Part shown: one piece after another, positions 1 through 64,000 of the stretch
How the letters are laid out: each line of letters begins with the position of its first letter
How positions within the stretch are numbered: the stretch's first letter is position 1
DNA from: Parcubacteria group bacterium Gr01-1014_13
GTDB taxonomy: Bacteria > Patescibacteriota > Patescibacteriia > Magasanikbacterales > GWA2-37-8
Direction of reading: 5' to 3'
NCBI GenBank assembly: GCA_007376295.1
Contig: VMGB01000003.1
Coordinates: 7,106-71,105 of the forward strand
Length of the DNA: 64,000 nt
Notes under the pieces: model-generated
Told to the model about the DNA's origin: nothing
Database searches by the model: none
Seen by the model: only the letters and a program-made list of their open reading frames with translations
Translations under genes and position numbers: made by a program

Positions 1-693
1 GCGCTCTGCCCACAGCAATGGCAGCCAGCGCGTTATATACATTAAACCTCCCTATAATATTTAATCTAAACTTTTGTGCGCCGACAGAAAAATCCGTTCC
101 ACTTTGATCAGAAATAATATTTTCTCCCAAAATTTCCGGCTGATTTTGCGAATTCAAACCAAAAGCATGTTTTTCCGGCGCGGGAAAATTTAAATAATAA
201 TTTGCGTACTCATCGTCAGTGTTGGCGATTATAACTTTTGCTTTGGTAAATATTTTACCTTTGGCTTTTTTTAAATTTTCAAATCCGCCATGACGTTCGG
301 AATGTTCGGTGCCTAAATTGGTAAATACGGTTGTGTGGTAATTCAAACCAATATGGCGATATTGTAAAATTCCTTCTGAAGATGTTTCCACCACCGCATA
401 TTTACAGCCGGCTTTTACCATTTGTTTAAGCATGCTTTGAATTTTGCCACGTCCAAGCATGGTCATTTTTTTATCATTAAGCCAACGCTTCTCAGCTATC
501 TGAAATTCTACTGTAGTCAGCATTCCCACTTTGCTCCCACCAGCTTCTAATACGGAAGCGATAAGACGGCAAGTGGTAGATTTACCCTTGGTGCCAGTGA
601 CGCCAATCACAATTAATTTGCGAGCCGGACGGCCATACCACCAATATGCGGTATAGGCTAATAGGAAGTGAATAATTTTTTTAAAAGAGGACA
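1..693 (-). CDS. Mur ligase family protein, partial (C-terminus runs off the window). P-loop GVTGTKGKSTT sits near the N-terminus and TNLGTEHSERHG is present.
   Basis: The reverse-strand frame is open to position 1. Start codon is at 691-693. Mur-ligase ATP-binding and central-domain motifs were read directly. Confidence 0.6.
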
Positions 694-695
694 TA

Positions 696-1268
696 TTACT
701 GCCTAATACTTACCTCATATAAAACTTGTTCCAATTTATTCAAAGCCTGCTTGGCCTGATCAAATTTCTGGCGATTGTAGCCAGTCAAATTCATATCCAC
801 CAACTCCTCAATAATTTCATCGGCCGCCTCCTTGCACCTTTTTACTTCCGCAAACTTTTTTTCGGTGGCGGATTTTATAGCATAACGCAAAAGCTCTCCG
901 GGTACATCGCATAGGCCGCTAATAAAAATATCGGAATCTACGTGTACTTTTGCCAACTTGCCAATAGTTTTTTTCTGCAAATATTGATTTAAAACAAAGG
1001 CTTCCACAAACTCTTCCAACCCAGCCTTGTACGAACCTTCTTCAAAAATACTTCTATCTTTTTTATTTTTTATATTTAAATCCAAAATAATTTTTTCTGC
1101 CTGCGCCAAAAGTTTTTGCGCTTCGGCCATACCATCCCTTTGCATCGCAAAAATCGCTTTCTTGGAAAGAAACTGTGCCTGACTTGATTCTTTTATTATC
1201 TCCTGCCGTTTGGCGGAATAACCTAATAATTCTTTGCGTACCAAATCAAAATATTTCTTATCCAACAT
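696..1268 (-). CDS. Hypothetical all-alpha protein (190 aa)
   Basis: Clean ORF tightly packed with its neighbours (1-3 nt gaps), suggesting an operon. No motif recognised. Confidence 0.35.
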   Translation of the reverse strand: MLDKKYFDLVRKELLGYSAKRQEIIKESSQAQFLSKKAIFAMQRDGMAEAQKLLAQAEKIILDLNIKNKKDRSIFEEGSYKAGLEEFVEAFVLNQYLQKKTIGKLAKVHVDSDIFISGLCDVPGELLRYAIKSATEKKFAEVKRCKEAADEIIEELVDMNLTGYNRQKFDQAKQALNKLEQVLYEVSIRQ

Positions 1269-1269
1269 A

Positions 1270-2271
1270 CTAAAACTTCTTTAACTGTTTAATATAATCA
1301 GAAAATTCATGCACCCCGCGGGTTTCTAGCCACAGCCACCATTCGGCTCCCCATAGATATGATCTAGGCATGCCAGTCCGGGCTGCAAAATTCACATTGC
1401 TTTTTAACCTCTTCAAGCTCATGGATTTAAACTGCTCCTCTAGTGGCGTGTCAGCCAAAGGCTTATCAGGTATCCACGGCTCAGCTTGAAGTTCGGTAAT
1501 ATATGCAGTATTGATGTCTCGTCCATTAAGCCACAACCTGGCTGTGTAGGCAATAGGCGGGAAAATCCAATCATAACTCCAATAGCCAATTGCCTTACTC
1601 CAAACTACCCTATACATAGTAGTACCAAAAAAGTCTGCCTGTTTAGCCGTACGGCGCCACAAGCTTAATTCACCACTATCGGTAACCATGGTGCGGTGGT
1701 TAGGGTCAAGTTTTTTTACCAGCGCTATCTCTTCTTTTAAAGACTTCGTGCTAATTGGCTGGCAAGTACCAAAACCTAAAAATGGTTCGTTCTCTACCTG
1801 CCAAATTTCCAAAGCTGGATGATTTTTGTAGCGCATCACCACAATTGTCATAAAATTCAGCAAATCCGATTGATGATTACTATGGCTAGTTATATCCGTC
1901 CAGGCAGGAAAATGACATTCTGGCCAACGCGGCGTTTTGTGACCAACTGCCAAAACAATTTTAACATTTCTTTTGGCCGCTTCATTCATCATCCAATCCA
2001 AATCTTTCCAATCATAATGCCCTTTTGTTTTCTCTATTAAATCCCACTGCGCCGATAGCCGGATATATTTAAAATGCCAATCATCTAAAATTTTCGCAAA
2101 TGATGGTTTGGTATCAAGTCCAAGATAGTTTGCATACTCGGTATTAAAACTTACACCGTAAATCATAGTATTTTTCATATAACCAAAAAATTTTAGCACC
2201 AAAATCCAATTTATCGCCAATGCGGCTAAAATAACCACTACTAACAAAAGTTTCTTTGGCTTATCTGACAT
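1270..2271 (-). CDS. Membrane-anchored glycoside hydrolase, clan GH-A (GH5-like)
   Basis: N-terminal TM helix. The conserved ...WQVENEP... motif (catalytic acid/base NEP of clan GH-A) is present, with W/aromatic-rich TIM-barrel-like spacing. Confidence 0.5.
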   Translation of the reverse strand: MSDKPKKLLLVVVILAALAINWILVLKFFGYMKNTMIYGVSFNTEYANYLGLDTKPSFAKILDDWHFKYIRLSAQWDLIEKTKGHYDWKDLDWMMNEAAKRNVKIVLAVGHKTPRWPECHFPAWTDITSHSNHQSDLLNFMTIVVMRYKNHPALEIWQVENEPFLGFGTCQPISTKSLKEEIALVKKLDPNHRTMVTDSGELSLWRRTAKQADFFGTTMYRVVWSKAIGYWSYDWIFPPIAYTARLWLNGRDINTAYITELQAEPWIPDKPLADTPLEEQFKSMSLKRLKSNVNFAARTGMPRSYLWGAEWWLWLETRGVHEFSDYIKQLKKF

Positions 2272-2272
2272 G

Positions 2273-3238
2273 CTATTTGATTAATAATAAAACCAAGCCG
2301 AGACTGATTATAGCTACCGCGGCTGTTTTTTGAATTATTTCTTTTCTGGTAAATGTTTCATGCAAAACTTTTGGGAAAAATTTGGATATTAAGGCTACCA
2401 AAATTATAAGCATGGCATACTGCGCGCCCGCCAGCGCGTTAACTAGCGTCACACTACCTATAGAAGTCGCATATTGAATTAAAGTGGCCCCCATTACTCC
2501 CAAAGTTATATCCCCAACCACCAAAAAGAATAATTTTTTACCGCGAGCTTTATCAGCAACTGTTTTTTCTTTTTTACTAAAAAGAGCCCGTACAGATGAA
2601 GACATTAGTAAAAATCCGCCAAAAATACCAATCGGTAATTTTGTCAGAACAAAACCGCTATAAAAACCGTATGCATCATAAGCATACTTGGATATGACAT
2701 GGGAAACGGCAAATAAAAACCCGGCCAAAATCCCCCAACTCATGGCGCTATGCCAACCACGTTTTTTTTCACTTAAATCAATTGAAATTATTAGAGAACC
2801 AATAATTAAAATACCAGCCGCAAGCAATCCGTATGTGCCCAAACGTTCCCCTAAAAAAATACGGCTGAGGAATAAAATAAAAAAAGGTATGACCGCCCCG
2901 ATTAACGGACCAATGTGACTGACTTCGCTTTCCTGTATAGCGATATACAATGTCCATAATCCAAAAGCAAAACAAAGACCGGACAAACAAAAAATTACAT
3001 AGTCTGTCCAAACATTAGGCATATTTATCCCAAACGGCAGAAGTAAAAAAGTTGGTAGAACAAAAATTGTCGAATAAAAAACAAAAATAATCGGTTTGGA
3101 AACTGATTTGGTCAAAATAAACTTATCTATTATAGCCACCACGGCCAGCATCGCATTTCCGAGCAGCGCTATAAAAAGCCACATAAGTTTGAGGTTAAAT
3201 ATGTTGGATATTTTACCATTAAAACGCAAGCCAGACAA
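2273..3238 (-). CDS. Polytopic membrane protein, EamA/DMT-like transporter
   Basis: About 10 hydrophobic helices in two repeated halves. No soluble domains. Confidence 0.4.
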   Translation of the reverse strand: MSGLRFNGKISNIFNLKLMWLFIALLGNAMLAVVAIIDKFILTKSVSKPIIFVFYSTIFVLPTFLLLPFGINMPNVWTDYVIFCLSGLCFAFGLWTLYIAIQESEVSHIGPLIGAVIPFFILFLSRIFLGERLGTYGLLAAGILIIGSLIISIDLSEKKRGWHSAMSWGILAGFLFAVSHVISKYAYDAYGFYSGFVLTKLPIGIFGGFLLMSSSVRALFSKKEKTVADKARGKKLFFLVVGDITLGVMGATLIQYATSIGSVTLVNALAGAQYAMLIILVALISKFFPKVLHETFTRKEIIQKTAAVAIISLGLVLLLIK

Positions 3239-3309
3239 ACCGCTCTTGGCCTTTTTTTAAAATTAAGCTAAACTACTTACTGTAATTCACTACCTTAAAC
3301 TTAATTGTT

Positions 3310-3513
3310 ATGCACAAAAAAGAAGCTATGCTAGACCCTTGGATTATTGAAGAAATACTAAGAAAAGAACGGGAGAAAAAAGAGGAAGAAGAACGCCGAA
3401 AAAGAGAGCAGCCACAGCCAGAAAAAGACCCAAACCAGGACCCGAACCAGAATCAAGATCCAAAAAAAGACGACGAAGACAAGGATAGAGGTGTTACAAT
3501 AATTGATATCTAA
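3310..3513 (+). CDS. Small K/E/D/Q-rich low-complexity protein (67 aa)
   Basis: ORF only. Low complexity. Could be spurious. Confidence 0.2.
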   Translation: MHKKEAMLDPWIIEEILRKEREKKEEEERRKREQPQPEKDPNQDPNQNQDPKKDDEDKDRGVTIIDI

Positions 3514-3530
3514 GCCTTAATTTGACAGTT

Positions 3531-3559
3531 TTGACCAAAAATGATAATATTTGGTTAGA
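3531..3559 (+). promoter_or_regulatory. Sigma70-like promoter TTGACA-17-TAATAT, located about 235 nt upstream of rny
   Basis: Consensus hexamers with 17-nt spacer, read directly. Confidence 0.45.
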
Positions 3560-3795
3560 TATTTTAATTAACTGATCTTTGAGTAATTACCCGTAGAGAA
3601 GAATCTGATAAGACTACGTTAGACGAGTGATAGTCCGGCCATAAATTTATGCTAATTAAACGACAAAACAACTTCCAAAACGACCATCTTTCCTCAACCT
3701 GGACAGCTATTTTTTCCGTTTTAAAATAAAGCATAACTTCTTAGGCCAAATTTCTTCTTAAAATTACAGGTAATGACCAAAAGTCGCCAATATTT

Positions 3796-5337
3796 TTGTA
3801 TAACTATATGAATAACTACATTTTGGCTATGTTGGCCATCGTAGTCGGCTCCGGAGCTGGAGTTGCTTTCGGCTATTTTTTGCGCAAAAAAATTGCCCAA
3901 GCCCAAGCCAATTCCATTGAAGCCAAGGCAGACAAAATCCTAACCGAAGCCAAAAGCCAGCAACAGGAAATTATAACTCAGGGCAAAGAAAAAGCTATCC
4001 AAATAATCGACGAAGCCAAACGTGAAGAAAAGCAAGTTCGCCAAGAACTGCACAGCGTGCAGGAAAGACTGGAAAGACGAGAAACAATGTTTGATCAAAA
4101 ATTAATTGAACTGCAAAACAACCAAAATAAACTTCAGGAACAGGCCAATAAAGTACAGCAAGTCAAACAAGAAATAGAAAAATTACGCGACCAGGAGATA
4201 GTAAAACTTCAAGAGTTAGCCAGCCTTACCAAAGAGGAAGCCAAAAACGAACTCTTGAAACGCGTTGAAGAACAAAGTAAAGCTGATCTCATGGCCAGAG
4301 TTTTGAAATTAGACAAGGAATCTCTAGAAGTCTACGACGCCAAAGCCAGAGAGCTTATTACCGACGCTGTTCAACGTGTTGCCTCTTCTCATGCTGCCGA
4401 AGTTACCTCCACTACTGTTCACTTACCAAGTGAAGATATGAAGGGCCGCATTATCGGTAAAGAAGGCCGCAACATTAAAACTATTGAAAAATTAACTGGT
4501 TGTGAACTGGTGATAGATGATACTCCAGATGCCATTATGGTTTCCGGCTTCTCCCCTATCCGCAGACAAATTGCCAAACTTGCACTGGAAAAATTAATGG
4601 CCGATGGCCGTATCCAACCAGCTCGTATTGAAGAATTTGTAGAAAAAGCTAAACAAGATTTAGCGATAGATATTAAAAAAGCTGGTGAAGAGGCTCTCTA
4701 CAAAATGGGTATCACTGGGATTGATCCAAAATTAGTCGGCATTGTTGGTCGTCTAAAGTACCGCACAAGCTATGGTCAAAATATTCTTATCCATTCTATG
4801 GAGACGGGATATTTAGCCGCTATTATCGCTGGTGAACTTGGACTTAATGCTGCTCATGCTAAAAAATGTGGTTTCTTCCATGATATCGGTAAAGCTGTAG
4901 ATCAAGAAACTCAAGGTTCTCACCCGGAAATCGGCCATATGATCTTGAAAAAGTTTAACATGGACGAGGATATCTGCCAGACTGCTCTAACCCACCACCA
5001 AGACAAGGCTTACAATATTTACGCCACCATTGCTAAAGCTGCGGACGCAATTTCCGGAGCTAGAGTTGGCGCGCGCAAAGACAGTTACGAACAATTTGTG
5101 GCTCGTTTGGAAGATTTGGAAAAGACTGCCAGCAGCTTCCCTGGTATCGATAAGGTATACGCTATTCAAGCTGGCCGTGAAATACGTGTCTTCGTAAAAC
5201 CAAACGAAATTGATGATTATTCCGCTTTCCAATTGGCCAAAGATATTTCTCGCAAGATTGAACAAGAGTTACAGTACCCTGGCGAAATCAGAGTTACCAT
5301 AATTCGTGAAACCAGAGTGGTAGAATACGCCAAGTAA
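3796..5337 (+). CDS. rny: Ribonuclease Y
   Basis: N-terminal TM followed by coiled coil. KH domain (GRIIGKEGRNIKTIE) and HD domain (FHDIGK...H) are present. Typical length. Confidence 0.9.
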   Translation: MYNYMNNYILAMLAIVVGSGAGVAFGYFLRKKIAQAQANSIEAKADKILTEAKSQQQEIITQGKEKAIQIIDEAKREEKQVRQELHSVQERLERRETMFDQKLIELQNNQNKLQEQANKVQQVKQEIEKLRDQEIVKLQELASLTKEEAKNELLKRVEEQSKADLMARVLKLDKESLEVYDAKARELITDAVQRVASSHAAEVTSTTVHLPSEDMKGRIIGKEGRNIKTIEKLTGCELVIDDTPDAIMVSGFSPIRRQIAKLALEKLMADGRIQPARIEEFVEKAKQDLAIDIKKAGEEALYKMGITGIDPKLVGIVGRLKYRTSYGQNILIHSMETGYLAAIIAGELGLNAAHAKKCGFFHDIGKAVDQETQGSHPEIGHMILKKFNMDEDICQTALTHHQDKAYNIYATIAKAADAISGARVGARKDSYEQFVARLEDLEKTASSFPGIDKVYAIQAGREIRVFVKPNEIDDYSAFQLAKDISRKIEQELQYPGEIRVTIIRETRVVEYAK

Positions 5338-5464
5338 ACCGTGGGGATAACTATTTTGCTTAATGTAGGCAAAAAAAACCGATCATGCTACAATAAGGGC
5401 TAAGATTGGGGAAATTAAAATCGTAGTCTATGTCAAAATTCCAAATTGGAAAGGGGGTGAAACT

Positions 5465-5740
5465 ATGAACAAAGCAGATTTAGCACAACACGTAGCTGAG
5501 AAATTAAACTTACCAAAGCGCCAAATTGAAGATACTCTTAACGCCATACTTGACACCGTAGTTGAACAATTAAAGAAAGGCGAAGAAGTTGTTTTGACTG
5601 GTTTTGGAGCTTTCAGCGCCAAGATGCGCGCCGCTCGCCAAGGTGTTAACCCGCAAAATCCTTCTCAAAAAATCCAAATCGCAGCTGTAACCGTACCAAA
5701 ATTCAAAGCAGGTAAAGCTTTAAAAGATTCTTTGAAATAA
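5465..5740 (+). CDS. hup: HU family DNA-binding protein
   Basis: MNKADLAQHVAEKLNL...GFGAFSAKMRAARQGVNPQN... is a canonical HU/IHF fold sequence. Strong RBS GGAAAGGGGGTG. Confidence 0.9.
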   Translation: MNKADLAQHVAEKLNLPKRQIEDTLNAILDTVVEQLKKGEEVVLTGFGAFSAKMRAARQGVNPQNPSQKIQIAAVTVPKFKAGKALKDSLK

Positions 5741-5775
5741 TTTCAGACTCAACAGTAATTACGTAATTACATAAC

Positions 5776-5806
5776 AAAAAAGCCCGACCAAGTCGGGTTT
5801 TTTTGT
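5776..5806 (+). terminator. Rho-independent terminator after hup (AGCCCGAC-CAA-GTCGGG + T-run)
   Basis: GC hairpin followed by TTTTTTTGTT. Confidence 0.7.
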
Positions 5807-5885
5807 TATTGCTAAACAGAGTTTTTTATTATTTAAACACAAATTTATTTTAATTATGATATAATAAATTTAAAGGAGGTACGCC

Positions 5886-6341
5886 GTGGCCAAACGCGAT
5901 AAAAAGCGACGCCGGCGCAAACCTCCGGCCAAAAAATCTCAATCAGCTCTGCCTACCAAAGGCAACCATCATGATCTGCTAGAAATTTTTAATGCCATAA
6001 ACCTTTGGTATTTTGATGGCAAAATCAAAGCCAGGATTAGTTGGGGTCGCAGAGTCCCCTTTCCTCCGCGCTACCACAAGACAATGAGTATGGCGCACTG
6101 CCATGTTGAAAATCGTTTGATAATTATCAGCCGTTCTCTCGACCGGTCTTCGGTGCCACGTTTAATCGTGGAATATACGGTATTTCACGAAATACTGCAC
6201 CTGAAATTTCCCCCGCGAATAAAAAACGGCCGTCATAATTTTCATTACAAAGAATTCTGCGACGCGGAAAAACAATTTGCCAACTATGCCGAGGCCGAAG
6301 AATGGGAGAAAAATCACAATTATCTCCTACATTTTTTCTAA
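5886..6341 (+). CDS. YgjP/DUF45-like (SprT-like) metal-dependent hydrolase
   Basis: WG..., HEILHL (HExxH) and downstream HNFHYKEF match the DUF45 arrangement WGSC...HExxHL..NHS..FW. Basic N-terminal tail. Confidence 0.5.
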   Translation: MAKRDKKRRRRKPPAKKSQSALPTKGNHHDLLEIFNAINLWYFDGKIKARISWGRRVPFPPRYHKTMSMAHCHVENRLIIISRSLDRSSVPRLIVEYTVFHEILHLKFPPRIKNGRHNFHYKEFCDAEKQFANYAEAEEWEKNHNYLLHFF

Positions 6342-6447
6342 AATATTGCCCCCTCCGTAAATACGGAACGGGGGTATTTTTTTAAATATTTGCATTTTCC
6401 CTTAAGCGATGATAGTATTTCCCCAAACCCAACAGGGAGATAATCTA

Positions 6448-7326
6448 ATGGAAAATCTAGAAAAAGAAGTCATCCAACCATCGTTGGGTGATAAAGTAGG
6501 CAACTTCCTTGGATTTGTCGGTATCCATGTGGCCTGTATTTTTGCCATTTGGACCGGTGTCACTTGGCGTTCTCTGGTAATCGCTTTTGTGCTGTACTGG
6601 ACACGCATGTTCCTGATTACCGGCGGCTACCACCGCTACTTTGCTCATCGCTCTTACAAAACCTCGCGCGCATTTCAGTTTGTGCTCGCTTTCTTAGGCA
6701 CAACTGCTATGCAAAAAGGTACGATTTGGTGGTCGGCCAGACATCGCATCCACCACAAACATTCCGACGAGCCGGAAGATATTCACTCGCCGAAAGTGTA
6801 CGGCTTCTGGCAGGCGCATATATGGTGGTTCTTGGGAAATAAGCACGGAAGCGGTATCACTGATTTAAGCCGAGTAAAAGACCTGGTAAAATACCCTGAA
6901 CTACGCTGGCTCGATAAATACCATTGGGTAGCGCCAATCATGCTTACCGGCCTATGCTACTACTTGGATGGGTGGACAGGCCTGATCGTCGGCCTAGCCT
7001 GGTCTACCGTGATATTTTGGCACTGTACATTTTTGGTCAATTCTATTGCCCACATCTGGGGTAGTAGGCGCTACCAAACCAAAGATGATAGCCGAAATAA
7101 CTGGTTTATCGCTCTGCTCACTATGGGCGAAGGATGGCATAACAACCATCATCACCGTCAAGGTTATGCCAGACAGGGCGTTAAATGGTGGGAAATTGAT
7201 ACCACTTATTACATCCTGCGACTGCTCGCTCTGTTTCGTCTAATCCGGGACTTAAATCCCGTATCTAAAAATAAACTGAAAAGTGATCCGGTCGAAGAAA
7301 CGGCCGTAGAACTTACAGCTCCTTAA
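6448..7326 (+). CDS. Acyl-CoA (delta-9-like) fatty-acid desaturase, membrane-bound
   Basis: Three histidine boxes are present: HRYFAH, HRIHHKH, HNNHHH. TM helices. Start chosen at the ATG preceded by GGAGA. Confidence 0.8.
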   Translation: MENLEKEVIQPSLGDKVGNFLGFVGIHVACIFAIWTGVTWRSLVIAFVLYWTRMFLITGGYHRYFAHRSYKTSRAFQFVLAFLGTTAMQKGTIWWSARHRIHHKHSDEPEDIHSPKVYGFWQAHIWWFLGNKHGSGITDLSRVKDLVKYPELRWLDKYHWVAPIMLTGLCYYLDGWTGLIVGLAWSTVIFWHCTFLVNSIAHIWGSRRYQTKDDSRNNWFIALLTMGEGWHNNHHHRQGYARQGVKWWEIDTTYYILRLLALFRLIRDLNPVSKNKLKSDPVEETAVELTAP

Positions 7327-7334
7327 ACAAAAAG

Positions 7335-7368
7335 GCGGGCGATCCAACGGATCGCTCTATTTTTTTAT
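7335..7368 (+). terminator. Rho-independent terminator (GCGATCC-AAC-GGATCGC + T7)
   Basis: Perfect 7-bp stem followed by a T-run, directly after the desaturase stop. Confidence 0.7.
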
Positions 7369-7437
7369 TTAAATTTAACATTGTGCTACCAGGCAATTTT
7401 TGGTATACTTAAATTAATTTAACAGAATATTAATTCT

Positions 7438-7890
7438 ATGTTTAGAACAAAATTAGAAAAAAATAAAAGCCGGGTTGACCGCTTTGCTGATTTCTTAAGA
7501 AGCTATTTTGGCACTGTCTGGTTTCTTGCGATAAATGCCATTGTTTTTCTTGGATGGCTATTACTTAATTCTGGATTAATTCCAAACTTTCCAATCTTCG
7601 ATCCCTATCCGCATGGTTTTTTGACTACCGCTGTTTCTCTTGAGGCCATATTTCTTAGCGTTATTGTTCTTATCAGTCAAAATCGAGCTAACCAAATTGA
7701 TGAACTAAGAGAAGAAATCGATTTACAAATTAATATCAAAGCTGAACACGAGATTACCAGAATAATAAATATGCTCGATGAAATTCATGATCATTTAGGA
7801 CTCGCTTCGGATGATGATGCGGAATTAGCAGAGATGAAACAAAAAACAAATATAAGTGACATCCAAAACCAATTAATGCGACATAAGTGA
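7438..7890 (+). CDS. DUF1003-like small membrane protein
   Basis: Two TM helices followed by a charged coiled tail (EEIDLQINIKAEHEI...). Resembles the DUF1003 family by memory. Confidence 0.4.
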   Translation: MFRTKLEKNKSRVDRFADFLRSYFGTVWFLAINAIVFLGWLLLNSGLIPNFPIFDPYPHGFLTTAVSLEAIFLSVIVLISQNRANQIDELREEIDLQINIKAEHEITRIINMLDEIHDHLGLASDDDAELAEMKQKTNISDIQNQLMRHK

Positions 7891-8100
7891 GGTTCATAAA
7901 AATTTAATAAAAAAGAGAGACCTTGCCGAAGCTTGGTCTCATGTAGGGTTGGGTAGAGAGAAAGTGGGTTGAGGTTTGGTTGCAGGTTTGAAGCTGCTAC
8001 GTTTACCATCGAACTTAGTTCTCTGATATTTCTATCGTATACCCTACAATAAACTGGGTCAATAGTTTTTAGCAAAAGTTATCCACAGAGCAATAAATAC

Positions 8101-8133
8101 AAAAGCCCCCAACCTGGGAGGGCTTTTGATTTT
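8101..8133. terminator. Bidirectional hairpin terminator between convergent genes
   Basis: AAAAGCCCCCAACCTGGGAGGGCTTTTGATTTT. Confidence 0.55.
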
Positions 8134-8145
8134 ATACAATATTTA

Positions 8146-8925
8146 TTAGATACCTACTTCAACTTTAGCACCGGTATCGGCCTTAATCTTGAGATTACTT
8201 GTACTCATCAGCAATTTAATTGTATTATCGGCATTAATTTCCAACTTTTCATCCGTTTTCAATTTAAAGTTATCCCGCATCGTTCCATTTACATCCATGC
8301 CTACTTCGATATTGCTTTCTACATTTCCACCCGTCAATGTCACCATATCATCGGTAGTTATAGTAGCGTTGGCATTTGTGCGAGATTCAATCTTCAGCAC
8401 TGGGGAAAAGATATACTTACCTTTTCCAGTTATGTGCAATGACTCGTCAACAACAAAATCTACTTTAACGCTATTAGTGGTGCCGGAAACAACTGTGAAT
8501 TTACCATTAACTTCTAGGTTGTTTGAAGGTAATTTTGCTTCGACTGTGGAAGTAGATTTGACTACTAAAACTTTTGTAACATGCAAACGAATTTGATTAT
8601 AGGTGTCTTGGGCCACATTTGTATGAGCTGCCAAAGCCAAGGCGGACTTGGCTTTTAGAGCCAACAGGTCAAAAGTTTTGGACTCGTTAGAAACAGTTAT
8701 CCATCCTTGAGTAGCGCTATGCATTTCTATTTTATCGACTGTTAATTGAACAGAGGTAATTCCGTTCATTTGAGCCGCGGCGTCGGTTATGGAAATGATA
8801 ACTTTTCCTTGGGCGGCACTATACGGAGTCGTAGTGGGGTTAGTGTTAACACCAACATTTCCCGTACATCCTGCACCCATTAAAGCAATGGCTGCAGCAA
8901 AGGCCAACAAAATTCCTTTCCTCAT
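8146..8925 (-). CDS. Lipoprotein, DUF4382-like
   Basis: Signal peptide with lipobox LMGAGC. Beta-rich T/S/N-rich mature part. Confidence 0.45.
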   Translation of the reverse strand: MRKGILLAFAAAIALMGAGCTGNVGVNTNPTTTPYSAAQGKVIISITDAAAQMNGITSVQLTVDKIEMHSATQGWITVSNESKTFDLLALKAKSALALAAHTNVAQDTYNQIRLHVTKVLVVKSTSTVEAKLPSNNLEVNGKFTVVSGTTNSVKVDFVVDESLHITGKGKYIFSPVLKIESRTNANATITTDDMVTLTGGNVESNIEVGMDVNGTMRDNFKLKTDEKLEINADNTIKLLMSTSNLKIKADTGAKVEVGI

Positions 8926-9149
8926 ATGCTTTTTAAATTAAATAAATAAAAAACCCTTTTTAAATCCTGCTTTAATCCTACTCTTCTATTTATGAAAATT
9001 TGATGAAGTTTTTGGACTACTTGTCTTTACAGATATTTAAACACTTGTTAGGAATAAAACAGACAAAACTTGGGATGGCCTATGTCACGGCAGTCGATTT
9101 AATAAAGACGGAAGCGTGTTAAATGGCCCGGCAAAAAAACCTTTACGAC

Positions 9150-9464
9150 CTATCCCTTAGATTTATTTCGTTTACTGAGAATCCACTGAACTGATTTGCT
9201 TATTGGTTTGTCTGTGCGGTGAATACAACCGAGCCAGCAACATGGGCGTCGCATACCTTCCTTAAGTTCTGAAACGACCCTACTCACATGCTCTTTCCTC
9301 GTCTCTGGTTTCTTATTGGAAATAGTCCAACAAATCCACTCGTTGCGGGCGAGCGGCGTAATATCTTCCCAGGCCGCTAGTGCTTTACGATCAGAAGTTA
9401 GAGCTTTGCGTAAATCAGGCGGCAGATTATGTACTGCACCTCCGGAGATTTCTATTTTAGACAT
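9150..9464 (-). CDS. YdeI/OmpD-associated (DUF1801-like) family protein
   Basis: Around 100 aa with CWxxxxxKxETR and CCW motifs typical of that family (from memory). Confidence 0.4.
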   Translation of the reverse strand: MSKIEISGGAVHNLPPDLRKALTSDRKALAAWEDITPLARNEWICWTISNKKPETRKEHVSRVVSELKEGMRRPCCWLGCIHRTDKPISKSVQWILSKRNKSKG

Positions 9465-9498
9465 AATGTCTGCTATTAATTTTTTCTACCAAATTTAT

Positions 9499-9927
9499 CT
9501 AATTATTTATTACTTCACCTGTTTTAACAACACCTGGTTCGGCCCGAAAAACTGTTCCATCCTTATTGGTCCGGTAGGCATATTGTTTGCCATCTACTGC
9601 CAAAAGAACACGAAAGCCGGAAACAAGCGCCTCCGTACACATTTCACCACGTTGTTCGAGGCCAAGGCAGCCATTGTTCCACATCTTCTCTGCAACCTCA
9701 AGAATAACAATTTTTTTCTCTTCGACACCAAGCCGCATGGCTAAATCTTTTCGTACTACGAGCGCTGCTGGCTCAATAGGAAGATCTGGGTTTCCGGATT
9801 GTAAATTATCGCCTGGGGTAACCGTATTATTGGTATCATTATTGTTAGACTTAGTGACGACTGTAAATACAACGTAACCTATACCCAATACAACTAATAA
9901 TACGATAAATAAGATTTTAAATTTCAT
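9499..9927 (-). CDS. Hypothetical membrane-anchored secreted protein
   Basis: N-terminal signal anchor, N/T-rich linker, two Cys. No motif recognised. Confidence 0.4.
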   Translation of the reverse strand: MKFKILFIVLLVVLGIGYVVFTVVTKSNNNDTNNTVTPGDNLQSGNPDLPIEPAALVVRKDLAMRLGVEEKKIVILEVAEKMWNNGCLGLEQRGEMCTEALVSGFRVLLAVDGKQYAYRTNKDGTVFRAEPGVVKTGEVINN

Positions 9928-9994
9928 ATAAATTAAATAATTTCTTTATATATATATATTCTATCTTACAACTTTTTAATAAAAAAGCAAATTT

Positions 9995-10025
9995 AAAAAA
10001 ACCTTCCTTAAGAAGGGAATTTAAT
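9995..10025 (-). terminator. Terminator hairpin (CCTTCCTTAAGAAGGG) + T7 on the minus strand, downstream of the LRR gene. It is part of a larger 13-bp inverted repeat TTAAGAAGGGAAT/ATTCCCTTCTTAA.
   Basis: Read directly. Confidence 0.5.
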
Positions 10026-10068
10026 TACTTAGATGCTTGGTAGAGATATTCGAGACAACATTCCCTTC

Positions 10069-10572
10069 TTAATCAGTAATAAAATTAGTCAAGGGTAGTT
10101 CTTTCTTAATCTTTTCTAGATCCTGCCTAGAGTAATTATTGCCCGAAAGATTCATTGTCTTTAATTTTTTTAAATTGCCAAGCTCGTAGGGCAATCCGGT
10201 AAGTTGGTTATTGGAAACATCAAGAATTTCTAAATCCGTAAGCTGGCCCAATTCGGCTGGCAACCCGGTCATTCTGTTATTTTTAAGATTGAGTACTTTT
10301 AATTTTCTAAGCTTTCTTATCTCAGCCGGCAATGCTCCCGTTAAATTATTACCGGATAAATCCAATTCCGTAATGTTTGTATTATCAAAAATTTCCATTG
10401 GGACGCGGTTTAGATTCTTATTGCTAAGATCAACCTTATTTAGATTATTATTCTCAATAATTCTGGCTGGATTAGGAAAGCCTGATTCTTCGGACTTATT
10501 AAGACAACCTGCGCCAATCACAAGTAGCGTCAAAGGGAGTAGTAGGATTAATTTTAATTTCATATAAATCAT
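10069..10572 (-). CDS. Leucine-rich-repeat lipoprotein
   Basis: Lipobox LVIGAGC. Six or more LxxLxLxxNxLxxLPxEIGxL repeats. Confidence 0.7.
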   Translation of the reverse strand: MIYMKLKLILLLPLTLLVIGAGCLNKSEESGFPNPARIIENNNLNKVDLSNKNLNRVPMEIFDNTNITELDLSGNNLTGALPAEIRKLRKLKVLNLKNNRMTGLPAELGQLTDLEILDVSNNQLTGLPYELGNLKKLKTMNLSGNNYSRQDLEKIKKELPLTNFITD

Positions 10573-10796
10573 TTACTTTCTTATTTTTGTACAATACAGC
10601 TATTAAAAAGCAAAGTCAATGTCTATAATATTTCCAATCTAAACCAACAAAAGCGCCGCATGAATTGGGTGGAAAACTTAGATGTGTATATTGACAAAAA
10701 TACCCCTTAATGATAGTATCCTCTGTTCCATCTCTGTTTACTTTTTGTGAAACAAAATTATACAAGGGATGGATCAAACACAACACGGAGGTGTCT

Positions 10797-11474
10797 ATGG
10801 TGAAAATCGTTCTTTTTTCTTTGCTGATTATTTTTCTTGTAATCGTCGCACTCTTCACAGCCTTAATCCTATACGCATATGTTAAGGATAAGACTAAAAA
10901 AAGAAGCGGCCGTACAGAAAATTCAATGTCCGGCACGACTTATAACGCCATTGAGCTGAACGCTGCTATCGAAACGATGCTTGATGAAAAAGCCGATTTA
11001 ACAAAAAGGCTGGAGGGTGCAAAGGTTATAATAAACTATGGCCATTCTCTAAATTCTCAAGGGTTTCTATCGGTAGAAGCTTCATTCAATTCTGGTAAAA
11101 AAGGGCCTCCCACGACCGGCTTCAGTCCAGGACACGGCAATGTAACGATCTCATCTAACTCAAACAAAGATCGCTCTGAGCCGTTCTCCAGCACGACTAA
11201 AGAACGAGTGGGAAAATATAGGATCTGGAAACTAAAAGATGGCATTTTAATGTTTCATGGATTCTGGGCATCAAACACTGTTACGCGCGCAGACAAGTCG
11301 CTTACGCCAGAATATGAACTGAGATACGATACCAAGACACTCGCCCTTATCTCACTCACTTTTAATGAGGTCGATGAAGAGCGCGGCCGTTCGTTCCTTG
11401 GCGTCCTGCAAATTTCCCGAACAAACAGACACCATCTTCTTGGAGAAAAAATGGGCACCGTAGAATATTTATAG
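10797..11474 (+). CDS. Hypothetical membrane-anchored protein
   Basis: Start chosen at the ATG after GGAGGTG. N-terminal TM. Confidence 0.4.
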   Translation: MVKIVLFSLLIIFLVIVALFTALILYAYVKDKTKKRSGRTENSMSGTTYNAIELNAAIETMLDEKADLTKRLEGAKVIINYGHSLNSQGFLSVEASFNSGKKGPPTTGFSPGHGNVTISSNSNKDRSEPFSSTTKERVGKYRIWKLKDGILMFHGFWASNTVTRADKSLTPEYELRYDTKTLALISLTFNEVDEERGRSFLGVLQISRTNRHHLLGEKMGTVEYL

Positions 11475-11533
11475 CCAGCACATAAAAAGTAAGTCTTTCG
11501 ACGCTATACATTAAGTAGCGGCCAAAAAAATTA

Positions 11534-11631
11534 CACCCGAGCCGCTTACACAGCTTAATAAATAATTTGTTACGCTGTGTAAGCTCGGGTGAATAAAAAT
11601 ACTCCGGTTTTTGCCCGGAGTATTTTATTTG
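11534..11631. terminator. Two tandem long hairpins: a 21-bp stem (CACCCGAGCCGCTTACACAGC...) followed by AATACTCCGG-TTTTTGC-CCGGAGTATT. T-runs on both sides.
   Basis: Inverted repeats read directly. Bidirectional terminator pair at the left edge of the putative island. Confidence 0.6.
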
Positions 11632-11704
11632 TAGGGTTAATCGAGACACTTGGCAAACTTTTTAAATTGCCATATACTAATCCTATCTTTGACAATTCAC
11701 TTTA

Positions 11705-11738
11705 GCAGCAGGTTGGGGTTCGAATCCCTTAGGAATCA
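11705..11738 (+). other. tRNA-like fragment (T-arm GGTTCGAATCC) without an acceptor or anticodon partner
   Basis: A canonical T-loop 11-mer is present, but no full cloverleaf can be built. Possible remnant integration (att) site. Confidence 0.3.
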
Positions 11739-11908
11739 ATAATAAAATAAATTTAAATACCACCATCCCTCACTCTTCTACTACTTATAAACAAAATAGT
11801 ATGAAAATAATCAGAATTAAACCCACAACATTATTTAAATTGAAAATTGTTATCATTATGGCAAACCTGCTGGTGACCTGAGTTGTGAAAAACATACTTC
11901 TCCAAAAC

Positions 11909-12520
11909 TTATTCAAACAAGAAAGGCAGCGCAATAATGGTGGTATCGCTGTATAAAATATTTAAATAAATAGTTTGCCCTAAAATTGGTGTTGGACCAA
12001 CTTTGATAGATACTTGCTTTATCCAGCAGCCGGCCTTTATTTGATTGGCCTCTATCTGTTTTATTATTTTTTCTGACTTCTTTCCAGGGTCTTCAGGCAT
12101 TTGCAGAGGGCAATCTCTAAGAATCTCAATGAGTTTCTGAGCAAAATTTCTCCAAAAACTAATATTATCAAAACTATCTGTTTGAATACCAGCACTGCTT
12201 AATAATTTTTTTATTTCCTGTCTCAGTTCTTTAAAAGAGATTACTGCTGAAACCAATGCAATTATCAAATTAGTATTACCGTAATCTTTAGTTGTGACTA
12301 TCAAATCATTAAGTCTTTTTAAAATTTCCAAAGCAGGGGTCCTATCCATATCAGTATGAACAGACCAATTACAAAAAAAATCTAAAAGTTGAAAGTTTTC
12401 AGCCTTAGTTTTATCAATTAACTTTCTCATCAAAACCATTAAGTGAGCTACCTGACTTTCAGTGAGAGTTTTATCAGACGCTATAATTTCCTTAATTTTA
12501 CGGATAATTTCATCCTCCAT
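11909..12520 (-). CDS. Hypothetical protein (203 aa), third gene of the coupled operon
   Basis: ORF lies 12 nt after the 981-aa gene. AT-rich codon usage. Confidence 0.5.
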   Translation of the reverse strand: MEDEIIRKIKEIIASDKTLTESQVAHLMVLMRKLIDKTKAENFQLLDFFCNWSVHTDMDRTPALEILKRLNDLIVTTKDYGNTNLIIALVSAVISFKELRQEIKKLLSSAGIQTDSFDNISFWRNFAQKLIEILRDCPLQMPEDPGKKSEKIIKQIEANQIKAGCWIKQVSIKVGPTPILGQTIYLNILYSDTTIIALPFLFE

Positions 12521-12532
12521 ATCTTTAATGCT

Positions 12533-15478
12533 TTAGTGAACCACTTCTTTCAACTGCCAGAACGTACTACTCCCCTTTTCAATGAGGATGTTTATTAATT
12601 TAACCACTTTTTCCTGAACAACCTTATTACCATTTTTATATATTACACTAAGAGCCTCTTTAATCTGACCATCATACAAAAGCGGCCCTCGATGACGGAA
12701 TGAATTTAATTTATTATCAGAATCAAGCAGATAATACCAAATAACTTCCAAGCATTTTTCTGGATTCTTTTCAGCAAGATAAGGGAGGCGTTTTAACAAA
12801 CCATAATCCCAATCAATGTCGCCACCAGATTTTTTTAGCGTATCGGCCATTTTTTCAACAACTATACTGTCATCTATAATCTCTCTGTCGGGATTAATCC
12901 AAAAACCAAAACCAGAAAATATTCCAGACTCTTTTATATTATCTATAACCCAACTCCAAAAATTAATAAGTTTTTCTTTACTAACATGATTTTCCTCCAA
13001 CCACTTATCACTAGCTACATCTTTAGTTAAACAACTACGACCTATGAAAGACACAAACTCCTGCTGACGAGTTATATTAATTTTTTTCCAAAAAGCGCTG
13101 ATTAAAGGATTATCTATTCCTATATTAAAATGAGCAAAAGCAAGAGCGAGATGAATTGCTAGGGTTTCATCTAAACCTTTCACATACTTCCTTTGTGTAT
13201 ATACTTCAGGGTCTAGTCCGATTGCATATTGATAATAATCTTTAAGCGCTATAAAAAGTTGCTCATATAAAGTACTGGATAAATAACCTTCCCAAGTCGC
13301 AAGATAAATATCTTTTTTAGTACGGTCGTCTTTAGGAAAAATTTCAGGAAATAGACCAGCTATAAACTCCTGATCCCGGAAATGAAATGAGGCTAGATAT
13401 CGGCCTAACATAAAACGAACTGCTAAAGAATTATCCTGAAGAACCTGCTTGTAAAGCAATTTAATATCATCCAACAATACTTTTCCATCATTCTCAACAA
13501 ACACTACAAATGCTTCACAGGCCCTGCCACGGACTGAATTAATAGCTATGTGATATAATTCGCCATATTCTGGTTTCTCATCATCTACTGAAGGACTATC
13601 TTTAATAGTGAAAAGATAAGAAATTAAATCTTTACTTTGTTGTCTATAAATTTCATGGACTTCTTTTCTTGTTTCTTTGCTTTCTAAAGTAAAGAGCAGG
13701 ATATCTGCCACAATAGTGTGTAACCCTACCCAATCTACCAACAAAAATCTATCATCTTTTTTATCTTTATTTTTCCTAAAGGGCTTTAGTTCCCCATCTT
13801 TTCTAATCACATCAAACAAGCTAATGAGCTGGCCTATTTGTTTTAAATTTAACGATTGTTTATTACGCAACATTTCTTCGATACCACGCAAAATAGAATA
13901 TAAATAATGTGGGTGAATAGACTCCCTGCCATAAAACCCTTTTATACTTTCGAGATAATCATTTGGCCGTTTCTTTATATCTTCTCTTAAAGCATCCCCT
14001 AGGCCTTCTACTCCTCGTGGATTTAAGAAGTCATCGTTCTTAAACTCTTCCTCAAATTTTTCTGCAGTCCAATCAGACTTTAATTTAGTAATAATTTTAT
14101 CAATAGTAAAATCAGCAATATTTACCGGAGATGTATGATGTACCCACCCACCTCTTGCTTTACCAACTGTCGGTTCAGGAATATAGTTTGTACTATCAAT
14201 GTCGACATGAAATTTATCTTTTATAACGCTCTTATTCTCTGGTGTCAGCCACTCTTTGATTAAACTAAGAATTTGTTTACCATCACGTTTTCTCCATTTT
14301 TCTACATCCTTATCTTCAAGACTGCCGCCAAAGTAACCAAAGATGCTATTAATATATTTTTGCTGAGTTTCTTTATCAAAGAATTTAAAGCTTCGTTTTA
14401 GTGATTGATGATACTCGGCCCCACCTTCAATTTCAGAATATGTTTCACCAACTTCAAATACCTTAAAGAATGCTTTCTTTAATTCTTCTTTAAAAACATT
14501 AGGACACTGAGATAAGGCAAAGAGTTTCAGCCTCCACATTGAACGAGACGAAGGCAAATTATTGATATACTCAAAAAATCTTCTAGCCGTGCTCTCATTT
14601 TCACAGTTTTTACCAACTGTTCTTTCAACAATTTTTTTAATTGAGGCCGCAAGGTTTTTTATATCCTCTCTAAAGGAAGCGCTTCTCTTACCGCTAAGCT
14701 CTAAAGTAAAAAAATCTACATCATATAAAGTAAATGAGTCGGAATATTCAAATATTTTTGTCTCGTCGTGGTCTGATAGTTTAACCATACTAGCCATTAC
14801 ATCAGTGGTGAGTTGCAAAGATCGCTCAACGTACTCCTCTTCTATATTGGCTAAAGCCTCAAAAATACCAGAGGCATCCAAATCACTTACATAGAAAGGA
14901 TCGTCTTTACTAAAACTATCTTTGGCAGAAACTTCCTCTTTACTTTTAACTAAAAGTAAAGCTTGGGCCAACTCTAACAAGGCCTGGCCTTCTTTTTTTT
15001 CTACTAAACTACTAACAACTTTTTCAAACTCATAACCAGTCTTACGGAAGGCACGCATTAAATAAATCCACCTCTCATCTCTCACTTTTGATGTAAGAGA
15101 TTTTATCTGCTCTGCTGGGAGGATGTATAAAATCCAAAAAAACCTATCAATAACCTCCGGGTTAAAATTTTCTTCGCTAATTTCCACTGATTTAATAACT
15201 TGAGCAACTCCATCAGGATCTTTTGCGGCAATTCGAGCCAAATACTCGAGCTCCGGCATTGTATAAAAAATCTGAGTAGTATTAACAGCTCTTTTCTTTA
15301 AACCATTAAAAAACCCTTCTTTCCAAAACCACTTGATCCAGAATTCATCAGCCATTGAAAAAAAGAATCTTTTAGCATCCTCATTTAACAAAAGATCCTG
15401 CCCAACTTTAACATTAGCAGATTCTAATCCTGCTTTAAAAAACGCCTCTATTTTATTATGTAATTCAAGCTGGTTCAT
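12533..15478 (-). CDS. Large hypothetical all-alpha protein (981 aa). No P-loop or known catalytic motif.
   Basis: Long clean ORF. Its ATG overlaps the upstream stop codon (ATGA at 15475-15478). Confidence 0.6.
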   Translation of the reverse strand: MNQLELHNKIEAFFKAGLESANVKVGQDLLLNEDAKRFFFSMADEFWIKWFWKEGFFNGLKKRAVNTTQIFYTMPELEYLARIAAKDPDGVAQVIKSVEISEENFNPEVIDRFFWILYILPAEQIKSLTSKVRDERWIYLMRAFRKTGYEFEKVVSSLVEKKEGQALLELAQALLLVKSKEEVSAKDSFSKDDPFYVSDLDASGIFEALANIEEEYVERSLQLTTDVMASMVKLSDHDETKIFEYSDSFTLYDVDFFTLELSGKRSASFREDIKNLAASIKKIVERTVGKNCENESTARRFFEYINNLPSSRSMWRLKLFALSQCPNVFKEELKKAFFKVFEVGETYSEIEGGAEYHQSLKRSFKFFDKETQQKYINSIFGYFGGSLEDKDVEKWRKRDGKQILSLIKEWLTPENKSVIKDKFHVDIDSTNYIPEPTVGKARGGWVHHTSPVNIADFTIDKIITKLKSDWTAEKFEEEFKNDDFLNPRGVEGLGDALREDIKKRPNDYLESIKGFYGRESIHPHYLYSILRGIEEMLRNKQSLNLKQIGQLISLFDVIRKDGELKPFRKNKDKKDDRFLLVDWVGLHTIVADILLFTLESKETRKEVHEIYRQQSKDLISYLFTIKDSPSVDDEKPEYGELYHIAINSVRGRACEAFVVFVENDGKVLLDDIKLLYKQVLQDNSLAVRFMLGRYLASFHFRDQEFIAGLFPEIFPKDDRTKKDIYLATWEGYLSSTLYEQLFIALKDYYQYAIGLDPEVYTQRKYVKGLDETLAIHLALAFAHFNIGIDNPLISAFWKKINITRQQEFVSFIGRSCLTKDVASDKWLEENHVSKEKLINFWSWVIDNIKESGIFSGFGFWINPDREIIDDSIVVEKMADTLKKSGGDIDWDYGLLKRLPYLAEKNPEKCLEVIWYYLLDSDNKLNSFRHRGPLLYDGQIKEALSVIYKNGNKVVQEKVVKLINILIEKGSSTFWQLKEVVH

Positions 15479-16290
15479 ACACTAGGAATATTCTCAATAA
15501 TCTTTTTCATGTCAATAAAAAAACTTCCAAACACCCTCTTGAAGCTTTCGACGCTTAGGCATTTCTCATTTTCACATGTCGGATCTTCAAGCTGTCTAAA
15601 TCCGTTTGTAATTGCCGCTTGCTGATGGTGTGTAACACCGGTAAAAAATTGATAGTATTTTTTAATTTTAGAACATGATAATTCTATTGTTTCAAAAAGC
15701 TCTACTGTTATTGCGCCTTTTTTAAAAAGATCTTTCAATGTTTTACCGAAATCATCTTCGTTGGCAGAAAATATTGAAAGCATTTCTCGAATAGAGGAGG
15801 CTGCATGCTCTCTCCACTCCTCATTATAATTTTCAGACCCAAATGCAAATACTGCCCCACGTAAATGACGGCGGTGGTCATTTGTCACACCTTTCGCTGG
15901 ATAGCTCTCTGGACGTAATCCATCCAACTTTAATCTAGATAAGTTATAAACTAAAAGACTTATTTTATTTATATCTTCTTCTGATATCCCCAACTGTTTG
16001 AATCCAACCTCATAAAAATTAACTATTTTTTCCTGCACTTCATTTCCTTCTAACAAATCATTGGAATTACCAATGCCAGGAGAACTAAAGTAATAGTTAA
16101 CAATTTTATCTCTACCAACGTTTTCACCAGACGATCCAGCAACATAAGAATTTTGTTCTTTTTTAGAAAAACGAAAAATAACCTTGCTGATCAACTCTTT
16201 ACCGCCAAATAAAGCAAGGATGGCTAGTAAAATCTTTAAAATCGTATCTATTACATCAGACATAATTCTGGTTAGGGTCGTTGAAACCAC
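15475..16290 (-). CDS. Hypothetical protein with a single N-terminal TM helix (271 aa), first gene of the operon
   Basis: IDTILKILLAILALFGG TM segment. Stop overlaps the next start. Confidence 0.5.
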   Translation of the reverse strand: MVSTTLTRIMSDVIDTILKILLAILALFGGKELISKVIFRFSKKEQNSYVAGSSGENVGRDKIVNYYFSSPGIGNSNDLLEGNEVQEKIVNFYEVGFKQLGISEEDINKISLLVYNLSRLKLDGLRPESYPAKGVTNDHRRHLRGAVFAFGSENYNEEWREHAASSIREMLSIFSANEDDFGKTLKDLFKKGAITVELFETIELSCSKIKKYYQFFTGVTHHQQAAITNGFRQLEDPTCENEKCLSVESFKRVFGSFFIDMKKIIENIPSV

Positions 16291-16398
16291 CGGGCAATAG
16301 TGAATATGGTCGCTAGACTACTGATTATATTTATAACTAATTGATTCATAGTTACTTAAGCTTAACTTAACCATAAAATATCTGCAAGCAAATTAAAA

Positions 16399-16433
16399 CA
16401 CCCACCAAAGCCGAAGCTAAGATGGGTGCGTGG
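16399..16433 (-). terminator. Hairpin (CACCCATC...GATGGGTG) + TTTTAATTT on the minus strand after the peptidase gene
   Basis: Read directly. Confidence 0.5.
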
Positions 16434-16450
16434 TCTAATATAAAAAATTA

Positions 16451-18634
16451 TTAGTAAGCAAAGAACAAATGAGCGTCAACCTGTTGAAAACTACCGCTTC
16501 CAATCTTTAGGAAGAAAAGCAGTTCCCAGTTTCCTGGCCCGGGGTTTGCAAATTCTGGGAAAAACCAGGACTCACCATTACTCGCTGGCAAATATGGACC
16601 AAAGTCCCAACTCCACCCAAGCGTACCGCTGTGATACGCCTCGATGCGGAACTGGACGTTGGTATTGACGGCGAGCCCGGTAAAGCGCAACCGCCAGTAG
16701 TAAGTGCTAAGCGACGAAAGCGAGCTTTGGCTAGACACTGGCGTCCAACACTGCGGCACTCCGTTTGCATCACGTTCGTTTTGATAATTACCGAGACAAA
16801 CATTGAACGAGCTGGAGGTGTAACCTCCAATGGGCGCGTTCACCGTAAAGGTAATATCCGACCGAAGCATTTGCCAACCGCCGCCGACATCGATTTCCAC
16901 CGATGCTCGCCAATTACCGCTAAGCGCATACCATAGGGTCGGCCAAGTATAAGCCGTACTCCAGACTTGTCCAGATGGTACAGTGGTCCAATCACTTACT
17001 TGTTCGGAGTAAACCGTCGAGGAACCATTGCGGTAAAACCGCGAACGGAACCTATACGACTGCCGAACATCCTGCACAAAGGACAACACACGAACGTTCT
17101 GCCCTTGCGAGAACACCGTTGCTGGTCTGGGGCAGGTATAGATCCAGTTGGTACTTTGTCCACCAGTAGGCTCATTGGAACATGTTACCGCGTTGCCATT
17201 GTAGATGAAAGGTGCTACTGGATTTACCGTAAACGGAATGATGGCTACATTTACATTCTCGAATTCCGTTCCACCGGGCAAATCAATATCTACCCGAGCT
17301 TCATAGGAACCAGAGATAACATTTCCAATTGTTGTCCAGTAATGCGCGTATTGCCAAGTCTCACCAGTTGGAACGTCGTTCCATCCAGTAGGACTGGTGG
17401 TATACAAAAAGGAACCATTGTGAAAAATCCGCGCGCGGAACCGATGTGAACTGGTCACATTGTCGATTCGCATCAGTACGGTTACGTTATCGCCTGCGGC
17501 ATAAGAACTCTGCTGGCCGTTACAGGTGTAAATCCAGTTCGTACTGGCTCCACCGGTGACAGAACCATTACAGTTGTAGTTGTTGCCATTGTACTGATAT
17601 GGCGAACCTGGCCATTGCTGACTACCTCCTGGGACAATGAAATGAAACGTGGTCAGCTGGAAAGGCCCGCTGCCAGTATTCGCGTAAATTCGCATATCCC
17701 AGTCACCAGCATAGACGTTGTTGAATCTGGGCAAATAGAACGCATGTGGCCACACATTCGGCTCCACCTGCAACGCACTATCTGTCCATGTCCAATCAGG
17801 TGATGACTGTCCGAGACGCCACGCTTCAATGCTGAAGGCGACATTCCTTTGGACATTGTCGACTCTGATGACCATGTTGGCATTCTGTCCAGGCTGAAAA
17901 ACAGTCTGACGATTCTGGCAACTGTAGATCCAGTTTGTGCTTTCTCCGCCAGTTACCGCATCGGTACAACCATAGACGTTATTGCTGTCTAGATTGAACT
18001 GAAACGAACCTTGCCAAGCGGGAACGCCTGGGATAGAAAGGTTTGAGTTCGCGGCGTATGACGGTGCCAATTCGAAATGGATGTGATCCACGTGCGGGAT
18101 TGGACCAGAGTAGATAGCCACCCTGCTAGCACTTGGACCAGAGGTGGTATATTGGGTTTTGTCCCAAACAAGAAACTGAACACCCAATGTTCCAGCATTA
18201 CTGATCAACCAGTTCGCAATTGGGTCACCAACACTGTTGTCCGCAGCGCCATTATCCATTGGGATATGAATATCCAATGCCCAACCAACACCATGGGTGG
18301 ATGTTTGCGATAGATTGGCTGTATTTGGCCTACACCAATACGTTTCGATTCTGGAGATACCAGAAAAAGCTCCCTTAACGTATTCAGCCAACTTAGTAGT
18401 GCCTGGAAGGAGGCCGCCACTACAACTTGATCCGTCGGCCGCCCATGCAGGCGGAACCATCATGTTGATTGTGACTCCTGCGGCCGCATTGAGAGCATCC
18501 GACGAAGGCGCGTAGTTGCCGGAGATGGCAACTGATTGCTCCACACTTTCCTCCCTATCCTTGCGATCATCGCTAGCGCAAGCCGCTACAATGAACGCTA
18601 CAATGAGAAGAGCTGCTTGTATTGATCTCGACAT
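16451..18634 (-). CDS. Lipoprotein M15/LAS-family zinc peptidase (peptidoglycan hydrolase-like) with three C-terminal repeats of about 110 aa
   Basis: Lipobox IVAAC. STHGVGWALD (H-x6-D) and VDHIHFE (HxH) zinc-ligand motifs. Three repeats each contain C-x3-TGG-x-STNWIY-[ST]-C. The gene has much higher GC than its flanks. Start chosen at the second ATG, which has a purine-rich RBS. Confidence 0.6.
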   Translation of the reverse strand: MSRSIQAALLIVAFIVAACASDDRKDREESVEQSVAISGNYAPSSDALNAAAGVTINMMVPPAWAADGSSCSGGLLPGTTKLAEYVKGAFSGISRIETYWCRPNTANLSQTSTHGVGWALDIHIPMDNGAADNSVGDPIANWLISNAGTLGVQFLVWDKTQYTTSGPSASRVAIYSGPIPHVDHIHFELAPSYAANSNLSIPGVPAWQGSFQFNLDSNNVYGCTDAVTGGESTNWIYSCQNRQTVFQPGQNANMVIRVDNVQRNVAFSIEAWRLGQSSPDWTWTDSALQVEPNVWPHAFYLPRFNNVYAGDWDMRIYANTGSGPFQLTTFHFIVPGGSQQWPGSPYQYNGNNYNCNGSVTGGASTNWIYTCNGQQSSYAAGDNVTVLMRIDNVTSSHRFRARIFHNGSFLYTTSPTGWNDVPTGETWQYAHYWTTIGNVISGSYEARVDIDLPGGTEFENVNVAIIPFTVNPVAPFIYNGNAVTCSNEPTGGQSTNWIYTCPRPATVFSQGQNVRVLSFVQDVRQSYRFRSRFYRNGSSTVYSEQVSDWTTVPSGQVWSTAYTWPTLWYALSGNWRASVEIDVGGGWQMLRSDITFTVNAPIGGYTSSSFNVCLGNYQNERDANGVPQCWTPVSSQSSLSSLSTYYWRLRFTGLAVNTNVQFRIEAYHSGTLGWSWDFGPYLPASNGESWFFPEFANPGPGNWELLFFLKIGSGSFQQVDAHLFFAY

Positions 18635-18729
18635 TTTTTCCCTTTTTCCTTTTCTACGCACCATGCGTGCCTAGATGATATACAATAAAAAAAGAACCGT
18701 CAATGTTGCTTGACAGCTCTTTTTTTAAT

Positions 18730-19293
18730 TTAAATATTTCGAGTAACAACAAGGTTGTGAATATCTTTTGAAAAATCCACCTGATACTCACAAAGGTTTT
18801 TCATAGCATGCACTTGCCCTGAACAGGTAATAATCAACTTTCCTTCTCGAAGGAAAGTTTTACCTAAAATCTCTAACTCAAACGCATCAATCTCTGTATC
18901 ATATACGCTGACCGGAGTACCGGCTAGTTTTGATTCTGCCACCTGTAAAAAAATGCGTCCAGCAGAACGTGTTGGAGACTCTTCCCCTCCACCTACTCTA
19001 TATATGCGGTATGATAAACCATTCTCTTTATCTACAACATCTTTAACCTCGTAAACATATGCGAGTGTTATCTTTCCCCTTGCGTTCTTAATAGGTAAAA
19101 TAGTTCTATTTTCACCAACTGCGTATATATTAGCTGTTTCAAATAGAGAATCCAAATTCAAGCCATCGTCCTCTTCTTTTACCACGTCATTTTTTGTATT
19201 GTCTTTAGGTGCTTCTCCGTACTTAATTCCTACAAAAAAACTGCCGACAATTAATATAGCTGCAAGCCCTACCAATAATAATTTTTTAGTCAT
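18730..19293 (-). CDS. Hypothetical membrane-anchored protein
   Basis: N-terminal TM. No motif recognised. Confidence 0.4.
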   Translation of the reverse strand: MTKKLLLVGLAAILIVGSFFVGIKYGEAPKDNTKNDVVKEEDDGLNLDSLFETANIYAVGENRTILPIKNARGKITLAYVYEVKDVVDKENGLSYRIYRVGGGEESPTRSAGRIFLQVAESKLAGTPVSVYDTEIDAFELEILGKTFLREGKLIITCSGQVHAMKNLCEYQVDFSKDIHNLVVTRNI

Positions 19294-19313
19294 AATAAAT
19301 AATTAATTTATTG

Positions 19314-19385
19314 TAGCCCCAACGGGAATCGAACCCGTATTTTATCCGTGAAAGGGATATGTCCTAACCATTAGACGATGAGGCC
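19314..19385 (-). tRNA. tRNA-Glu (anticodon TTC)
   Basis: A cloverleaf was built by hand. Acceptor GGCCTCA/TGGGGCT (with G-U pairs). D-arm GTCT/GGAC. Anticodon loop CTTTCAC. T-arm ACGGG-TTCGATT-CCCGT. No encoded CCA. Confidence 0.8.
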
Positions 19386-19501
19386 GTATATTTCCAATGA
19401 CTGATATTCTAATGTATTTTGGCTTAAAAGTCAATGTCTGTTGACACAAGCTGCCGTTTTAAGGGTATCATACAGATAACATATTCAAACGGAGTAATAC
19501 T

Positions 19502-19927
19502 ATGGAAAATACCGGAAGAAAGACAGCTGCTCTTTTAATTGTTATCTCTGCTTTGTATCTAGCCGTGTTTGATTGGGAATGGCCATCAATCACCCATCTC
19601 AAATTTAGCTGGCCCTATACGATCGGAATTGCAGTGGCTGTGCTTTTTTGTATGGCCGAAAGATTTCTAAAACACGCCAATACACCTGATTTTCAGTGGA
19701 AAAAATTGTTCAAAACCCATTTTTTCGCTTTCTTGATCTTTTGCCCCATTTCGATAATTGTGATTTTACCGAAACTAGGTCCAGCAAATGATATCTGGAG
19801 CACCGATTACAGAATTGCTTTTTTGATCACCTTCTTTTTCATTACTGTCGGACCAAAGATCGGCACTATTTCCGAAAGACTGGAAAGCTTGCTCACTCCC
19901 AAAAATGGTAAAAAGACGGGGGTATAA
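19502..19927 (+). CDS. Hypothetical polytopic membrane protein
   Basis: Four TM helices. Confidence 0.4.
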   Translation: MENTGRKTAALLIVISALYLAVFDWEWPSITHLKFSWPYTIGIAVAVLFCMAERFLKHANTPDFQWKKLFKTHFFAFLIFCPISIIVILPKLGPANDIWSTDYRIAFLITFFFITVGPKIGTISERLESLLTPKNGKKTGV

Positions 19928-19941
19928 ATATCATACCTGTC

Positions 19942-19977
19942 AGGCCGCCACACAAATGTAGGCGGTCTTTCTTTTTA
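19942..19977 (+). terminator. Rho-independent terminator (AGGCCGCC...GGCGGTCT + T-run)
   Basis: Read directly. Confidence 0.6.
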
Positions 19978-19980
19978 ACC

Positions 19981-20009
19981 TTGACTTTGAGCAAAAAATT
20001 TAGTACTAT
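19981..20009 (+). promoter_or_regulatory. Promoter TTGACT-17-TACTAT for the tRNA-Met/tsaD transcript
   Basis: Consensus hexamers about 25 nt upstream of the tRNA. Confidence 0.5.
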
Positions 20010-20033
20010 TTACTCTAATTGACCACCAAAAAT

Positions 20034-20107
20034 GTCAGGGTAGCTCAGTTGGTGAGAGCACGGGATTCATAACCCCGAGGTCGAGAGTTCGACTCTCTCC
20101 CCTGACA
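20034..20107 (+). tRNA. tRNA with CAT anticodon (elongator Met or Ile2/lysidine)
   Basis: Acceptor GTCAGGG/CCCTGAC. D-arm GCTC/GAGC. Anticodon loop TTCATAA. T-arm GAGAG-TTCGACT-CTCTC. No encoded CCA. Confidence 0.8.
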
Positions 20108-20110
20108 CAT

Positions 20111-21127
20111 ATGTATATCCTCGGCATTGAATCTTCATGCGACGATACTTCCGTGGCCTTGCTGGATAGTTCCGACAAAGGCCATTTTGTTTTATTCGAA
20201 AAAACCGCTTCCCAAATTGAAATCCACAAAAAATATGGCGGTGTAGTACCAGAAATTGCCGGTCGGATGCATGCTGAAAAAATTGTGCCGCTTATTGACG
20301 CCGCTCTAGAGGGCCAACCAAAGCCGGACGCTATTGCCGTTACCGCCGGACCCGGTCTAATTACCGGACTGCTCGTCGGAGTAGAAGCGGCTCGTACTTT
20401 GTCCTATGCCCTAGATATTCCCCTGATACGAACAAACCATATTGAAGGCCATATTTATTCTGTAGAACTGCAAGAAAAAAAATCCCCTATCCAATTTCCA
20501 GCTTTGTGTCTTGTTGTCAGTGGCGGACACACGGAATTAATTTTGATGACAGGCCACGGGAAATACAAATTTCTCGGCGCCACTAAAGATGATGCGGCTG
20601 GAGAGTGTTTTGATAAAACAGCAAAACTGCTTGGACTTCCCTACCCTGGCGGACCGCAAATTTCAAAGCTAGCCGAAACAGGAAATATTAAAGCAATTAA
20701 ATTTCCCCGGCCGATGATGGATGATGAAAATTATTTATTTAGTTTTGCCGGACTAAAAACTTCGGCTTTGTATTGGTTGCGGGATAACAAACTGGACGAT
20801 AAAATTACTACTAATGATTTCTGCGCCAGCTTTGAACAAGCTATCGTAGACGTCTTAGTATTCAAAACTTTAAAAGCCGCCGCGCAGTACAAACCAAAAA
20901 CTATTATTTTGGCCGGCGGAGTTAGCGCTAACAAAAAACTTCGTCAAACTTTGGACGAAGCTGTAAAAAATGAATTTCCAGGAACAAAGTTTATGATTCC
21001 GCAAATGAAATACGCCATGGACAACGGCGCGATGATTGCTACAGCCGGATATTACCATGCTATAAAAAAAGATTTTACTTCTTGGAAAAAAATTCAAGCC
21101 GACCCAAACTGGGAATTAGCTAGATAG
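20111..21127 (+). CDS. tsaD: tRNA N6-adenosine threonylcarbamoyltransferase TsaD (Kae1/Gcp)
   Basis: MYILGIESSCDDTSVAL..., HxEGH and GGVSAN motifs. The ATG lies 3 nt after the tRNA 3' end. Confidence 0.9.
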   Translation: MYILGIESSCDDTSVALLDSSDKGHFVLFEKTASQIEIHKKYGGVVPEIAGRMHAEKIVPLIDAALEGQPKPDAIAVTAGPGLITGLLVGVEAARTLSYALDIPLIRTNHIEGHIYSVELQEKKSPIQFPALCLVVSGGHTELILMTGHGKYKFLGATKDDAAGECFDKTAKLLGLPYPGGPQISKLAETGNIKAIKFPRPMMDDENYLFSFAGLKTSALYWLRDNKLDDKITTNDFCASFEQAIVDVLVFKTLKAAAQYKPKTIILAGGVSANKKLRQTLDEAVKNEFPGTKFMIPQMKYAMDNGAMIATAGYYHAIKKDFTSWKKIQADPNWELAR

Positions 21128-24100
21128 TATTTTTTAGCTCTTCACGAATAATTTCAGAACCATCCACCCGGAAAGATGTCCTTATTATCTTCCCGCCCAC
21201 ATTTAATATTACCAGTTTATCACCCGGATATTTTTTTAAAATATTTTTTATCGCATCAGCTTTTTCTTTTACTTGCTCGGCACTTACCAGAATTTCGAAA
21301 GACTCAACTTTTTCTTGAACTTCAGGTTTCTCTACATGACTAGAACTAAAAGACATCTGTTTTGCCAAAACTGGCGCATTTTCTGGTGTGAGCAAATATG
21401 CCTTTTCTACAAATAATTTATCATCACCCTCTTCTTCGGAAGTTCTGCCAATCACGCACACCGCCTTGCCCTCTACCCAAACATCGGCAGTAGTTTCGTA
21501 AGTTTTAGGAAAAATTAACAATTCCAAACTACTGGTGGTATCAAGTAATTTCGCAAACATCATGGCTTTACCACTGCGGGTTATTTTCTTCTTAGTCGAA
21601 TCAATCATACCACCCACCACTACCCACTGATTTCTGGTCTGGCTGGACAAATCTTTGAGCGGAGTCAAAACATTTTTCATTATCTCTTGATAAATACTAA
21701 ACGGATGGGAAGTAACATAAAGACCTAGCAATTCTTTTTCCCACAAAAGCTTTTCTTCTGCGCTGGCATTTGGCGCTGGGCCTAACTTAATTTTTGAAGA
21801 CATGTCTATGCTAGTGCCAGAAAAAAGAGAGTTTTGATTTACTGATTTCTTTTCATGAGTTTGTTTGACAAACGCTAAAATATTTTCGATGTTTCCAGCC
21901 AAGTAGCCGCGGTCATGACCAAAAGAATCCAGCGCACCGCACTTTATCAAACTTTCCAAAGATTTTTTATTCAAATCCCTGTCTTGAACTCTAGTAAGCA
22001 GATCTTGTAAATCTTTGTATTTGCCGTTAGCCTTTCGTTCGCGATAAATGGCGTCGGCAATATGCTCGCCCAAGTTTTTGATGCCATTTAAACCAAAACG
22101 GATATGCGCCGACGAACCATCTTCAGGAGAAATCATCGCGAAATTTTTAAAACTTTCGTTTATATCTGGCGGCAAAACTCTAACTCCCATTCTTTCAGCT
22201 TCATAAATTACTTCCGGCACTTTATCAATATCCCCGCTTTCGGCAATTAAAATAGCAGTCATGTACTGCACAGGAAAATTCGCTTTTAGGTAGGCTGTCT
22301 GATAGGCCACCACCGCATAGCTTGAAGCATGGGCTTTGTTGAAGCCGTAGGCTGCGAAAGGTTCAATGCGTTCCCAAAGCCTGTTTATCTTATCCTCAGG
22401 TAATTTTCCAAATTCTTTAGCGCCTTTATAGAATTTCTCTTTTTGTTTGGCCATTTCTTCGGGAATTTTCTTACCCATGGCTTTGCGAAATTTATCCGCT
22501 TCTTCCCAGTTATAACCAGCTAAATTTATCGCTGTCAGCAACACATCATCCTGATACACAATTAGTCCCAAAGACTGATCCAGATAATCTTTCATTCTCA
22601 AATCTTCATATTCTACCAATTCCGGATGGTGTTTTCTTTGGATATAATCGGGAATAGAATCCATTGGCCCCGGACGAAACAGAGCCACCATCGCCATGAT
22701 ATCGAAAATGGTTGTGGGTTTAAGTTCTTTTAAGTATCTGGTCATACCAGAGCTGGAAAGCTGAAATACGCCCACAGTTTCACCACGCGCTAACATCTCG
22801 TATGTTTTTTTATCATCCCATGGATACAAACTATAGACATCAATTTTCTTACCCGTTGTTTTTTCAATAATTTCTACGGCGTGGCCCAAAATCGAAAGGT
22901 TGCGGATACCTAAGAAATCCATTTTTAAAACTCCGGCCGCTTCTACCGAATGCATTTCGTATTGGGTAATAATGCGCTCGCCGCCGGTTTCCAATTGCAC
23001 GGGAGTAAAATCTGTCAGTGGAGTCGGAGAAATAACTACTCCGGCCGCATGAATAGAAGTGTGTCTGGCACAGCCTTCTACTTTTTGCGCCAAATCCAAC
23101 AAACGTTTGGCATCGGCATTTTTGTCATATAATTTTTTTAGCTCCGGCTCCAAATTTAAAGCTTTGGCAATCGTCATCTGGAATCCTTGAGCACCAAAAG
23201 GGATAAGTTTAGAAATTTGATCGCAAAAAGAATACGGGAAGCCGAGTGCTCGGCCCACATCGCGCACCGCACCGCGGGCCGCCATAGTACCAAAAGTAAT
23301 AATCTGGGCCACTTTGTCGGCGCCATATTTATTTGTCACATAAGCGATCATTTCATCACGCCTATCATCGGCAAAATCGCCGTCAATATCAGGCGGACTA
23401 GGACGAAACGGATTTAAAAATCTTTCAAACGGCAATTTAAAAAATAACGGGTTGTCCATTACAATGCCCAACGCATAGGAAACAATTGATCCGGCAGCTG
23501 ATCCTCTGGTTGTGAACATTATTCTGTGTTCACGAGCATAACGCACATAATCTGCTACAGATAAAAAATATGGCGAATAGCCTTTGGTGGCGATAATATC
23601 CAATTCATAATCTGCCCGCTTTTTCACATCCTCGGTCATCTCTATTAGCTTTGGCAATTTTTCATAAACCTGTTCACGCAGATACTCGTTGGCTGTTTTG
23701 CCTTCGGGAATTTCTATTGCCGGAAAATGCCATTTATTAAGTTCTAATTTCAAATCTACACGTTCGGCGATTTTTACTGTGTTGGTAATTGCTTCGGGTG
23801 TATGCTTAAAACGACTAATAATTTCTTTGGGCGATGCCAAAGAATAATCCGCCCCGTTATTCATAGTCATCCGATTTTCTTCGTCCAGGGTGCGGCCGTC
23901 TCGGATACAAGTCAGGATATCTTGCGCTTCGGCATCTTCTGGCTCCAAATAATGCGAGTCGCGAGTAACGATAAGTGGTATGCCAGTATCTTTGGACAGC
24001 TCGGCAAGTTTTGTATTTAATTCCATCTGTCCTTCCTGCGCCGGTACATCCATCATTTCCAAATAAAAATTTCCCTCGCCAAAAATTTCCTGATACTCCA

Positions 24101-24575
24101 AGGCTACTTTTTTTGCTTTTTCGTAATTGTCTTCTTTGCGCAAAATCCAAGGAATTTCGCCGCTAAAACAAGCCGATGATCCTACCAGGCCTTCGTGATA
24201 TTGTTTTAACAACTCTTTATCCATTCTTGGCTTGTAATAAAAACCTTCCAAATTGGCTAAAGAAGATAATTTCATCAGGTTTTTATAACCCGTATAATTT
24301 AAAGCCAAAAGAATCAAGTGATAATATTTATCATCCTTGTCTTTATCAAAACGGCTGCCTGGGGCCAGATACGCTTCCATGCCGATAATAGGTTTGATAC
24401 CTTGCCTCTGACATTCCTCGTAAAACTCAATAGCGCCATACATGTTTCCATGATCGGTAAGAGCTAAAGCTTTGTAGCCCATACTCTTGGCTTTCGCAAC
24501 CAATTCTGGGATTTTTGGCAGGCCATCTAGCAAGGAATAATGCGAGTGAACATGCAGGTGAACGAAGTCAGACAT
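21120..24575 (-). CDS. dnaE: DNA polymerase III alpha subunit
   Basis: N-terminal PHP domain (HLHVHSHYSLLDG). Polymerase core motifs. 1151 aa. Confidence 0.95.
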   Translation of the reverse strand: MSDFVHLHVHSHYSLLDGLPKIPELVAKAKSMGYKALALTDHGNMYGAIEFYEECQRQGIKPIIGMEAYLAPGSRFDKDKDDKYYHLILLALNYTGYKNLMKLSSLANLEGFYYKPRMDKELLKQYHEGLVGSSACFSGEIPWILRKEDNYEKAKKVALEYQEIFGEGNFYLEMMDVPAQEGQMELNTKLAELSKDTGIPLIVTRDSHYLEPEDAEAQDILTCIRDGRTLDEENRMTMNNGADYSLASPKEIISRFKHTPEAITNTVKIAERVDLKLELNKWHFPAIEIPEGKTANEYLREQVYEKLPKLIEMTEDVKKRADYELDIIATKGYSPYFLSVADYVRYAREHRIMFTTRGSAAGSIVSYALGIVMDNPLFFKLPFERFLNPFRPSPPDIDGDFADDRRDEMIAYVTNKYGADKVAQIITFGTMAARGAVRDVGRALGFPYSFCDQISKLIPFGAQGFQMTIAKALNLEPELKKLYDKNADAKRLLDLAQKVEGCARHTSIHAAGVVISPTPLTDFTPVQLETGGERIITQYEMHSVEAAGVLKMDFLGIRNLSILGHAVEIIEKTTGKKIDVYSLYPWDDKKTYEMLARGETVGVFQLSSSGMTRYLKELKPTTIFDIMAMVALFRPGPMDSIPDYIQRKHHPELVEYEDLRMKDYLDQSLGLIVYQDDVLLTAINLAGYNWEEADKFRKAMGKKIPEEMAKQKEKFYKGAKEFGKLPEDKINRLWERIEPFAAYGFNKAHASSYAVVAYQTAYLKANFPVQYMTAILIAESGDIDKVPEVIYEAERMGVRVLPPDINESFKNFAMISPEDGSSAHIRFGLNGIKNLGEHIADAIYRERKANGKYKDLQDLLTRVQDRDLNKKSLESLIKCGALDSFGHDRGYLAGNIENILAFVKQTHEKKSVNQNSLFSGTSIDMSSKIKLGPAPNASAEEKLLWEKELLGLYVTSHPFSIYQEIMKNVLTPLKDLSSQTRNQWVVVGGMIDSTKKKITRSGKAMMFAKLLDTTSSLELLIFPKTYETTADVWVEGKAVCVIGRTSEEEGDDKLFVEKAYLLTPENAPVLAKQMSFSSSHVEKPEVQEKVESFEILVSAEQVKEKADAIKNILKKYPGDKLVILNVGGKIIRTSFRVDGSEIIREELKNTI

Positions 24576-24620
24576 AGTGGCGTTATCTTACCTTAAAGAA
24601 AAAATAAAATCAAAGACTAA

Positions 24621-24650
24621 AAAACTCTCCTTGCTGGAGAGTTTTTTAAA
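24621..24650. terminator. Hairpin AACTCTCC-TTGCT-GGAGAGTT flanked by T-runs
   Basis: Read directly. Confidence 0.6.
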
Positions 24651-24661
24651 TATAATTTATT

Positions 24662-25048
24662 TCATCTCTTAACATTCTTTGCAACTTTTTTCATCTTTTT
24701 TGCCGTTACCTCTACCGCTTTGTCTACTGCTTCCTTAGCTGCTGAATTCATTTTGTCTGATCCTTTACGTATCCAGTCTTTGGCTTTTTTATTTACCATA
24801 CTTTTGACCATTCCAGCCATACCGCTTCCGGTGATATTTAGCAGAGTATGAATATTTTCTACTTTGCCGCGCACGTAATTTATAGCTTCAGTGAGAATTT
24901 GCAAACGAGAACGGAATTCTTCAGCTATTTCATTGGCATTTTTTAAAATTCTGGTGACGTAATAAAATACCCAACACAGAAACACGGTAATCCACAAAAC
25001 ACAAAAAGCAATTACCAGAAATAAAATATCTTTTGATGTTTCAATCAT
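24662..25048 (-). CDS. DUF948-like small membrane protein
   Basis: N-terminal TM followed by a K/A-rich helical tail. Confidence 0.4.
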   Translation of the reverse strand: MIETSKDILFLVIAFCVLWITVFLCWVFYYVTRILKNANEIAEEFRSRLQILTEAINYVRGKVENIHTLLNITGSGMAGMVKSMVNKKAKDWIRKGSDKMNSAAKEAVDKAVEVTAKKMKKVAKNVKR

Positions 25049-25076
25049 ACCCTCCTTGTTAATTTAATAAATTTTA

Positions 25077-25385
25077 TTAAGAATGGGCTGTTTGTAATGT
25101 TCGCACCTGTTTTTCTAATGCTTCCACACGCCGACGAAGTTCCAAAACATCTTTAGCTGTTGCATCGGCATCTTCAATAGTTCTTTTTTCAAGTTTAGTT
25201 AAACGTTCTTTAATTTCGTCCAGCTCTTCTCTAATCATTCTAAATCCAGCAGTCATTTCTGTTTGCAGTTCTTCAACAGCATTCTTTAAATCCTCTTTGG
25301 TAACCATGTTTTTGAGGTCAGCCTTGGTAACCATGTGCTCCTGCAAAAACTCCATCAATTCATTAGTTGTAATCTCTTTTTCCAT
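25077..25385 (-). CDS. Coiled-coil hypothetical protein
   Basis: Heptad-rich. Start at an internal Met. Confidence 0.3.
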   Translation of the reverse strand: MEKEITTNELMEFLQEHMVTKADLKNMVTKEDLKNAVEELQTEMTAGFRMIREELDEIKERLTKLEKRTIEDADATAKDVLELRRRVEALEKQVRTLQTAHS

Positions 25386-25434
25386 ATAAATTATGATAAA
25401 TACATTATAGCACACTTTTTCACTTCCACCAAAA

Positions 25435-27873
25435 CTATCTCACCTCTGCACCAAACTTTTCTTTCAAAATTTTCACCGATCCATCATGAGCTTTATCTAC
25501 TTCTTCGGTTACTAGGGTGCGCTCTCGGTTTTGATAGACAAAATGATAAGCCATGCTCTTGTAATTTTCTCCCACACCTTTTCCTTCGTAGACATCAAAC
25601 AACTCCACAGAATGTAAAAGCGGATCGGCGCCAAGCAACGCTGCCAAAATATCGGCATGTGCCACATCTTTTTTCACCGATATAGCTAAATCGCGTTCTG
25701 CGGATGGAAATTCTGCTATTGGCGCATATTTTTTGACTGCAGAGGATAATTTTGCCAGCTCGTCCAAATTCAGAGACACCATCGATACCGCACATTCCAA
25801 ACCAAAATTTTCTACAACCATTGGATGAAATTCAAATACTCTGCCAACAAAATCACTACCTACCATTATTTTACCGTTGCGCGAAGGATGTTGCCACGGA
25901 CGTAATTTATCGTTTTTTTCTAATTTAAATTCTTTGTTTAGATCCGCAAAAATTGCTTCGGCAGCTCGGCGCGCTTCCCAAAAAGGATTTTTATCTTTCT
26001 TGCTGGCAAAAATCGCATGCAACCAAGTATCTTGCCTTGGCAAAAGCTCGTTGCTGTTTTCAGTTATTCTCGCTCCAGGTTCTCCCAACAAAAATCTCTT
26101 CCCTACTTCAAACAATCGTAGTTCTGGATAATCATCGATATTCTTTTTTACATTTTCCAGTAAATTATTCATCAAATGGCGGCGTAAAAAAGGACGTTCT
26201 TGTGATAATGGATTTTCCAGTTCCAAGTGCTGAGAAACATCTTGACCTAACTTGGTTATGGATTGCGGGCTAACAAAAGAATAGTTATATACTTCGGTAT
26301 AGGCCAAAGAATTAACCAAAATATTTTTACAACGTCTTTCTAAATTTAATAATTTATTTTCTTCGGGAGGATTTATGGCAAATACTGGCATCTGCGAAAC
26401 TATCTTGTCGAAACCATGGATACGGATTATTTCTTCCACCAAATCTTCAGGGATAGAAATATCTTTGGTGGCTCGCCAGCTAGGAATTATTACTGACAAC
26501 TCTTCATTTTTAATTTTTACTTCAAAACCCAAAGCTTCCAAAATTCTGACTGCTTCTTTTTTAGGAAGTTTAGCACCCATTTTACTGTGCAAAAATTCCA
26601 TAGACATAGTAATTGGCCCTTGTTGCAAACTAAACTTTGCCTGATCCGCAACATTGCTGGCAACTTTGGAACCCTTACAAATTTCTAAAACCAATTCCAC
26701 CGCATATTCCAAAGCCATAGCAGCCAAATTTGGATCCAAACTTTTTTCAAACCGCGCCGAAGAATCGCTGCGCAACCCCAGCTTGGCGGAAGTGTGACGA
26801 ATAGAACCAGCTTCAAAATTCGCAGATTCAAAAATAATAGTTTTTGTATCGTTATTTATACCGGAATCCAATCCGCCCATTACTCCGGCAATAGCCAAAG
26901 ATTTTTCACTATCTGCAATCATTAATACCTTGGAGTCTAATTTTCTTTTCTGGCCATCAAGCGTGGTAAATTCTTCTCCATCTTTTGCTGTTTTGACAAC
27001 TATTTTGCCATTAGCCACACGAGACGCATCAAACGCGTGCATGGGTTGTCCCAGATCCATCATTATATAGTTAGTAATATCCACGATATTATTTATCGGT
27101 CTCTGCCCCACAGATAACAAAGTTTTCTGCAGCCACTGTGGAGATGGAGCAACATTTATTCCGGACATGGCCACGGCCATATAGCGCGGACACAGTTTAG
27201 CGTCCTTTACTTCTACGTTTAAAGAAATATCTTTGCCTGGCTCAATTGTGCCTGCCTCATAATGCTGCTTTAATTTTTTTCCATACAATACTGCCACTTC
27301 GCGGGCAATACCATAATGTCCCCACAGGTCTGGACGGTTGCTTAATGATTTGTTATCTATTTCTAAAATAGCATCATCTAACCCTAAAGCTTTGGCCAAA
27401 GCAACTCCTGGTTTAACTTTGAAATTACTTAAATCTAAAATTTCTTTTTCTTCACTAAGCGGAAACATTTCTGCTAGACCAATTTCGGTAGAAGCGCAGA
27501 TCATGCCGGCAGATTCTACACCGCGAATAGCGACTGGTTTTAATTCCACCAAATCGCCTTCGCCATGCCATTTTACTTTGGCGCCAATTTTGGCGAGTGC
27601 CACCAACATACCTTTGTTTACATTACTGCCACCGCAAACAATTGACAGCTGCTCGCCGCCCACATCTACGGTACAAACTTTTAATTTATCGGCATTAGGA
27701 TGTTTTTCGGCAGATAAAACTTTTCCAACCACAACATTTTCCAAGTTTTGTCCTTGCATCTCTATTTTTTCTACTTCCACAGTACTGGCTTTCAGCTTCG
27801 CGGCTACGTCAGCAGCAGAAACAGAATCGGGAAGGTTGATATGTTGTTTTAACCAATTAAATGATATAAGCAT
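25435..27873 (-). CDS. pheT: Phenylalanine--tRNA ligase beta subunit
   Basis: tRNA-binding, B3/B4, B5 and FDX-ACB architecture. 812 aa. Overlaps pheS. Confidence 0.9.
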   Translation of the reverse strand: MLISFNWLKQHINLPDSVSAADVAAKLKASTVEVEKIEMQGQNLENVVVGKVLSAEKHPNADKLKVCTVDVGGEQLSIVCGGSNVNKGMLVALAKIGAKVKWHGEGDLVELKPVAIRGVESAGMICASTEIGLAEMFPLSEEKEILDLSNFKVKPGVALAKALGLDDAILEIDNKSLSNRPDLWGHYGIAREVAVLYGKKLKQHYEAGTIEPGKDISLNVEVKDAKLCPRYMAVAMSGINVAPSPQWLQKTLLSVGQRPINNIVDITNYIMMDLGQPMHAFDASRVANGKIVVKTAKDGEEFTTLDGQKRKLDSKVLMIADSEKSLAIAGVMGGLDSGINNDTKTIIFESANFEAGSIRHTSAKLGLRSDSSARFEKSLDPNLAAMALEYAVELVLEICKGSKVASNVADQAKFSLQQGPITMSMEFLHSKMGAKLPKKEAVRILEALGFEVKIKNEELSVIIPSWRATKDISIPEDLVEEIIRIHGFDKIVSQMPVFAINPPEENKLLNLERRCKNILVNSLAYTEVYNYSFVSPQSITKLGQDVSQHLELENPLSQERPFLRRHLMNNLLENVKKNIDDYPELRLFEVGKRFLLGEPGARITENSNELLPRQDTWLHAIFASKKDKNPFWEARRAAEAIFADLNKEFKLEKNDKLRPWQHPSRNGKIMVGSDFVGRVFEFHPMVVENFGLECAVSMVSLNLDELAKLSSAVKKYAPIAEFPSAERDLAISVKKDVAHADILAALLGADPLLHSVELFDVYEGKGVGENYKSMAYHFVYQNRERTLVTEEVDKAHDGSVKILKEKFGAEVR

Positions 27874-27874
27874 A

Positions 27875-28906
27875 TTAAAATTGTTCCAAAAATTTCATAT
27901 TTCCGCTTTCCAACAGCCGGATATCCTCTATGCCATACTTAAGCATTGCTAATCTGGTGAGACCAAAACCAAAGGCAAAACCTTGATTAACTTTTGGGTC
28001 TATGCCGCCTTCTTTTAAAACATTAGGATGAACCATGCCAGCCCCAAACACTTCAAGCCAGCCTGTCTGTTTGCATAACTTACAACCTTTGCCTTGGCAA
28101 AGAAAACAAGTTACTTCGCCATTTACCCCCGGCTCGACGAATGGATAAAATTTGGGACGCAACCGCATTTTTGTTTCTGGACCAAATACATGCTGGCATA
28201 CAGCTTCGAGCACACCTTTCATGTGAGCAAAATTAACATCTTTGCCGACAACTACTCCTTCTAATTGATAAAATGTGTGTTCATGGCGAACATCGGTGGC
28301 TTCATTGCGGAAACATTTTCCTGAAGAAATCATACGTAGCGGCGCGCCATATTTTTGCATAGCCCGCACCTGCACAGATGAAGTGTGGGTACGCATTACC
28401 CAATCTGGATGGCCTTTGATATAAAAAGTATCGTGCGAATCACGTGCCGGATGAGTGGCCGGAATATTTACCGCTGTAAAATTATAATAATCACTTTCTA
28501 ATTCTGGGCCATCTAAAACCATAAAGCCCATGGACGAAAAAAAATCTTCTAAATCATTTTGAATCAAAGTATTTGGGTGGAAATGCCCCCGTGCCTTGAT
28601 CGGCAAAGATGGCTGAGTAATATCTATACTTTCTTTTTCCAAAAGTCCGCCCATTTCTTTGGCAGATAATTCATGTTTTTTGGCTGCCAAAGCTTCTTCA
28701 ATTTCTTTCTTTACCTCATTGGCCAGCTGGCCAGTTTGTTTTCTGGCTTCTCCACTCAAATCTTTTAGGCCTTTCAACAAATTAGTAAGTTCACCGCCTT
28801 TACGACCTAATAATTTAATCTCTAATTCTTCCAATCCTATTTTGTCTTTGATGGCTTTGACGGCCAAAAGCGCTTCAGTTTTTAATTGTTCAAGCTTTGA
28901 TTGCAT
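27875..28906 (-). CDS. pheS: Phenylalanine--tRNA ligase alpha subunit
   Basis: Class II core motifs FRNE, GLGxERL. Confidence 0.9.
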   Translation of the reverse strand: MQSKLEQLKTEALLAVKAIKDKIGLEELEIKLLGRKGGELTNLLKGLKDLSGEARKQTGQLANEVKKEIEEALAAKKHELSAKEMGGLLEKESIDITQPSLPIKARGHFHPNTLIQNDLEDFFSSMGFMVLDGPELESDYYNFTAVNIPATHPARDSHDTFYIKGHPDWVMRTHTSSVQVRAMQKYGAPLRMISSGKCFRNEATDVRHEHTFYQLEGVVVGKDVNFAHMKGVLEAVCQHVFGPETKMRLRPKFYPFVEPGVNGEVTCFLCQGKGCKLCKQTGWLEVFGAGMVHPNVLKEGGIDPKVNQGFAFGFGLTRLAMLKYGIEDIRLLESGNMKFLEQF

Positions 28907-28907
28907 A

Positions 28908-30083
28908 CTACGTTAGATTATTCCACAAATCTATAAAAAATCCTTTGAAATGTCCCAAATCTTTTATCGTAATTACCACTACCAAAAGCATTAATAAAGT
29001 AAACCCAAGTCCATGCGCTATCTGTTCGGCTCTTTGAGAAATTGGTTTGCGTTTAATTTTACTTATAATTAAAAACAGTAACCGGCCGCCATCTAAGGCT
29101 GGAATTGGTAAAATATTTATAATAGCTAAATTTAAAGAAAGCAAAGCGGTAAAATTTAACAGATAACTAAAGCCCAATCTGGCCACATGGCCTGTCATAA
29201 CCGCTATTCCCACCGGACCAGACACAACTTGGCCCATATTATTTCCAGCAAACAGACCGGCAATTAAAAAATAAAATGAAAATAGTATTTCTTTTAAATA
29301 AAAACCGGTCATGAGCATTCCATAATATATTGCCTTGTACCAGGGGTAACTTACTAATCCAACTTCTACCAAACTGACTCCTAATCCGCCTTTGCCTGTA
29401 TCCGGGTAAATAAATGGATGCACTTTCTTTTCTATTATACTGCCATCTCTTTTTATAGTCACTGTAATATCTTGATTTTTGTGACTATTTACATAATCTT
29501 GCATGGCAGAAACACTAGGATTTTGCAAATTATCCAAGGCCACAATAGTATCACCGGATTGTAGCCCGGCCTCGGCAGCTGGCTTGCCGGGCATTGCTTC
29601 TATAATTTCTAAATGTCTGTCTTTTACAGTTACTCCAGATGGTAAACCGTCTATAGCTTGCGGCAAACCCATCATAAAACCAGCCGAAAGCAAAATAAAA
29701 GCCAAAACTATATTCATCGCCACGCCCGCACACAAAGTGGCCGCTCTTTTCCAGGCATTTTGCGCAGCAAAACTATCTGGACCCGGATCTTCTCCATTTT
29801 CACCTTTGATGTGCACGAACCCGCCCAGCGGGATTAAATTTATAGAATAAACCGTGCTGCCGCCATGGGATTCCTCCTCTAGTATTCTTTTTCTACCAAT
29901 AAATTTTACTTTTTTCTTGCCGCTAGCATCTTTTATAAATTGAATTCCGAACAAGCGAGGGGGGAAACCAAAACCAAATTCATAAACTTTCATCCCACTC
30001 TTGCGCGCCACAATAAAATGCCCGAATTCATGGGATAAAACCAGCACGGCCAAAACGGCAATAAAGATTAAAAAAGTTATCAT
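28908..30083 (-). CDS. rseP: RIP metalloprotease RseP (site-2 protease)
   Basis: HEFGHF in TM1, PDZ domain, LDG motif. Confidence 0.8.
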   Translation of the reverse strand: MITFLIFIAVLAVLVLSHEFGHFIVARKSGMKVYEFGFGFPPRLFGIQFIKDASGKKKVKFIGRKRILEEESHGGSTVYSINLIPLGGFVHIKGENGEDPGPDSFAAQNAWKRAATLCAGVAMNIVLAFILLSAGFMMGLPQAIDGLPSGVTVKDRHLEIIEAMPGKPAAEAGLQSGDTIVALDNLQNPSVSAMQDYVNSHKNQDITVTIKRDGSIIEKKVHPFIYPDTGKGGLGVSLVEVGLVSYPWYKAIYYGMLMTGFYLKEILFSFYFLIAGLFAGNNMGQVVSGPVGIAVMTGHVARLGFSYLLNFTALLSLNLAIINILPIPALDGGRLLFLIISKIKRKPISQRAEQIAHGLGFTLLMLLVVVITIKDLGHFKGFFIDLWNNLT

Positions 30084-30184
30084 AGTACTTGAAAATTCAA
30101 CCTGCCTGCTATACAATACCATTCATTATATAGTAACATAATAAAAAAGCCAATAGGCTATTTAATCACTAATTACTCAAAAAT

Positions 30185-30754
30185 ATGCCAGTACTTTACC
30201 TTGTTCTAGCGGCCGTAGCAGTGTTAGCTTTATGGCTAGTAGCCGTATATAACGGCCTAATTCGCAGTAAAAACCGAGTAGACGAAGCCTTTAGCGATAT
30301 AGATGTACAGCTAAAACGCCGATATGATCTGATCCCTAACTTGGTAGAAGCGGTAAAAGGCTACATGACCCATGAGCGAGAAGCTTTGGTTAAATTAACC
30401 GAAGCCAGAACTGCCGCTATGGCCATACATGACAAAAAAGACGCTACCATTGCTGAAAAGGAACAGGCGGAAAATATGCTTTCCGGAACTTTAAAGTCTT
30501 TGTTTGCCGTTACCGAAAATTATCCGGATCTAAAAGCCAGCCAGAACTTTTTGCAACTGCAAGACGAACTTAGCGATACGGAAAATAAAATCCAGGCCGC
30601 CCGCCGATTCTACAACGGCAATGTTCGTGACTTCAATATTAAAATTCAAGTCTTCCCTTCCAACATGGTAGCCAATTCTCTTGGATTCAAAAAATACGAA
30701 TTCTTCCTGGCCGACGCAAGTGAAAAACAAAATGTGCAGGTAAAGTTTAACTAA
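30185..30754 (+). CDS. lemA: LemA family protein
   Basis: N-terminal TM plus the characteristic LemA sequence. Confidence 0.8.
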   Translation: MPVLYLVLAAVAVLALWLVAVYNGLIRSKNRVDEAFSDIDVQLKRRYDLIPNLVEAVKGYMTHEREALVKLTEARTAAMAIHDKKDATIAEKEQAENMLSGTLKSLFAVTENYPDLKASQNFLQLQDELSDTENKIQAARRFYNGNVRDFNIKIQVFPSNMVANSLGFKKYEFFLADASEKQNVQVKFN

Positions 30755-30766
30755 ACTTACAATTCT

Positions 30767-31369
30767 ATGAAGCGCAGACCTGTAGAAAGCTCCGCACCAC
30801 CACCTGATACAGGACCATTCCGAAAAATGGAAGGCATTGTCGACACAAGTGAAGATGCGATTCTGCAAAGAATGGAAAAAGAAATAGCGGCTGAAGGAAA
30901 ATTCAGCATTAGATTGACTGAGGGTATAAAATATAAAGACGCATTTCCGCTCTTTGCGGATGCTATTAAAAACAATATCGATCCCAAGGATATTATTTTT
31001 TATTCGCTGGCCACTGGCATCATGAAATATGATAATGTGATTGAATATACGCCGAACGGCATCCTTGGTCGCGTACAAGGCAAAAAATATATTTATAAAA
31101 GTAAAGATGATTCTTATATAGAATTACGGATATGGGTAGAGAAAAATAAAGCAACATTTGATTCTCTTACTACCAAAGAAGACGTTGAAAAAATAAAAAG
31201 AAAGCAAGAAAAAGAAGACTGGTATACTGCTAATTATGAACTGAAAGATAATATTGGAAAGATTAAAAAAATGATCAAAGCTGGAATTAATATGGAATTA
31301 GACGACTTAAAAAATAATACAGAAAGTTTGTTGCAGACTATAAATGAAAAACTTAAAGAAAAGAAATAA
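30767..31369 (+). CDS. Hypothetical protein between lemA and htpX
   Basis: ORF and conserved gene-order context only. Confidence 0.4.
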   Translation: MKRRPVESSAPPPDTGPFRKMEGIVDTSEDAILQRMEKEIAAEGKFSIRLTEGIKYKDAFPLFADAIKNNIDPKDIIFYSLATGIMKYDNVIEYTPNGILGRVQGKKYIYKSKDDSYIELRIWVEKNKATFDSLTTKEDVEKIKRKQEKEDWYTANYELKDNIGKIKKMIKAGINMELDDLKNNTESLLQTINEKLKEKK

Positions 31370-31371
31370 AT

Positions 31372-32253
31372 ATGTATTCTCAAATAGACTCCAACAAAAG
31401 ACAATCCGTATTACTGATGATGGTTTTTATCGCCGTCATTATTGGTTTGGGCTATGTTTTTGATAAAACCTTAGGAGCTGGTGATTATAGTTATGTCATA
31501 TTTGCTATCTTATTATCTTTTGGCATGACCGCTATCTCGTATTTTCAGGGAGACAAAATTGCTTTGTGGACTAGCGGCGCGAAGCCGATTGCCAAAGAAG
31601 ATAATGCCTATGTCTATCGTATGGTGGAAAACTTAGCCATTACCAATGGTATACCAACCCCAAAAATTTATATTATTGAAGATTCAGCTATAAACGCCTT
31701 TGCCACTGGCCGCAAACCGGAGCTGTCTTCTATTGCTGTCACCCGCGGCGCAACAGAAAAACTTACCAACGAAGAACTAGAAGGTGTGCTAGCGCACGAA
31801 CTTTCGCATGTAAAAAATTACGATATCCGGTTTATGACCTTGGTAGCCGTGCTGGTAGGTGCCATTGCCATACTATCGAATATATTTCTACGCAGCCAGT
31901 GGCTCCCCCGCCGCAATGACCGCGAAAGCGGAAACATCGGCGCTATCTTTATGATTGTTGGTATAGTGCTGGCTATACTCTCACCTATTATCGCCGAGCT
32001 TATAAAACTAGCTATTTCCCGCCGCCGTGAATATTTGGCCGATGCTTCTGGGGCGCTACTTACCCGCTATCCCGAAGGTTTAGCGCGAGCTCTGGAAAAA
32101 ATCGCAGCCGAAAATCAGCCGATGAAAAATGCCAACCACGCGACAGCTCACATGTTTCTGTCCAGTCCATTTGCGGGCAAAAAAATATCCTCTTTATTTT
32201 CCACTCATCCTCCAGCTGAAGACAGAATAAAAAAATTGAGAGAGATGGCATAG
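31372..32253 (+). CDS. htpX: Zinc metalloprotease HtpX (M48)
   Basis: HELSHV motif, four TM helices. Confidence 0.85.
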   Translation: MYSQIDSNKRQSVLLMMVFIAVIIGLGYVFDKTLGAGDYSYVIFAILLSFGMTAISYFQGDKIALWTSGAKPIAKEDNAYVYRMVENLAITNGIPTPKIYIIEDSAINAFATGRKPELSSIAVTRGATEKLTNEELEGVLAHELSHVKNYDIRFMTLVAVLVGAIAILSNIFLRSQWLPRRNDRESGNIGAIFMIVGIVLAILSPIIAELIKLAISRRREYLADASGALLTRYPEGLARALEKIAAENQPMKNANHATAHMFLSSPFAGKKISSLFSTHPPAEDRIKKLREMA

Positions 32254-32254
32254 T

Positions 32255-32716
32255 ATGCTAAGAGTGCTGCCATTCCGACAATCCTCCGGCTTTTGCGGAC
32301 CAGCCAGCCTAAAAATGGTTCTGGAATATTTTGGTATAAAAAAATCGGAAAAAGAATTAGCAAAATTATCTAACGCTCACCCGCATCACGGTACTAGCGC
32401 AAAAAATTTAGTTTTGACTGCCAAAAAACTGGGGCTCAAAGGTTTTTATAAAGATTTTTCTTCCATAAAAGAAATAAAAAAATATTTAGATAAAAAAATA
32501 CCGGTCATTGTGGACTGGTTTTCTCATGATGACGGACATTACTCGGTGGTAATAGGTATTGATAAAAAATTTATTTATCTGCAAGATCCGGAATTGGGCA
32601 AGATAAATAAAATAGATTTGGTTACATTCCAAAGAATTTGGTTTGATTTTGAAGAAAAAATGTTAAACAAAAAACAAGATATTTTTATTCGTCGGCTGAT
32701 TGTTATTTACCGCTAA
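32255..32716 (+). CDS. Peptidase C39-like (papain-fold) domain protein
   Basis: QSSGFCGPASLKMVLEYFG (catalytic Cys context) and downstream HY. Confidence 0.5.
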   Translation: MLRVLPFRQSSGFCGPASLKMVLEYFGIKKSEKELAKLSNAHPHHGTSAKNLVLTAKKLGLKGFYKDFSSIKEIKKYLDKKIPVIVDWFSHDDGHYSVVIGIDKKFIYLQDPELGKINKIDLVTFQRIWFDFEEKMLNKKQDIFIRRLIVIYR

Positions 32717-33046
32717 TTAACGATTGCGCGTCTGTGCTCCCGGCCCGAATAATTTATCAAACACTGAAAGCTTGCGTACCGTACCGCGTTCATTTTTCAA
32801 AAATACTTCACCGGATTCTTTGCTAACTTTTTGCACTACATACTCAAACATTCGCAGATCATCTTCCAGTTTGGCTTTAAAAATAATTTTTGGCTTGAGT
32901 CCGGCCTGTTTTATGCGGGCAAAAATTTGCTGGCGTTTGTTGTATGCTTCATCTTTTTCGTCTTCTTGACTCTGGCGACTGGCGCTTTCTCGTTTGGCTA
33001 ACCAACTGGTGTCTGGGCTTACTGGATTGCTAGATTTTTTAGACAT
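32717..33046 (-). CDS. Hypothetical protein
   Basis: ORF only. Confidence 0.3.
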   Translation of the reverse strand: MSKKSSNPVSPDTSWLAKRESASRQSQEDEKDEAYNKRQQIFARIKQAGLKPKIIFKAKLEDDLRMFEYVVQKVSKESGEVFLKNERGTVRKLSVFDKLFGPGAQTRNR

Positions 33047-33056
33047 ATAATTTAGA

Positions 33057-34430
33057 TTATCCTCCTTGAATTATATAGCTAAACTCTTTTATTTTCTCTT
33101 GCATAGTTTGTACGTCAACTGCTTCCAAATTCAACCGCACCACTGGCTCAGTATTGCTTAATCGGACACTCGCCCAACCCCAATCAAACTTCATCCACAA
33201 ACCATCCAAATGAGAAATTTCCTGTGCTTGGTCTTTATATTTTTCTTCAACCCTAATCATTACTTCTGCTTTATCTTCTATTTCAAAATTTATCTCTCCA
33301 GAATGGAAATATTTTTGCAGCGGTGCAACCAACTCACTAAGTGGCTTGTTTTCCCGTGACAACATTTGTAAAACATACAGCAAAGACAAATCCGTGCTTT
33401 CTACATCGTACATATCGTGAAAATATAGATGCAAAGAAAGTTCACTGGCAAACGCGCCTTTAATTTCTTTAAGTGATTTTTTGATATTAGCATGCCCTAC
33501 TTTACACATATCTACGGTTGCGCCCTGTGCTTGCCATACTTCCGGGATAATCATACTTGATCTCACGTCATACAACATATGTGATCGAGGATGAGTTCGT
33601 AAAACCTCCAGACCAACTAGCGCGCCAACAAAAGACGCATCCACCACTTGTCCTTTTTCATCTACCAAACCAATTCTGTCGGCATCTCCGTCTAAGGCAA
33701 ATCCAAAGTTAGCGCCAGTGGCTACAACTTCTTTTTGCAAATCAGCTAAAGTTTCTACTTTTAACGGATTGGCTTCATGGTTAGGAAAATTTCCATCTGG
33801 TTCTAAATATAGATATTCAACTTCTACGGGTAAATTTTTAAAAACTTCCGGAATAGTAACTTTGGCCATGCCATTGCCGGCATCAATTACAATTTTCATC
33901 GGACGGATAGAATCCGGCGAGACAATAGAAAAAATTTTCTTTAAATAATCGCCAAGAACTTCTTTTTGAGGAAAAGTCTTTTCCTCCTCTTTGTAATCAA
34001 AATTTGAATTTGCCACCAATTCTTTGATTTCACCCATACCAGAAGACTCGCCAATCGGCAGACCATCACCCAAAGTTAGTTTAAAACCATTGTATTGGGC
34101 TGGATTATGGCTAGCTGTCACCATCACCCCACCGGCGTGTTCTGGGTAATTAGCGCAGGCAAAATTAAATAAAGGTGTGGAAACTAGTCCCACGTCCACT
34201 ACATCTACCCCTTCATCACTTGCCCCTCTCATCAATGCCTGCTGAAGTTCTGGACTAGTACCACGCATATCCCTGCCTACCACCACAGCCTGACCGGACT
34301 TTAACAAATCGTGATTGCGTAAAAAAACCACAAAAGCCCGGCCCAAACTATAGGCTAATTCTACAGATAATTCCGTAGCTGACAGGCCTCTAATATCATA
34401 GGCTTTGAAGATGTTTTTTGCTATTTGCAT
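33057..34430 (-). CDS. Phosphohexomutase (phosphoglucomutase/phosphomannomutase or GlmM-like)
   Basis: TASHNPAQYNGFK active-site serine loop. Four-domain length. Confidence 0.8.
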   Translation of the reverse strand: MQIAKNIFKAYDIRGLSATELSVELAYSLGRAFVVFLRNHDLLKSGQAVVVGRDMRGTSPELQQALMRGASDEGVDVVDVGLVSTPLFNFACANYPEHAGGVMVTASHNPAQYNGFKLTLGDGLPIGESSGMGEIKELVANSNFDYKEEEKTFPQKEVLGDYLKKIFSIVSPDSIRPMKIVIDAGNGMAKVTIPEVFKNLPVEVEYLYLEPDGNFPNHEANPLKVETLADLQKEVVATGANFGFALDGDADRIGLVDEKGQVVDASFVGALVGLEVLRTHPRSHMLYDVRSSMIIPEVWQAQGATVDMCKVGHANIKKSLKEIKGAFASELSLHLYFHDMYDVESTDLSLLYVLQMLSRENKPLSELVAPLQKYFHSGEINFEIEDKAEVMIRVEEKYKDQAQEISHLDGLWMKFDWGWASVRLSNTEPVVRLNLEAVDVQTMQEKIKEFSYIIQGG

Positions 34431-34484
34431 AGGATAAAATCTGATTGACTAATTAGCGTAATTAAGTATATAATACAACCTATA

Positions 34485-36992
34485 TTGAGTCAAAAAATAC
34501 CTACTATGTCTAGTATTGTAGACAGATTTTCAACTCATCTTCGTGCAGTTTTGGTAGGCAGTATCCGCATTGCCACCGAACTAAAAAACACATCGGTAGA
34601 ACCGATCCATCTTTTGTTGGCTTTATCTACGCAAAAAGGGTCGGTAGCCAGCGAAGTCCTGAGCCGCTACCACCTGGATACAAAAAGCATAGAAAAAATT
34701 GCTGTAAAATTAAAGCCTGGGACTGGATCAGGGCAAAATAAAAATTTATCGCCATTTTCTTTAAATTCCAAAACTGCTTTAGAAAAAGCCCTTATTGTCG
34801 CCCAAAAGAATGGACACAACTATTTGGGCACCGAACATCTGCTTTCGGCTTTAGTAAATCTCAACGATCCGCAACTGGAACAGTTATTTAAAAAGAATAA
34901 CCTCAAAAAAACAGAGCTAAATGATCAATTGGAAGTAGTACTCACCACAGCTTCGCAGTTTCCACAAATTACCGAGATACCAGAAGCAATCAATCGCCTA
35001 CAAGAAACCTTATCTGATGATGCGATGCTCCATACAATCCTGCCTAATGATAAAAAAACCAAGAAAAAAGAGGCAGCTTTAGACTTTTTTGCAGCCAATC
35101 TCACCAGTCAGGAAATCCAGTCTGGAATTGATCCGGTAATCGGCCGCGAAAACGAAATTGAACGCATGATGCAAGTGCTTTGCCGCCGGACAAAAAATAA
35201 TCCGATACTTCTCGGTGATCCGGGTGTAGGTAAAACCGCTATCGTGGAAGGTCTGGCTAAAAGAATTGCTGCCGGTGAAGTACCTGATGTTTTGCTTGGC
35301 AAAAAAATATACGCTCTGGATATGGGCTTGCTTATTGCCGGTACTGCTTACCGCGGAGAATTTGAGGGTCGCTTGCGCCAAGTAATCGAAGAGGTCAGCA
35401 GCGATCCAAATATAATTTTATTTATCGACGAACTGCACAACATTGTTGGCGCTGGTTCAAACCAAGGCACAATGGACGCAGCCAATATCTTGAAACCGGT
35501 ATTAGCACGCGGAGTTATTCGCTGTATTGGCGCAACCACGCTCACTGAATTTAAAAAACATATTGAAAGCGACCCGGCCTTAGAAAGACGCTTCCAACCA
35601 ATTATTATCAAAGAACCATCCGTGGAAGATACTATAAAAATTCTCATGGGTATCAAAGATAATTACGAAAATTTCCATAATCTAAAAATCACTAATGAAG
35701 CAATTGTAAAAACTGTTCAGTTGTCCAATCGCTATATCACCAACAAACTTCTGCCTGATAAAGCTATAGATCTGCTAGATGAAACTGCGGCGGCCAAACG
35801 CTTGTCTGTCAAACCAACTCTGGCAGAATCAAGGTTGCTGCGTTTAAAAAACGAACTGGCCAAAACTACAACGGCCAAAGAAATTGCCGCCGGACACGAC
35901 AGATTTTCTGAAGCTGTAAAATTAAAAGAAAAAGAAAAAATTATTGAACAGGAAATAAAATACTATAAAGAAAAAATATCTACCCAAAAAATTCCCAAAA
36001 CCGCATCTACTGTCACCGAAAAAGATATTATTAACCAGCTGGCAAAGATTATCGAGACTCCGATTCGCGATCTGTTTATAAACGAAAAATACGACTTTCC
36101 ATTTGAATCCGAGCTGCAAAAACATATTATCGGCCAAGATGAAGTTTTACGCGAAGTTGCGCAAATTATCCGTCAGGCCAAACTAGAACTTTCTAATCCC
36201 AACCGGCCGCTCGCTTCATTTTTGTTTGTTGGTGAAAGCGGTGTTGGCAAAACCGGGCTGGCAAAATCTTTAGCCGCAGCGCTTTATCCAAGCCAAAGTT
36301 CTTTTATTCAGCTCAACATGAGCGAATTTAACGAAAGTTTTGGCGTTTCCAAACTGCTTGGCTCTCCGGCTGGATATGTTGGCTATAAAGAAAGCAATCA
36401 GTTTACTGACCGAATTAAAATGAATCCGTACTGCGTAATTCTGCTGGACGAAATCGATAAAGCCCATAAAGATGTCACTAAACTTCTTTTGCAGATGTTG
36501 GAAAACGGGGAAATCACCGACTCAGTTGGTAAAAAAATATCCCTCAAACACGCCATAATTATTCTCACCACTTCTCTGGGAGCAGACGAACTGAAAAAAT
36601 CAAACATCGGTTTTGGTAAAGCCAAAGAAAATTCCGAAAATAAAAAAATAGTCAAAGACAAACTAAAAGATTTTTTCTCTGCCGAACTCATAAACCGATT
36701 AGACCAAATCTGCCTGTTTAACAGCCTCACCAAAACCGATTTGGCAAAAATAGCGGCTTTGGAAATTACTGAGCTCAACAAACAATTGGTGCCCTACAAT
36801 ACCGCTCTAGGTGCTGACGATGAAGTATTTGCTTGGTTCGTGGATCAGCTGGCCGAAAAAAATAACGCCCGCGAAGTCCGCCGCCAAATCAGAAACCATG
36901 TAGAAAAAATAATGGCTGAACTGATTGTGCAGAATAAAATAAAAGCCCAACACAAACTTGTTTTACAGGAAAATAAATTGTCCGTGAGATAA
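34485..36992 (+). CDS. clpC: Clp/Hsp100 ATPase, ClpC-like (two AAA+ modules)
   Basis: Clp_N repeats. Walker [10 protein letters not shown] and GESGVGKTG. Confidence 0.85.
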
Positions 36993-37001
36993 TTTTCTTC
37001 T

Positions 37002-37874
37002 ATGCCGGAGGGATCAGAGGAGCAAAAAAATTTGATGGGACAGCCCTCTGATATGGGCAATCTTTTGGCTGCCGAAAAAGCCAAAAGTGCCGGCGAACAG
37101 CGCACTGCAGATGCCGATAACTACGAACCTTACCAAGAACAGCCTGAAGAAGATGGTGGCGCTCAAAATCAAGTCGAGGAAGACCAAGACACAGAAGCCG
37201 AACAAGCCGAAAATCAACAGGCCCAGTTGGCCGCCCAGGAGCAAGCCGAAGTAGCCATAGCCATGGCGGCCGGAAAACAACGACAACAAAGACAGCTACA
37301 GGCGCAAAGACAAAAACTAGAAGGACAGTTGGAAGAGCTAGAAAAAGAATTAACGGATTTTAAAAATTCAAAACTGGGCGGATTCCTAAAAATTTTCCAA
37401 CCGAGAATAAACGTGCTGATAGATATTCTGATTGAACAGATGAAAAAGCAGGTAAATAAACTGGCTGACGAAGCCAAAATCGCTTTTTATACCGGCTTAA
37501 TTGTTACTATTACTAGTCTTATCGCCATTCTCACGGCCATGAAATTTCTGGCCGCTTTTTTAGATGCAGTTATCGTAGTGCCATATTCCTGTATTCGCCT
37601 GATAATCATGACTTTTTATACTTGTGTTATACCTATTATCCTAATCTTGATATCCCCTATTTACATATCATTTTTGGTAATACTATTTCTTATCGGCAAA
37701 ATCCCGTTGCTCAAGGGCACTTTGACTAAAGTCCTTACCGAAATCATTGAAAAATTAAAAAACCAGCGGACTGCTTGGCAAGCGGAGGTAGAAAAATTAA
37801 AGAAAAAAGTCACCTTAAAAAAACAGATCAAAAATCTGAAAAAGATGGAGAGCCAGATTACACGGGGACGGTAA
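37002..37874 (+). CDS. Hypothetical protein with Q/E-rich low-complexity N-terminus and C-terminal TM helices
   Basis: ORF and composition only. Confidence 0.4.
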   Translation: MPEGSEEQKNLMGQPSDMGNLLAAEKAKSAGEQRTADADNYEPYQEQPEEDGGAQNQVEEDQDTEAEQAENQQAQLAAQEQAEVAIAMAAGKQRQQRQLQAQRQKLEGQLEELEKELTDFKNSKLGGFLKIFQPRINVLIDILIEQMKKQVNKLADEAKIAFYTGLIVTITSLIAILTAMKFLAAFLDAVIVVPYSCIRLIIMTFYTCVIPIILILISPIYISFLVILFLIGKIPLLKGTLTKVLTEIIEKLKNQRTAWQAEVEKLKKKVTLKKQIKNLKKMESQITRGR

Positions 37875-37917
37875 CGGTATTTCATGGTATAATATATCCA
37901 TAAACAATAACTATATT

Positions 37918-39144
37918 ATGTCTCTGCGCAAAAAAATTATACTTAGTATTATTCTTCTTTTAGTAGCTGGTCTAATTGCTTATGGTTTATATTATATTTT
38001 CACCAGCACCGGAAAAATAGGCGAACCCACACCTCCTTCTGGCGAAGTTCTGCCTGGAGGTCAATTACCTGGATCTGGCGCTGGCCCTGCTACTACCACC
38101 GGAGTAACTCAGGGTCCGGGTGGAGAACTCTTACCAGTTTCGGGCATCATAGCTTCCACTAGCCCATCCTTTTACAAACCGGTTTCAGTTAGACAAGTAA
38201 TATCAGAAACCGCTACTTATCCTTCTTTGAATTCCGGGGGCGATTTTCGTTATTACAACGCCAATGATGGTAAATTTTACCGGGTAATGCCTGATGGCGG
38301 AATAAAAATGTTATCTGATCAAGTATTTTTTAATGCCCAAAAAGTTACCTGGGCAAAAAATCAAAACGAGGCTGTTATTGAATACCCGGACAGTTCAAAA
38401 ATAATCTACAATTTTGATACCAATAAACAAGTCACTCTGCCTAAACATTGGCAGGATTTTTCTTTCTCGGCCGATGGTTCTCAAGTTGCGGCCAAAAGCA
38501 TTGGCCTGGATCCATCCAATCGTTGGCTGGTCACTATAGATAATGACGGCTCCGGCGCAAAACTCATCGAACCAATGGGCGAAAACGCAGATAAAGTTAC
38601 AGTAAGCTGGTCTCCCAGCCAACAGGTAGTTGCTTTTTCCCAGACTGGCGAACCCCAAGGCGGAGAAAGACGCGAAGTTCTTTTCATAGGTTTAAATGGA
38701 GAAAATTTTAAATCAGCAATTGTGGAGGGCTCCGGATTCCAACCGCAATGGTCTACTACCGGAAAAAAGTTGTTATATAGCGTGCACAGCTCACGCAGTG
38801 ATTTTAAGCCGGAATTATGGCTGGTAGATGCCTACGGAGAAAATATTGGCAGCAATCGGCGTCTGCTCAAACTTAATACTTGGGCTGACAAATGCACTTT
38901 TAGCAATGACGACACCGCTTTCTGCGCTGTTCCCAGAGACCTTCCTTCCGGCGCTGGCATGGCTCGGGATATTGCCGCCTATAATTATGACGATCTATAC
39001 AAAATAGATTTAAAAACTGGCTTGAAAAGCCCCATACCTCTAAACGATAATTTTAATATTACTAATATTTCTTATAACGCTGGAACCAAAAAAATAATAT
39101 TTACCGATCTAAACAAAACCGGTGTCTTTGAATCTCAGTTATAA
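37918..39144 (+). CDS. Membrane-anchored TolB-like beta-propeller protein
   Basis: N-terminal TM, G/P-rich linker, repeated WD40-like beta-strand motifs. Confidence 0.45.
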   Translation: MSLRKKIILSIILLLVAGLIAYGLYYIFTSTGKIGEPTPPSGEVLPGGQLPGSGAGPATTTGVTQGPGGELLPVSGIIASTSPSFYKPVSVRQVISETATYPSLNSGGDFRYYNANDGKFYRVMPDGGIKMLSDQVFFNAQKVTWAKNQNEAVIEYPDSSKIIYNFDTNKQVTLPKHWQDFSFSADGSQVAAKSIGLDPSNRWLVTIDNDGSGAKLIEPMGENADKVTVSWSPSQQVVAFSQTGEPQGGERREVLFIGLNGENFKSAIVEGSGFQPQWSTTGKKLLYSVHSSRSDFKPELWLVDAYGENIGSNRRLLKLNTWADKCTFSNDDTAFCAVPRDLPSGAGMARDIAAYNYDDLYKIDLKTGLKSPIPLNDNFNITNISYNAGTKKIIFTDLNKTGVFESQL

Positions 39145-39145
39145 T

Positions 39146-39802
39146 ATGCCAAACCACAAAAAATTATATTTATTACTCTTGGCTATGGTGGCTTTGGCCG
39201 GAATTTTCTTTTACCGACAAATAATGCGTGCTCGACAAATCACTGTTGTACGCACTGAAGCCCCTTTAATTTCACCTAGCGTTATATTTATTCCAACTTC
39301 AGAATCCGAACAAACTTTGGGTAATCCAGGAGCAAACATTATCGTGACTGAATTTGTAGATATTGGCTGCGCTCGCTGTCTGTCTCTGCACTCCGCCATG
39401 AAACAATTTGTAATCAAACACCCTCAAGACATAAGACTGGTTTGGAAAGACAACGTCAAACCGGGAATTCTATCAGATCACACCTTAGCTCATCAGGCCG
39501 CGTATTGTGCTGGCAAACAAAATAAATTTTGGCAATTTTTGGATATCGCCGCTGGCCAACGAAATAATTTGGCAGAAGCAGGGCTGAAAAAAATTGCTCT
39601 GAATCTAAATTTAAACATAGAGGTATTCTGGCTCTGCACCAACAGCCCGGAAACAAAACAGGCTATCGCTGATTCTTCTTTGCAGGCTAGTCAGTTGGGC
39701 GTACGGTCATTGCCCGCTATTTTTGTGAACAATAAAATGATAAATACAGACAAAGATATAAATATCGAAGAAATGCTGACAAATTTTATTGTAAAGCCTT
39801 AA
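39146..39802 (+). CDS. DsbA-like thiol:disulfide oxidoreductase
   Basis: N-terminal TM, CARC (CxxC) active site, thioredoxin-like length. Confidence 0.6.
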   Translation: MPNHKKLYLLLLAMVALAGIFFYRQIMRARQITVVRTEAPLISPSVIFIPTSESEQTLGNPGANIIVTEFVDIGCARCLSLHSAMKQFVIKHPQDIRLVWKDNVKPGILSDHTLAHQAAYCAGKQNKFWQFLDIAAGQRNNLAEAGLKKIALNLNLNIEVFWLCTNSPETKQAIADSSLQASQLGVRSLPAIFVNNKMINTDKDINIEEMLTNFIVKP

Positions 39803-39809
39803 ACAAAAT

Positions 39810-41306
39810 ATGTTTTTCCGTAAGACCAAAAAAATTGTTCTGATTCTTTCATTGGTCTTTCTTTTTGTCCCCATTTTTTGGAACAGCCGCGCTGTAGCAG
39901 GTTTCTTCGATGATTTCGCTTGTCTAACTGGCAACGTCGGCAGTTGCACACAAATTGTGGAGGACATAAAAACATATACAGACGCGCTGTGCAAACAAAA
40001 ATGCGGCGAACGAGAATGCGAAGTAACAAGCAAAACTTCCAATGAAATAATCTTTGATGCCTTTACTAAAGGCGGACTCACAGCATTGGATCCGATAACA
40101 GACGTTGAATGTAAGGGCGCGGATGGTTCAGAGTTGTCTGAATTACAAGCAGATGTGGCTGGTGGTAAATATAAACCGACTCTGGAAATAAATATCCCCG
40201 GTTTAAATCTTAGCGATGTCCGATCTTCTACCGATGATACCGGCACCTATTTTTATATTGCCTGGATACCAGAATTAATCTCCGCTCTATACAAATTTGG
40301 TATTGCTATAGTAAGTATTGTGGCGGCAGTAGTAATTATTATCCAAGGTCTACGCGTGGTTACTTCCGGCGGTGGCGAAGGCAAAACTACAGCTTATAAA
40401 AAAATCTTCCAATCTGTAATAGGACTATTTATCGCTTGGGGTTCATACGCGATTTTGTATAATATTAATCCGGCGCTAGTGGAGTTTAATGCTTTAAAAG
40501 TAAAGGTGGTGGAGAGGGTAGATTTAGAAGCCAGCTTAGGTACTACAAATGTCGCAACTGGCGAAGAGAGTGGTGCTCCGGAACCAGGGAGCCATCCACC
40601 GACCACTATTCCCTGCCCATTCACGCTTATAGAAACGTCGGGGGATAAGGGCAGAGCGGAGTTTTACCAAAAACTTCAGACGAGCGGAGCGGTCACCGCG
40701 ACAACACCACGGGAGAAGACTGTGCAAATTGCCGACATCGCCGATGCCTGTAATATTAATCTCGGATCCTGCGGGCGGACTGCTGGAGCCATCGTTGCGC
40801 TCGCTGGCACCAACCCAAAAAACTGCCTCGACCCGGCAAGTGGAAACTGCAATGGCAGCTACAAACGACGAATCCGAGCTATTTCACAAAATCAACGACT
40901 ATACACTTATGGCTGGAGATGCTCGATCAATAAGAAGGAGTACCCAAATAACCCACCGCGTTCTAACTGTGTCAATACACCTCTGGAAGCTACAAAAATC
41001 ATACGCGACTACCTTAAAGCGCAGGCGGCTGCGGGTAGCCCAGAACTAAAGGGTTGGCCCGACGAGTGGGCCAACCAACTGCGACCAGGCGATTATGTCG
41101 TGTTTTATAATGGTAATGACGATCTCGTCGGATCGCATGCCGTAATTTTCATGGGATGGGCATCAGAAGGTCGCATGCAGGTAGTTCAAGGCGGTATGGG
41201 CAAATATACCAATCCTCCAAACAGCACTGCCAGCGGCACATGGTGCGTGAAAAGCTCGTGCGGCGAGTCCATGGTTCCACTACTCTACATTTACACTCCA
41301 GATTGA
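39810..41306 (+). CDS. Cys-rich secreted mosaic protein: VirB2/TrbC-like hydrophobic hairpin plus C-terminal NlpC/P60-CHAP-like hydrolase domain
   Basis: Signal peptide and more than 10 Cys. Two TM segments separated by RVVTSGGGEGKTTAYKK. C-terminus has ...GSCGRTAGAIV... and RPGDYVVFYNGNDDLVGSHAVIFMGW. The 3' half is visibly GC-richer. Confidence 0.55.
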   Translation: MFFRKTKKIVLILSLVFLFVPIFWNSRAVAGFFDDFACLTGNVGSCTQIVEDIKTYTDALCKQKCGERECEVTSKTSNEIIFDAFTKGGLTALDPITDVECKGADGSELSELQADVAGGKYKPTLEINIPGLNLSDVRSSTDDTGTYFYIAWIPELISALYKFGIAIVSIVAAVVIIIQGLRVVTSGGGEGKTTAYKKIFQSVIGLFIAWGSYAILYNINPALVEFNALKVKVVERVDLEASLGTTNVATGEESGAPEPGSHPPTTIPCPFTLIETSGDKGRAEFYQKLQTSGAVTATTPREKTVQIADIADACNINLGSCGRTAGAIVALAGTNPKNCLDPASGNCNGSYKRRIRAISQNQRLYTYGWRCSINKKEYPNNPPRSNCVNTPLEATKIIRDYLKAQAAAGSPELKGWPDEWANQLRPGDYVVFYNGNDDLVGSHAVIFMGWASEGRMQVVQGGMGKYTNPPNSTASGTWCVKSSCGESMVPLLYIYTPD

Positions 41307-41336
41307 CGGTATCACAATGCCAAAGTTTTTAAAAAT

Positions 41337-42686
41337 ATGCAAAAAATACAATCTGTCTTTGCCTGCTCCAACTGCGGCGCTCAATTCCAAAAATGGACTG
41401 GGCGCTGTTTGGAATGTGGTAAATGGGGCACAATTGCGGAAACAAAAATAAAAGCAGAAGCTGAGAATAAAACTGGTACTGGTAATTACGCGCCGATAGA
41501 AATGATTGATCTCAAAAGCATAGATAGTAAAAAATTTGAGCGGCAAAAAACAAACATCGAGGAGTTAGACAGAGTCTTAGGGGGAGGGCTGGTTCCAGGC
41601 TCTCTTATTTTATTGGGCGGCGAACCAGGTATTGGCAAATCTACTTTAGCCCTGCAACTTGCCGCCATAATCCCCCATTCTTTATATATTTCCGGAGAAG
41701 AATCAGCCGAACAAATAAAACTTCGAGCTGAACGACTTAATGTGAAGTCAAACACTTTAAAACTTGGCAATGCCACAGCAATTGAGAATATAATTGAAAC
41801 TATAAAACAAAATAAAGAATGTACTTTGGCAATTGTCGATTCTATACAAACAATTTACGCTGCCGAAGTAGAAGGCGAAGCTGGGAATATAAATCAGGTT
41901 CGGGCCTGCACAGTTAAACTTTTGGAGTTAGCAAAATCTACCGGCAAAACTATTGTACTCATTGGCCAAGTAACAAAAGAAGGCACGGTGGCTGGACCAA
42001 AAACTTTAGAACATTTAGTGGATGCGGTTTTGTATTTGGAAGGAGATAAGTATCACATATTTCGCATCTTACGCGCGGCCAAAAATCGTTTTGGCTCTAC
42101 AGATGAAATCGGTGTATTTTCCATGGAAAGCCACGGCTTACAAGAAGTAAAAAATCCCTCGGAGGCATTTTTGGCCGGACGTGGCGAACCCGTTCCAGGA
42201 TCTACTATCACCTGTTTAATGGAAGGTAGCCGTCCAGTACTCGTAGAAATTCAAGCACTGGTAACGAAAACAAATTTCGGCTATCCACAAAGACGGGCTT
42301 CTGGATTTGATTTAAACCGCTTGCAGGTCCTTGTTGGCGTACTATCAAAACGAGCTGATTTACCACTTGATGCTTATGATATTTTTCTCAACGTGGTCGG
42401 CGGACTAGAAGCCAGCGAACCAGCCGCAGACTTGGCTGTGGTTTTAGCTTTAGCTTCAGCTCTAAAAAACAAAACAATCTCCAAAAACATCGCTTCCTTT
42501 GGCGAAGTTGGGTTAGGCGGCGAAATTAGACCTGTTTCCCAAACCGAAAAAAGATTAAATGAAATTAAAAAAATGGGATTTGCTTTCGCTGTTATCCCCT
42601 CTGCCAAAAATCCAACCAAGGTATCGGATATAAAAATTGCTTCAGTAAAAAATGTAAAAGAATTAGTGGAACAAATTTTAAAGTAA
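41337..42686 (+). CDS. radA: DNA repair protein RadA (Sms)
   Basis: N-terminal C4 zinc finger. RecA-like GGEPGIGKSTL. Lon-like C-terminus. Confidence 0.9.
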   Translation: MQKIQSVFACSNCGAQFQKWTGRCLECGKWGTIAETKIKAEAENKTGTGNYAPIEMIDLKSIDSKKFERQKTNIEELDRVLGGGLVPGSLILLGGEPGIGKSTLALQLAAIIPHSLYISGEESAEQIKLRAERLNVKSNTLKLGNATAIENIIETIKQNKECTLAIVDSIQTIYAAEVEGEAGNINQVRACTVKLLELAKSTGKTIVLIGQVTKEGTVAGPKTLEHLVDAVLYLEGDKYHIFRILRAAKNRFGSTDEIGVFSMESHGLQEVKNPSEAFLAGRGEPVPGSTITCLMEGSRPVLVEIQALVTKTNFGYPQRRASGFDLNRLQVLVGVLSKRADLPLDAYDIFLNVVGGLEASEPAADLAVVLALASALKNKTISKNIASFGEVGLGGEIRPVSQTEKRLNEIKKMGFAFAVIPSAKNPTKVSDIKIASVKNVKELVEQILK

Positions 42687-42690
42687 GCCG

Positions 42691-44760
42691 CTACTCCAAA
42701 TGAACTTGCCCTTCCCAGTCTTTTACTATTTTCATTACTTGCGAGTACTTGTCGGGGTTTAAAACAATAGTTTTTGCCGCTTCCCGTGCTTTGTTTATTA
42801 ATTCCCGATCGCTTAATTTTGCTAACCGCAAATTCATCTCTCCGCTCTGCTCCGTACCATAGACTTCGCCTGGACCGCGTATTTCCAGATCTTTTTGCGC
42901 AAGTTTAAAACCATCGCTATTACTTTCAAAATATTTTAATCTTTCCGATGATTTTTGCGAAGAACTGCTGCTGAACAATAAACAGTACGACTGATGACTT
43001 GAACGCCCCACCCTACCTCTAAATTGGTGTAGTTGAGCCAGACCAAAAGATTCCGCTCCTTCAATCATCATCACGCTAGCGTTGGGAATATCAACTCCAA
43101 CCTCAACGACGGAAGTAGAAACAAGGATATCAATTTTTTTATTCTTGAACTCATCCATGACTTTATCTTTTTCTGTTGGTTTTAATTTGCCATGTAGATA
43201 CCCAACTTTTAAATCAGGAAATACCTTCTGGGAAAGTTTTTCATACTCGCTCAAAACGCTTTTTTTCTCATTGGTTGGGTTAGCCGAATAGTTAATTATT
43301 TCAATTTCAGCTTCATCTTTCTGCTCAATCAAAGAACAGATTACAAATACTTGTCTGCCTAACTTTACTTGGTCATGAATAAATTGATAGGCTTTTTCTC
43401 TTTTGGCAGGTTCCACCATTTTAGTAATAATTTTCTTCCGGCCCGGTGGCATTTCGTTTATAATCGAAACATCCAAATCTCCATAAATCATCAAGGCCAA
43501 CGATCTTGGTATGGGTGTCGCTGTCATGCTTAAAAAATGTGCTCCTAGCCCTTTTTGCTTAATCAATTTTCTTTGTTCCACTCCAAAACGATGCTGTTCA
43601 TCTACTACCACCAGTCCCAATTTGTAAAAGCTTACATTTTCCACTAACAAAGCATGGGTACCTACCACCACATCTATTTTTCCATCATTAATGTCGGCCA
43701 CAATTTCCTTTTTCAATTTTCCAGTCTGGCTACCAGTCAATAATCCGACCCGTATATTTAACTTGCTAAATAGCTTCTGGAGCGACTGGTAATGTTGCTG
43801 GGCCAGTATTTCGGTGGGCGCCATCATCGCTGCCTGATAGCCGTTTAAAAAAGCATTATAGATAGCAATCGCTGCTACGACTGTTTTGCCCGATCCCACA
43901 TCTCCAGAAACCAAACGATTCATTGGTTTAGTTTTAGCAATATCTTGCAAAATTTCCCAAGCAGAAATTTTTTGTGATTTGGTTAAAGTAAACGGCAGTG
44001 AGGAGACAAATTCTTTTATTTTATCCTCCTTAAAAGATATTGGCGGAGCCTGTAAAGTAGATTTTTCTTGTCTGGCAAGTTCGGCTCGAAGCTGAATCAA
44101 AAATAACTCATCAAACTTTAATCTGTCAGTACTTAATTTTAAGTCATTATCGTCAGTAGGAAAGTGTATACCATATAAAGCGCTGGAAAATGGTATCAAA
44201 TCTGCCTGTTCTAAAATATTTGCCGGCAGCCATTCTTTAATTTTTGCCGCCAACCCCATAACATGGCTAATCAAAAAACGAATCTGTTTTTGCGTTAAGC
44301 CGTGGGTCGTTGGATAGATAGGCACTAGGCGCGCCGTATGAGTGGATCCTTCCTTTTTATATTTTTCGTAAATCGGGCTGGTTAATTTTGGCCCCAACAT
44401 ATCGGCTTGCGCTTTACCGGATAAATAAAGAATATCGCCGACATGTATATTTTTTGTTATAAACGGCTGGTTGAACCAAACGATTCGTACCGAACCGCTT
44501 TTATCCGATACAAGCGCTTCGGTAATTGTCTTGCGACTACGAAAACTTTTTTTGCTGGCTATAAGCTCTACCTGGCCGCAGATAGTAACCAGTTCCCCGG
44601 CTTGCAACTGAGCAATGGGAACTATTTTACGATAATCTTCATAACGAAACGGAAAATAATACAATAAATCCTTGGCAGTTTTCACCCCAAGATACTCAAA
44701 TTTTTTAAATGTTTTTTTGCCTACTCCTCCCAGTTCGGCTACTCTAGTTTTAAAGTCCAT
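42691..44760 (-). CDS. recG: ATP-dependent DNA helicase RecG
   Basis: Wedge domain. Walker A GDVGSGKT. VVDEQHRFG. Confidence 0.9.
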   Translation of the reverse strand: MDFKTRVAELGGVGKKTFKKFEYLGVKTAKDLLYYFPFRYEDYRKIVPIAQLQAGELVTICGQVELIASKKSFRSRKTITEALVSDKSGSVRIVWFNQPFITKNIHVGDILYLSGKAQADMLGPKLTSPIYEKYKKEGSTHTARLVPIYPTTHGLTQKQIRFLISHVMGLAAKIKEWLPANILEQADLIPFSSALYGIHFPTDDNDLKLSTDRLKFDELFLIQLRAELARQEKSTLQAPPISFKEDKIKEFVSSLPFTLTKSQKISAWEILQDIAKTKPMNRLVSGDVGSGKTVVAAIAIYNAFLNGYQAAMMAPTEILAQQHYQSLQKLFSKLNIRVGLLTGSQTGKLKKEIVADINDGKIDVVVGTHALLVENVSFYKLGLVVVDEQHRFGVEQRKLIKQKGLGAHFLSMTATPIPRSLALMIYGDLDVSIINEMPPGRKKIITKMVEPAKREKAYQFIHDQVKLGRQVFVICSLIEQKDEAEIEIINYSANPTNEKKSVLSEYEKLSQKVFPDLKVGYLHGKLKPTEKDKVMDEFKNKKIDILVSTSVVEVGVDIPNASVMMIEGAESFGLAQLHQFRGRVGRSSHQSYCLLFSSSSSQKSSERLKYFESNSDGFKLAQKDLEIRGPGEVYGTEQSGEMNLRLAKLSDRELINKAREAAKTIVLNPDKYSQVMKIVKDWEGQVHLE

Positions 44761-44791
44761 AAACAGGAGAAGAAAAGAAGATAGATTTTAT

Positions 44792-46513
44792 TTACTCAAT
44801 CACCCTAAACACTTCTTCAGCCGTGGTAATCTTGTCTAGCGCTTTTAGCAACCCGTCTTGTACCATAGTTACCATTCCACCTTTCACTGCCAATTCTTGG
44901 ATAACATATTCGGACACTTCGCTACTTAGGATTGCTTGTTCAATTTCTTTGTTCATTATAAAAATTTCGTAAATACCGACTCTACCTTTGTAGCCCAAAC
45001 CACTGCACTGGTCACAGCCTTTACCGCGGAAAAATTTAAGCTTCTTTAGGTCAACATTCTTCTTTTCCGCTTCTGGCAGAGTTTCCAGGCTTTTTATTAT
45101 CCGCTCCATATTTTCCGGAGTATATTCCTCTTGGCAATGTTCGCAAATTTTGCGCACTAATCTTTGGCCAATTACTGAATTTAAAGCCGGTGCCAACAAA
45201 AATGGTTTTACTCCCATAGAAAGAAAACGCGGTATAGTACCCGAAGCGCTGTTGGTATGGATAGTAGATAAAATTAAATGTCCGGTAAGAGCAGATTGAA
45301 TAGCGATCTCAGCTGTTTCCAAATCGCGGATTTCGCCCACCATACAAATATCCGGATCCTGACGCAAGAGACTGCGCAAACCTTTGGCAAAAGTATAATC
45401 ATGACTGGAATCTACCTGGCTTTGATTGATGCCTTCCATTTTAATTTCTACCGGATCTTCTAAGGTAATAATTTTTACACCTGGCTTGTTCAAAGTGCGC
45501 AAAACCGCATACATGGTAGTAGTTTTTCCGCTTCCAGTCGGACCAGTAGTAATTATCATGCCATTTGGTCTGGAGATTTCTTTTTTTAATTTTTCGTAAG
45601 CATCGCCACGCAGACCCAGCTCATCAAAGGTAACGCCTTTGCTACCGCTATGCAAAATTCTCATTACCACGCTTTCTCCATATATCGTCGGCATAGTGGA
45701 AACACGCACGTCCAAACTGCTTGAAGACAATTTTAAAGTCACGCGGCCGTCTTGAGGCCGATCAGTTATATTTATCTTTAACGCTGCCAATAACTTGATG
45801 CGTGAAACAAATTTTTTCCATTGTTCTTTAGGCAAACTGGCTACATCATGTAAAACACCATCGATACGATACCGCACTACAATGCCATTTTCTTCGGCTT
45901 CCACATGGATATCGGACGAGTTTACCTTTAAAGCCGAGGCTATAATTAAAGTAAGGATGTCACTAATAGATACATCCAAAAATTGTTTTTCCAAACTTCT
46001 GAAGTCTATTACGTCTGCTTTGAATTTCTCTAATTCCGCATCGGTAATATTAATGTCTTTACTGACAGGTTTGACATTAGGCAAGTTGGCGTATAACTTG
46101 ATTGCTTTAGTAAAACTGTTTTCGGAAATTAAATAAACCTGGGCGTTAGCGTGATGTTTTTCTCCAAACTGATAGGCTAATTCTTTAATTTCGTCGTTAT
46201 ATTCTACACACCCAATCCTCATATCTTCACCCACACTAAAAAAGCAGATAATTTTTTTATCTCTGGCCAATTCTTCGGGAATTATCCGCAAGGCTTCGGC
46301 TGCAATGGGAATACCTGTTAAATCTATATGCTGTAAACCAAGCGCGGATGCTTGCTTAACGACCAACCCTTCCTTAGTCTTTAAATCAATCTCATGAATT
46401 TTTTTGGCAAATTTTTCTTCAGCATCTTGATTTGTGCCGACTCCTTGTGGGGCAGCAGCTGGTTTTTTGCCAGATTTACCAAGCAAACTGTTTATAGAAG
46501 GAAAATCACTCAT
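44792..46513 (-). CDS. pilB: Type II secretion/type IV pilus assembly ATPase (GspE/PilB family)
   Basis: N-terminal GSPII domain. Walker A GPTGSGKTTT. Tetracysteine motif CxxC...CxxC. Confidence 0.85.
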   Translation of the reverse strand: MSDFPSINSLLGKSGKKPAAAPQGVGTNQDAEEKFAKKIHEIDLKTKEGLVVKQASALGLQHIDLTGIPIAAEALRIIPEELARDKKIICFFSVGEDMRIGCVEYNDEIKELAYQFGEKHHANAQVYLISENSFTKAIKLYANLPNVKPVSKDINITDAELEKFKADVIDFRSLEKQFLDVSISDILTLIIASALKVNSSDIHVEAEENGIVVRYRIDGVLHDVASLPKEQWKKFVSRIKLLAALKINITDRPQDGRVTLKLSSSSLDVRVSTMPTIYGESVVMRILHSGSKGVTFDELGLRGDAYEKLKKEISRPNGMIITTGPTGSGKTTTMYAVLRTLNKPGVKIITLEDPVEIKMEGINQSQVDSSHDYTFAKGLRSLLRQDPDICMVGEIRDLETAEIAIQSALTGHLILSTIHTNSASGTIPRFLSMGVKPFLLAPALNSVIGQRLVRKICEHCQEEYTPENMERIIKSLETLPEAEKKNVDLKKLKFFRGKGCDQCSGLGYKGRVGIYEIFIMNKEIEQAILSSEVSEYVIQELAVKGGMVTMVQDGLLKALDKITTAEEVFRVIE

Positions 46514-46522
46514 AGGGGCTCA

Positions 46523-47488
46523 TTATTTGCTAAACATGTGTTTGAAGAAATGAATCAGACGACTAGCAATGCCCTCCTTATGCATTTTCATAAATAAAAA
46601 TACCCAAGCGCTAGTTGTATAGGCATTGAAAAACCCGGCGATAATAACGATAAACACTAGCCATAAAAAAACTCCCAAACCAAACCCGAGACTTGCCAAA
46701 ACTAACGTATTAGTAATTCCAGCCGCCAACCAAAATAGTATGGCTGGCAAAAAGGCAAAAAATGCACCCACGGCAATAGCAATTACTAATAAACAATTGA
46801 GTAGCATCAATAAAAATCCCACTTCCAAAGATACCAACGTGTGCTCCGAAAATATATTCCAAGCTTTGGCAGTGGCAGCTCGCACTCCTTTGCCGTCTAT
46901 TACTAACGAGCACAGGGTGTAAATAGAAATAATAGAAATAAATAAAGACAAAAATAATATTACTACTAAGCTAAGAGCTAGAACAAAACCTTGCGGTAAA
47001 TTTTGAGAAAAAATAAAATAATTTAAAGTCACCCCAAATACTGCCAATGACAAAACTAGCAAAACTTTCCGGATTACATTTATTAAAAAAATACTCCAAA
47101 AATGTTTCAGGCTCCGGCCCCATGGCTTGGATAATTTTTGATGTTTTTTTGATTTAAACCAGTCGGCAGCATAGGAAATCAAAGCGCCTTGGGAAGTAAC
47201 GGCCAAAAAAATAAAAAATATCACCAGAGACAAAAAAATTCCCACCAACCAAACAACACCCAATGTACTCCAAATATCACCAGACCAATTTAATTTAAAT
47301 GTAGGCCATAAAAAATTCCATTGTCCGCTGGCGCTAACATCGGTCATAGACCAGATTTTCCCAAAAATATCGCTAAACCCAAACTGTCCCAACAAAACCG
47401 AAAATAGCCCCAAAACCCATAAGGACTTATTGTGCCAAACAACATCCCAAGCATGACTAAGGGTTTGACGATAAGTTGGCTCCTTCAT
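46523..47488 (-). CDS. Hypothetical polytopic membrane protein
   Basis: Six to seven TM helices. Confidence 0.4.
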   Translation of the reverse strand: MKEPTYRQTLSHAWDVVWHNKSLWVLGLFSVLLGQFGFSDIFGKIWSMTDVSASGQWNFLWPTFKLNWSGDIWSTLGVVWLVGIFLSLVIFFIFLAVTSQGALISYAADWFKSKKHQKLSKPWGRSLKHFWSIFLINVIRKVLLVLSLAVFGVTLNYFIFSQNLPQGFVLALSLVVILFLSLFISIISIYTLCSLVIDGKGVRAATAKAWNIFSEHTLVSLEVGFLLMLLNCLLVIAIAVGAFFAFLPAILFWLAAGITNTLVLASLGFGLGVFLWLVFIVIIAGFFNAYTTSAWVFLFMKMHKEGIASRLIHFFKHMFSK

Positions 47489-47588
47489 AAATAGAGATGG
47501 TAAAAATTACTTATATATTATAGCACAAATTAATGAAATACTAAAAAAGACCCCATTTAAGAGGTCCTTTTCTAAAAAATAATTATTA

Positions 47589-49421
47589 TTATGCTCTTGA
47601 TCCCAGTATTCGCTCAATATCTTCCTGTTCAATAGTCTCTTTTACCATCAATTCCTTGACCATATCTTCCAACTGAGGACGGTGGCTATCTACAACTTCT
47701 CTGGCTCGTTTTTCGGCTTCAGCCAAGAAGTTACCCACCTCTTTATCTATAGCTTCGGCAGTTTTTTCACTATAATCTTTTTGGTCGGCTTTTCCCCCGC
47801 CCAAGAAAACCATTTCTGGGTGATCGCCAAAAGTACGTGTACCCAAAGCACTCATACCATAACGTGTTACCATGGCTTGAGCAACCTCAGTGGCATTTTT
47901 TAAGTCAGATGATGGTCCGGTGGAAATCATATCATCACCAAAAATTATTTTTTCCACCACATAACCGCCAAGCATCATAGCCAATTCATCTCTAAATTGG
48001 GCCAAAGTATGATAATGCTTGTCTTCGGTCGGCATCTTTAAAGTATAGCCGCCGGCGCTGCCGCGAGATATTACTGAAACTTTGCGGACTGGGTCGCAAT
48101 GAATAGAGTAATGACCAACTATAGCGTGTCCAGCTTCGTGATAAGCGGTAATTTTCTTTTCATGATCGCTGATAATGCGATTTTTTCTTTCCGGACCAAG
48201 CAAAACTTTCTCAATACTTTCCAAAATTTCCAGTTCACCAACTTTTTTTAGTCCGCGACGGACAGTTAAGATGGCGGCTTCATTAAGTAAGTTGGCTAAA
48301 TCAGCTCCGGAAAATCCAGGGGTGCGTTCAGCAATTTTACGCAAGGAAACAGTTGACTCCAGCGGTTTGTTTTTGGCATGAATACCCAAAATTTCTTCAC
48401 GGTCTTTAATATCTGGTAAATCCAAAGTTACGCGTCTATCAAAACGGCCTGGTCTTAGCAAGGCAGGATCAAGCACATCTGGACGGTTGGTAGCAGCTAC
48501 CACGATTACTCCCAAGTTAGGATCAAAACCATCCATCTCAACTAAAATTTGATTTAAAGTCTGTTCTCTTTCATCATGACCTCCGCCCATACCAGCTCCT
48601 CGGCGTCTACCCACAGCATCAATTTCATCTATAAACACAATTGCCGGAGCTTCTTTTTTTGCTTTATTAAAAAGATCGCGTACGCGTGAAGCACCCACAC
48701 CCACAAACATTTCCACAAATTCAGAACCGGACATATTGAAAAACGGCACGTTGGCTTCTCCGGCCACAGCTCTGGCGAGTAAAGTCTTTCCAGTACCCGG
48801 ACTGCCTACGAGTAGTACTCCCTTAGGAATTTTTGCTCCCATTTCAGTAAACTTTTTTGGATCTTTAAGGAAATCAACTACTTCTACTAACTCTTGTTTG
48901 GATTCTTTTGCTCCGGCCACATCAGCAAAAGTTTTTTTGTTTTTATCATCGGGAGTGGTTTGGCGAGGATTGCTTTGGCCAAAGCCCATTGCTTTGCTGT
49001 TCATTCCTTGCACGCCACGAGTCATGAAATAGAAGAATAAAATAAAGATAGCTAAAGGCAATAATACCGGAAGTAAATTACCAGCCCAAAACTTCAAAGA
49101 ACTTTCGCCTTTTACTTCTACAGATAGCTGTTTAAGAGAAGCGTCTGTAATTCCATAGTTTTTTACAATATCGCCAAAAGTGCCATTTGGCTCTTTTTGC
49201 ACTTTCTGCAATTTGGCCTTTTCATCCTTTAGCTGCAAGCTTAGGCTGTCGCCTTGAATGATAACCTTTTTCACCTGTCCGGCATTAATTTCCTCTACCA
49301 TTTTGCTGATACTGACGGTTTCAGGGCCTTTATTTTGTTCATTTTTTACCAACCCCAAGATACCTGCTATTACAAATAGGGCTACAAAAACGATAATAAA
49401 ATTCTTTAAGAAATGACGCAT
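47589..49421 (-). CDS. ftsH: ATP-dependent zinc metalloprotease FtsH
   Basis: AAA+ module [11 protein letters not shown] and HEAGHAIV. Confidence 0.95.
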
Positions 49422-49565
49422 ATATTACGATGGTTAACTTAATATCTTACAGTTCATAAAATATACCCTATTTTTCACAAAAAAGCAAGGGGTTGGGCTT
49501 AAATGCCGGTTATAAAAATATCCCGCCCCACATAACTGTGAGACGGGACGAAACGAACCGATAGA

Positions 49566-50183
49566 TCAAGCGCCCACTGGCTTCTCGCTGATGAAACCGA
49601 ACAAGGAGTCATTTCTACAGTTAATGCCATGCCGGACCGAACGGTAGTCCAGGTGTCGATAGTCTGGATAACCGTAGAGATGGAACACATTGCCGTGCCG
49701 TACGGAGCCGAGCGCCACGATTGGCGCTTGCCGTTGTTCCTCAGGATACTGGATGCCAATAGCGTGGATGTGCTTGGGCATGATGGGCTTCTTATCACCA
49801 TTCCCCTTGGCCCACGCGAGTATCTCATCGTAAGATGGACTCCGGTCAAACTGATACAAATCAACACTCATCGACTCAGCCAAGTCAGCCTCGTCGTCGA
49901 CAAACAGTGTGATAATACGTTTGTCGCAGGTATCATACTTGCCAAGCTTGATGGCGTGCTTGTGCGACCTCACATTGTTTGATTTGAGATCAAGTGTCTT
50001 GACTAGGGTACCGACTATGGGTGGTTCCGGTACCGGCCGTCTAGGCAAGGGGGGCTCCTTTGGCTCTACGATGATACCGCACTCACCGCTGAGTACTGCT
50101 CGCGCAACCTTATCGCCACCAATAATATTTATAAGCGCCTCGATCTGGCCGAGTTTCCAATCGCCATATTTCGCCATCTGCGT
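49566..50183 (-). CDS. High-GC hypothetical protein (about 205 aa)
   Basis: Clean ORF with AGGAG RBS. GC is visibly above the flanks. No motif recognised. Confidence 0.4.
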   Translation of the reverse strand, partial: TQMAKYGDWKLGQIEALINIIGGDKVARAVLSGECGIIVEPKEPPLPRRPVPEPPIVGTLVKTLDLKSNNVRSHKHAIKLGKYDTCDKRIITLFVDDEADLAESMSVDLYQFDRSPSYDEILAWAKGNGDKKPIMPKHIHAIGIQYPEEQRQAPIVALGSVRHGNVFHLYGYPDYRHLDYRSVRHGINCRNDSLFGFISEKPVGA

Positions 50184-50310
50184 TCTCCTTCTGGACTGAA
50201 AGCCCAAAAAGCATTTTGCCCCTGCCCGGGACCTAGGTCTTCTCTCATGAGAAGAACGTATACATATACTCGTTATTTTAAATTCTGTCAAGAAACACAC
50301 CAAAAACAAA

Positions 50311-50348
50311 ACATCCCCAGACATTATGTCTAAGGGATGTTTTTTATA
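50311..50348 (-). terminator. rpsA terminator hairpin + T-run
   Basis: CATCCCCAGACAT..ATGTCTAAGGGATG with T-runs. Confidence 0.55.
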
Positions 50349-50354
50349 CTGTTT

Positions 50355-51557
50355 TTACTTAGCCTCTTCAGCCTTATCTTCTTTTTCTTTCTTTTTTTCC
50401 TTTTTACCTTCTTCAGCTTCTTCGGTTTTTTCCGCTTTTTTAACCTTACCCTTTACACCATAGAGTCTTAGACCCAAGCGGTGCTCTGGTGGTTCCAAAG
50501 AAACGATTTCGAAGTCGGTAGTTTGTCCAATTTTAAATTTATCAGCAATGTTTCCAGAAGCGTCATCGGTGAGCTCGGAAATATGAGCCAAACCGTGAAT
50601 ATCTTTGTCCAGCGCTACCATTAAACCAAACGGTTCAATCTTCAAGATTTTTCCGGCAACTTTGTCGCCAACCTTATATTTGTCTTTAACCAATTTCCAA
50701 GGATCATCTACCAAACGTTTGATGGACAAATAAATCTTTGATCTGTCCAACTGGATAATTTGAGCTTTGATCTTGTCGCCAACTTTCAAAATATCTTTTG
50801 GATGATCAATACGTTGCCAAGCGATTTCGGAAATATGTACCAAACCTTCCAAGTCCTGGCCAAATTTCACAAAAGCGCCGAAGGAAGTAAGGGCGCTGAT
50901 TTCGCCTTCCACCACATCGCCGATTTTGTATGATTCCAAAACTGCTTTCTGAGCATCTTCCCAAACTGCTTTTTCAGAAACAATTAATTTTTCTTCTTTT
51001 TGATTTACATCAATTACTTTCACTTCTATTTCTTGATTGATCAATTCGCGCAATTTTTCTAAAATACGATTTTTATCGCCGCCCATAACACGCGGATAGT
51101 GTTCTGGATTCAATTGAGAAACTGGCACGAAACCAGCAAGTCCTTCCAACTGCACCATCAGACCGCCTTTGTTAGCAGAAAGTACTTTTGCTTTAATAGT
51201 CATGTTGTCTTGCATCCACTTGCGGACATTATCCCAAGCGCGGGCAAATCCGGCAATGCGGAAAGATAATTCCATTTCGCCGTTTTCATTTTCTAATTCT
51301 AAAACTGTAGCTTCGACTTCGTTGTCAACTTTTAAACTGCCATATTCTTTGGCTTCGGCAAACAATTCGCGGCCGCGTACGACACCAACTGTAAGTCCTT
51401 CGATGTCTACGTGCACTTCACCCTTGTCTATAGAAATAATTTTACACTTTACTACATCGCCAACTTTAGGGATGGTAAGAGCATAAGAAGCAAACAGGGT
51501 TTTAAAATCCTGTCCGCCAGAAGATTTTTCTTCGTCTAATTTTTCGTTCTTGGTCAT
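50355..51557 (-). CDS. rpsA: 30S ribosomal protein S1 (four S1 domains, K/E-rich tail)
   Basis: Repeated S1 motifs. Confidence 0.85.
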   Translation of the reverse strand: MTKNEKLDEEKSSGGQDFKTLFASYALTIPKVGDVVKCKIISIDKGEVHVDIEGLTVGVVRGRELFAEAKEYGSLKVDNEVEATVLELENENGEMELSFRIAGFARAWDNVRKWMQDNMTIKAKVLSANKGGLMVQLEGLAGFVPVSQLNPEHYPRVMGGDKNRILEKLRELINQEIEVKVIDVNQKEEKLIVSEKAVWEDAQKAVLESYKIGDVVEGEISALTSFGAFVKFGQDLEGLVHISEIAWQRIDHPKDILKVGDKIKAQIIQLDRSKIYLSIKRLVDDPWKLVKDKYKVGDKVAGKILKIEPFGLMVALDKDIHGLAHISELTDDASGNIADKFKIGQTTDFEIVSLEPPEHRLGLRLYGVKGKVKKAEKTEEAEEGKKEKKKEKEDKAEEAK

Positions 51558-51747
51558 ACAACAAAAAAATTTTCCTTATCCTCTCCCGAATCATAGTCGG
51601 GCGAAGGTTCTCTCCTCTAAATTGGGAGAAATTAAATATTTTATTTGTCAGCTCCTTAAATTCCGCCGAGGCGGATCCCGATTTAATCGGGAAAATTTAC
51701 TGGGTTCAGTATACTATATATTTTACACGGTGTCAATGGTAGGTTAA

Positions 51748-51780
51748 AAAAACTGCCCCGAAAACGGAGGCAGCGGCTAA
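51748..51780 (-). terminator. Hairpin CTGCCTCCG..CGGGGCAG + T7 (minus strand)
   Basis: Read directly. Confidence 0.5.
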
Positions 51781-51786
51781 AAACCA

Positions 51787-52053
51787 CTATTTTAACTTCT
51801 CTCTCAACTTATCAATCTTGTCATTTATACGAAACCGTTCTTCTTCCAAAAAATGTCTATGCTCCATAGTTAGATACCGCCTTAAGTGCGGTGGTAAATT
51901 TAGATACTCACTTACCTCGCGCTCGTCTTGCTCTAATTTTTCTAACCGGCAGTGTCTCGCCCATCTAATTACTACTGGCGTGAAAAGTAATACCATAGCA
52001 AAAGTAGGGGCTATGACAAAGAAAAAAACTTGCAGACCAATGAATTTTCTCAT
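51787..52053 (-). CDS. Small single-TM protein (88 aa), first member of the paralog array
   Basis: ORF with AAGGAGG RBS and its own promoter. Confidence 0.4.
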   Translation of the reverse strand: MRKFIGLQVFFFVIAPTFAMVLLFTPVVIRWARHCRLEKLEQDEREVSEYLNLPPHLRRYLTMEHRHFLEEERFRINDKIDKLREKLK

Positions 52054-52080
52054 TGCTTCCTCCTTCTTTGTCTAGACTTT

Positions 52081-52110
52081 ATTATTACCAGACCAAGACC
52101 AAAAAGTCAA
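52081..52110 (-). promoter_or_regulatory. Promoter TTGACT-17-TAATAA(T) on the minus strand. The same module recurs upstream of each array gene.
   Basis: Read directly. Analogous copies are at about 53253-53282 and 52745-52775. Confidence 0.55.
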
Positions 52111-52117
52111 TATAATG

Positions 52118-52150
52118 AATAAAAAAACTGTCCCGGGGTCGGGACAGCGA
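52118..52150 (-). terminator. Perfect 8-bp hairpin CTGTCCCG-GGGT-CGGGACAG + A7/T7. Repeated at 53296-53316 and 53688-53708.
   Basis: Read directly. Confidence 0.6.
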
Positions 52151-52177
52151 AGACAAAATTTATTTTTTGACACTCTT

Positions 52178-52714
52178 TCACTTACCATTAGAGTGGACCA
52201 CGATCGCTCTGACAAGCTTGGATTCACCTCTGCGGTAACGCCCTATCCGAACTAACCATATGCCATACATGATTGCCGGAGAAATGAGCATACCTCCGCC
52301 AGCAAACGAGAGAAACCAATCATATCCATTTCGTGGATACGAAACGAATAAAATGAGCATTAAATTCCAAGCAACAAAAGCGCCGAAAGACAGAATAGCA
52401 AGAACCTTCGTGCAAGGTTGCTCTGGAAGTTTGTTGGCTTTCATTGATTGAAAATGGACCACTGCCTTTGGCAACTTCACTTTTGGTAATTGTGATTGGC
52501 GACGCGTCTTGATTTTATTAACTAGTAACGCAACAGACAAGCCGAGAGAGGCCAAGACGCAACCAGCAAGAAAAAGTAGCATTATCCAAGTGGTATCATC
52601 ATAGAAACCACAGAATTTTACCGCTAGAAGAAAAAGAACTAAAAACATTAGCGCTGAGGCGAGATAACCGTATAACAGATTCTTCATATCATACATCACG
52701 TCTCCGGTAATCAT
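52178..52714 (-). CDS. Small membrane protein of the paralog family: an internal duplication of [2 TM + basic KLPKAVVHF-like motif]
   Basis: RRQSQLPKVKLPKAVVHF after TM2. RRGESKLVRAIVVHS after TM4. Confidence 0.45.
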   Translation of the reverse strand: MITGDVMYDMKNLLYGYLASALMFLVLFLLAVKFCGFYDDTTWIMLLFLAGCVLASLGLSVALLVNKIKTRRQSQLPKVKLPKAVVHFQSMKANKLPEQPCTKVLAILSFGAFVAWNLMLILFVSYPRNGYDWFLSFAGGGMLISPAIMYGIWLVRIGRYRRGESKLVRAIVVHSNGK

Positions 52715-52834
52715 GATTTTTCCCCTTGTTGACTATTTGATTGTTCTTATATCACAACCGATACAAAAAGTCAATATTAAAAATCCCGCACCCCTCGAAA
52801 GGAATACGGGACAAAGCACTGGTGTTCGCGCTAA

Positions 52835-53236
52835 TCAATCGGCAACATTCGCTGCTTCCATATACTGCTTGAACAGCTTATACAGTTCCTTGACACAAAA
52901 GATCAACGAGCTGCTAACTACGAAACCACCCAACGCCCAACCTAGTGACATGTTATAATCTCGAAAACCTTCTACCCACCAGGATGGTAGTAGGAGCAAA
53001 CTTCCAACAGTGGCCGTCAAAATAACTGCCAATGAGAGAAAATACCTGAGAGAAAGTGGCTTGTAAGCGCACAGTACTCTCGGAATGTCTAACATACACC
53101 AAAACGTACCTAATACGACTCCTTCGAAAAATGAAGCAAACCATCTCTCCGTAACTCCTGAAATTAAGAGAAGTAAAGAAAATAGGACTGCAAACATGAC
53201 ACCAACGACAACAGACGAAATAATGAGCTTTTTCAT
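52835..53236 (-). CDS. Small 4-TM membrane protein
   Basis: ORF with AGGAGGAAA RBS and the shared promoter cassette. Confidence 0.4.
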   Translation of the reverse strand: MKKLIISSVVVGVMFAVLFSLLLLISGVTERWFASFFEGVVLGTFWCMLDIPRVLCAYKPLSLRYFLSLAVILTATVGSLLLLPSWWVEGFRDYNMSLGWALGGFVVSSSLIFCVKELYKLFKQYMEAANVAD

Positions 53237-53339
53237 GGGTTTCCTCCTGCATACTTATTATCACATAAAAGATGAAAAGTCAATATAAAAATAAAGCTGC
53301 CCCGAGGTCGGGACAGCGATGACGAAATGTCTTACGAAA

Positions 53340-53612
53340 CTACGGACGAAAATGGACCACTGCCTTTGGCAACTTCACTTTTGACAAGTGTAGTTGGCGA
53401 CGCATCTGAATTTTAACTACCAACAATTCAATGAGCACCCGCGAGGTTGCCGTGACGTAGATAATTAAAGAAAGAAGCATGATGGCAGTAAAGCCGTCAA
53501 TGAGGCCAAAAATTCTGATAGAAAAGGGACAACCAATTAATAACAATAGCGTAGGAACACCAAAACCGAATAAAAGGCACTTCGCATCATACCGCCTATT
53601 TTGCAGAGTCAT
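53340..53612 (-). CDS. Half-length paralog (2 TM + RRQLHLSKVKLPKAVVHF, ending right at the motif). Possibly truncated.
   Basis: About 70 bp of its DNA is near-identical to 52449-52520. Confidence 0.35.
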   Translation of the reverse strand: MTLQNRRYDAKCLLFGFGVPTLLLLIGCPFSIRIFGLIDGFTAIMLLSLIIYVTATSRVLIELLVVKIQMRRQLHLSKVKLPKAVVHFRP

Positions 53613-53728
53613 GGGGTTTCTCCTGACTGAATTGTCTAATTGTTTTTATATCACTCCAGAAGCCAAATGTCAAGCTTAAAAAAGCTGCCCCAGGGTTGGG
53701 ACAGCGATGATGTTCGTCAAATGTTGAG

Positions 53729-54151
53729 CTAATCAAGTTTGTGGCGTTTGAGTTCCTCGACGGTACCCTTCCAGCCCAAAAACTTTTTAATTCCTTGCAA
53801 ATTAACTGATACTATTTTAGTTGTCGGCGAAGCTGGCGGAACATATTTCTTGAGCTTATCCACTCCCAACACTTTGAGATGATTGTGTGGAAAACGCGCG
53901 ACTGCCTTTGGCAGTTTCCTAGACTGTCGACGACGATGCACCGCCGCCCAAATTAAGGATGACGACAGATAAGTCGCGCATGATAGCAATAAAATGAACG
54001 CGTATGAGAACACAAGATAATGGAAGCAAACGAGAACATTAGAAGCCGTGCCTATAGGGAAAAAATAGAAAGAGAGCTCCCCGGCTAAGTAGCTACCGAC
54101 TATTGCGCTGGGTACAATACGCCAGCTGAGCAGAGTATCCAAATATCTCAT
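53729..54151 (-). CDS. Paralog-family membrane protein (RRRQSRKLPKAVARF)
   Basis: Shared motif after TM helices. Confidence 0.4.
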   Translation of the reverse strand: MRYLDTLLSWRIVPSAIVGSYLAGELSFYFFPIGTASNVLVCFHYLVFSYAFILLLSCATYLSSSLIWAAVHRRRQSRKLPKAVARFPHNHLKVLGVDKLKKYVPPASPTTKIVSVNLQGIKKFLGWKGTVEELKRHKLD

Positions 54152-54186
54152 TGAGTTCCTCCTTGTTGAACTTGTTGATCGCGAGT

Positions 54187-54480
54187 TTACCTTGCGCGAT
54201 TTGGCGCAAGATTTTTAATCAGCCGGCGATGGTGCCTGGCGTCCTGAACCAAGTCCAAAGCGCTAATCAAAGGAAACCATAGAATGACGAATACGCCAAA
54301 TGCTACACTAAGAAACCAGAGGCCGAGCAAGATTTTAGAAAGCACAACGAAACCGCCGCTGCTTAGGTCGTTACTCTCGCAAACGAAAGTAGAGAAAAGG
54401 AAAGCAATGTCGCTTCCCAAGAGAAAATAGGCAAAAAAACATAATGCCATGCCCAACAAACCAAACATGATATCCTTCAT
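54187..54480 (-). CDS. Small 3-TM membrane protein with a basic tail
   Basis: ORF only. Confidence 0.35.
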   Translation of the reverse strand: MKDIMFGLLGMALCFFAYFLLGSDIAFLFSTFVCESNDLSSGGFVVLSKILLGLWFLSVAFGVFVILWFPLISALDLVQDARHHRRLIKNLAPNRAR

Positions 54481-54603
54481 TGTTTTCTCCTCTATACGTT
54501 ATATATCACGCTGAAGAAGAAAGGTCAACCATGCACCAGAGCAAGCTCAATGCATGGTAAATGCAAAAAAATCCCGCCTTCCGAAGAAGAACGGGACGAA
54601 CCA

Positions 54604-55182
54604 TTATTTTCTCTTTACCATCCGGCACTCATGATGCAAACGGCACATCATTTCAATATCCAGAGGCGTAACGACAGTCGGTAGCTTATATGACATTACT
54701 GAACCTGTGCCTTCGGGCACATCATTATCATCCCGACCGAGCACATGCCCAAACTCGTGCGCCATTCTACGAGGCGTAATCGTAAACGAATTGTCAAACA
54801 CAATCTCGGGCGATGAGTATGATGAGGATGATGCCCCATAAGCATAACAGGCGAAGCTGCCCTCGCCACAGAAACCTGCCTCAATCTTTAAATAGATAAC
54901 ATCCTCGTTTACTCGATTCGAAGGCAGATTGTTCTTTGAGTAAAGGATAACTGCCCGAGGATGATTGGCCTTGCCGAAATAATCGAACCATTGCTTGACA
55001 CCATCATTGATCTGCTGGACCCGGGAAGCGCGGCAAGCTTCGTAGCCTGTGGGATCTTGCTCACAGCCAGACCAAAAACTTTGCTCTGTCACCATATAGA
55101 TAGGATGGCGCAAATCAAAATATGGAACCCCACCACAACTGCAAATTGCAACAAGCGCAATAGCGATGAAAAAAGAACGCAT
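54604..55182 (-). CDS. Lipoprotein metzincin, snapalysin (M7)-like zinc metalloprotease
   Basis: Lipobox AICSC. HEFGHVLGRDD (HExxHxxGxxD) and Met-turn SVMSY. Confidence 0.6.
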   Translation of the reverse strand: MRSFFIAIALVAICSCGGVPYFDLRHPIYMVTEQSFWSGCEQDPTGYEACRASRVQQINDGVKQWFDYFGKANHPRAVILYSKNNLPSNRVNEDVIYLKIEAGFCGEGSFACYAYGASSSSYSSPEIVFDNSFTITPRRMAHEFGHVLGRDDNDVPEGTGSVMSYKLPTVVTPLDIEMMCRLHHECRMVKRK

Positions 55183-55200
55183 GAAACACCTCCTCTACTT

Positions 55201-55809
55201 TCATTTTACCATCCGGCATTCAAAATGCAAACGACACATTATTTCGATATCCAAAGGCAAAACATTGGTCGGAGTCTTATATGACATGACCGAGCCCGTA
55301 CCTTCCGGAACATCATTATCATCTCTACCAAGAGCGTGTCCAAACTCATGCGCCATGATACGAGGTGTGATCCGCGACGAACCATCAAACACAATCTCTG
55401 GTATCTTGTGTCTGTAGCAGGCCACATAGCTCCCTCCCAGCTTTTCCTTGCCGCATTCACCCCCAGGATCAATACCCAGATGGATGACTCTGTTTTTCGG
55501 ATTTGACGGCAGTTCTTCCTCAGAAAAAAAGATCGCTACCTCGGGACGATCGGCCTTATCAAAATAATCAAACCACTGCTGGACACCCTCGTTAATCTGC
55601 TTGACCCGCAACGCACGACAAATGTCATCGCCTGCCGGATCTTTGTCACAACCCAACCACAAGCTTTTGTCTGCCAACATATAGACTGGGTGGCGCAAAT
55701 CAAGATATAGAGCTGAGGTTCTAAAAACTGAAGGGCGCAAATCAGGGTGCTGAGTACTACTACAGCCACAAACCAAGAATAGCCCGATGGCGATTAAAAA
55801 AGAACGCAT
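55201..55809 (-). CDS. Paralogous lipoprotein snapalysin-like metzincin
   Basis: Lipobox LVCGC. HEFGHALGRDD + SVMSY. The 3' ends of the two genes are near-identical at DNA level. Confidence 0.6.
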   Translation of the reverse strand: MRSFLIAIGLFLVCGCSSTQHPDLRPSVFRTSALYLDLRHPVYMLADKSLWLGCDKDPAGDDICRALRVKQINEGVQQWFDYFDKADRPEVAIFFSEEELPSNPKNRVIHLGIDPGGECGKEKLGGSYVACYRHKIPEIVFDGSSRITPRIMAHEFGHALGRDDNDVPEGTGSVMSYKTPTNVLPLDIEIMCRLHFECRMVK

Positions 55810-55959
55810 GTACTACCTCTTTTCTGACTATTATATATAGTACCACAATTTCTAAGGCTGAACCGAATAAGAAAGCTTCGTTTTCTTATTCGTGAGGCCT
55901 GACGAAATTGCAAAGCTATGCTTCAAAAAACAAAATAGGCTCAACAAATAATCAAATTT

Positions 55960-55991
55960 TAGGCCTTGCCCATTATAGGGATATATGATAA
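55960..55991 (+). promoter_or_regulatory. Candidate gyrB promoter TTGCCC-17-TAAAAT
   Basis: Read directly. Confidence 0.35.
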
Positions 55992-56039
55992 AATATCACT
56001 ACAAAATTGTTTAAAATTTGTAATTAGAAATTTGATGTT

Positions 56040-59000
56040 ATGCCTATAAAAAGAGTCTCTAAAGGAAGGATAATCCCAGAAAAAAAACCAGTAAAATCTT
56101 TAAAACCCAAAGTTAAAAAGATTTCCGCGCCTGCTCCTAAACCAACTCCCGCCCCCGCTAAAGTTATGGCAAACAAACCAAAAGCGAAAGTTTCCGACAA
56201 AGCTGATGCCAGCTATAGCGCCAAAAATATTACAATTTTAGAAGGTCTGGAAGCCGTACGCCGCCGTCCGGGCATGTATATTGGCTCCACTGGTCCGGTA
56301 GGTCTTCATCACCTAATTTGGGAAGTAGTAGACAACTCTATCGACGAAGCGATGGCTGGTTTTTGTACGCAAATTAACATCACTCTTTTGCCAGATCATT
56401 ATATAGAAGTAAAAGACAATGGTCGTGGTATCCCTGTAGATATTCATCCGCAAACCGGTGTCAGCGCTTTAGAAGTTGTACTTACCAAACTGCACGCTGG
56501 TGGTAAATTTGATGCTGGCAGTTATAAAGTTTCTGGTGGTTTGCACGGCGTGGGTGTTTCGGTAGTCAACGCTTTATCCACACACGTTAAAGCCGAAGTG
56601 CATCGCGACGGCAAAGTTTGGTTGCAAGAATATAAAAATGGCGGTAATCCGGTAAAAAAAGTTCATCAAATTGGTACTACCAAAGACCGCGGTACAATAA
56701 TTACTTTCCGAGCTGACGACACTATTTTTGAAACCATTGATTACGAATGGAAAACTATTATCGATCACGTTCGCCAACAAGTCTATCTGTCCAAAGGTAT
56801 TCGTATTGCTATAACCGATAAAAGAACTGGCGCGGAAAAAGATGCGGACAAAACTGCTTTGCCATTCCCCAACCCAACTTATCAATTTTACTTTGAAGGC
56901 GGTATCGCTTCATATGTTCGCCACCTAAACCAAAACAAAGAAGTCAAAAACGAAAATGTTTTTTATGTAGAAAAGGTACACGAAGATGTAAAAGTAGAAA
57001 TCGCTTTACAATACAGCGATGAATTTACTGAATCTTTGTTTGCTTTTACTAATAATATTTACAATCCTGAAGGCGGCACGCATGTGGCTGGTTTTCGTAC
57101 AGCCCTGACCCGAAGTTTAAACAGCTATGCGCGCAACAAAAATATTTTAAAAGAAAAAGACAGCAACCTGACTGGTGAAGACGTACGGGAAGGTTTAAAC
57201 TGTATAATTTCTGTCAAAGTTACTGAACCGCAATTTGAAGGTCAAACCAAAGCCAAATTAGGAAACACCGAAGTAAAAACTGCGGTTGAAGCCGTGATGA
57301 ATGATGAATTTTTGGTCTTCCTGGAAGAACACCCGAAGGATGCCGAAGGCATCGTTGGTAAATGTTTGCTCGCTGCCCGCGCTCGCAATGCGGCTAAAAT
57401 CGCCCGCGATACTATTTTGCGTAAAGGTGCTTTGGAAGGATTTACTCTGCCTGGAAAATTAGCAGACTGCAGCAGCCGACGCGCCGAAGAATCTGAATTG
57501 TTCATTGTGGAGGGAGATAGTGCGGGTGGATGTTGGGATGGAAATACACTAGTTGCGCTTGCTGATGGCAGAGCCTTGAGTTTTAAAGAAATTATAAAAG
57601 AACAATCTGAAGGCAAAGAACATTTCTGTTATACCATAAGAAATGATGGAAAAATTGGCTTAGAAAGAATTATTAATCCGCGCCGAACAAAAACAAACGC
57701 TACGGTTATTAAAATCACTCTTGATAATGGAGAAATTTTAACTTGCACACCGGACCATCTTTTTATGACACGAGATGGAAGTTATAAACAAGCCCAACTT
57801 TTGACTGCGAAAGACTCTTTAATGCCACTATACAAAAAAATCTCGAATAAAAAAGAAAGGGGCATCACCATTGACGGGTATGAAATGGTGTGGGATCCAA
57901 AATCTGATTCCTGGCTATTTACGCACATGCTAGCTGACTGGTACAACAGATGGAAAGGTGTTTATAAAACTACAGATGGCGATCACCGCCATCACATGGA
58001 CTTCAACAAACGTAACAACAACCCTTCAAACTTGCTTAGGATCTCAAAAGAATCCCATTTGGAATTACATAGAAAACATGTAAGCAAAACATTGCATAGA
58101 CCGGATGTTATTGAAAAATGCAGAAAAATAAAACAGGATCCACAATTTCGAACAGCAATGAGCGCGCGCATGAAGCAGCCGGAAACAGCGGCTTTGCTTT
58201 CAAAAAATGCAAAAAAACAATGGCAAAATACAGAATACAAGAATTACATGACCAAAAAATTCTTAGAATTCTATAATAACAACGAAGAATACCGCCAAAA
58301 AAATAACGAGTTGCTGAATAAAGCCCAACAGAAGTATTGGAGCGATGAAGTAAACAAAATCAATCAAGCCGAGAGGGTTACAAAATTCTTTGAGGAGCAT
58401 CCTTATAGAAAGGAATGGTTAAGAGAACTAGCCGCGGCGCAATGGAATGACTCAGACTTAAAACAATGGCGTTCCGAAAAAACAAAGGAGCAATGGACGC
58501 TGGAATTCCGCACCAAACGACGTGAAGCATATAACCAGACTTACCTCCAGAACAGTTTGGCGTTTGCCAAAAAAATCTTGGAGCAGGGTCAGGATTTATT
58601 TGTGACATATAATCTGACCCGAAAAAATCTGCCGAAACGCGACAATAATATAGTCAAACTAGAAACTCTGCTTGACCGATTTTTTGCCGGAGATAAAAAT
58701 CGTCTACTTGAAGCCACAACTAACTTCAATCATAAAATAACAAAGATTGAAAAGGTAAAAGAAAAAATTGATGTATATGACATTGAAGTCCCAGGAACTC
58801 ACAATTTTGCGCTTGCTTCCGGAATATTCGTGCATAATAGTGCCAAGCAAGGACGTGACCGTGAACACCAAGCCATCTTGCCTCTGCGCGGTAAAGTTCT
58901 TAATGTTGAACGCGCTCGTTTAGATAAAATTCTCACCAACAACGAATTAAAATCACTCATCATTGCTATGGGCACAAATATTGGCGAAGCGCTTGATATT

Positions 59001-59570
59001 TCCAAACTTCGTTATCATCGCGTAATCATCATGACCGATGCTGATGTCGATGGCGCGCATATCCGTACTCTTCTGCTTACATTTTTCTATCGTTACTACC
59101 CAACGCTAATTACCGGTGGACATATTTTGATTGCCCAGCCGCCGCTATATAGTTTGAAGTATGGCAAGAACATGAAGTACGCTTATAACGACGAAGAAAA
59201 AGAAAAAATACTTCTTGAAATTAAAAATACATCTTCTGCCAATTCCTCTGCTAAAGCTGCGGCTAAAAAAGCAATGGTAGGAGCGTCATCTCCAGAAGAA
59301 GCTGGAGAAACTGCTGAAGGCGAAGTTCAAGGATTAGAAATAAATGGCATTAAAGTAAATATTCAGCGCTATAAAGGTTTGGGTGAAATGAACCCTGAAC
59401 AACTTTGGGAAACTACCATGAACCCAAAAAATCGCATGATGAAAAGAGTGACTATTGAAGACGCTGAACTGGCCAATGAAGTTTTTGAAATCCTAATGGG
59501 TGATGAAGTAGCTCCACGCAAAAAATTCATCCAAACTCATGCCAAATCAGTAAGTAATTTGGATATTTAA
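56040..59570 (+). CDS. gyrB: DNA gyrase subunit B interrupted by an in-frame intein, with a K/P-rich N-terminal extension
   Basis: GHKL ATPase motifs. Toprim EGDSAGG...SAKQGRDR is split by a 436-aa insert. Confidence 0.9.
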   Translation: MPIKRVSKGRIIPEKKPVKSLKPKVKKISAPAPKPTPAPAKVMANKPKAKVSDKADASYSAKNITILEGLEAVRRRPGMYIGSTGPVGLHHLIWEVVDNSIDEAMAGFCTQINITLLPDHYIEVKDNGRGIPVDIHPQTGVSALEVVLTKLHAGGKFDAGSYKVSGGLHGVGVSVVNALSTHVKAEVHRDGKVWLQEYKNGGNPVKKVHQIGTTKDRGTIITFRADDTIFETIDYEWKTIIDHVRQQVYLSKGIRIAITDKRTGAEKDADKTALPFPNPTYQFYFEGGIASYVRHLNQNKEVKNENVFYVEKVHEDVKVEIALQYSDEFTESLFAFTNNIYNPEGGTHVAGFRTALTRSLNSYARNKNILKEKDSNLTGEDVREGLNCIISVKVTEPQFEGQTKAKLGNTEVKTAVEAVMNDEFLVFLEEHPKDAEGIVGKCLLAARARNAAKIARDTILRKGALEGFTLPGKLADCSSRRAEESELFIVEGDSAGGCWDGNTLVALADGRALSFKEIIKEQSEGKEHFCYTIRNDGKIGLERIINPRRTKTNATVIKITLDNGEILTCTPDHLFMTRDGSYKQAQLLTAKDSLMPLYKKISNKKERGITIDGYEMVWDPKSDSWLFTHMLADWYNRWKGVYKTTDGDHRHHMDFNKRNNNPSNLLRISKESHLELHRKHVSKTLHRPDVIEKCRKIKQDPQFRTAMSARMKQPETAALLSKNAKKQWQNTEYKNYMTKKFLEFYNNNEEYRQKNNELLNKAQQKYWSDEVNKINQAERVTKFFEEHPYRKEWLRELAAAQWNDSDLKQWRSEKTKEQWTLEFRTKRREAYNQTYLQNSLAFAKKILEQGQDLFVTYNLTRKNLPKRDNNIVKLETLLDRFFAGDKNRLLEATTNFNHKITKIEKVKEKIDVYDIEVPGTHNFALASGIFVHNSAKQGRDREHQAILPLRGKVLNVERARLDKILTNNELKSLIIAMGTNIGEALDISKLRYHRVIIMTDADVDGAHIRTLLLTFFYRYYPTLITGGHILIAQPPLYSLKYGKNMKYAYNDEEKEKILLEIKNTSSANSSAKAAAKKAMVGASSPEEAGETAEGEVQGLEINGIKVNIQRYKGLGEMNPEQLWETTMNPKNRMMKRVTIEDAELANEVFEILMGDEVAPRKKFIQTHAKSVSNLDI
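57531..58838 (+). mobile_element. GyrB intein (436 aa) with an HNH homing-endonuclease domain
   Basis: Starts with Cys (CWDGNTLVALADG). Ends ...GIFVHN followed by Ser(+1). Internal DHRHHMDFNKRNNNPSNLL...HLELH HNH motif. Confidence 0.75.
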
Positions 59571-59587
59571 CCTATTCACAGCACCCC

Positions 59588-59616
59588 TTGACATTTCCTC
59601 TAAAGTAAGGTATTAT
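59588..59616 (+). promoter_or_regulatory. Promoter TTGACA-17-TATTAT upstream of secE-nusG-rplK
   Basis: Read directly. A GNRA-loop hairpin (ACAGCC-GCAA-GGCTGT + TTTT) follows at 59634-59653 and may be the gyrB terminator or an attenuator. Confidence 0.45.
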
Positions 59617-59667
59617 TACTTCATCAAATACAAGACAGCCGCAAGGCTGTTTTAAAATCCAAAATAT

Positions 59668-59856
59668 ATGATAAACGCGATCAAAAACTATTTTGTCGGA
59701 GCTTTTCAAGAAATGAGAAAGGTCACCTGGCCTACCAAAAGCCAAACCATCAACTACAGTATTATGGTATTAGCTCTCAGTATTGGCATGGCATTATTTT
59801 TCGGACTACTAGACTATATTTTTAACTCAGTCATAACTACATTCTTTTTAAGATAA
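59668..59856 (+). CDS. secE: Preprotein translocase subunit SecE
   Basis: 62 aa with a single TM. Conserved position before nusG. Confidence 0.7.
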   Translation: MINAIKNYFVGAFQEMRKVTWPTKSQTINYSIMVLALSIGMALFFGLLDYIFNSVITTFFLR

Positions 59857-59857
59857 T

Positions 59858-60403
59858 ATGGCAAAACAGACCCTGAATTTAGGTAAACGTTGGTACGTGC
59901 TACACACTTACAGCGGCTACGAAGAAAACGTAAAAAGCAATCTGGAACAACGCACAGAGTCTTTTGCCATGCAAGATAAAATTTTTAATATTTTAGTTCC
60001 GAAAGAAAAGAAAATAAAAATCAAAAACAGCAAACGTTCAGTTGTGGAAGAAAAAATGTTTCCTGGTTACGTCTTAGTAGAAATGATCGTTACCGATGAT
60101 TCTTGGTATGTAGTACGTAATACACCTAATGTTACCGGATTCGTTGGTTCAGGTACTACCCCAACACCGATCGATCAAGCCGAGGTTGATGGTCTAGTAA
60201 AAAGAATGTCTGCTTCTGAACCACAACACAAAATTGATTTTGAAATTAACGAATCAGTACGCATTACCGATGGACCATTCAAAAACTTTGAAGGTAAAGT
60301 TAGCAATGTTGATCAGGAAAGAGGCAAAGTTAAAGTTCTTATCACCATGTTTGGTCGCGAAACTCCGGTAGAACTGGATGCAATGCAGGTTAAAAAAGCT
60401 TAA
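59858..60403 (+). CDS. nusG: Transcription termination/antitermination factor NusG
   Basis: NGN domain (WYVLHTYSGYE) plus KOW. Confidence 0.9.
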   Translation: MAKQTLNLGKRWYVLHTYSGYEENVKSNLEQRTESFAMQDKIFNILVPKEKKIKIKNSKRSVVEEKMFPGYVLVEMIVTDDSWYVVRNTPNVTGFVGSGTTPTPIDQAEVDGLVKRMSASEPQHKIDFEINESVRITDGPFKNFEGKVSNVDQERGKVKVLITMFGRETPVELDAMQVKKA

Positions 60404-60460
60404 TTAATTGTTTACGGATTGGTTCCTTCCAGGGACGCTTCTCAATCCAAATTAAATCAT

Positions 60461-60886
60461 ATGGCCAAGAAAATTACAGCACAGATCAAATTGCAGATTA
60501 TGGGCGGAGCCGCTAACCCAGCGCCACCAGTCGGTCCGGCGTTAGGTCAGCACGGTGTAAACATCCAAAGTTTCTGCAAAGAATTCAACGACAAAACTCA
60601 AGATAAAAAAGGTGAAGTAGTGCCAATTATCATTTCCGTTTACGAAGACCGAAGTTTTACCTTCATCATGAAGACTCCTCCGGTTCCGGAATTGATCAAA
60701 AAAGCTGCCAACATTTCCAAAGGTTCAGCAAAACCTTTACAAGAAAAAGTTGGTAAAATAACTAAAGCACAAGTACGCCAAATTGCTGAAAAGAAAATGC
60801 CGGACCTAAACGCTCACACTGTGGAAGCTGCCATGAGTATGGTGGAAGGTACAGCACGAAATATGGGAGTAACGGTTGAAGGTTAA
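60461..60886 (+). CDS. rplK: 50S ribosomal protein L11
   Basis: [34 protein letters not shown] is canonical L11. Confidence 0.9.
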
Positions 60887-60902
60887 AAAATATTTTAAAC
60901 AA

Positions 60903-60938
60903 AAAATCGAGTGATAAACTCGATTTTTTGTTTTTACT
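60903..60938 (+). terminator. Terminator AATCGAGT-GATAA-ACTCGATT + T-run
   Basis: Read directly. Confidence 0.7.
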
Positions 60939-60988
60939 TTACCTCCCCACTCATTGTACTTTTTTATTATTTCCGTTTTCCTTTTTAA

Positions 60989-61717
60989 TTATTTAATCTG
61001 GGTAAAAATACTTTGAGCTTGTAATATATATTTATCTGATTCACGCATTTTTTCAGAACAAGAGTCAAGTGCTTGTTTAAAAATTTCTAAATACTTTTCT
61101 CGGTCATCAAGTTTAGTGGAATTATTATAGGAGTTGAGGCTGTCTGATAAGTTTATGCAGTGTTGACTAGCTTGAATCCGAGCATCAGTTGCAGAATATA
61201 GCAAATTTTTTAAGTCAACAATCTTATCTAAATTAAAACTATTGAAATTTTTAATTTGTTCTCGAGAACTTTGAAAACCAGTTAAGGCAAGGGTGAAGAA
61301 ATTTTTTGCCGATAATGCGTTCTGAGTATTTTCCGAGGATAATTTTAATCCACTTTCAAAATTCTTTAGAGCTGCCGAATATGAGTAATTAAAATCATTA
61401 TACGCATTATTAAATTGAATAAAATCAGTCTTATTTTTTTGAAGCACTTGTTCAGAGGTGGTTGGTAGCGGGGTAGTTTGAGCAACTTGTTCAATTACCT
61501 TTTCTATCGTTTTCACAGGTTTCGGTGTAGGAATAATCTTTGAAACAGGGGGTGTAATTTCTGTTTTTAATCGCTCTGTAGAACTAGCCTGTTCTTGAAT
61601 AGCAAAGATTAACTTATCAATTTGCTCTTGTTGTTTCTGAATAGTCAGATCCTTCTGGTTTTTACATCCAGCCCCCAATAAAAATAACCCCACTAAAATT
61701 AGTAATATTTGTTTCAT
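60989..61717 (-). CDS. Hypothetical lipoprotein
   Basis: Lipobox LLGAGC. Helical Q/K-rich mature part. Confidence 0.45.
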   Translation of the reverse strand: MKQILLILVGLFLLGAGCKNQKDLTIQKQQEQIDKLIFAIQEQASSTERLKTEITPPVSKIIPTPKPVKTIEKVIEQVAQTTPLPTTSEQVLQKNKTDFIQFNNAYNDFNYSYSAALKNFESGLKLSSENTQNALSAKNFFTLALTGFQSSREQIKNFNSFNLDKIVDLKNLLYSATDARIQASQHCINLSDSLNSYNNSTKLDDREKYLEIFKQALDSCSEKMRESDKYILQAQSIFTQIK

Positions 61718-61760
61718 ATAAATCTAAACTAACACAAAAACCCACTCCCGTCAATGAACA

Positions 61761-62864
61761 TTACTTTACAAACATTGCATCGCCAAAACTAAAAAATCTA
61801 TATTTTTCTTCTACAGCTTTTTGGTAACAATCGAGAACAAGTTCTCTGTTGCCTATAAAAGCTGATACCAGCATCAGGAGCGTGGATTTGGGCAGATGAA
61901 AATTAGTAATCAAGGCATCTACAACTTTAAATTTAAAACCGGGATAAATAAAAATATTTATATCACCGCTATACTGCCTCAAGATAGGTTCAACATTAGT
62001 TTGTCCGGCAAATTTAAGCGCTATTCCCTCCAAAGCACGGACTGTAGTAGTTCCGACCGCCACCACTCGCCTGCCCTCTGCTTTAGCGGCATTTATCAAA
62101 TCAGTATTTTTGGAGGTTAACTCCACCCATTCGCTATGCATAAGGTGTTCCTCCAAACTATCCGTCTTTACCGGCAAAAATGTACCTAATCCCACATGCA
62201 AAGTTACTTCAGCAAATTCCACGCCTTTAGATTTTAACTTATCTATGAGCTCGGGTGTAAAATGAAATCCGGCAGTCGGCGCAGCCACCGAGCCCTCTTC
62301 TTTGGCATATACAGTTTGATACCGTTCGCTAGAAGAAACTGTTTCTACATACGGTGGCGTGGGTACTTCGCCATATTTATTGGCTTTGGCCCGCACTAAC
62401 ATATCATCTTCAGCAAACTCAATCAGATATGTACCATCATTTTCCTTGAGCAACACTTGCGCGCTAAAATCTGGCGCAAAAACTATTTTCATTCCTAAGC
62501 GCAACTTTTTGCCCGGCTTAGCCAACACCTTCCAGACTTTATTGTTTTCCATTGGCTTAACTAAAAATATTTCTACTGGCCCAACGTTTAAAATTTTATC
62601 ACTAGAATTAATTTTTTCTTTTACTTCAATCACTTGTTCGTCCAAAGCCAAAGTCCCTCGCAAACGCGCTTTAAAAACTTTAGTGTTATTCCAAACCAAC
62701 AGATCACCTTTTTGGAGATAATCTACGATATCAAAAAAATACTTGTCCTCAACTTTTTTTGTTTCCCGGTCCAACACCATTAGCCGCGAACTATCCCGTG
62801 GCTCCAAAGGAATCTGGGCGATAAGTTGTTTGGGTAAATTGTAATTAAAATCAGAAGTGAGCAT
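61761..62864 (-). CDS. queA: S-adenosylmethionine:tRNA ribosyltransferase-isomerase
   Basis: N-terminal MLTSDFNYNLP...LIAQ.P signature. 367 aa. Confidence 0.9.
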   Translation of the reverse strand: MLTSDFNYNLPKQLIAQIPLEPRDSSRLMVLDRETKKVEDKYFFDIVDYLQKGDLLVWNNTKVFKARLRGTLALDEQVIEVKEKINSSDKILNVGPVEIFLVKPMENNKVWKVLAKPGKKLRLGMKIVFAPDFSAQVLLKENDGTYLIEFAEDDMLVRAKANKYGEVPTPPYVETVSSSERYQTVYAKEEGSVAAPTAGFHFTPELIDKLKSKGVEFAEVTLHVGLGTFLPVKTDSLEEHLMHSEWVELTSKNTDLINAAKAEGRRVVAVGTTTVRALEGIALKFAGQTNVEPILRQYSGDINIFIYPGFKFKVVDALITNFHLPKSTLLMLVSAFIGNRELVLDCYQKAVEEKYRFFSFGDAMFVK

Positions 62865-62865
62865 G

Positions 62866-63708
62866 CTATAACTTTCTTTTGTTTAAATTATGCTCGTCCA
62901 AAGTTCTGGCATAATATACGGTGCCGTCTTTGCCGGTTAAAAAATACCAGTAGGAATTTTTTTCCGGATGAAGCGCCGCTTTAATTGAATCCAAATCTGG
63001 ATTGGCTATTGGCCCGAGCGGCAATCCAGGGTATTTATAGGTATTCCAGAAAGAATCAAAGCTTCGTTCTTTTCCTGTCGTAAATACATCTCCAGTTCTA
63101 TCTACAGCATAGTGCACGCTTGAATCTAATTGCAGCGCCCAGTTATTTTTGTACCTCCGCCACAAAATATCGGCCACCTTGGCTTTGTCTTCCGGATGTT
63201 GCACCTCTTTTTCCAACAAGCTGGCCATGGTTAAAATTTCATAAAAACTTTTGCTCGAATTTTTTACATCCTCCCACATTGTCGCATCCATTTCTTTGTC
63301 ACGCTGATTAATTAATTTCTTAATCACGTCCAAAAGAGTAGCGTCCCTAAAAACCCGGTAAGTTTCCGGAGCCAAAAATCCTTCGTAAGAAACATACCCT
63401 GGCTTGTAAGATATGACTGAAGATTCATTAATTACTGGTAAAATATGCCCGGTGCGGCGATAATCGACAGCCGGCTCACCGGTCAACTTATATACATCCT
63501 CTGTGCTAGAAGCAAAACTTTGTTTCACCAAATAATCGGCCACTTGTCGCAGATTCCATCCGGGAATAATAGTTAGAGTTACTTCTGGCCGAGGCGGAAT
63601 CGGGATATATTGGCGGGTATACTTTTTTTTAAAATACCAAAAACTACCGCCGATAATCGTCAGACAAACCAAGAATGAAAATATAATTGTTTTATGGTTA
63701 AAAGACAT
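62866..63708 (-). CDS. mltG: Endolytic murein transglycosylase MltG (YceG-like)
   Basis: N-terminal TM plus the YceG-like domain sequence. Confidence 0.75.
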   Translation of the reverse strand: MSFNHKTIIFSFLVCLTIIGGSFWYFKKKYTRQYIPIPPRPEVTLTIIPGWNLRQVADYLVKQSFASSTEDVYKLTGEPAVDYRRTGHILPVINESSVISYKPGYVSYEGFLAPETYRVFRDATLLDVIKKLINQRDKEMDATMWEDVKNSSKSFYEILTMASLLEKEVQHPEDKAKVADILWRRYKNNWALQLDSSVHYAVDRTGDVFTTGKERSFDSFWNTYKYPGLPLGPIANPDLDSIKAALHPEKNSYWYFLTGKDGTVYYARTLDEHNLNKRKL

Positions 63709-63720
63709 AAAATTATTCCT

Positions 63721-64000
63721 TTATTCATTCCAATTTTCTCTCGCCCACGCCAGCCTTTCCGGCACACCGATATCTACCCACGCCCTGTCGGACTCATAAA
63801 CATACAGATCGTTCATTTTAGGAAAGACATCATATTCAATGCTAAAAGATTTTTCGACTGGGAAATATTTTTTTGCTTTGGCATTAAACAGATAAATTCC
63901 ACCGTTTATATACCCCGGCTGATGCAGACCTTCTTTTTCTTTAAACTTTTTTAAATGGAATTTCTTGTCGTATTCCAGCGTGCCGTAACTGGCCGCATCT
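63721..64000 (-). CDS. Sugar-phosphate nucleotidyltransferase-like protein, partial (N-terminus runs off the window)
   Basis: C-terminal GGIYLFN...DIGVPERL resembles NTP-transferase domains. Frame is open to the window end. Confidence 0.45.
   Translation of the reverse strand, partial: DAASYGTLEYDKKFHLKKFKEKEGLHQPGYINGGIYLFNAKAKKYFPVEKSFSIEYDVFPKMNDLYVYESDRAWVDIGVPERLAWARENWNE

Follow-up and report, generated by a model that had tools for sequence, protein, structure and literature searches.

The 64-kb window analysed here, from a groundwater Parcubacteria genome, contains a real and tidy array of tandem small membrane-protein genes, in which six minus-strand ORFs (G1 to G6; 97, 140, 90, 133, 178 and 88 aa, respectively) are bordered by two lipoprotein metzincin genes on one side and rpsA on the other (Table 1). 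Sequence comparisons indicate that the array grew by ordinary gene duplication, in which whole promoter-gene-terminator units were copied, and that the small membrane-protein family is tiny and lineage-restricted. We assign a probability of roughly 0.6 to the account as a whole, in which the locus encodes a lineage-restricted set of cytoplasmic-membrane proteins, arising from duplicated units and with the function proposed below.

The 35-nt gap between G1 and G2 contains neither terminator nor promoter, as its sole hairpin lacks a U-run. The six genes are thus read as five transcription units, rather than one unit per gene as the initial annotation proposed, and G2 is probably co-transcribed with G1. 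Elsewhere the array is indeed punctuated by a repeated terminator-promoter module, in which the hairpins are followed by a TTGACx −35 box, a −10 box and an AGGAGG-type RBS; an RBS is present upstream of every ORF. Each unit would be transcribed alone, starting at a near-consensus promoter and stopping at an intrinsic terminator. Five near-consensus promoters and six strong terminators are thereby placed within 2.9 kb of a streamlined CPR genome, although these sites were called through consensus matches alone and CPR transcription signals are poorly characterised.

The module does not carry a single type of hairpin, as had been supposed, but two classes, each with a T-run and then a near-consensus promoter. 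The GCTGYCCC hairpin (class B) occurs at three junctions only, with a variant before rpsA, while the M2-G1 and G4-G5 junctions contain a different hairpin, GTCCCGT..GCGGGAT (class A). The three class-B copies, CTGTCCCGGGGTCGGGACAG (52128-52147), CTGCCCCGAGGTCGGGACAG (53297-53316) and CTGCCCCAGGGTTGGGACAG (53685-53704), each carry a T-run and fold at −16.3 to −17.9 kcal/mol (0/200 shuffles fold as well), with the −35 box following within about 10 nt. Changes between hairpin copies compensate within the stem: the top pair, for instance, goes from A-U to G-C, and pair 5 varies among U.G, U-A and C-G. Within the window the GCTGYCCC hairpins and the '−35 plus extended −10' promoters are essentially restricted to the array. 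In a search for cassette copies that covered the 64-kb window and some 120 kb of relatives' DNA, both hairpin classes were almost exclusive to the locus; within this DNA the cassette does not behave as a dispersed REP element.

Table 1. Features of the array and its borders, in order along the minus strand.
Feature	Position	Strand	Description
M1	55201..55809	(-)	Lipoprotein metzincin-like protease, 202 aa
M2	54604..55182	(-)	Lipoprotein metzincin-like protease, 192 aa
Class-A terminator hairpin after M2	54565..54596	(-)	TCCCGTTCTTCTTCGGAAGGCGGGA + T7; −14.8 kcal/mol
Promoter-like site, G1-G2	54500..54528	(-)	TTGACC-N14-TGATATATA, extended −10
G1	54187..54480	(-)	97-aa membrane protein, basic tail ARHHRRLIK (hydropathy)
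G2	53729..54151	(-)	140 aa, 2-TM hairpin plus tail HRRRQSRKLPKAVARFPHNHLKVLGVDKLKKYVPP
Class-B terminator hairpin	53678..53705	(-)	GCTGTCCCAACCCTGGGGCAGC + T6; −16.6 kcal/mol, z −4.3
Promoter-like site, G3	53645..53673	(-)	TTGACA-N14-TGATATAAA
G3	53340..53612	(-)	90 aa, 2 TM plus RRQLHLSKVKLPKAVVHFRP
Class-B terminator hairpin	53287..53317	(-)	GCTGTCCCGACCTCGGGGCAGC + T-run; −17.9 kcal/mol, z −5.2
Promoter-like site, G4	53255..53283	(-)	TTGACT-N17-TAATAA, read from sequence
G4	52835..53236	(-)	133-aa membrane protein, 3-4 TM segments, without motif
Class-A-like terminator hairpin	52779..52812	(-)	GTCCCGTATTCCTTTCGAGGGGTGCGGGAT + T5; −19.7 kcal/mol, z −4.9
Promoter-like site, G5	52746..52774	(-)	TTGACT-N14-TGATATAAG; collinear with G3 promoter
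G5	52178..52714	(-)	178 aa (172 aa from the NCBI start, M7)
Class-B terminator hairpin	52121..52148	(-)	GCTGTCCCGACCCCGGGACAGT + T7; −16.3 kcal/mol, z −5.5
Promoter-like site, G6	52081..52110	(-)	TTGACT-N17/18-TAATAA/AATAAT
G6	51787..52053	(-)	88 aa, one TM, basic cluster, charged helical tail (hydropathy)
Class-B variant terminator	51746..51774	(-)	GCTGCCTCCGTTTTCGGGGCAG + T7
rpsA promoter-like site	51708..51736	(-)	TTGACA-N17-TATACT, 11/12 consensus matches
68-nt shared tract	53348..53415 (G3) and 52450..52517 (G5)	(-)	88% identity, first 29 nt identical

Comparison of loci L002, L003-5/L013, L012+L006, L016 and L022 shows that the slot, consisting of gyrB, one or more lipoprotein metzincin genes, small membrane genes and rpsA-ftsH, is fixed in a narrow clade of groundwater Parcubacteria. 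The neighbouring rpsA-ftsH slot is variable in content too. Relatives display a single-operon arrangement and thereby reveal the ancestral state: behind the metzincin came a class-A terminator and a strong sigma-70-type promoter, then an operon in which three or four small genes overlapped, one of them G2-type, and finally a class-B terminator abutting the rpsA promoter. The class-A hairpin after M2 is found at the same position in L002, L006, L016 and L022, and homologues of the G1-G2 promoter lie behind the metzincin in L002, L006 and L022. At the other end of the array the class-B variant has orthologues in L002, L016 and L022, by which it is identified as the ancestral end-of-operon terminator, and the rpsA promoter-like site is kept in the same three loci. 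Within the array, the promoter and start of G4 (53291-53222) share 86% identity with the promoter, RBS and first codons that follow the metzincin in L022, a further sign of unit duplication, and the hairpin at 53678..53705 recurs behind a G2-type gene in L015.

In the lineage of the window, whole units (promoter, RBS, ORF and terminator) were then duplicated, as is evident from the collinearity of the G3 and G5 units, which extends from the −35 box through the next promoter. Identity between the two units is 0.70-0.76 in the promoter (74% over 53 nt of the promoter region), 0.5-0.6 in the TM coding part, 0.8-1.0 in the motif, 0.83-0.9 in the terminator and 0.7-0.77 in the next promoter. Each unit duplication automatically creates a terminator-then-promoter junction, which explains the 'cassette' of the initial annotation. 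The G5 unit has an additional block, some 290 nt long, separating motif from terminator, and the protein consists of two fused units, G5a (2 TM plus RRQSQLPKVKLPKAVVHF) and G5b (2 TM plus RYRRGESKLVRAIVVHS), the second of which would have been acquired in frame. The proposed internal duplication of G5 is consistent with this architecture and the short motif, which form its basis, but the z-score of one half against the other is just 1.8.

A near-identical repeat of about 70 bp had also been reported, and corresponds to the 68-nt tract. Synonymous divergence between G3 and G5 is 0.165 in the motif part compared with 1.65 in the TM part, supporting the view that the motif was recently homogenised; the tract thus looks like the product of a putative later gene conversion between the two genes, on the basis of 19 codons. 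The collinear duplicates, the terminator-then-promoter junction at each duplication boundary and the tract in which dS is 10-fold lower are all shared with tandem transcription-unit duplication accompanied by gene conversion. The array differs from that process in its unusually high density of promoters and terminators, and in the in-frame fusion of the G5 duplicate.

While the six ORFs are located as first described, their common paralogy is not upheld. Alignment places the RRQ..KLPKAV motif only in G2, G3, G5a and G5b. The conserved part is RRQ-x(2-7)-KLPKAV(A/V), extended in G2-type members by RFPxNHLxVLGxDKLKKYVPP, and G3 does terminate right behind the motif (..VVHFRP*). Shuffle z-scores were 25 for G3-G5a and ~5 for both G2-G3 and G2-G5a, making these relationships clear, while values of ~4.3 against G5a and G5b identify G1 as a marginal relative. 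By the same measure G4 and G6 display no robust similarity to the motif family and are not demonstrably paralogous to its genes; as they are flanked by the same modules, the cassettes may spread or recombine independently of the ORFs. G4 corresponds in position to the first small gene in L022 (132 aa). G6 may correspond, in diverged form, to the 87-aa gene that closes the L022/L002 operon, a relationship that is weak as the z-score is 5.4 against the L022 protein but 0.2 against that of L002. In the window and the relatives' loci, a regular expression for the motif matched this locus alone, except for one antisense chance match. Conservation of KLPKA could alternatively reflect constraint at the nucleotide level, as its codons form a palindrome, (C/T)TGCCAAAGGCAG, that might be under selection at the level of DNA or RNA.

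A profile search run exhaustively against 1.84 billion representative proteins recovered only the four proteins of the window itself and P0075, to which word-indexed searches added only P0076 and P0077. The G1 orthologue is H1 (P0076) in L006/L012 (z 34), those of G2 are a 131-aa protein in L022 (z 45), P0075 and P0077, and P0072/L014 is a strain variant of G3. Orthologue dN/dS values of 0.23 (G1/H1), 0.27 (G2/P0075) and 0.35 (G2/P0077) indicate that the small ORFs are real genes; rpsA and ftsH, by comparison, have values of 0.05, and the metzincins of 0.16-0.24. Across orthologues and paralogues dN/dS is 0.2-0.5, and a strain variant of G4 with 10 SNPs contains 5 nonsynonymous and 4 synonymous codon changes (one two-base), data that do not support the description of the array as 'diversifying'.

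From hydropathy and charge distribution, the motif proteins are predicted to adopt an N-in/C-in topology, with a cytoplasmic conserved tail and external loops no longer than about 10 residues. For G2, the AF2 model comprises a TM helical hairpin at moderate confidence and a tail with pLDDT <50. We propose that these proteins insert as N-in/C-in helical hairpins in which the conserved RRQ..KLPKAV part would be a juxtamembrane tail or loop that lies in the cytoplasm and is probably disordered. This tail may dock either the inner leaflet or a shared cytoplasmic partner, leaving the TM helices free to diverge. Searches of Pfam, PHROG, PADLOC and NCBIfam returned no family match for the array proteins, the sole PHROG/Pfam match being that of G1 to a PHROG of unknown function (E 0.004). 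Our best guess is that the array forms an accessory module of the envelope, dispensable and quick to turn over. The frameshift in L002 and the truncated ORFs in L003-5 are pseudogene-like and suggest that the small genes are dispensable, and they could be decaying. We do not favour a lysis, phage-defence or antigenic-variation system, as the searches found no family match, phage link or phase-variation repeats.

The two adjacent genes do encode lipoprotein metzincins, as first noted. M1 contains the lipobox LVCGC, the motif HEFGHALGRDDND and an SVMSY Met-turn, and is paralogous to M2 (dN/dS 0.19; 57% identity as scored in the homologue search), for which about 70 homologues were found. The AF2 model of M2 (pLDDT 88) most closely matches MMP-11, karilysin, adamalysins and fragilysin in Foldseek. 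Its neighbours include the Tspan15-ADAM10 and iRhom2-ADAM17 complexes (ranks 36 and 48), in which small multi-TM proteins are likewise paired with membrane-proximal metzincins; this is an analogy only, since there is no homology and the bacterial proteins are almost without extracellular surface. The link between the metzincins and the small membrane genes is positional. As the motif tail is predicted to be cytoplasmic, metzincins outside the membrane cannot touch it, and, given the predicted separate transcription and the opposite membrane side, any functional coupling would have to run via the TM helices.

The small proteins might instead guard the producer against a membrane-acting toxin or its own surface metzincins, the paralogues being orphan or diversified immunity genes, a role we consider unlikely. 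The array resembles the immunity-gene arrays associated with bacteriocin or polymorphic-toxin genes in that tandem small TM proteins are encoded beside exported-protease genes, in an arrangement that is conserved in the clade while gene content turns over quickly between relatives. However, family searches identified no toxin or immunity protein, the conserved element is cytoplasmic with tiny external loops, and a signature of diversifying selection was seen neither in dN/dS nor in the strain variant. In addition, a conserved terminator divides the metzincins from the small genes, which would be transcribed separately. Metzincin and small-gene copy numbers do not track each other (2:6 here, 1:3 in L002, 2:2 and degenerate in L003-5, 2:1 in L016 and 1:4 in L022), and more distant metzincin homologues lack small genes altogether.

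It is also improbable that the ORFs are decaying or newborn hydrophobic sequences of little or no function, situated in a hyper-variable T-rich spacer upstream of rpsA, with the motif maintained only through recent duplication and conversion. The extremely narrow taxonomic range, the frameshifted and truncated copies in relatives, the lack of an alignable homologue for G4 and G6 and the variability of the adjoining slot are in keeping with such an origin. Against it, dN/dS is 0.2-0.35 for G1, G2 and their orthologues across saturated dS, the 35-aa tail is kept in L016, L022, L002, L006 and L015 despite different codons, and each of the ORFs is served by a strong RBS and promoter.

The likeness to holins raised initially would make the 2-TM proteins holins and antiholins for the adjacent hydrolases, as a lysis module or prophage remnant. 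Their small size, two TM segments, N-in/C-in topology and basic cytoplasmic C-terminus do match class II holins and pinholins (phage 21 S21), Met codons at residues 1, 7 and 10 offer G5 alternative starts, and exported hydrolases adjoin. This function is nevertheless very improbable. PHROG and Pfam provided no significant holin match (nor was any defence family found), an IMG/VR search of viral contigs detected no relative of G2 or the metzincin, and phage genes are absent within 10 kb either side, where gyrB, rpsA and ftsH lie in conserved synteny. The neighbouring enzymes combine lipoprotein signals with the fold of a metzincin protease, rather than with any known muralytic (endolysin) fold. 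Furthermore, the array differs from class II holins in its conserved 35-aa tail motif and multiple copies, and its five strong constitutive-looking promoters would kill if they drove holins.

Equally improbable is a mobile or recombinogenic intergenic element, of the REP/MITE/Correia or integron attC type, that inserted between, or captured, unrelated ORFs. The module is, like these elements, a short repeated hairpin with transcriptional signals between small ORFs, it flanks the not demonstrably related G4 and G6, and cassette-bounded small ORFs are superficially integron-like. Within the window and the relatives' DNA examined it is confined to this locus, however, and it consists of a plain 8-9-bp GC stem and T-run without terminal inverted repeats or attC-type R/L boxes. 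No integrase or transposase gene is present within 10 kb either side, both hairpin classes are orthologous terminators at gene ends in relatives, and homology between units extends beyond the cassette through coding sequence. Least probable is an array of surface proteins subject to phase or antigenic variation, on the lines of the Mycoplasma vsp/vlp loci: paralogues in tandem, each behind a repeated 5′ regulatory region of its own, do occur here in a reduced-genome, symbiont-type organism, but the promoter spacers and coding starts lack simple-sequence or homopolymer tracts, invertible-promoter inverted repeats were not found, the tiny predicted exposed loops and the larger, conserved cytoplasmic parts argue against a surface-variation role, and the cassettes are identical in two strain variants.

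The array lies in the MAG 'Parcubacteria group bacterium Gr01-1014_13', on a contig of 182,724 bp, and comprises six minus-strand ORFs encoding small membrane proteins, G1 to G6. These are bounded on one side by two lipoprotein metzincin genes, M1 and M2, with gyrB upstream on the opposite strand, and on the other by the minus-strand genes rpsA, an ORF of 252 aa and ftsH, in that order. The ORFs, hairpins and shared motif were all found where the initial annotation had placed them, and the feature is genuine and orderly. Its best explanation is that complete transcription units of a lineage-specific family of small membrane proteins were duplicated locally, with partial homogenisation of the copies. 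The ENA annotation contains a further ORF, antisense to the end of G4 and the G4-G5 intergenic region, which is probably spurious.

Features of the array and its surroundings (window positions)
Feature	Position	Strand	Description
gyrB	56040-59570	+	1176 aa; intein-bearing (PF14890 Intein_splicing)
M1	55201-55809	-	metzincin
M2	54604-55182	-	metzincin
Repeats D1, D2	54605-55126 and 55196-55711		M1/M2 tandem duplication; 73-78% DNA identity
G1	54187-54480	-	97 aa
G2	53729-54151	-	140 aa
G3	53340-53612	-	90 aa
G4	52835-53236	-	133 aa; 3-4 TM segments; motif absent
G5	52178-52714	-	178 aa
G6	51787-52053	-	88 aa; one TM segment and charged helical tail
KLPKA palindrome in G2	~53897-53909		
KLPKA palindrome in G3	53359-53373		
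KLPKA palindrome in G5	52461-52475		
G3 codon 29	53526-53528		differs in strain variant
ENA ORF	52713-52958	+	81 aa
rpsA 5' leader	51558-51707	-	~150 nt
Stretch missing from L003	49491-50353		~862 bp
252-aa ORF	49566-50324	-	GC ~0.50 (window 0.40)
Class-A-like terminator	49549-49514		strong; after 252-aa ORF

Metzincins are recognised by a HEXXHXXGXX(H/D) zinc site, a Met-turn and the metzincin fold. M1 and M2 have lipoprotein signal peptides and the sequences HEFGHxLGRDD and SVMSY, the latter forming the Met-turn, which are invariant or nearly so. The model of M2 (pLDDT 88) matches MMP-11, karilysin, adamalysins and fragilysin, with a probability of 1.0 against MMPs and adamalysins at TM-scores of only ~0.5; family matches at the level of sequence are weak. 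Zinc-site motif, Met-turn and modelled fold thus confirm the earlier designation of the two neighbours as metzincins. A conserved terminator sets them apart from the small genes. M1 and M2 are a tandem duplicate pair, and several homologue contigs hold two or three metzincin copies, so the protease gene, too, tends to be amplified locally.

The six small proteins had been described as paralogues, a view that shuffle z-scores uphold only in part. G3 and the first half of G5 (G5a) are clear paralogues (z 25) and G2 is related to both (z ~5), chiefly through its tail, but G1 is marginal against either half of G5 (z ~4.3), and G4 and G6 have no demonstrable relationship to the remaining array proteins. 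The two halves of G5 score 1.8 against each other, their likeness being limited to architecture and a short motif (RRQSQLPKVKLPKAVVHF versus RYRRGESKLVRAIVVHS). This motif, RRQ..KLPKAV, is present in G2, G3 and both halves of G5. The full conserved element is RRQ-x(2-7)-K-L-[PA]-K-A-[VIL]-[AV], extended in G2-type members by (R)FPxNHLxVLGxDKLKxYVPP, and tail peptides of the array proteins include LPKAVARFPHNHLK and YVPPASPTTK. Across the window and the fetched loci a permissive regular expression for the motif matched nothing outside this locus, bar one antisense chance match.

Database searches show that the motif proteins form a new and extremely narrow family. The sole match to G5 in a word-indexed search of 5.8 billion proteins was G5 itself, while an exhaustive profile search of 1.84 billion cluster representatives recovered the window's own four proteins and one outsider, P0075; a broader 12-sequence profile added P0076 (H1), a G1 orthologue, and P0077. 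Pfam, PHROGs, PADLOC and NCBIfam assigned no meaningful family to the six proteins, both metzincins or the 252-aa neighbour, Rfam reported over the whole window only two tRNAs, located elsewhere, and no known RNA family at the array, and the literature on the family or organism held nothing beyond incidental mention. Comparative loci came from the contigs of ~70 M2 homologues. A metzincin-profile scan of genome contigs, saturated by the generic HEFGH pattern, returned only one irrelevant match and two distant Magasanikbacteria loci that lack small TM genes; a metagenome DNA-pattern scan for NDVPxGxxSVMSY returned three loci, each already represented; and scans of viral contigs for relatives were all negative.

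The initial annotation had proposed one repeated hairpin at all junctions. This holds after G2, G3 and G5, where the class-B hairpin GCTGTCCC(G/A)ACC..GGG(G/A)CAG is found (n=3), with a looser class-B variant 3' of G6, but M2 and G4 are followed by another hairpin, class A, GTCCCGT...GCGGGAT (-14.8 and -19.7 kcal/mol). Class-B hairpins have folding energies of -16.3 to -17.9 kcal/mol, and a T-run comes after each. All six sites combine a GC-rich hairpin (-14.8 to -19.7 kcal/mol) with a U-run at a gene 3' end and are predicted Rho-independent terminators, conserved with compensating changes in relatives. Some 5-10 nt past each T-run lies a TTGACx -35 box, with a -10 box and an AGGAGG-type RBS beyond it; with TTGACA-like -35 and TATAAT-like -10 elements, a 16-18-nt spacer, and with or without an extended TG, the array promoters are predicted to be sigma-70-type. 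The six genes do not, as had been thought, each form a transcription unit: the 35-nt gap between G1 and G2 contains no promoter and a hairpin without a U-run, so the array consists of five units. The match to 'TTGACx-N14-16-TGnTAxAxx' (-35 plus extended -10) occurs three times in the 64-kb window, each time inside the array, and 7 of the window's 25 strong hairpin and T-run sites fall inside the 2.9 kb from M2 to the rpsA promoter (the six minus-strand gene-end terminators and a plus-strand hairpin that overlaps the G1 end). Chance is excluded as the source of this clustering.

Five related lineages share the slot: on one side of their small membrane genes lie the metzincin(s) next to gyrB, on the other rpsA-ftsH. 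In locus L022 the metzincin gene is followed by a class-A terminator and promoter, four overlapping genes (132, 74, 131 and 87 aa), a class-B terminator and the rpsA promoter, the 131-aa protein being an unambiguous G2 orthologue (z 45). L002 follows the same plan with three genes, one frameshifted; its G2/H2-type gene is split over two frames (2119-2535), either because it is a frameshifted pseudogene or through an error in the MAG assembly. L003-5/L013 hold two truncated remnants and L016 a single 231-aa fusion with SRRQQAKKLPKAIVVSFPHNHLRILGMDKIKKYIP between TM segments. The Hainich contigs L012 and L006 display M1, M2, a class-A terminator and promoter, a G1 orthologue, a G2-type gene, a class-B hairpin and promoter, and a second G2-type gene. 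Small genes of this kind are absent at the distant metzincin homologues L018, L020/21 and Magasanikbacteria L008/9, and those of L024 encode TM and coiled-coil proteins without the motif. The fused or different small proteins in the slot of the more distant relatives (L016, 5720-6415; L024, 5875-6258) combine an internal lipobox-like LNL(T/M)(G/A)C with a TM segment and a coiled coil whose end reads ..ARLAEL(K/S), and the C-terminal half of the L016 protein is clearly homologous to the 127-aa L024 protein (z 22). G6 is similar in architecture to the coiled-coil C-terminus of the L016 fusion and to L024, but the similarity is not significant.

Two elements are ancestral: the class-A terminator with its promoter downstream of the metzincin, and the class-B terminator preceding the rpsA promoter. 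Both lie at orthologous sites in every relative and form stable folds there, with differing hairpin loops and compensated stem changes. The G3 and G5 units are collinear over their whole length, with identities of 0.70-0.76 in the promoter, 0.5-0.6 in the TM-coding part, 0.8-1.0 in the motif, 0.83-0.9 in the terminator and 0.7-0.77 in the following promoter, G5 containing an extra block of ~290 nt (the G5b unit) between motif and terminator. Copying of a promoter-ORF-terminator segment by necessity creates a 'terminator then promoter' junction, and this is the cassette of the initial annotation. As the Hainich relative already has one internal class-B and promoter junction, unit duplication began before the lineages split. 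Over its promoter, RBS and first five codons, G4 shares 86% identity with the promoter and first gene that follow the metzincin in L022, while the two proteins are unalignable past that start, and G4 is therefore probably a diverged ancestral first gene that was relocated within the array. Against all the relatives' proteins G4 displays no significant similarity, the promoter and first 15 nt alone being conserved with L022.

Synonymous divergence between G3 and G5a is 1.65 in the TM part and 0.165 over the motif, a small sample of 19 codons, and the first 29 nt of the tract shared by G3 and G5 are identical, which supports the earlier suggestion of recent gene conversion over the motif. Selection at the nucleotide level is a possible alternative to conversion at this tract, in keeping with the palindromic nature of the K-L-P-K-A codons, (C/T)TGCCAAAGGCAG, in DNA and RNA. 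Such palindromes are present in G2, G3 and G5, and two were flagged by the terminator scan as weak hairpins followed by GGTCCATTTT.

The proposal that the paralogues are diversifying was not borne out, as there is no sign of positive diversifying selection. The dN/dS ratios of 0.23 (G1/H1), 0.27 (G2/P0075) and 0.35 (G2/P0077), compared with 0.05 in rpsA and ftsH and with 0.16-0.24 in the metzincins, show that G1 and G2 are under selection that is purifying but relaxed. The strain variant L014 is 98.76% identical across 1048 bp, and all 13 of its SNPs fall in G3 and G4, leaving the cassettes unchanged; of the codon changes in G4, five are nonsynonymous and four synonymous. At G3 codon 29 all three bases differ (CCC Pro to TTT Phe), an unusual multi-nucleotide substitution.

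Likeness to holins, immunity proteins or surface-variation arrays, which had been suggested, was in each case unsupported, all tests against known systems being negative. The array proteins share with class II holins and pinholins a small size, 1-4 TM helices and a charged cytoplasmic C-terminus, although this architecture is common to many unrelated proteins; holin lysis cassettes lie beside an endolysin, whereas the array is flanked by gyrB, rpsA, ftsH and metzincin-fold neighbours. The lack of relatives on viral contigs and of holin matches in Pfam or PHROGs, together with the non-phage flanks, argues against this role. Toxin-immunity and bacteriocin arrays have a toxin gene in the same operon, whereas here the metzincin-fold lipoproteins have no toxin-family match and are separated by a terminator, and Pfam, NCBIfam and PADLOC gave nothing above noise for immunity or defence families. 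Phase-variable loci such as Mycoplasma vsp/vlp encode a large variable exposed domain, in contrast to predicted external loops of ~10 aa or fewer; TRF detected no simple-sequence repeats in the array, no inverted repeats flank its promoters, and the cassettes are identical in the strain variant. A dispersed REP, MITE or Correia-like repeat, typified by terminal inverted repeats or target-site duplications, differs from the simple 8-13-bp stem-loop and T-run of the array, and the class-B pattern was found nowhere else in the 64-kb window or ~120 kb from relatives, so that over these sequences the cassette is not a dispersed element. An integron gene-cassette array is dismissed, as integron cassettes are promoterless with attC sites (R''-L''...L'-R', GTTRRRY core), while the array has perfect GC stems with T-runs, a promoter per unit, no attC sites and no recombinase (intI) among the genes called 10 kb either side.

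Hydropathy and the positive-inside rule predict N-in/C-in hairpins with very short external loops and a cytoplasmic basic tail. In the L016 fusion the motif is a loop between TM segments and the next loop is acidic, consistent with the same orientation, and the AF2 model of G2 is a helical hairpin with an unstructured tail (pLDDT <50). The predicted location of the tail would place the conserved element and the metzincins on opposite sides of the membrane, and the element most likely acts as a short linear motif that docks a cytoplasmic partner or the inner leaflet. A bolder proposal, which we consider improbable, is that the motif proteins are an undescribed, Parcubacteria-clade-specific class of membrane-tethered adaptors. 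Within the membrane their divergent TM hairpins would engage a variety of partners, perhaps the lipid-anchored metzincins or machinery for host contact, while the shared cytoplasmic RRQ..KLPKAVA..RFPxNHLxVLGxDKLKKYVPP would recruit one common factor (e.g. FtsH, encoded nearby, or a component of signalling or translation), the cassettes allowing each adaptor to be expressed, lost or gained independently.

Small hypothetical membrane proteins are abundant in CPR genomes, and the locus provides a clean worked example of how their genes multiply, whole promoter-ORF-terminator units being copied, fused and partly homogenised within a fixed slot between essential genes. The cytoplasmic tail motif of the new narrow family is a possible handle for pull-downs, and the compact, near-consensus promoter and terminator modules may serve as reference transcription signals for Parcubacteria. 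The array is otherwise evolutionary housekeeping and involves no new mechanism.

The rpsA-ftsH interval is a second variable slot, as indicated by the stretch missing from L003, which spans the 252-aa ORF, and by the different small ORFs in L022 and L016. The 252-aa ORF has no family match and a GC content above that of the window, and is followed by a strong class-A-like terminator. The rpsA 5' leader contains small hairpins, CCCGATTAAATCGGG and CCGCCTCGGCGG, and has no Rfam match; it is 85-90% identical to its relatives, about as conserved as coding sequence, and could be an S1 autoregulatory leader. An intein is also present in gyrB of L024 (1027 aa), and is lacking in those of L016, L018 and L022 (727-774 aa).

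What the first reader, a model, noticed from the sequence alone, without database searches (positions are those of the whole stretch)
54604..55809. Tandem pair of lipoprotein snapalysin-like (M7-type) metzincins with elevated GC
Both proteins (192 and 202 aa) have lipoprotein signal peptides, HEFGH[VA]LGRDD (HExxHxxGxxD) and a downstream Met-turn SVMSY. HExxHxxGxxD is, to my knowledge, the variant metzincin motif of the snapalysin/M7 family from Streptomyces rather than the usual HExxHxxGxxH. The two genes share near-identical 3' DNA, which points to a recent tandem duplication, and they look GC-richer than the backbone. A possible origin is an actinomycete host or donor. Their position next to the small-membrane-protein array could reflect a protease/immunity or surface-processing relationship.
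Basis: partly seen in the sequence, partly recalled or inferred. Interest (0 to 1): 0.55.

Follow-up and report, generated by a model that had tools for sequence, protein, structure and literature searches.

The report
Lipoprotein metzincin protease pair, CPR-native
Two adjacent genes in this Parcubacteria (CPR) genome encode small membrane-tethered zinc proteases of the metzincin type; they belong to a small unannotated family native to these bacteria, and are neither Streptomyces snapalysin-like imports nor a recent duplication.

Summary
The two ORFs (54604-55182 and 55201-55809, minus strand; 192 and 202 aa) are real. Each has a lipobox, HEFGH[VA]LGRDD and an SVMSY Met-turn. An AlphaFold model (pLDDT 83.6) has the canonical metzincin fold. 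Its closest solved structures are MMP catalytic domains and karilysin, not snapalysin. Pfam gives neither protein a hit above threshold, and M7 is essentially absent. A profile search of 1.84 billion representative proteins finds only 63 relatives. Those placed in genomes are CPR/Patescibacteria, and none is an actinomycete.

The genes sit in a conserved slot (rplK-nusG-secE-gyrB, then divergently two or three metzincins, small membrane ORFs, S1, FtsH) in at least six related assemblies. Genes A and B fall in separate clades, each shared with several related assemblies (98-100% bootstrap), and paralog dS is about 1.2. The duplication is therefore old, and the 3' DNA is only about 79% identical.

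GC is mildly raised (0.47 against 0.40, z about 1.6), as it is in orthologous loci. The Asp third ligand is derived within the family: outgroups and divergent members have His. It always co-occurs with a Tyr two residues after the Met.

Verdict: an ordinary-mechanism but unannotated CPR metzincin family.

The parts
55201..55809 (-). Metzincin gene B (202 aa), the gyrB-proximal 'up' copy. Lipobox LVCG-C16, then a linker of about 20 aa predicted disordered. The catalytic domain spans about residues 38-202, with H154-E155-xx-H158-xx-G161-xx-D164 and the Met-turn S173-V-M175-S-Y177. Conserved Cys: 54, 64, 119, 131, 192, 198.
   Evidence: ORF. 100% match to a hypothetical protein of Parcubacteria group bacterium Gr01-1014_13. 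Alignment invariants. AF2 model pLDDT 83.6, pTM 0.78, with five strands and three main helices. Foldseek best hits are MMPs and karilysin. Groups with the 'up' copies of L010, L018 and L019 at 98% bootstrap.
54604..55182 (-). Metzincin gene A (192 aa), the distal 'down' copy. Lipobox AICS-C16, HEFGHVLGRDD, SVMSY. It lacks the 14-residue N-terminal linker insertion of B.
   Evidence: ORF. 57% identical to B. Lies in the 'down' clade at 100% bootstrap. Family HMM score 316 bits.
55183..55200 (-). 18-nt intergenic spacer carrying the ribosome-binding site of gene A (GAGGAGG). It implies that B and A are co-transcribed.
   Evidence: DNA alignment and sequence.
54560..54597 (-). Intrinsic-terminator-like hairpin (GUCCCGU-UCUUC-UUCG-GAAG-GCGGGAU) followed by U7, directly after the stop codon of gene A. 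It probably ends the bicistronic unit.
   Evidence: Sequence. RNA fold -15.4 kcal/mol, z=-2.5 against shuffles. The consensus scanner missed it because of a bulge.
55810..56039 (-). Divergent intergenic region between gyrB (+) and gene B (-). It holds promoter-like hexamers (GTGATA-16-TATAAT at 55999-55972), an AT-rich TATATATAAT just upstream of the RBS, and the RBS AAAGAGG.
   Evidence: These are consensus matches only.
51787..54480 (-). Neighbouring array of six small ORFs (97, 140, 90, 133, 178 and 88 aa) with 1-3 predicted TM helices. It is context and not shown to be part of the protease unit. Three share the post-TM motif (K)LPKAV(V/A)(H/R)F. Several (four of the six) carry a near-identical hairpin terminator.
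   Evidence: Hydropathy and BLASTP, motif, terminators and repeats, no Pfam hit. Homologous small ORFs follow the metzincins in L010, L015, L019 and L021; L018 has only a weak match.

Best explanation
The two genes encode paralogous, lipid-anchored minimal metzincin zinc endopeptidases. They belong to a small unannotated family found mainly in CPR/Patescibacteria. Its nearest known relatives are matrixin-type (M10, MMP/karilysin-like) catalytic domains.

Inferred mechanism:
- The Sec/lipoprotein signal (lipobox Cys16) is cleaved and the Cys lipidated. This tethers a catalytic domain of about 165 residues to the outer face of the cytoplasmic membrane through a short flexible linker.
- Zinc is held by H154, H158 and D164. 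E155 is the general base. M175 of the invariant Met-turn underlies the metal site.
- Y177 (Met+2, as in the SxMSY/SIMHY turns of serralysins and astacins) probably acts as a tyrosine switch or extra ligand that accompanies the His-to-Asp exchange.
- Six conserved Cys probably form three disulfides.
- There is no prodomain, so the enzyme is probably active once folded and metallated.

The pair arose by an old tandem duplication and is inherited vertically at a fixed chromosomal slot next to gyrB. It evolves 4-8 times faster than its core neighbours while remaining under purifying selection, as expected for surface-exposed proteins. The likely role is extracellular or surface proteolysis by an episymbiotic, auxotrophic cell: scavenging peptides, or trimming host or self surface proteins.

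Shown: ORFs, motifs, fold prediction, family size and taxonomy, synteny, paralog age, direction of the ligand change. Inferred: lipidation, zinc binding, activity, substrates.
For: Identity and motifs. HExxH, G157 and M175 are invariant across 56 diverse members.

Fold: the AF2 model has pLDDT 83.6, and DSSP gives five strands, helices A and B (active site) and a C-terminal helix. 33 Foldseek PDB hits have E<=1e-3, all metzincins, led by MMP-11, -13, -1, -2, -16 and karilysin at TMt 0.55-0.62.

Sequence profiles: MMP-2 scores E=4e-5. The alignment runs from the zinc motif through the Met-turn into helix C and includes the conserved Asp. 21 of 56 members give weak Peptidase_M10 hits at E<0.01, best 7.7e-6.

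Family isolation: 63 hits at E<=1e-3 in 1.84e9 representatives, and no Pfam or NCBIfam model above cut-off.

Taxonomy: Parcubacteria, Magasanikbacteria, Patescibacteria.

Synteny and tandem copies.

Old duplication.

Derived Asp ligand: G8/D11 occurs in 31 closely related sequences and G8/H11 in 25 more divergent ones. Both outgroup loci have His. P0035 GRKHND and P0032 GRKDND differ by a clean single-site swap. The HMM alignment places the Asp opposite the third His of MMP-9.

Tyr co-variation: 31 of 31 D-type sequences have Tyr at Met+2, against 4 of 22 H-type.

Lipobox: 59 of 81.

Selection: dN/dS is 0.13-0.28 against 0.02-0.07 for flanking genes.
Against: No biochemical evidence exists. 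Model coordinates could not be inspected, so the D164-zinc geometry, the disulfide pairing and the position of Y177 are inferred from alignment only.

TM-scores of about 0.5-0.6 show a shared fold but not close kinship with M10, and the profile E-values to MMPs are modest and centred on the C-terminal half.

Lgt and LspA were not found among ten sampled ORFs of the window. The rest of the genome was not available, so lipidation in this organism is unverified.

dS is near saturation (about 1), so the dN/dS values are approximate. Orthology inside the 'down' clade is poorly resolved (bootstraps of 14-34%).

Confidence: 0.8

Rival explanations
1. One reading: the genes are snapalysin-like (MEROPS M7) metzincins recently acquired from an actinomycete and recently duplicated.
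For: The HExxHxxGxxD motif and a Met 11 residues after the Asp resemble snapalysin, where the Met lies about 10 residues after the third ligand (PMC3890501). The domain is small. GC is mildly raised.
Against: PF02031 is hit by 1 of 28 members at E=0.18. Snapalysin 1c7k scores E=1 and E=0.014, far below MMPs, and is not in the Foldseek top 50. No actinobacterial relatives were found. The syntenic position is conserved in CPR relatives. His is the state in outgroups, so the Asp arose inside this family. Paralog dS is about 1.2 and A and B fall in separate clades shared with other assemblies. The GC excess is shared by orthologs and driven by GC1.
Confidence: 0.03
2. They are true but highly divergent members of family M10 (bacterial matrixin/karilysin-like), not a separate family.
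For: The best structural matches are MMPs and karilysin. The best profile hit is MMP-2 at E=4e-5, covering zinc motif, Met-turn and helix C. 21 of 56 members give Peptidase_M10 hits at E<0.01, and one (P0027) has a precomputed PF00413 hit. Domain length is about 165 aa, as in MMP catalytic domains.
Against: The window's two proteins give no PF00413 hit even at E<=10. An exhaustive profile search does not spill into the very large M10 family (63 hits in all). There is no cysteine-switch prodomain. No conserved His/Asp cluster lies between strands III and IV where MMPs bind structural Zn/Ca; a conserved Cys pair sits there instead. The residue after the third ligand is Asn or variable, not the matrixin Ser. 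TM-scores are only about 0.5-0.6.
Confidence: 0.15
3. The metzincin pair and the downstream small membrane proteins form one functional module, either toxin/protease with immunity proteins or protease with membrane substrates or anchors.
For: Small 1-5-TM ORFs directly follow the metzincins on the same strand in the window and in L010, L015, L018, L019, L021 and L023. Some are homologous across assemblies: the 97-aa ORF matches an L019 ORF at 47%, and the 140-aa ORF matches ORFs in L021, L019, L015 and L010. Both gene sets evolve fast.
Against: All these loci are close relatives with 85-97% identical flanking genes, so adjacency may be inherited synteny. More distant loci do not show the same ORFs: L013 has a 322-aa protein and FtsW, L002 a 14-TM protein. 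A terminator follows gene A, and several of the small ORFs have their own promoter-like and terminator elements. The lipoprotein protease faces outward, whereas the conserved basic LPKAVVHF motif after a TM helix is probably cytoplasmic by the positive-inside rule (inference).
Confidence: 0.1
4. They are catalytically dead pseudo-proteases kept for a binding or structural role. The His-to-Asp change would mark loss of activity.
For: The third ligand is non-canonical. ADAMDEC1, with the same change, was set apart as a novel subgroup of ADAMs on that basis (PMC4885070).
Against: H154, E155, H158 and M175 are invariant in 56 sequences. The Asp is fixed in 31 D-type sequences, together with a fixed Tyr at Met+2. 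Asp-liganded metzincins such as snapalysins, thuringilysins and igalysins are active enzymes (PMC12237041). Selection is purifying, with dN/dS<0.3.
Confidence: 0.05

Closest known systems
Matrixins, MEROPS M10A / Pfam PF00413 (MMP catalytic domains; bacterial karilysin of Tannerella forsythia)
   Same: Same five-strand, three-helix metzincin fold. A catalytic domain of about 165 residues. Best Foldseek hits and best sequence-profile hits. HEFGHALG is identical to MMP-9, and the VPE after the third ligand is shared. A short connector from third ligand to Met-turn (11 residues here, 8 in MMP-9). An aromatic residue close after the Met. A conserved Asp at the start of helix C.
   Different: The third ligand is Asp in the window's clade. 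There is no PRCGxPD cysteine-switch prodomain. No conserved structural Zn/Ca-binding loop is evident, and a Cys pair sits there instead. It has a lipoprotein anchor. It falls below the Pfam threshold, with no hit at all for the two window proteins. The family-specific residue is Asn, not Ser.
Snapalysin, MEROPS M7 / Pfam PF02031 (Streptomyces small neutral protease; PDB 1C7K, 1KUH)
   Same: HExxHxxGxxD with an Asp third ligand. The Met lies about 10-11 residues after the ligand. Small single-domain enzyme with no prodomain-rich architecture.
   Different: No significant sequence or profile similarity and not among the top structural matches. About 165 residues against 132. Lipoprotein, not a secreted soluble enzyme. 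Found in CPR, not actinomycetes. The Asp here was acquired independently from a His ancestor.
ADAMDEC1 (decysin-1), an M12B adamalysin with HEXXHXXGXXD
   Same: A lineage inside an otherwise His-type metzincin family that replaced the third His by Asp (PMC4885070). It is the best analogy for how the motif arose here.
   Different: ADAMDEC1 is a eukaryotic, multidomain, secreted protein and is unrelated at family level.
Serralysins (M10B) and astacins (M12A): Met-turn with Tyr switch (SxMSY / SIMHY)
   Same: The Met-turn sequence S-V-M-S-Y has a Tyr two residues after the Met, the position of the zinc-binding or switch Tyr in these families. The position is from my own knowledge; that Tyr switches occur in these families is stated in PMC12237041.
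   Different: No RTX or other C-terminal domain, no significant sequence similarity beyond the motifs, and the third ligand is Asp.
Fragilysin (BFT, M10C) and adamalysins/reprolysins (M12B)
   Same: Weak profile hits that extend over strand IV, strand V and the active-site helix. Foldseek E values are 1e-4 to 1e-3.
   Different: Those domains are larger (about 200 aa) and have a prodomain. TM-scores are lower (about 0.4), and the hits are far below the family cut-offs.

Membership tests
Metzincin clan, MEROPS MA(M) | Extended zinc motif HExxHxxGxx(H/D) | tested here: met
   HEFGH[AV]LGRDD in both proteins. H, E, G(157) and H are invariant in 56 members. The Asp aligns with the third His of MMP-9.
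Metzincin clan, MEROPS MA(M) | Conserved Met-turn methionine downstream of the third ligand | tested here: met
   M175 is invariant in 56 sequences, in the context S-[VI]-M, 11 residues after D164.
Metzincin clan, MEROPS MA(M) | Fold: five-stranded sheet, backing helix A, active-site helix B and C-terminal helix C | tested here: met
   AF2 DSSP elements E42-46, H61-80, E91-94, E109-113, E130-133, E138-141, H149-159, H185-194. All top Foldseek hits are metzincins. This rests on a predicted model only.
Metzincin clan, MEROPS MA(M) | Zinc binding and peptidase activity | not testable with these tools
   Needs biochemistry.
Snapalysin, M7 (PF02031) | Significant match to the family profile or to solved snapalysins | tested here: not met
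   No PF02031 hit for either protein at E<=10. 1 of 28 members hits at E=0.18. 1c7k scores E=1 with profile A1 and E=0.014 with A3, at the bottom of the 60 listed.
Snapalysin, M7 (PF02031) | HExxHxxGxxD with Met about 10 residues after the Asp | tested here: met
   The feature is not exclusive to M7 (PMC12237041, PMC4885070, PMC4815223, PMC3890501).
Snapalysin, M7 (PF02031) | Closest structural neighbour is snapalysin; minimal domain of about 132 aa with a one-helix C-terminal subdomain | tested here: not met
   Snapalysin is not in the Foldseek top 50, and the mature domain is about 165 aa.
Snapalysin, M7 (PF02031) | Actinomycete distribution or origin | tested here: not met
   Relatives are in CPR/Patescibacteria, and the chromosomal slot is syntenic in related assemblies.
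Matrixin, M10A (PF00413) | Pfam PF00413 match at the gathering threshold | tested here: not met
   No hit for either window protein. 21 of 56 family members give weak hits, best E=7.7e-6. One member (P0027) has a precomputed PF00413 hit.
Matrixin, M10A (PF00413) | Three-His motif HExxHxxGxxH followed by Ser | tested here: not met
   The window proteins have Asp followed by Asn. His-type relatives have variable residues after the His.
Matrixin, M10A (PF00413) | Cysteine-switch prodomain (PRCGxPD) | tested here: not met
   Only 20-35 residues lie between the lipobox Cys and the first strand, and no such motif is present.
Matrixin, M10A (PF00413) | Structural zinc and calcium sites in the loop between strands III and IV | tested here: inconclusive
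   No conserved His/Asp cluster appears in that loop of the alignment; C119 and C131 are conserved there instead. Model coordinates could not be inspected.
Matrixin, M10A (PF00413) | Closest fold relatives | tested here: met
   MMP-11, -13, -1, -2, -16 and karilysin lead the Foldseek list at E 2e-5 to 4e-4 and TMt 0.55-0.62.
Bacterial lipoprotein | N-terminal signal peptide ending in a lipobox [LVI..][..][AGS]C | tested here: met
   MRSF-hydrophobic-ICSC / VCGC with Cys16. 59 of 81 family sequences match a PROSITE PS51257-type pattern.
Bacterial lipoprotein | Lgt/LspA machinery present in the genome | not tested
   Ten size-appropriate ORFs of the window were scanned and none was Lgt or LspA. 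The rest of the genome was not available.

The most novel reading that the evidence does not exclude
This CPR-restricted metzincin family preserves, among living sequences, a stepwise remodelling of the catalytic zinc site. The ancestral His third ligand becomes Asp, always together with gain of a Tyr two residues after the Met-turn methionine. Transitional His+Tyr forms survive (P0033, P0035, P0055). The resulting fast-evolving, lipid-anchored protease pair, together with the adjacent cassette-amplified small membrane proteins, forms a variable surface island between core genes. Episymbiotic CPR cells would use this island to attack or remodel host or self surface proteins.
Probability: 0.15. 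Interest if true: 0.6.

Novelty: new member of a known kind. Interest (0 to 1): 0.3.

Why it matters
CPR/Patescibacteria are tiny, auxotrophic, mostly episymbiotic bacteria. How they obtain amino acids and interact with host surfaces is poorly known, and most of their surface proteins are unannotated.

This analysis gives a confident fold-level and catalytic-motif annotation to a family of about 60 clusters (at 50% identity) that databases label 'hypothetical'. It is a lipid-anchored minimal metzincin.

It also corrects a tempting but wrong motif-based call (M7 acquired by horizontal transfer).

It offers a compact natural series for studying exchange of the third zinc ligand (His to Asp, plus Tyr) in metzincins.

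Mechanistically nothing unusual is implied, so the general significance is modest.

Tried and rejected
(1) Direct Pfam and NCBIfam scans gave only sub-threshold hits (Reprolysin_4 E=0.016, fragilysin E about 0.1), so there is no family assignment.

(2) Two giant proteins appeared in the exhaustive search (P0070 at 2728 aa with 9 matched stretches, and P0083). P0070 is a coiled-coil repeat protein whose WFDDLQKK repeats mimic helix A, so it is a spurious compositional match. P0083 was not inspected.

(3) The weak hits of about 300 aa in Saccharibacteria, Paceibacterota, Taylorbacteria and Syntrophales/Thermodesulfobacteriota (L003-L009, family HMM E of 1e-5 to 1e-6) match mainly the zinc-motif region. 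I treat them as other metzincins and not as family members.

(4) I considered horizontal transfer on the basis of composition and rejected it.

(5) I looked for Lgt/LspA in the window and found none among ten ORFs, which is uninformative.

(6) The first tree script timed out. I redid it as a Kimura-distance NJ tree with 200 bootstraps. No maximum-likelihood program was available.

(8) The literature search for metzincins in CPR found nothing specific.
Full report
**Observation**

The window holds two adjacent minus-strand ORFs at exactly the stated coordinates: A at 54604-55182 (192 aa) and B at 55201-55809 (202 aa). They are 18 nt apart, and each is preceded by a Shine-Dalgarno-like sequence. 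They are 57% identical by BLASTP, E=4e-81.

Both begin MRSF-hydrophobic stretch-(I/V)C(S/G)C, which fits the PROSITE-type lipobox pattern with the lipidated Cys at position 16. 59 of 81 family sequences fit the same pattern. Both contain HEFGH[VA]LGRDDNDVPEGTGSVMSY.

Two DNA-level statements are not:
- The 3' ends are not near-identical. The last 50 codons are 78.7% identical, 41% of codons encoding identical residues differ synonymously, and the longest identical run is 14 nt.
- The GC excess is real but small. The genes are at 0.468 and 0.471 against a gene mean of 0.404 (sd 0.042). They rank 4th and 5th of 50 ORFs, and three other ORFs reach up to 0.503.

**Source and family**

Both proteins are 100% matches to hypothetical proteins G01um101413_738 and _737 of 'Parcubacteria group bacterium Gr01-1014_13', a CPR MAG, on a 182.7-kb contig.

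The word-indexed search found 30 clusters at E<=0.01, 160-220 aa long. One has a source-supplied Pfam hit (PF00413), and none has a functional name. An exhaustive HMM search with the 28-sequence profile against 1.84 billion representative proteins found only 63 proteins at E<=1e-3 and 29 at E<=1e-30. The profile does not leak into the very large M10/M12 families. One of the two giant hits, P0070, is a coiled-coil protein and a compositional artefact.

In the species-representative genome collection, the clear relatives are a Magasanikbacteria MAG and a Patescibacteria MAG. The weaker hits of about 300 aa in Saccharibacteria, Paceibacterota, Taylorbacteria and Thermodesulfobacteriota match mainly the zinc motif. 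No actinomycete appears. The metagenomic contigs that say so come from groundwater.

**Which metzincin family?**

Pfam gives protein A no hit at E<=10 and gives protein B only Reprolysin_4 at E=0.016, below its cut-off. NCBIfam gives only fragilysin at E of about 0.1.

Scanning members individually:
- In the 28-member alignment, Reprolysin_4 is touched by 15 of 28, Peptidase_M10 by 9 of 28 (best 7.7e-6), and Peptidase_M7 by 1 of 28 at E=0.18.
- In a broader 56-member alignment, Peptidase_M10 leads with 21 of 56 at E<0.01.

Against PDB sequences, the narrow profile hits MMP-9 (E=0.002, motif only) and fragilysin (E=0.0045), while snapalysin 1c7k scores E=1. The broad profile hits MMP-2 at E=4e-5. 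That alignment runs from the zinc motif through the Met-turn into the C-terminal helix and includes the conserved helix-C Asp. Snapalysin appears at E=0.014 at the bottom of the list.

An AlphaFold2 model of B built on the family alignment is confident: mean pLDDT 83.6, pTM 0.78, with most of the mature domain above 90. Only residues 1-3 and 12-31 are disordered. It shows the canonical metzincin elements of five strands, a long helix A (61-80), the active-site helix (149-159) and a C-terminal helix (185-194).

Foldseek against the PDB returns 33 hits at E<=1e-3, all metzincins. They are led by the catalytic domains of MMP-11, -13, -1, -2 and -16 and by the bacterial MMP-like karilysin (TMt 0.55-0.62). 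Adamalysins/ADAMs and fragilysin follow at TM about 0.4. Snapalysin is not in the top 50.

Conclusion: this is a bona fide metzincin fold whose nearest known relatives are matrixin-like. It lies outside every curated family, and M7 is not supported.

**The Asp ligand**

The HMM alignment places D164 opposite the third zinc-binding His of MMP-9.

Across the family, G8/D11 occurs in 31 sequences, all in the closely related crown group that includes the window's genes. G8/H11 occurs in 25 more divergent sequences. Most of the remainder carry His one position later.

Both outgroup genome loci (L001 Magasanikbacteria, L002) and the divergent upstream copy in L015 have the canonical HExxHxxGxxH. P0035 (HEFGHALGRKHNDMPEE) and P0032 (HEFGHALGRKDNDVPEG) differ by a clean single-site exchange. 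The Asp is therefore a derived state inside a His-type family, acquired independently of snapalysin.

The motif alone cannot assign M7 in any case. An Asp third ligand is described for snapalysins, thuringilysins and igalysins (PMC12237041), ADAMDEC1 (PMC4885070), M6 PrtV (PMC4815223) and the DUF1025 mini-zincins (PMC3890501).

One new observation: every D-type sequence has Tyr two residues after the Met-turn Met (SVMSY, 31 of 31), against 4 of 22 H-type sequences. This is the position of the zinc-binding or switch Tyr of serralysins and astacins (my own knowledge). It suggests a coupled remodelling of the metal site. The counts are not phylogenetically independent.

**Genomic context and history**

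The flanking genes are core genes. On one side lie gyrB (56040-59570, +), nusG and rplK. On the other lie a ribosomal-protein-S1-like gene, ftsH, a 321-aa gene and a T2SS-E/PilB-like ATPase.

The same arrangement, gyrB then divergently metzincins, small ORFs, S1 and FtsH, recurs in L010-12, L015-16 and L018. It recurs partly in L013, L019, L020 and L023. There the flanking proteins are 85-97% identical to the window's.

Every locus with enough sequence has at least two tandem family copies, and L021 has three.

In an NJ tree (188 columns, 200 bootstraps), B groups with the gyrB-proximal copies of L010, L018 and L019 at 98%. A lies in a separate clade of eight sequences, mostly distal copies, at 100%. 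Paralog dS is about 1.2, which is saturated. The duplication therefore predates the divergence of these genomes and is not recent.

Family genes are slightly GC-richer than their flanks in most of the other loci too, by about +0.01 to +0.05. GC1 is about 0.5 throughout, which reflects amino-acid composition. Together with the synteny, this removes the case for a foreign origin.

The metzincins evolve much faster than their neighbours: dN is 0.15-0.31 against 0.02-0.06, and dN/dS is 0.13-0.28 against 0.02-0.07. These values are approximate because dS is about 1. The genes remain under purifying selection, as is usual for exposed surface proteins.

**Transcription unit and the small membrane ORFs**

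Gene A is followed immediately by a bulged GC hairpin plus U7, at -15.4 kcal/mol and z=-2.5. B and A therefore probably form a bicistronic unit.

Downstream lie six small ORFs (97, 140, 90, 133, 178 and 88 aa) with 1-3 predicted TM helices and no Pfam match. Three share a post-TM motif, (K)LPKAV(V/A)(H/R)F. The 90-aa and 178-aa ORFs are paralogs. Four of the ORFs carry a near-identical hairpin terminator, and several a repeated promoter-like element. The region has 15 terminator-like sites against 4.9±2.3 expected.

Homologs of some of these ORFs follow the metzincins in L010, L015, L019 and L021, with only a weak match in L018. The more distant loci L013 and L002 lack them. It cannot be told apart from inherited synteny, and the terminators argue against obligatory co-expression.

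**Mechanism (inferred)**

After Sec export and lipoprotein processing, a catalytic domain of about 165 residues is tethered to the outer face of the membrane by a 5-25-residue flexible linker. B has a 14-residue insertion in this linker relative to A.

Zinc is bound by H154, H158 and D164. E155 polarises the catalytic water. M175 supports the site and Y177 may assist. Six conserved Cys (54, 64, 119, 131, 192, 198) probably form disulfides, consistent with an extracytoplasmic location.

No prodomain is present. Deeper family members carry a Cys-rich C-terminal tail (ECPPHEDTWCEGxFYDxCRCPSxSFEEGE) that the window's clade has lost.

A role in extracellular or surface proteolysis, either nutrient scavenging or trimming of host or self surface proteins, is plausible for an episymbiotic CPR cell. 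It is not shown.

**Verdict**

This is a real feature that works by an ordinary mechanism: a previously unannotated, CPR-native metzincin family related most closely to matrixins.

It drew the wrong family assignment (M7), the wrong age for the duplication and the wrong origin.

Novelty: a new family-level member of a known kind. Interest is modest (0.3). The internal His-to-Asp/Tyr switch and the fast-evolving surface island are the only points a specialist might pursue.

Noticed in passing
window 56040-59570 (+): GyrB is 1176 aa, against 727-737 aa in syntenic relatives. It carries an intein (Pfam Intein_splicing PF14890, residues 506-933) inserted at the start of the Toprim region, with an HNH-like stretch (DGDHRHHMDFNKRNNNPSNLLRISKESHLELH). 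The relatives in L013, L015 and L016 lack it, so the gain is probably recent.
   Followed up: partly
window 51787-54480 (-): An array of six small ORFs with predicted TM helices looks amplified cassette by cassette. Four of them end in a near-identical hairpin GCTGTCCCGACCYYGGGGCAGC plus T-run (at 53317, 53705, 52148 and 51774), and several are preceded by a repeated promoter-like AAAAGTCAATATAA. The region has 15 terminator-like sites against 4.9±2.3 expected. Three ORFs share the post-TM motif (K)LPKAV(V/A)(H/R)F, which is also present in a 231-aa ORF of L015. No Pfam match.
   Followed up: partly
family members P0030, P0036, P0038, P0042, P0054, P0055; L001 5974-6648: Deeper, His-type members of the family have a conserved Cys-rich C-terminal extension (ECPPHE[DN]TWCEGxFYDxCRCPSxSFEEGE) that is absent from the window's clade. 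It may be a small disulfide-knotted or metal-binding module of unknown role.
   Followed up: no
family-wide (window B residues 164 and 177): The Asp third ligand co-occurs perfectly with Tyr at Met+2 (31 of 31), against 4 of 22 for His-type members. The His+Tyr forms (P0033, P0035, P0055) look transitional.
   Followed up: partly
window 54604-55809 compared with 47589-51557 and 59858-60886: The metzincin orthologs have dN of 0.15-0.31 and dN/dS of 0.13-0.28. The flanking S1, FtsH, NusG and L11 genes have dN of 0.02-0.06 and dN/dS of 0.02-0.07 in the same genome pairs. This makes a fast-evolving island between highly conserved core genes.
   Followed up: yes
window 10069-10572 (-), 31372-32716 (+), 5886-6341 (+): Other ORFs identified while looking for Lgt/LspA: a small leucine-rich-repeat protein (167 aa), an M48 peptidase followed directly by a stand-alone C39-family cysteine peptidase domain (153 aa), and a near-threshold SprT-like zincin (151 aa).
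   Followed up: no
L015 4612-5220 (+): In L015 and L016, a 202-aa ORF with no Pfam hit lies between gyrB and the two family copies. It was not detected by the family HMM at E<=1e-3. It may be a very divergent or decayed third copy.
   Followed up: no
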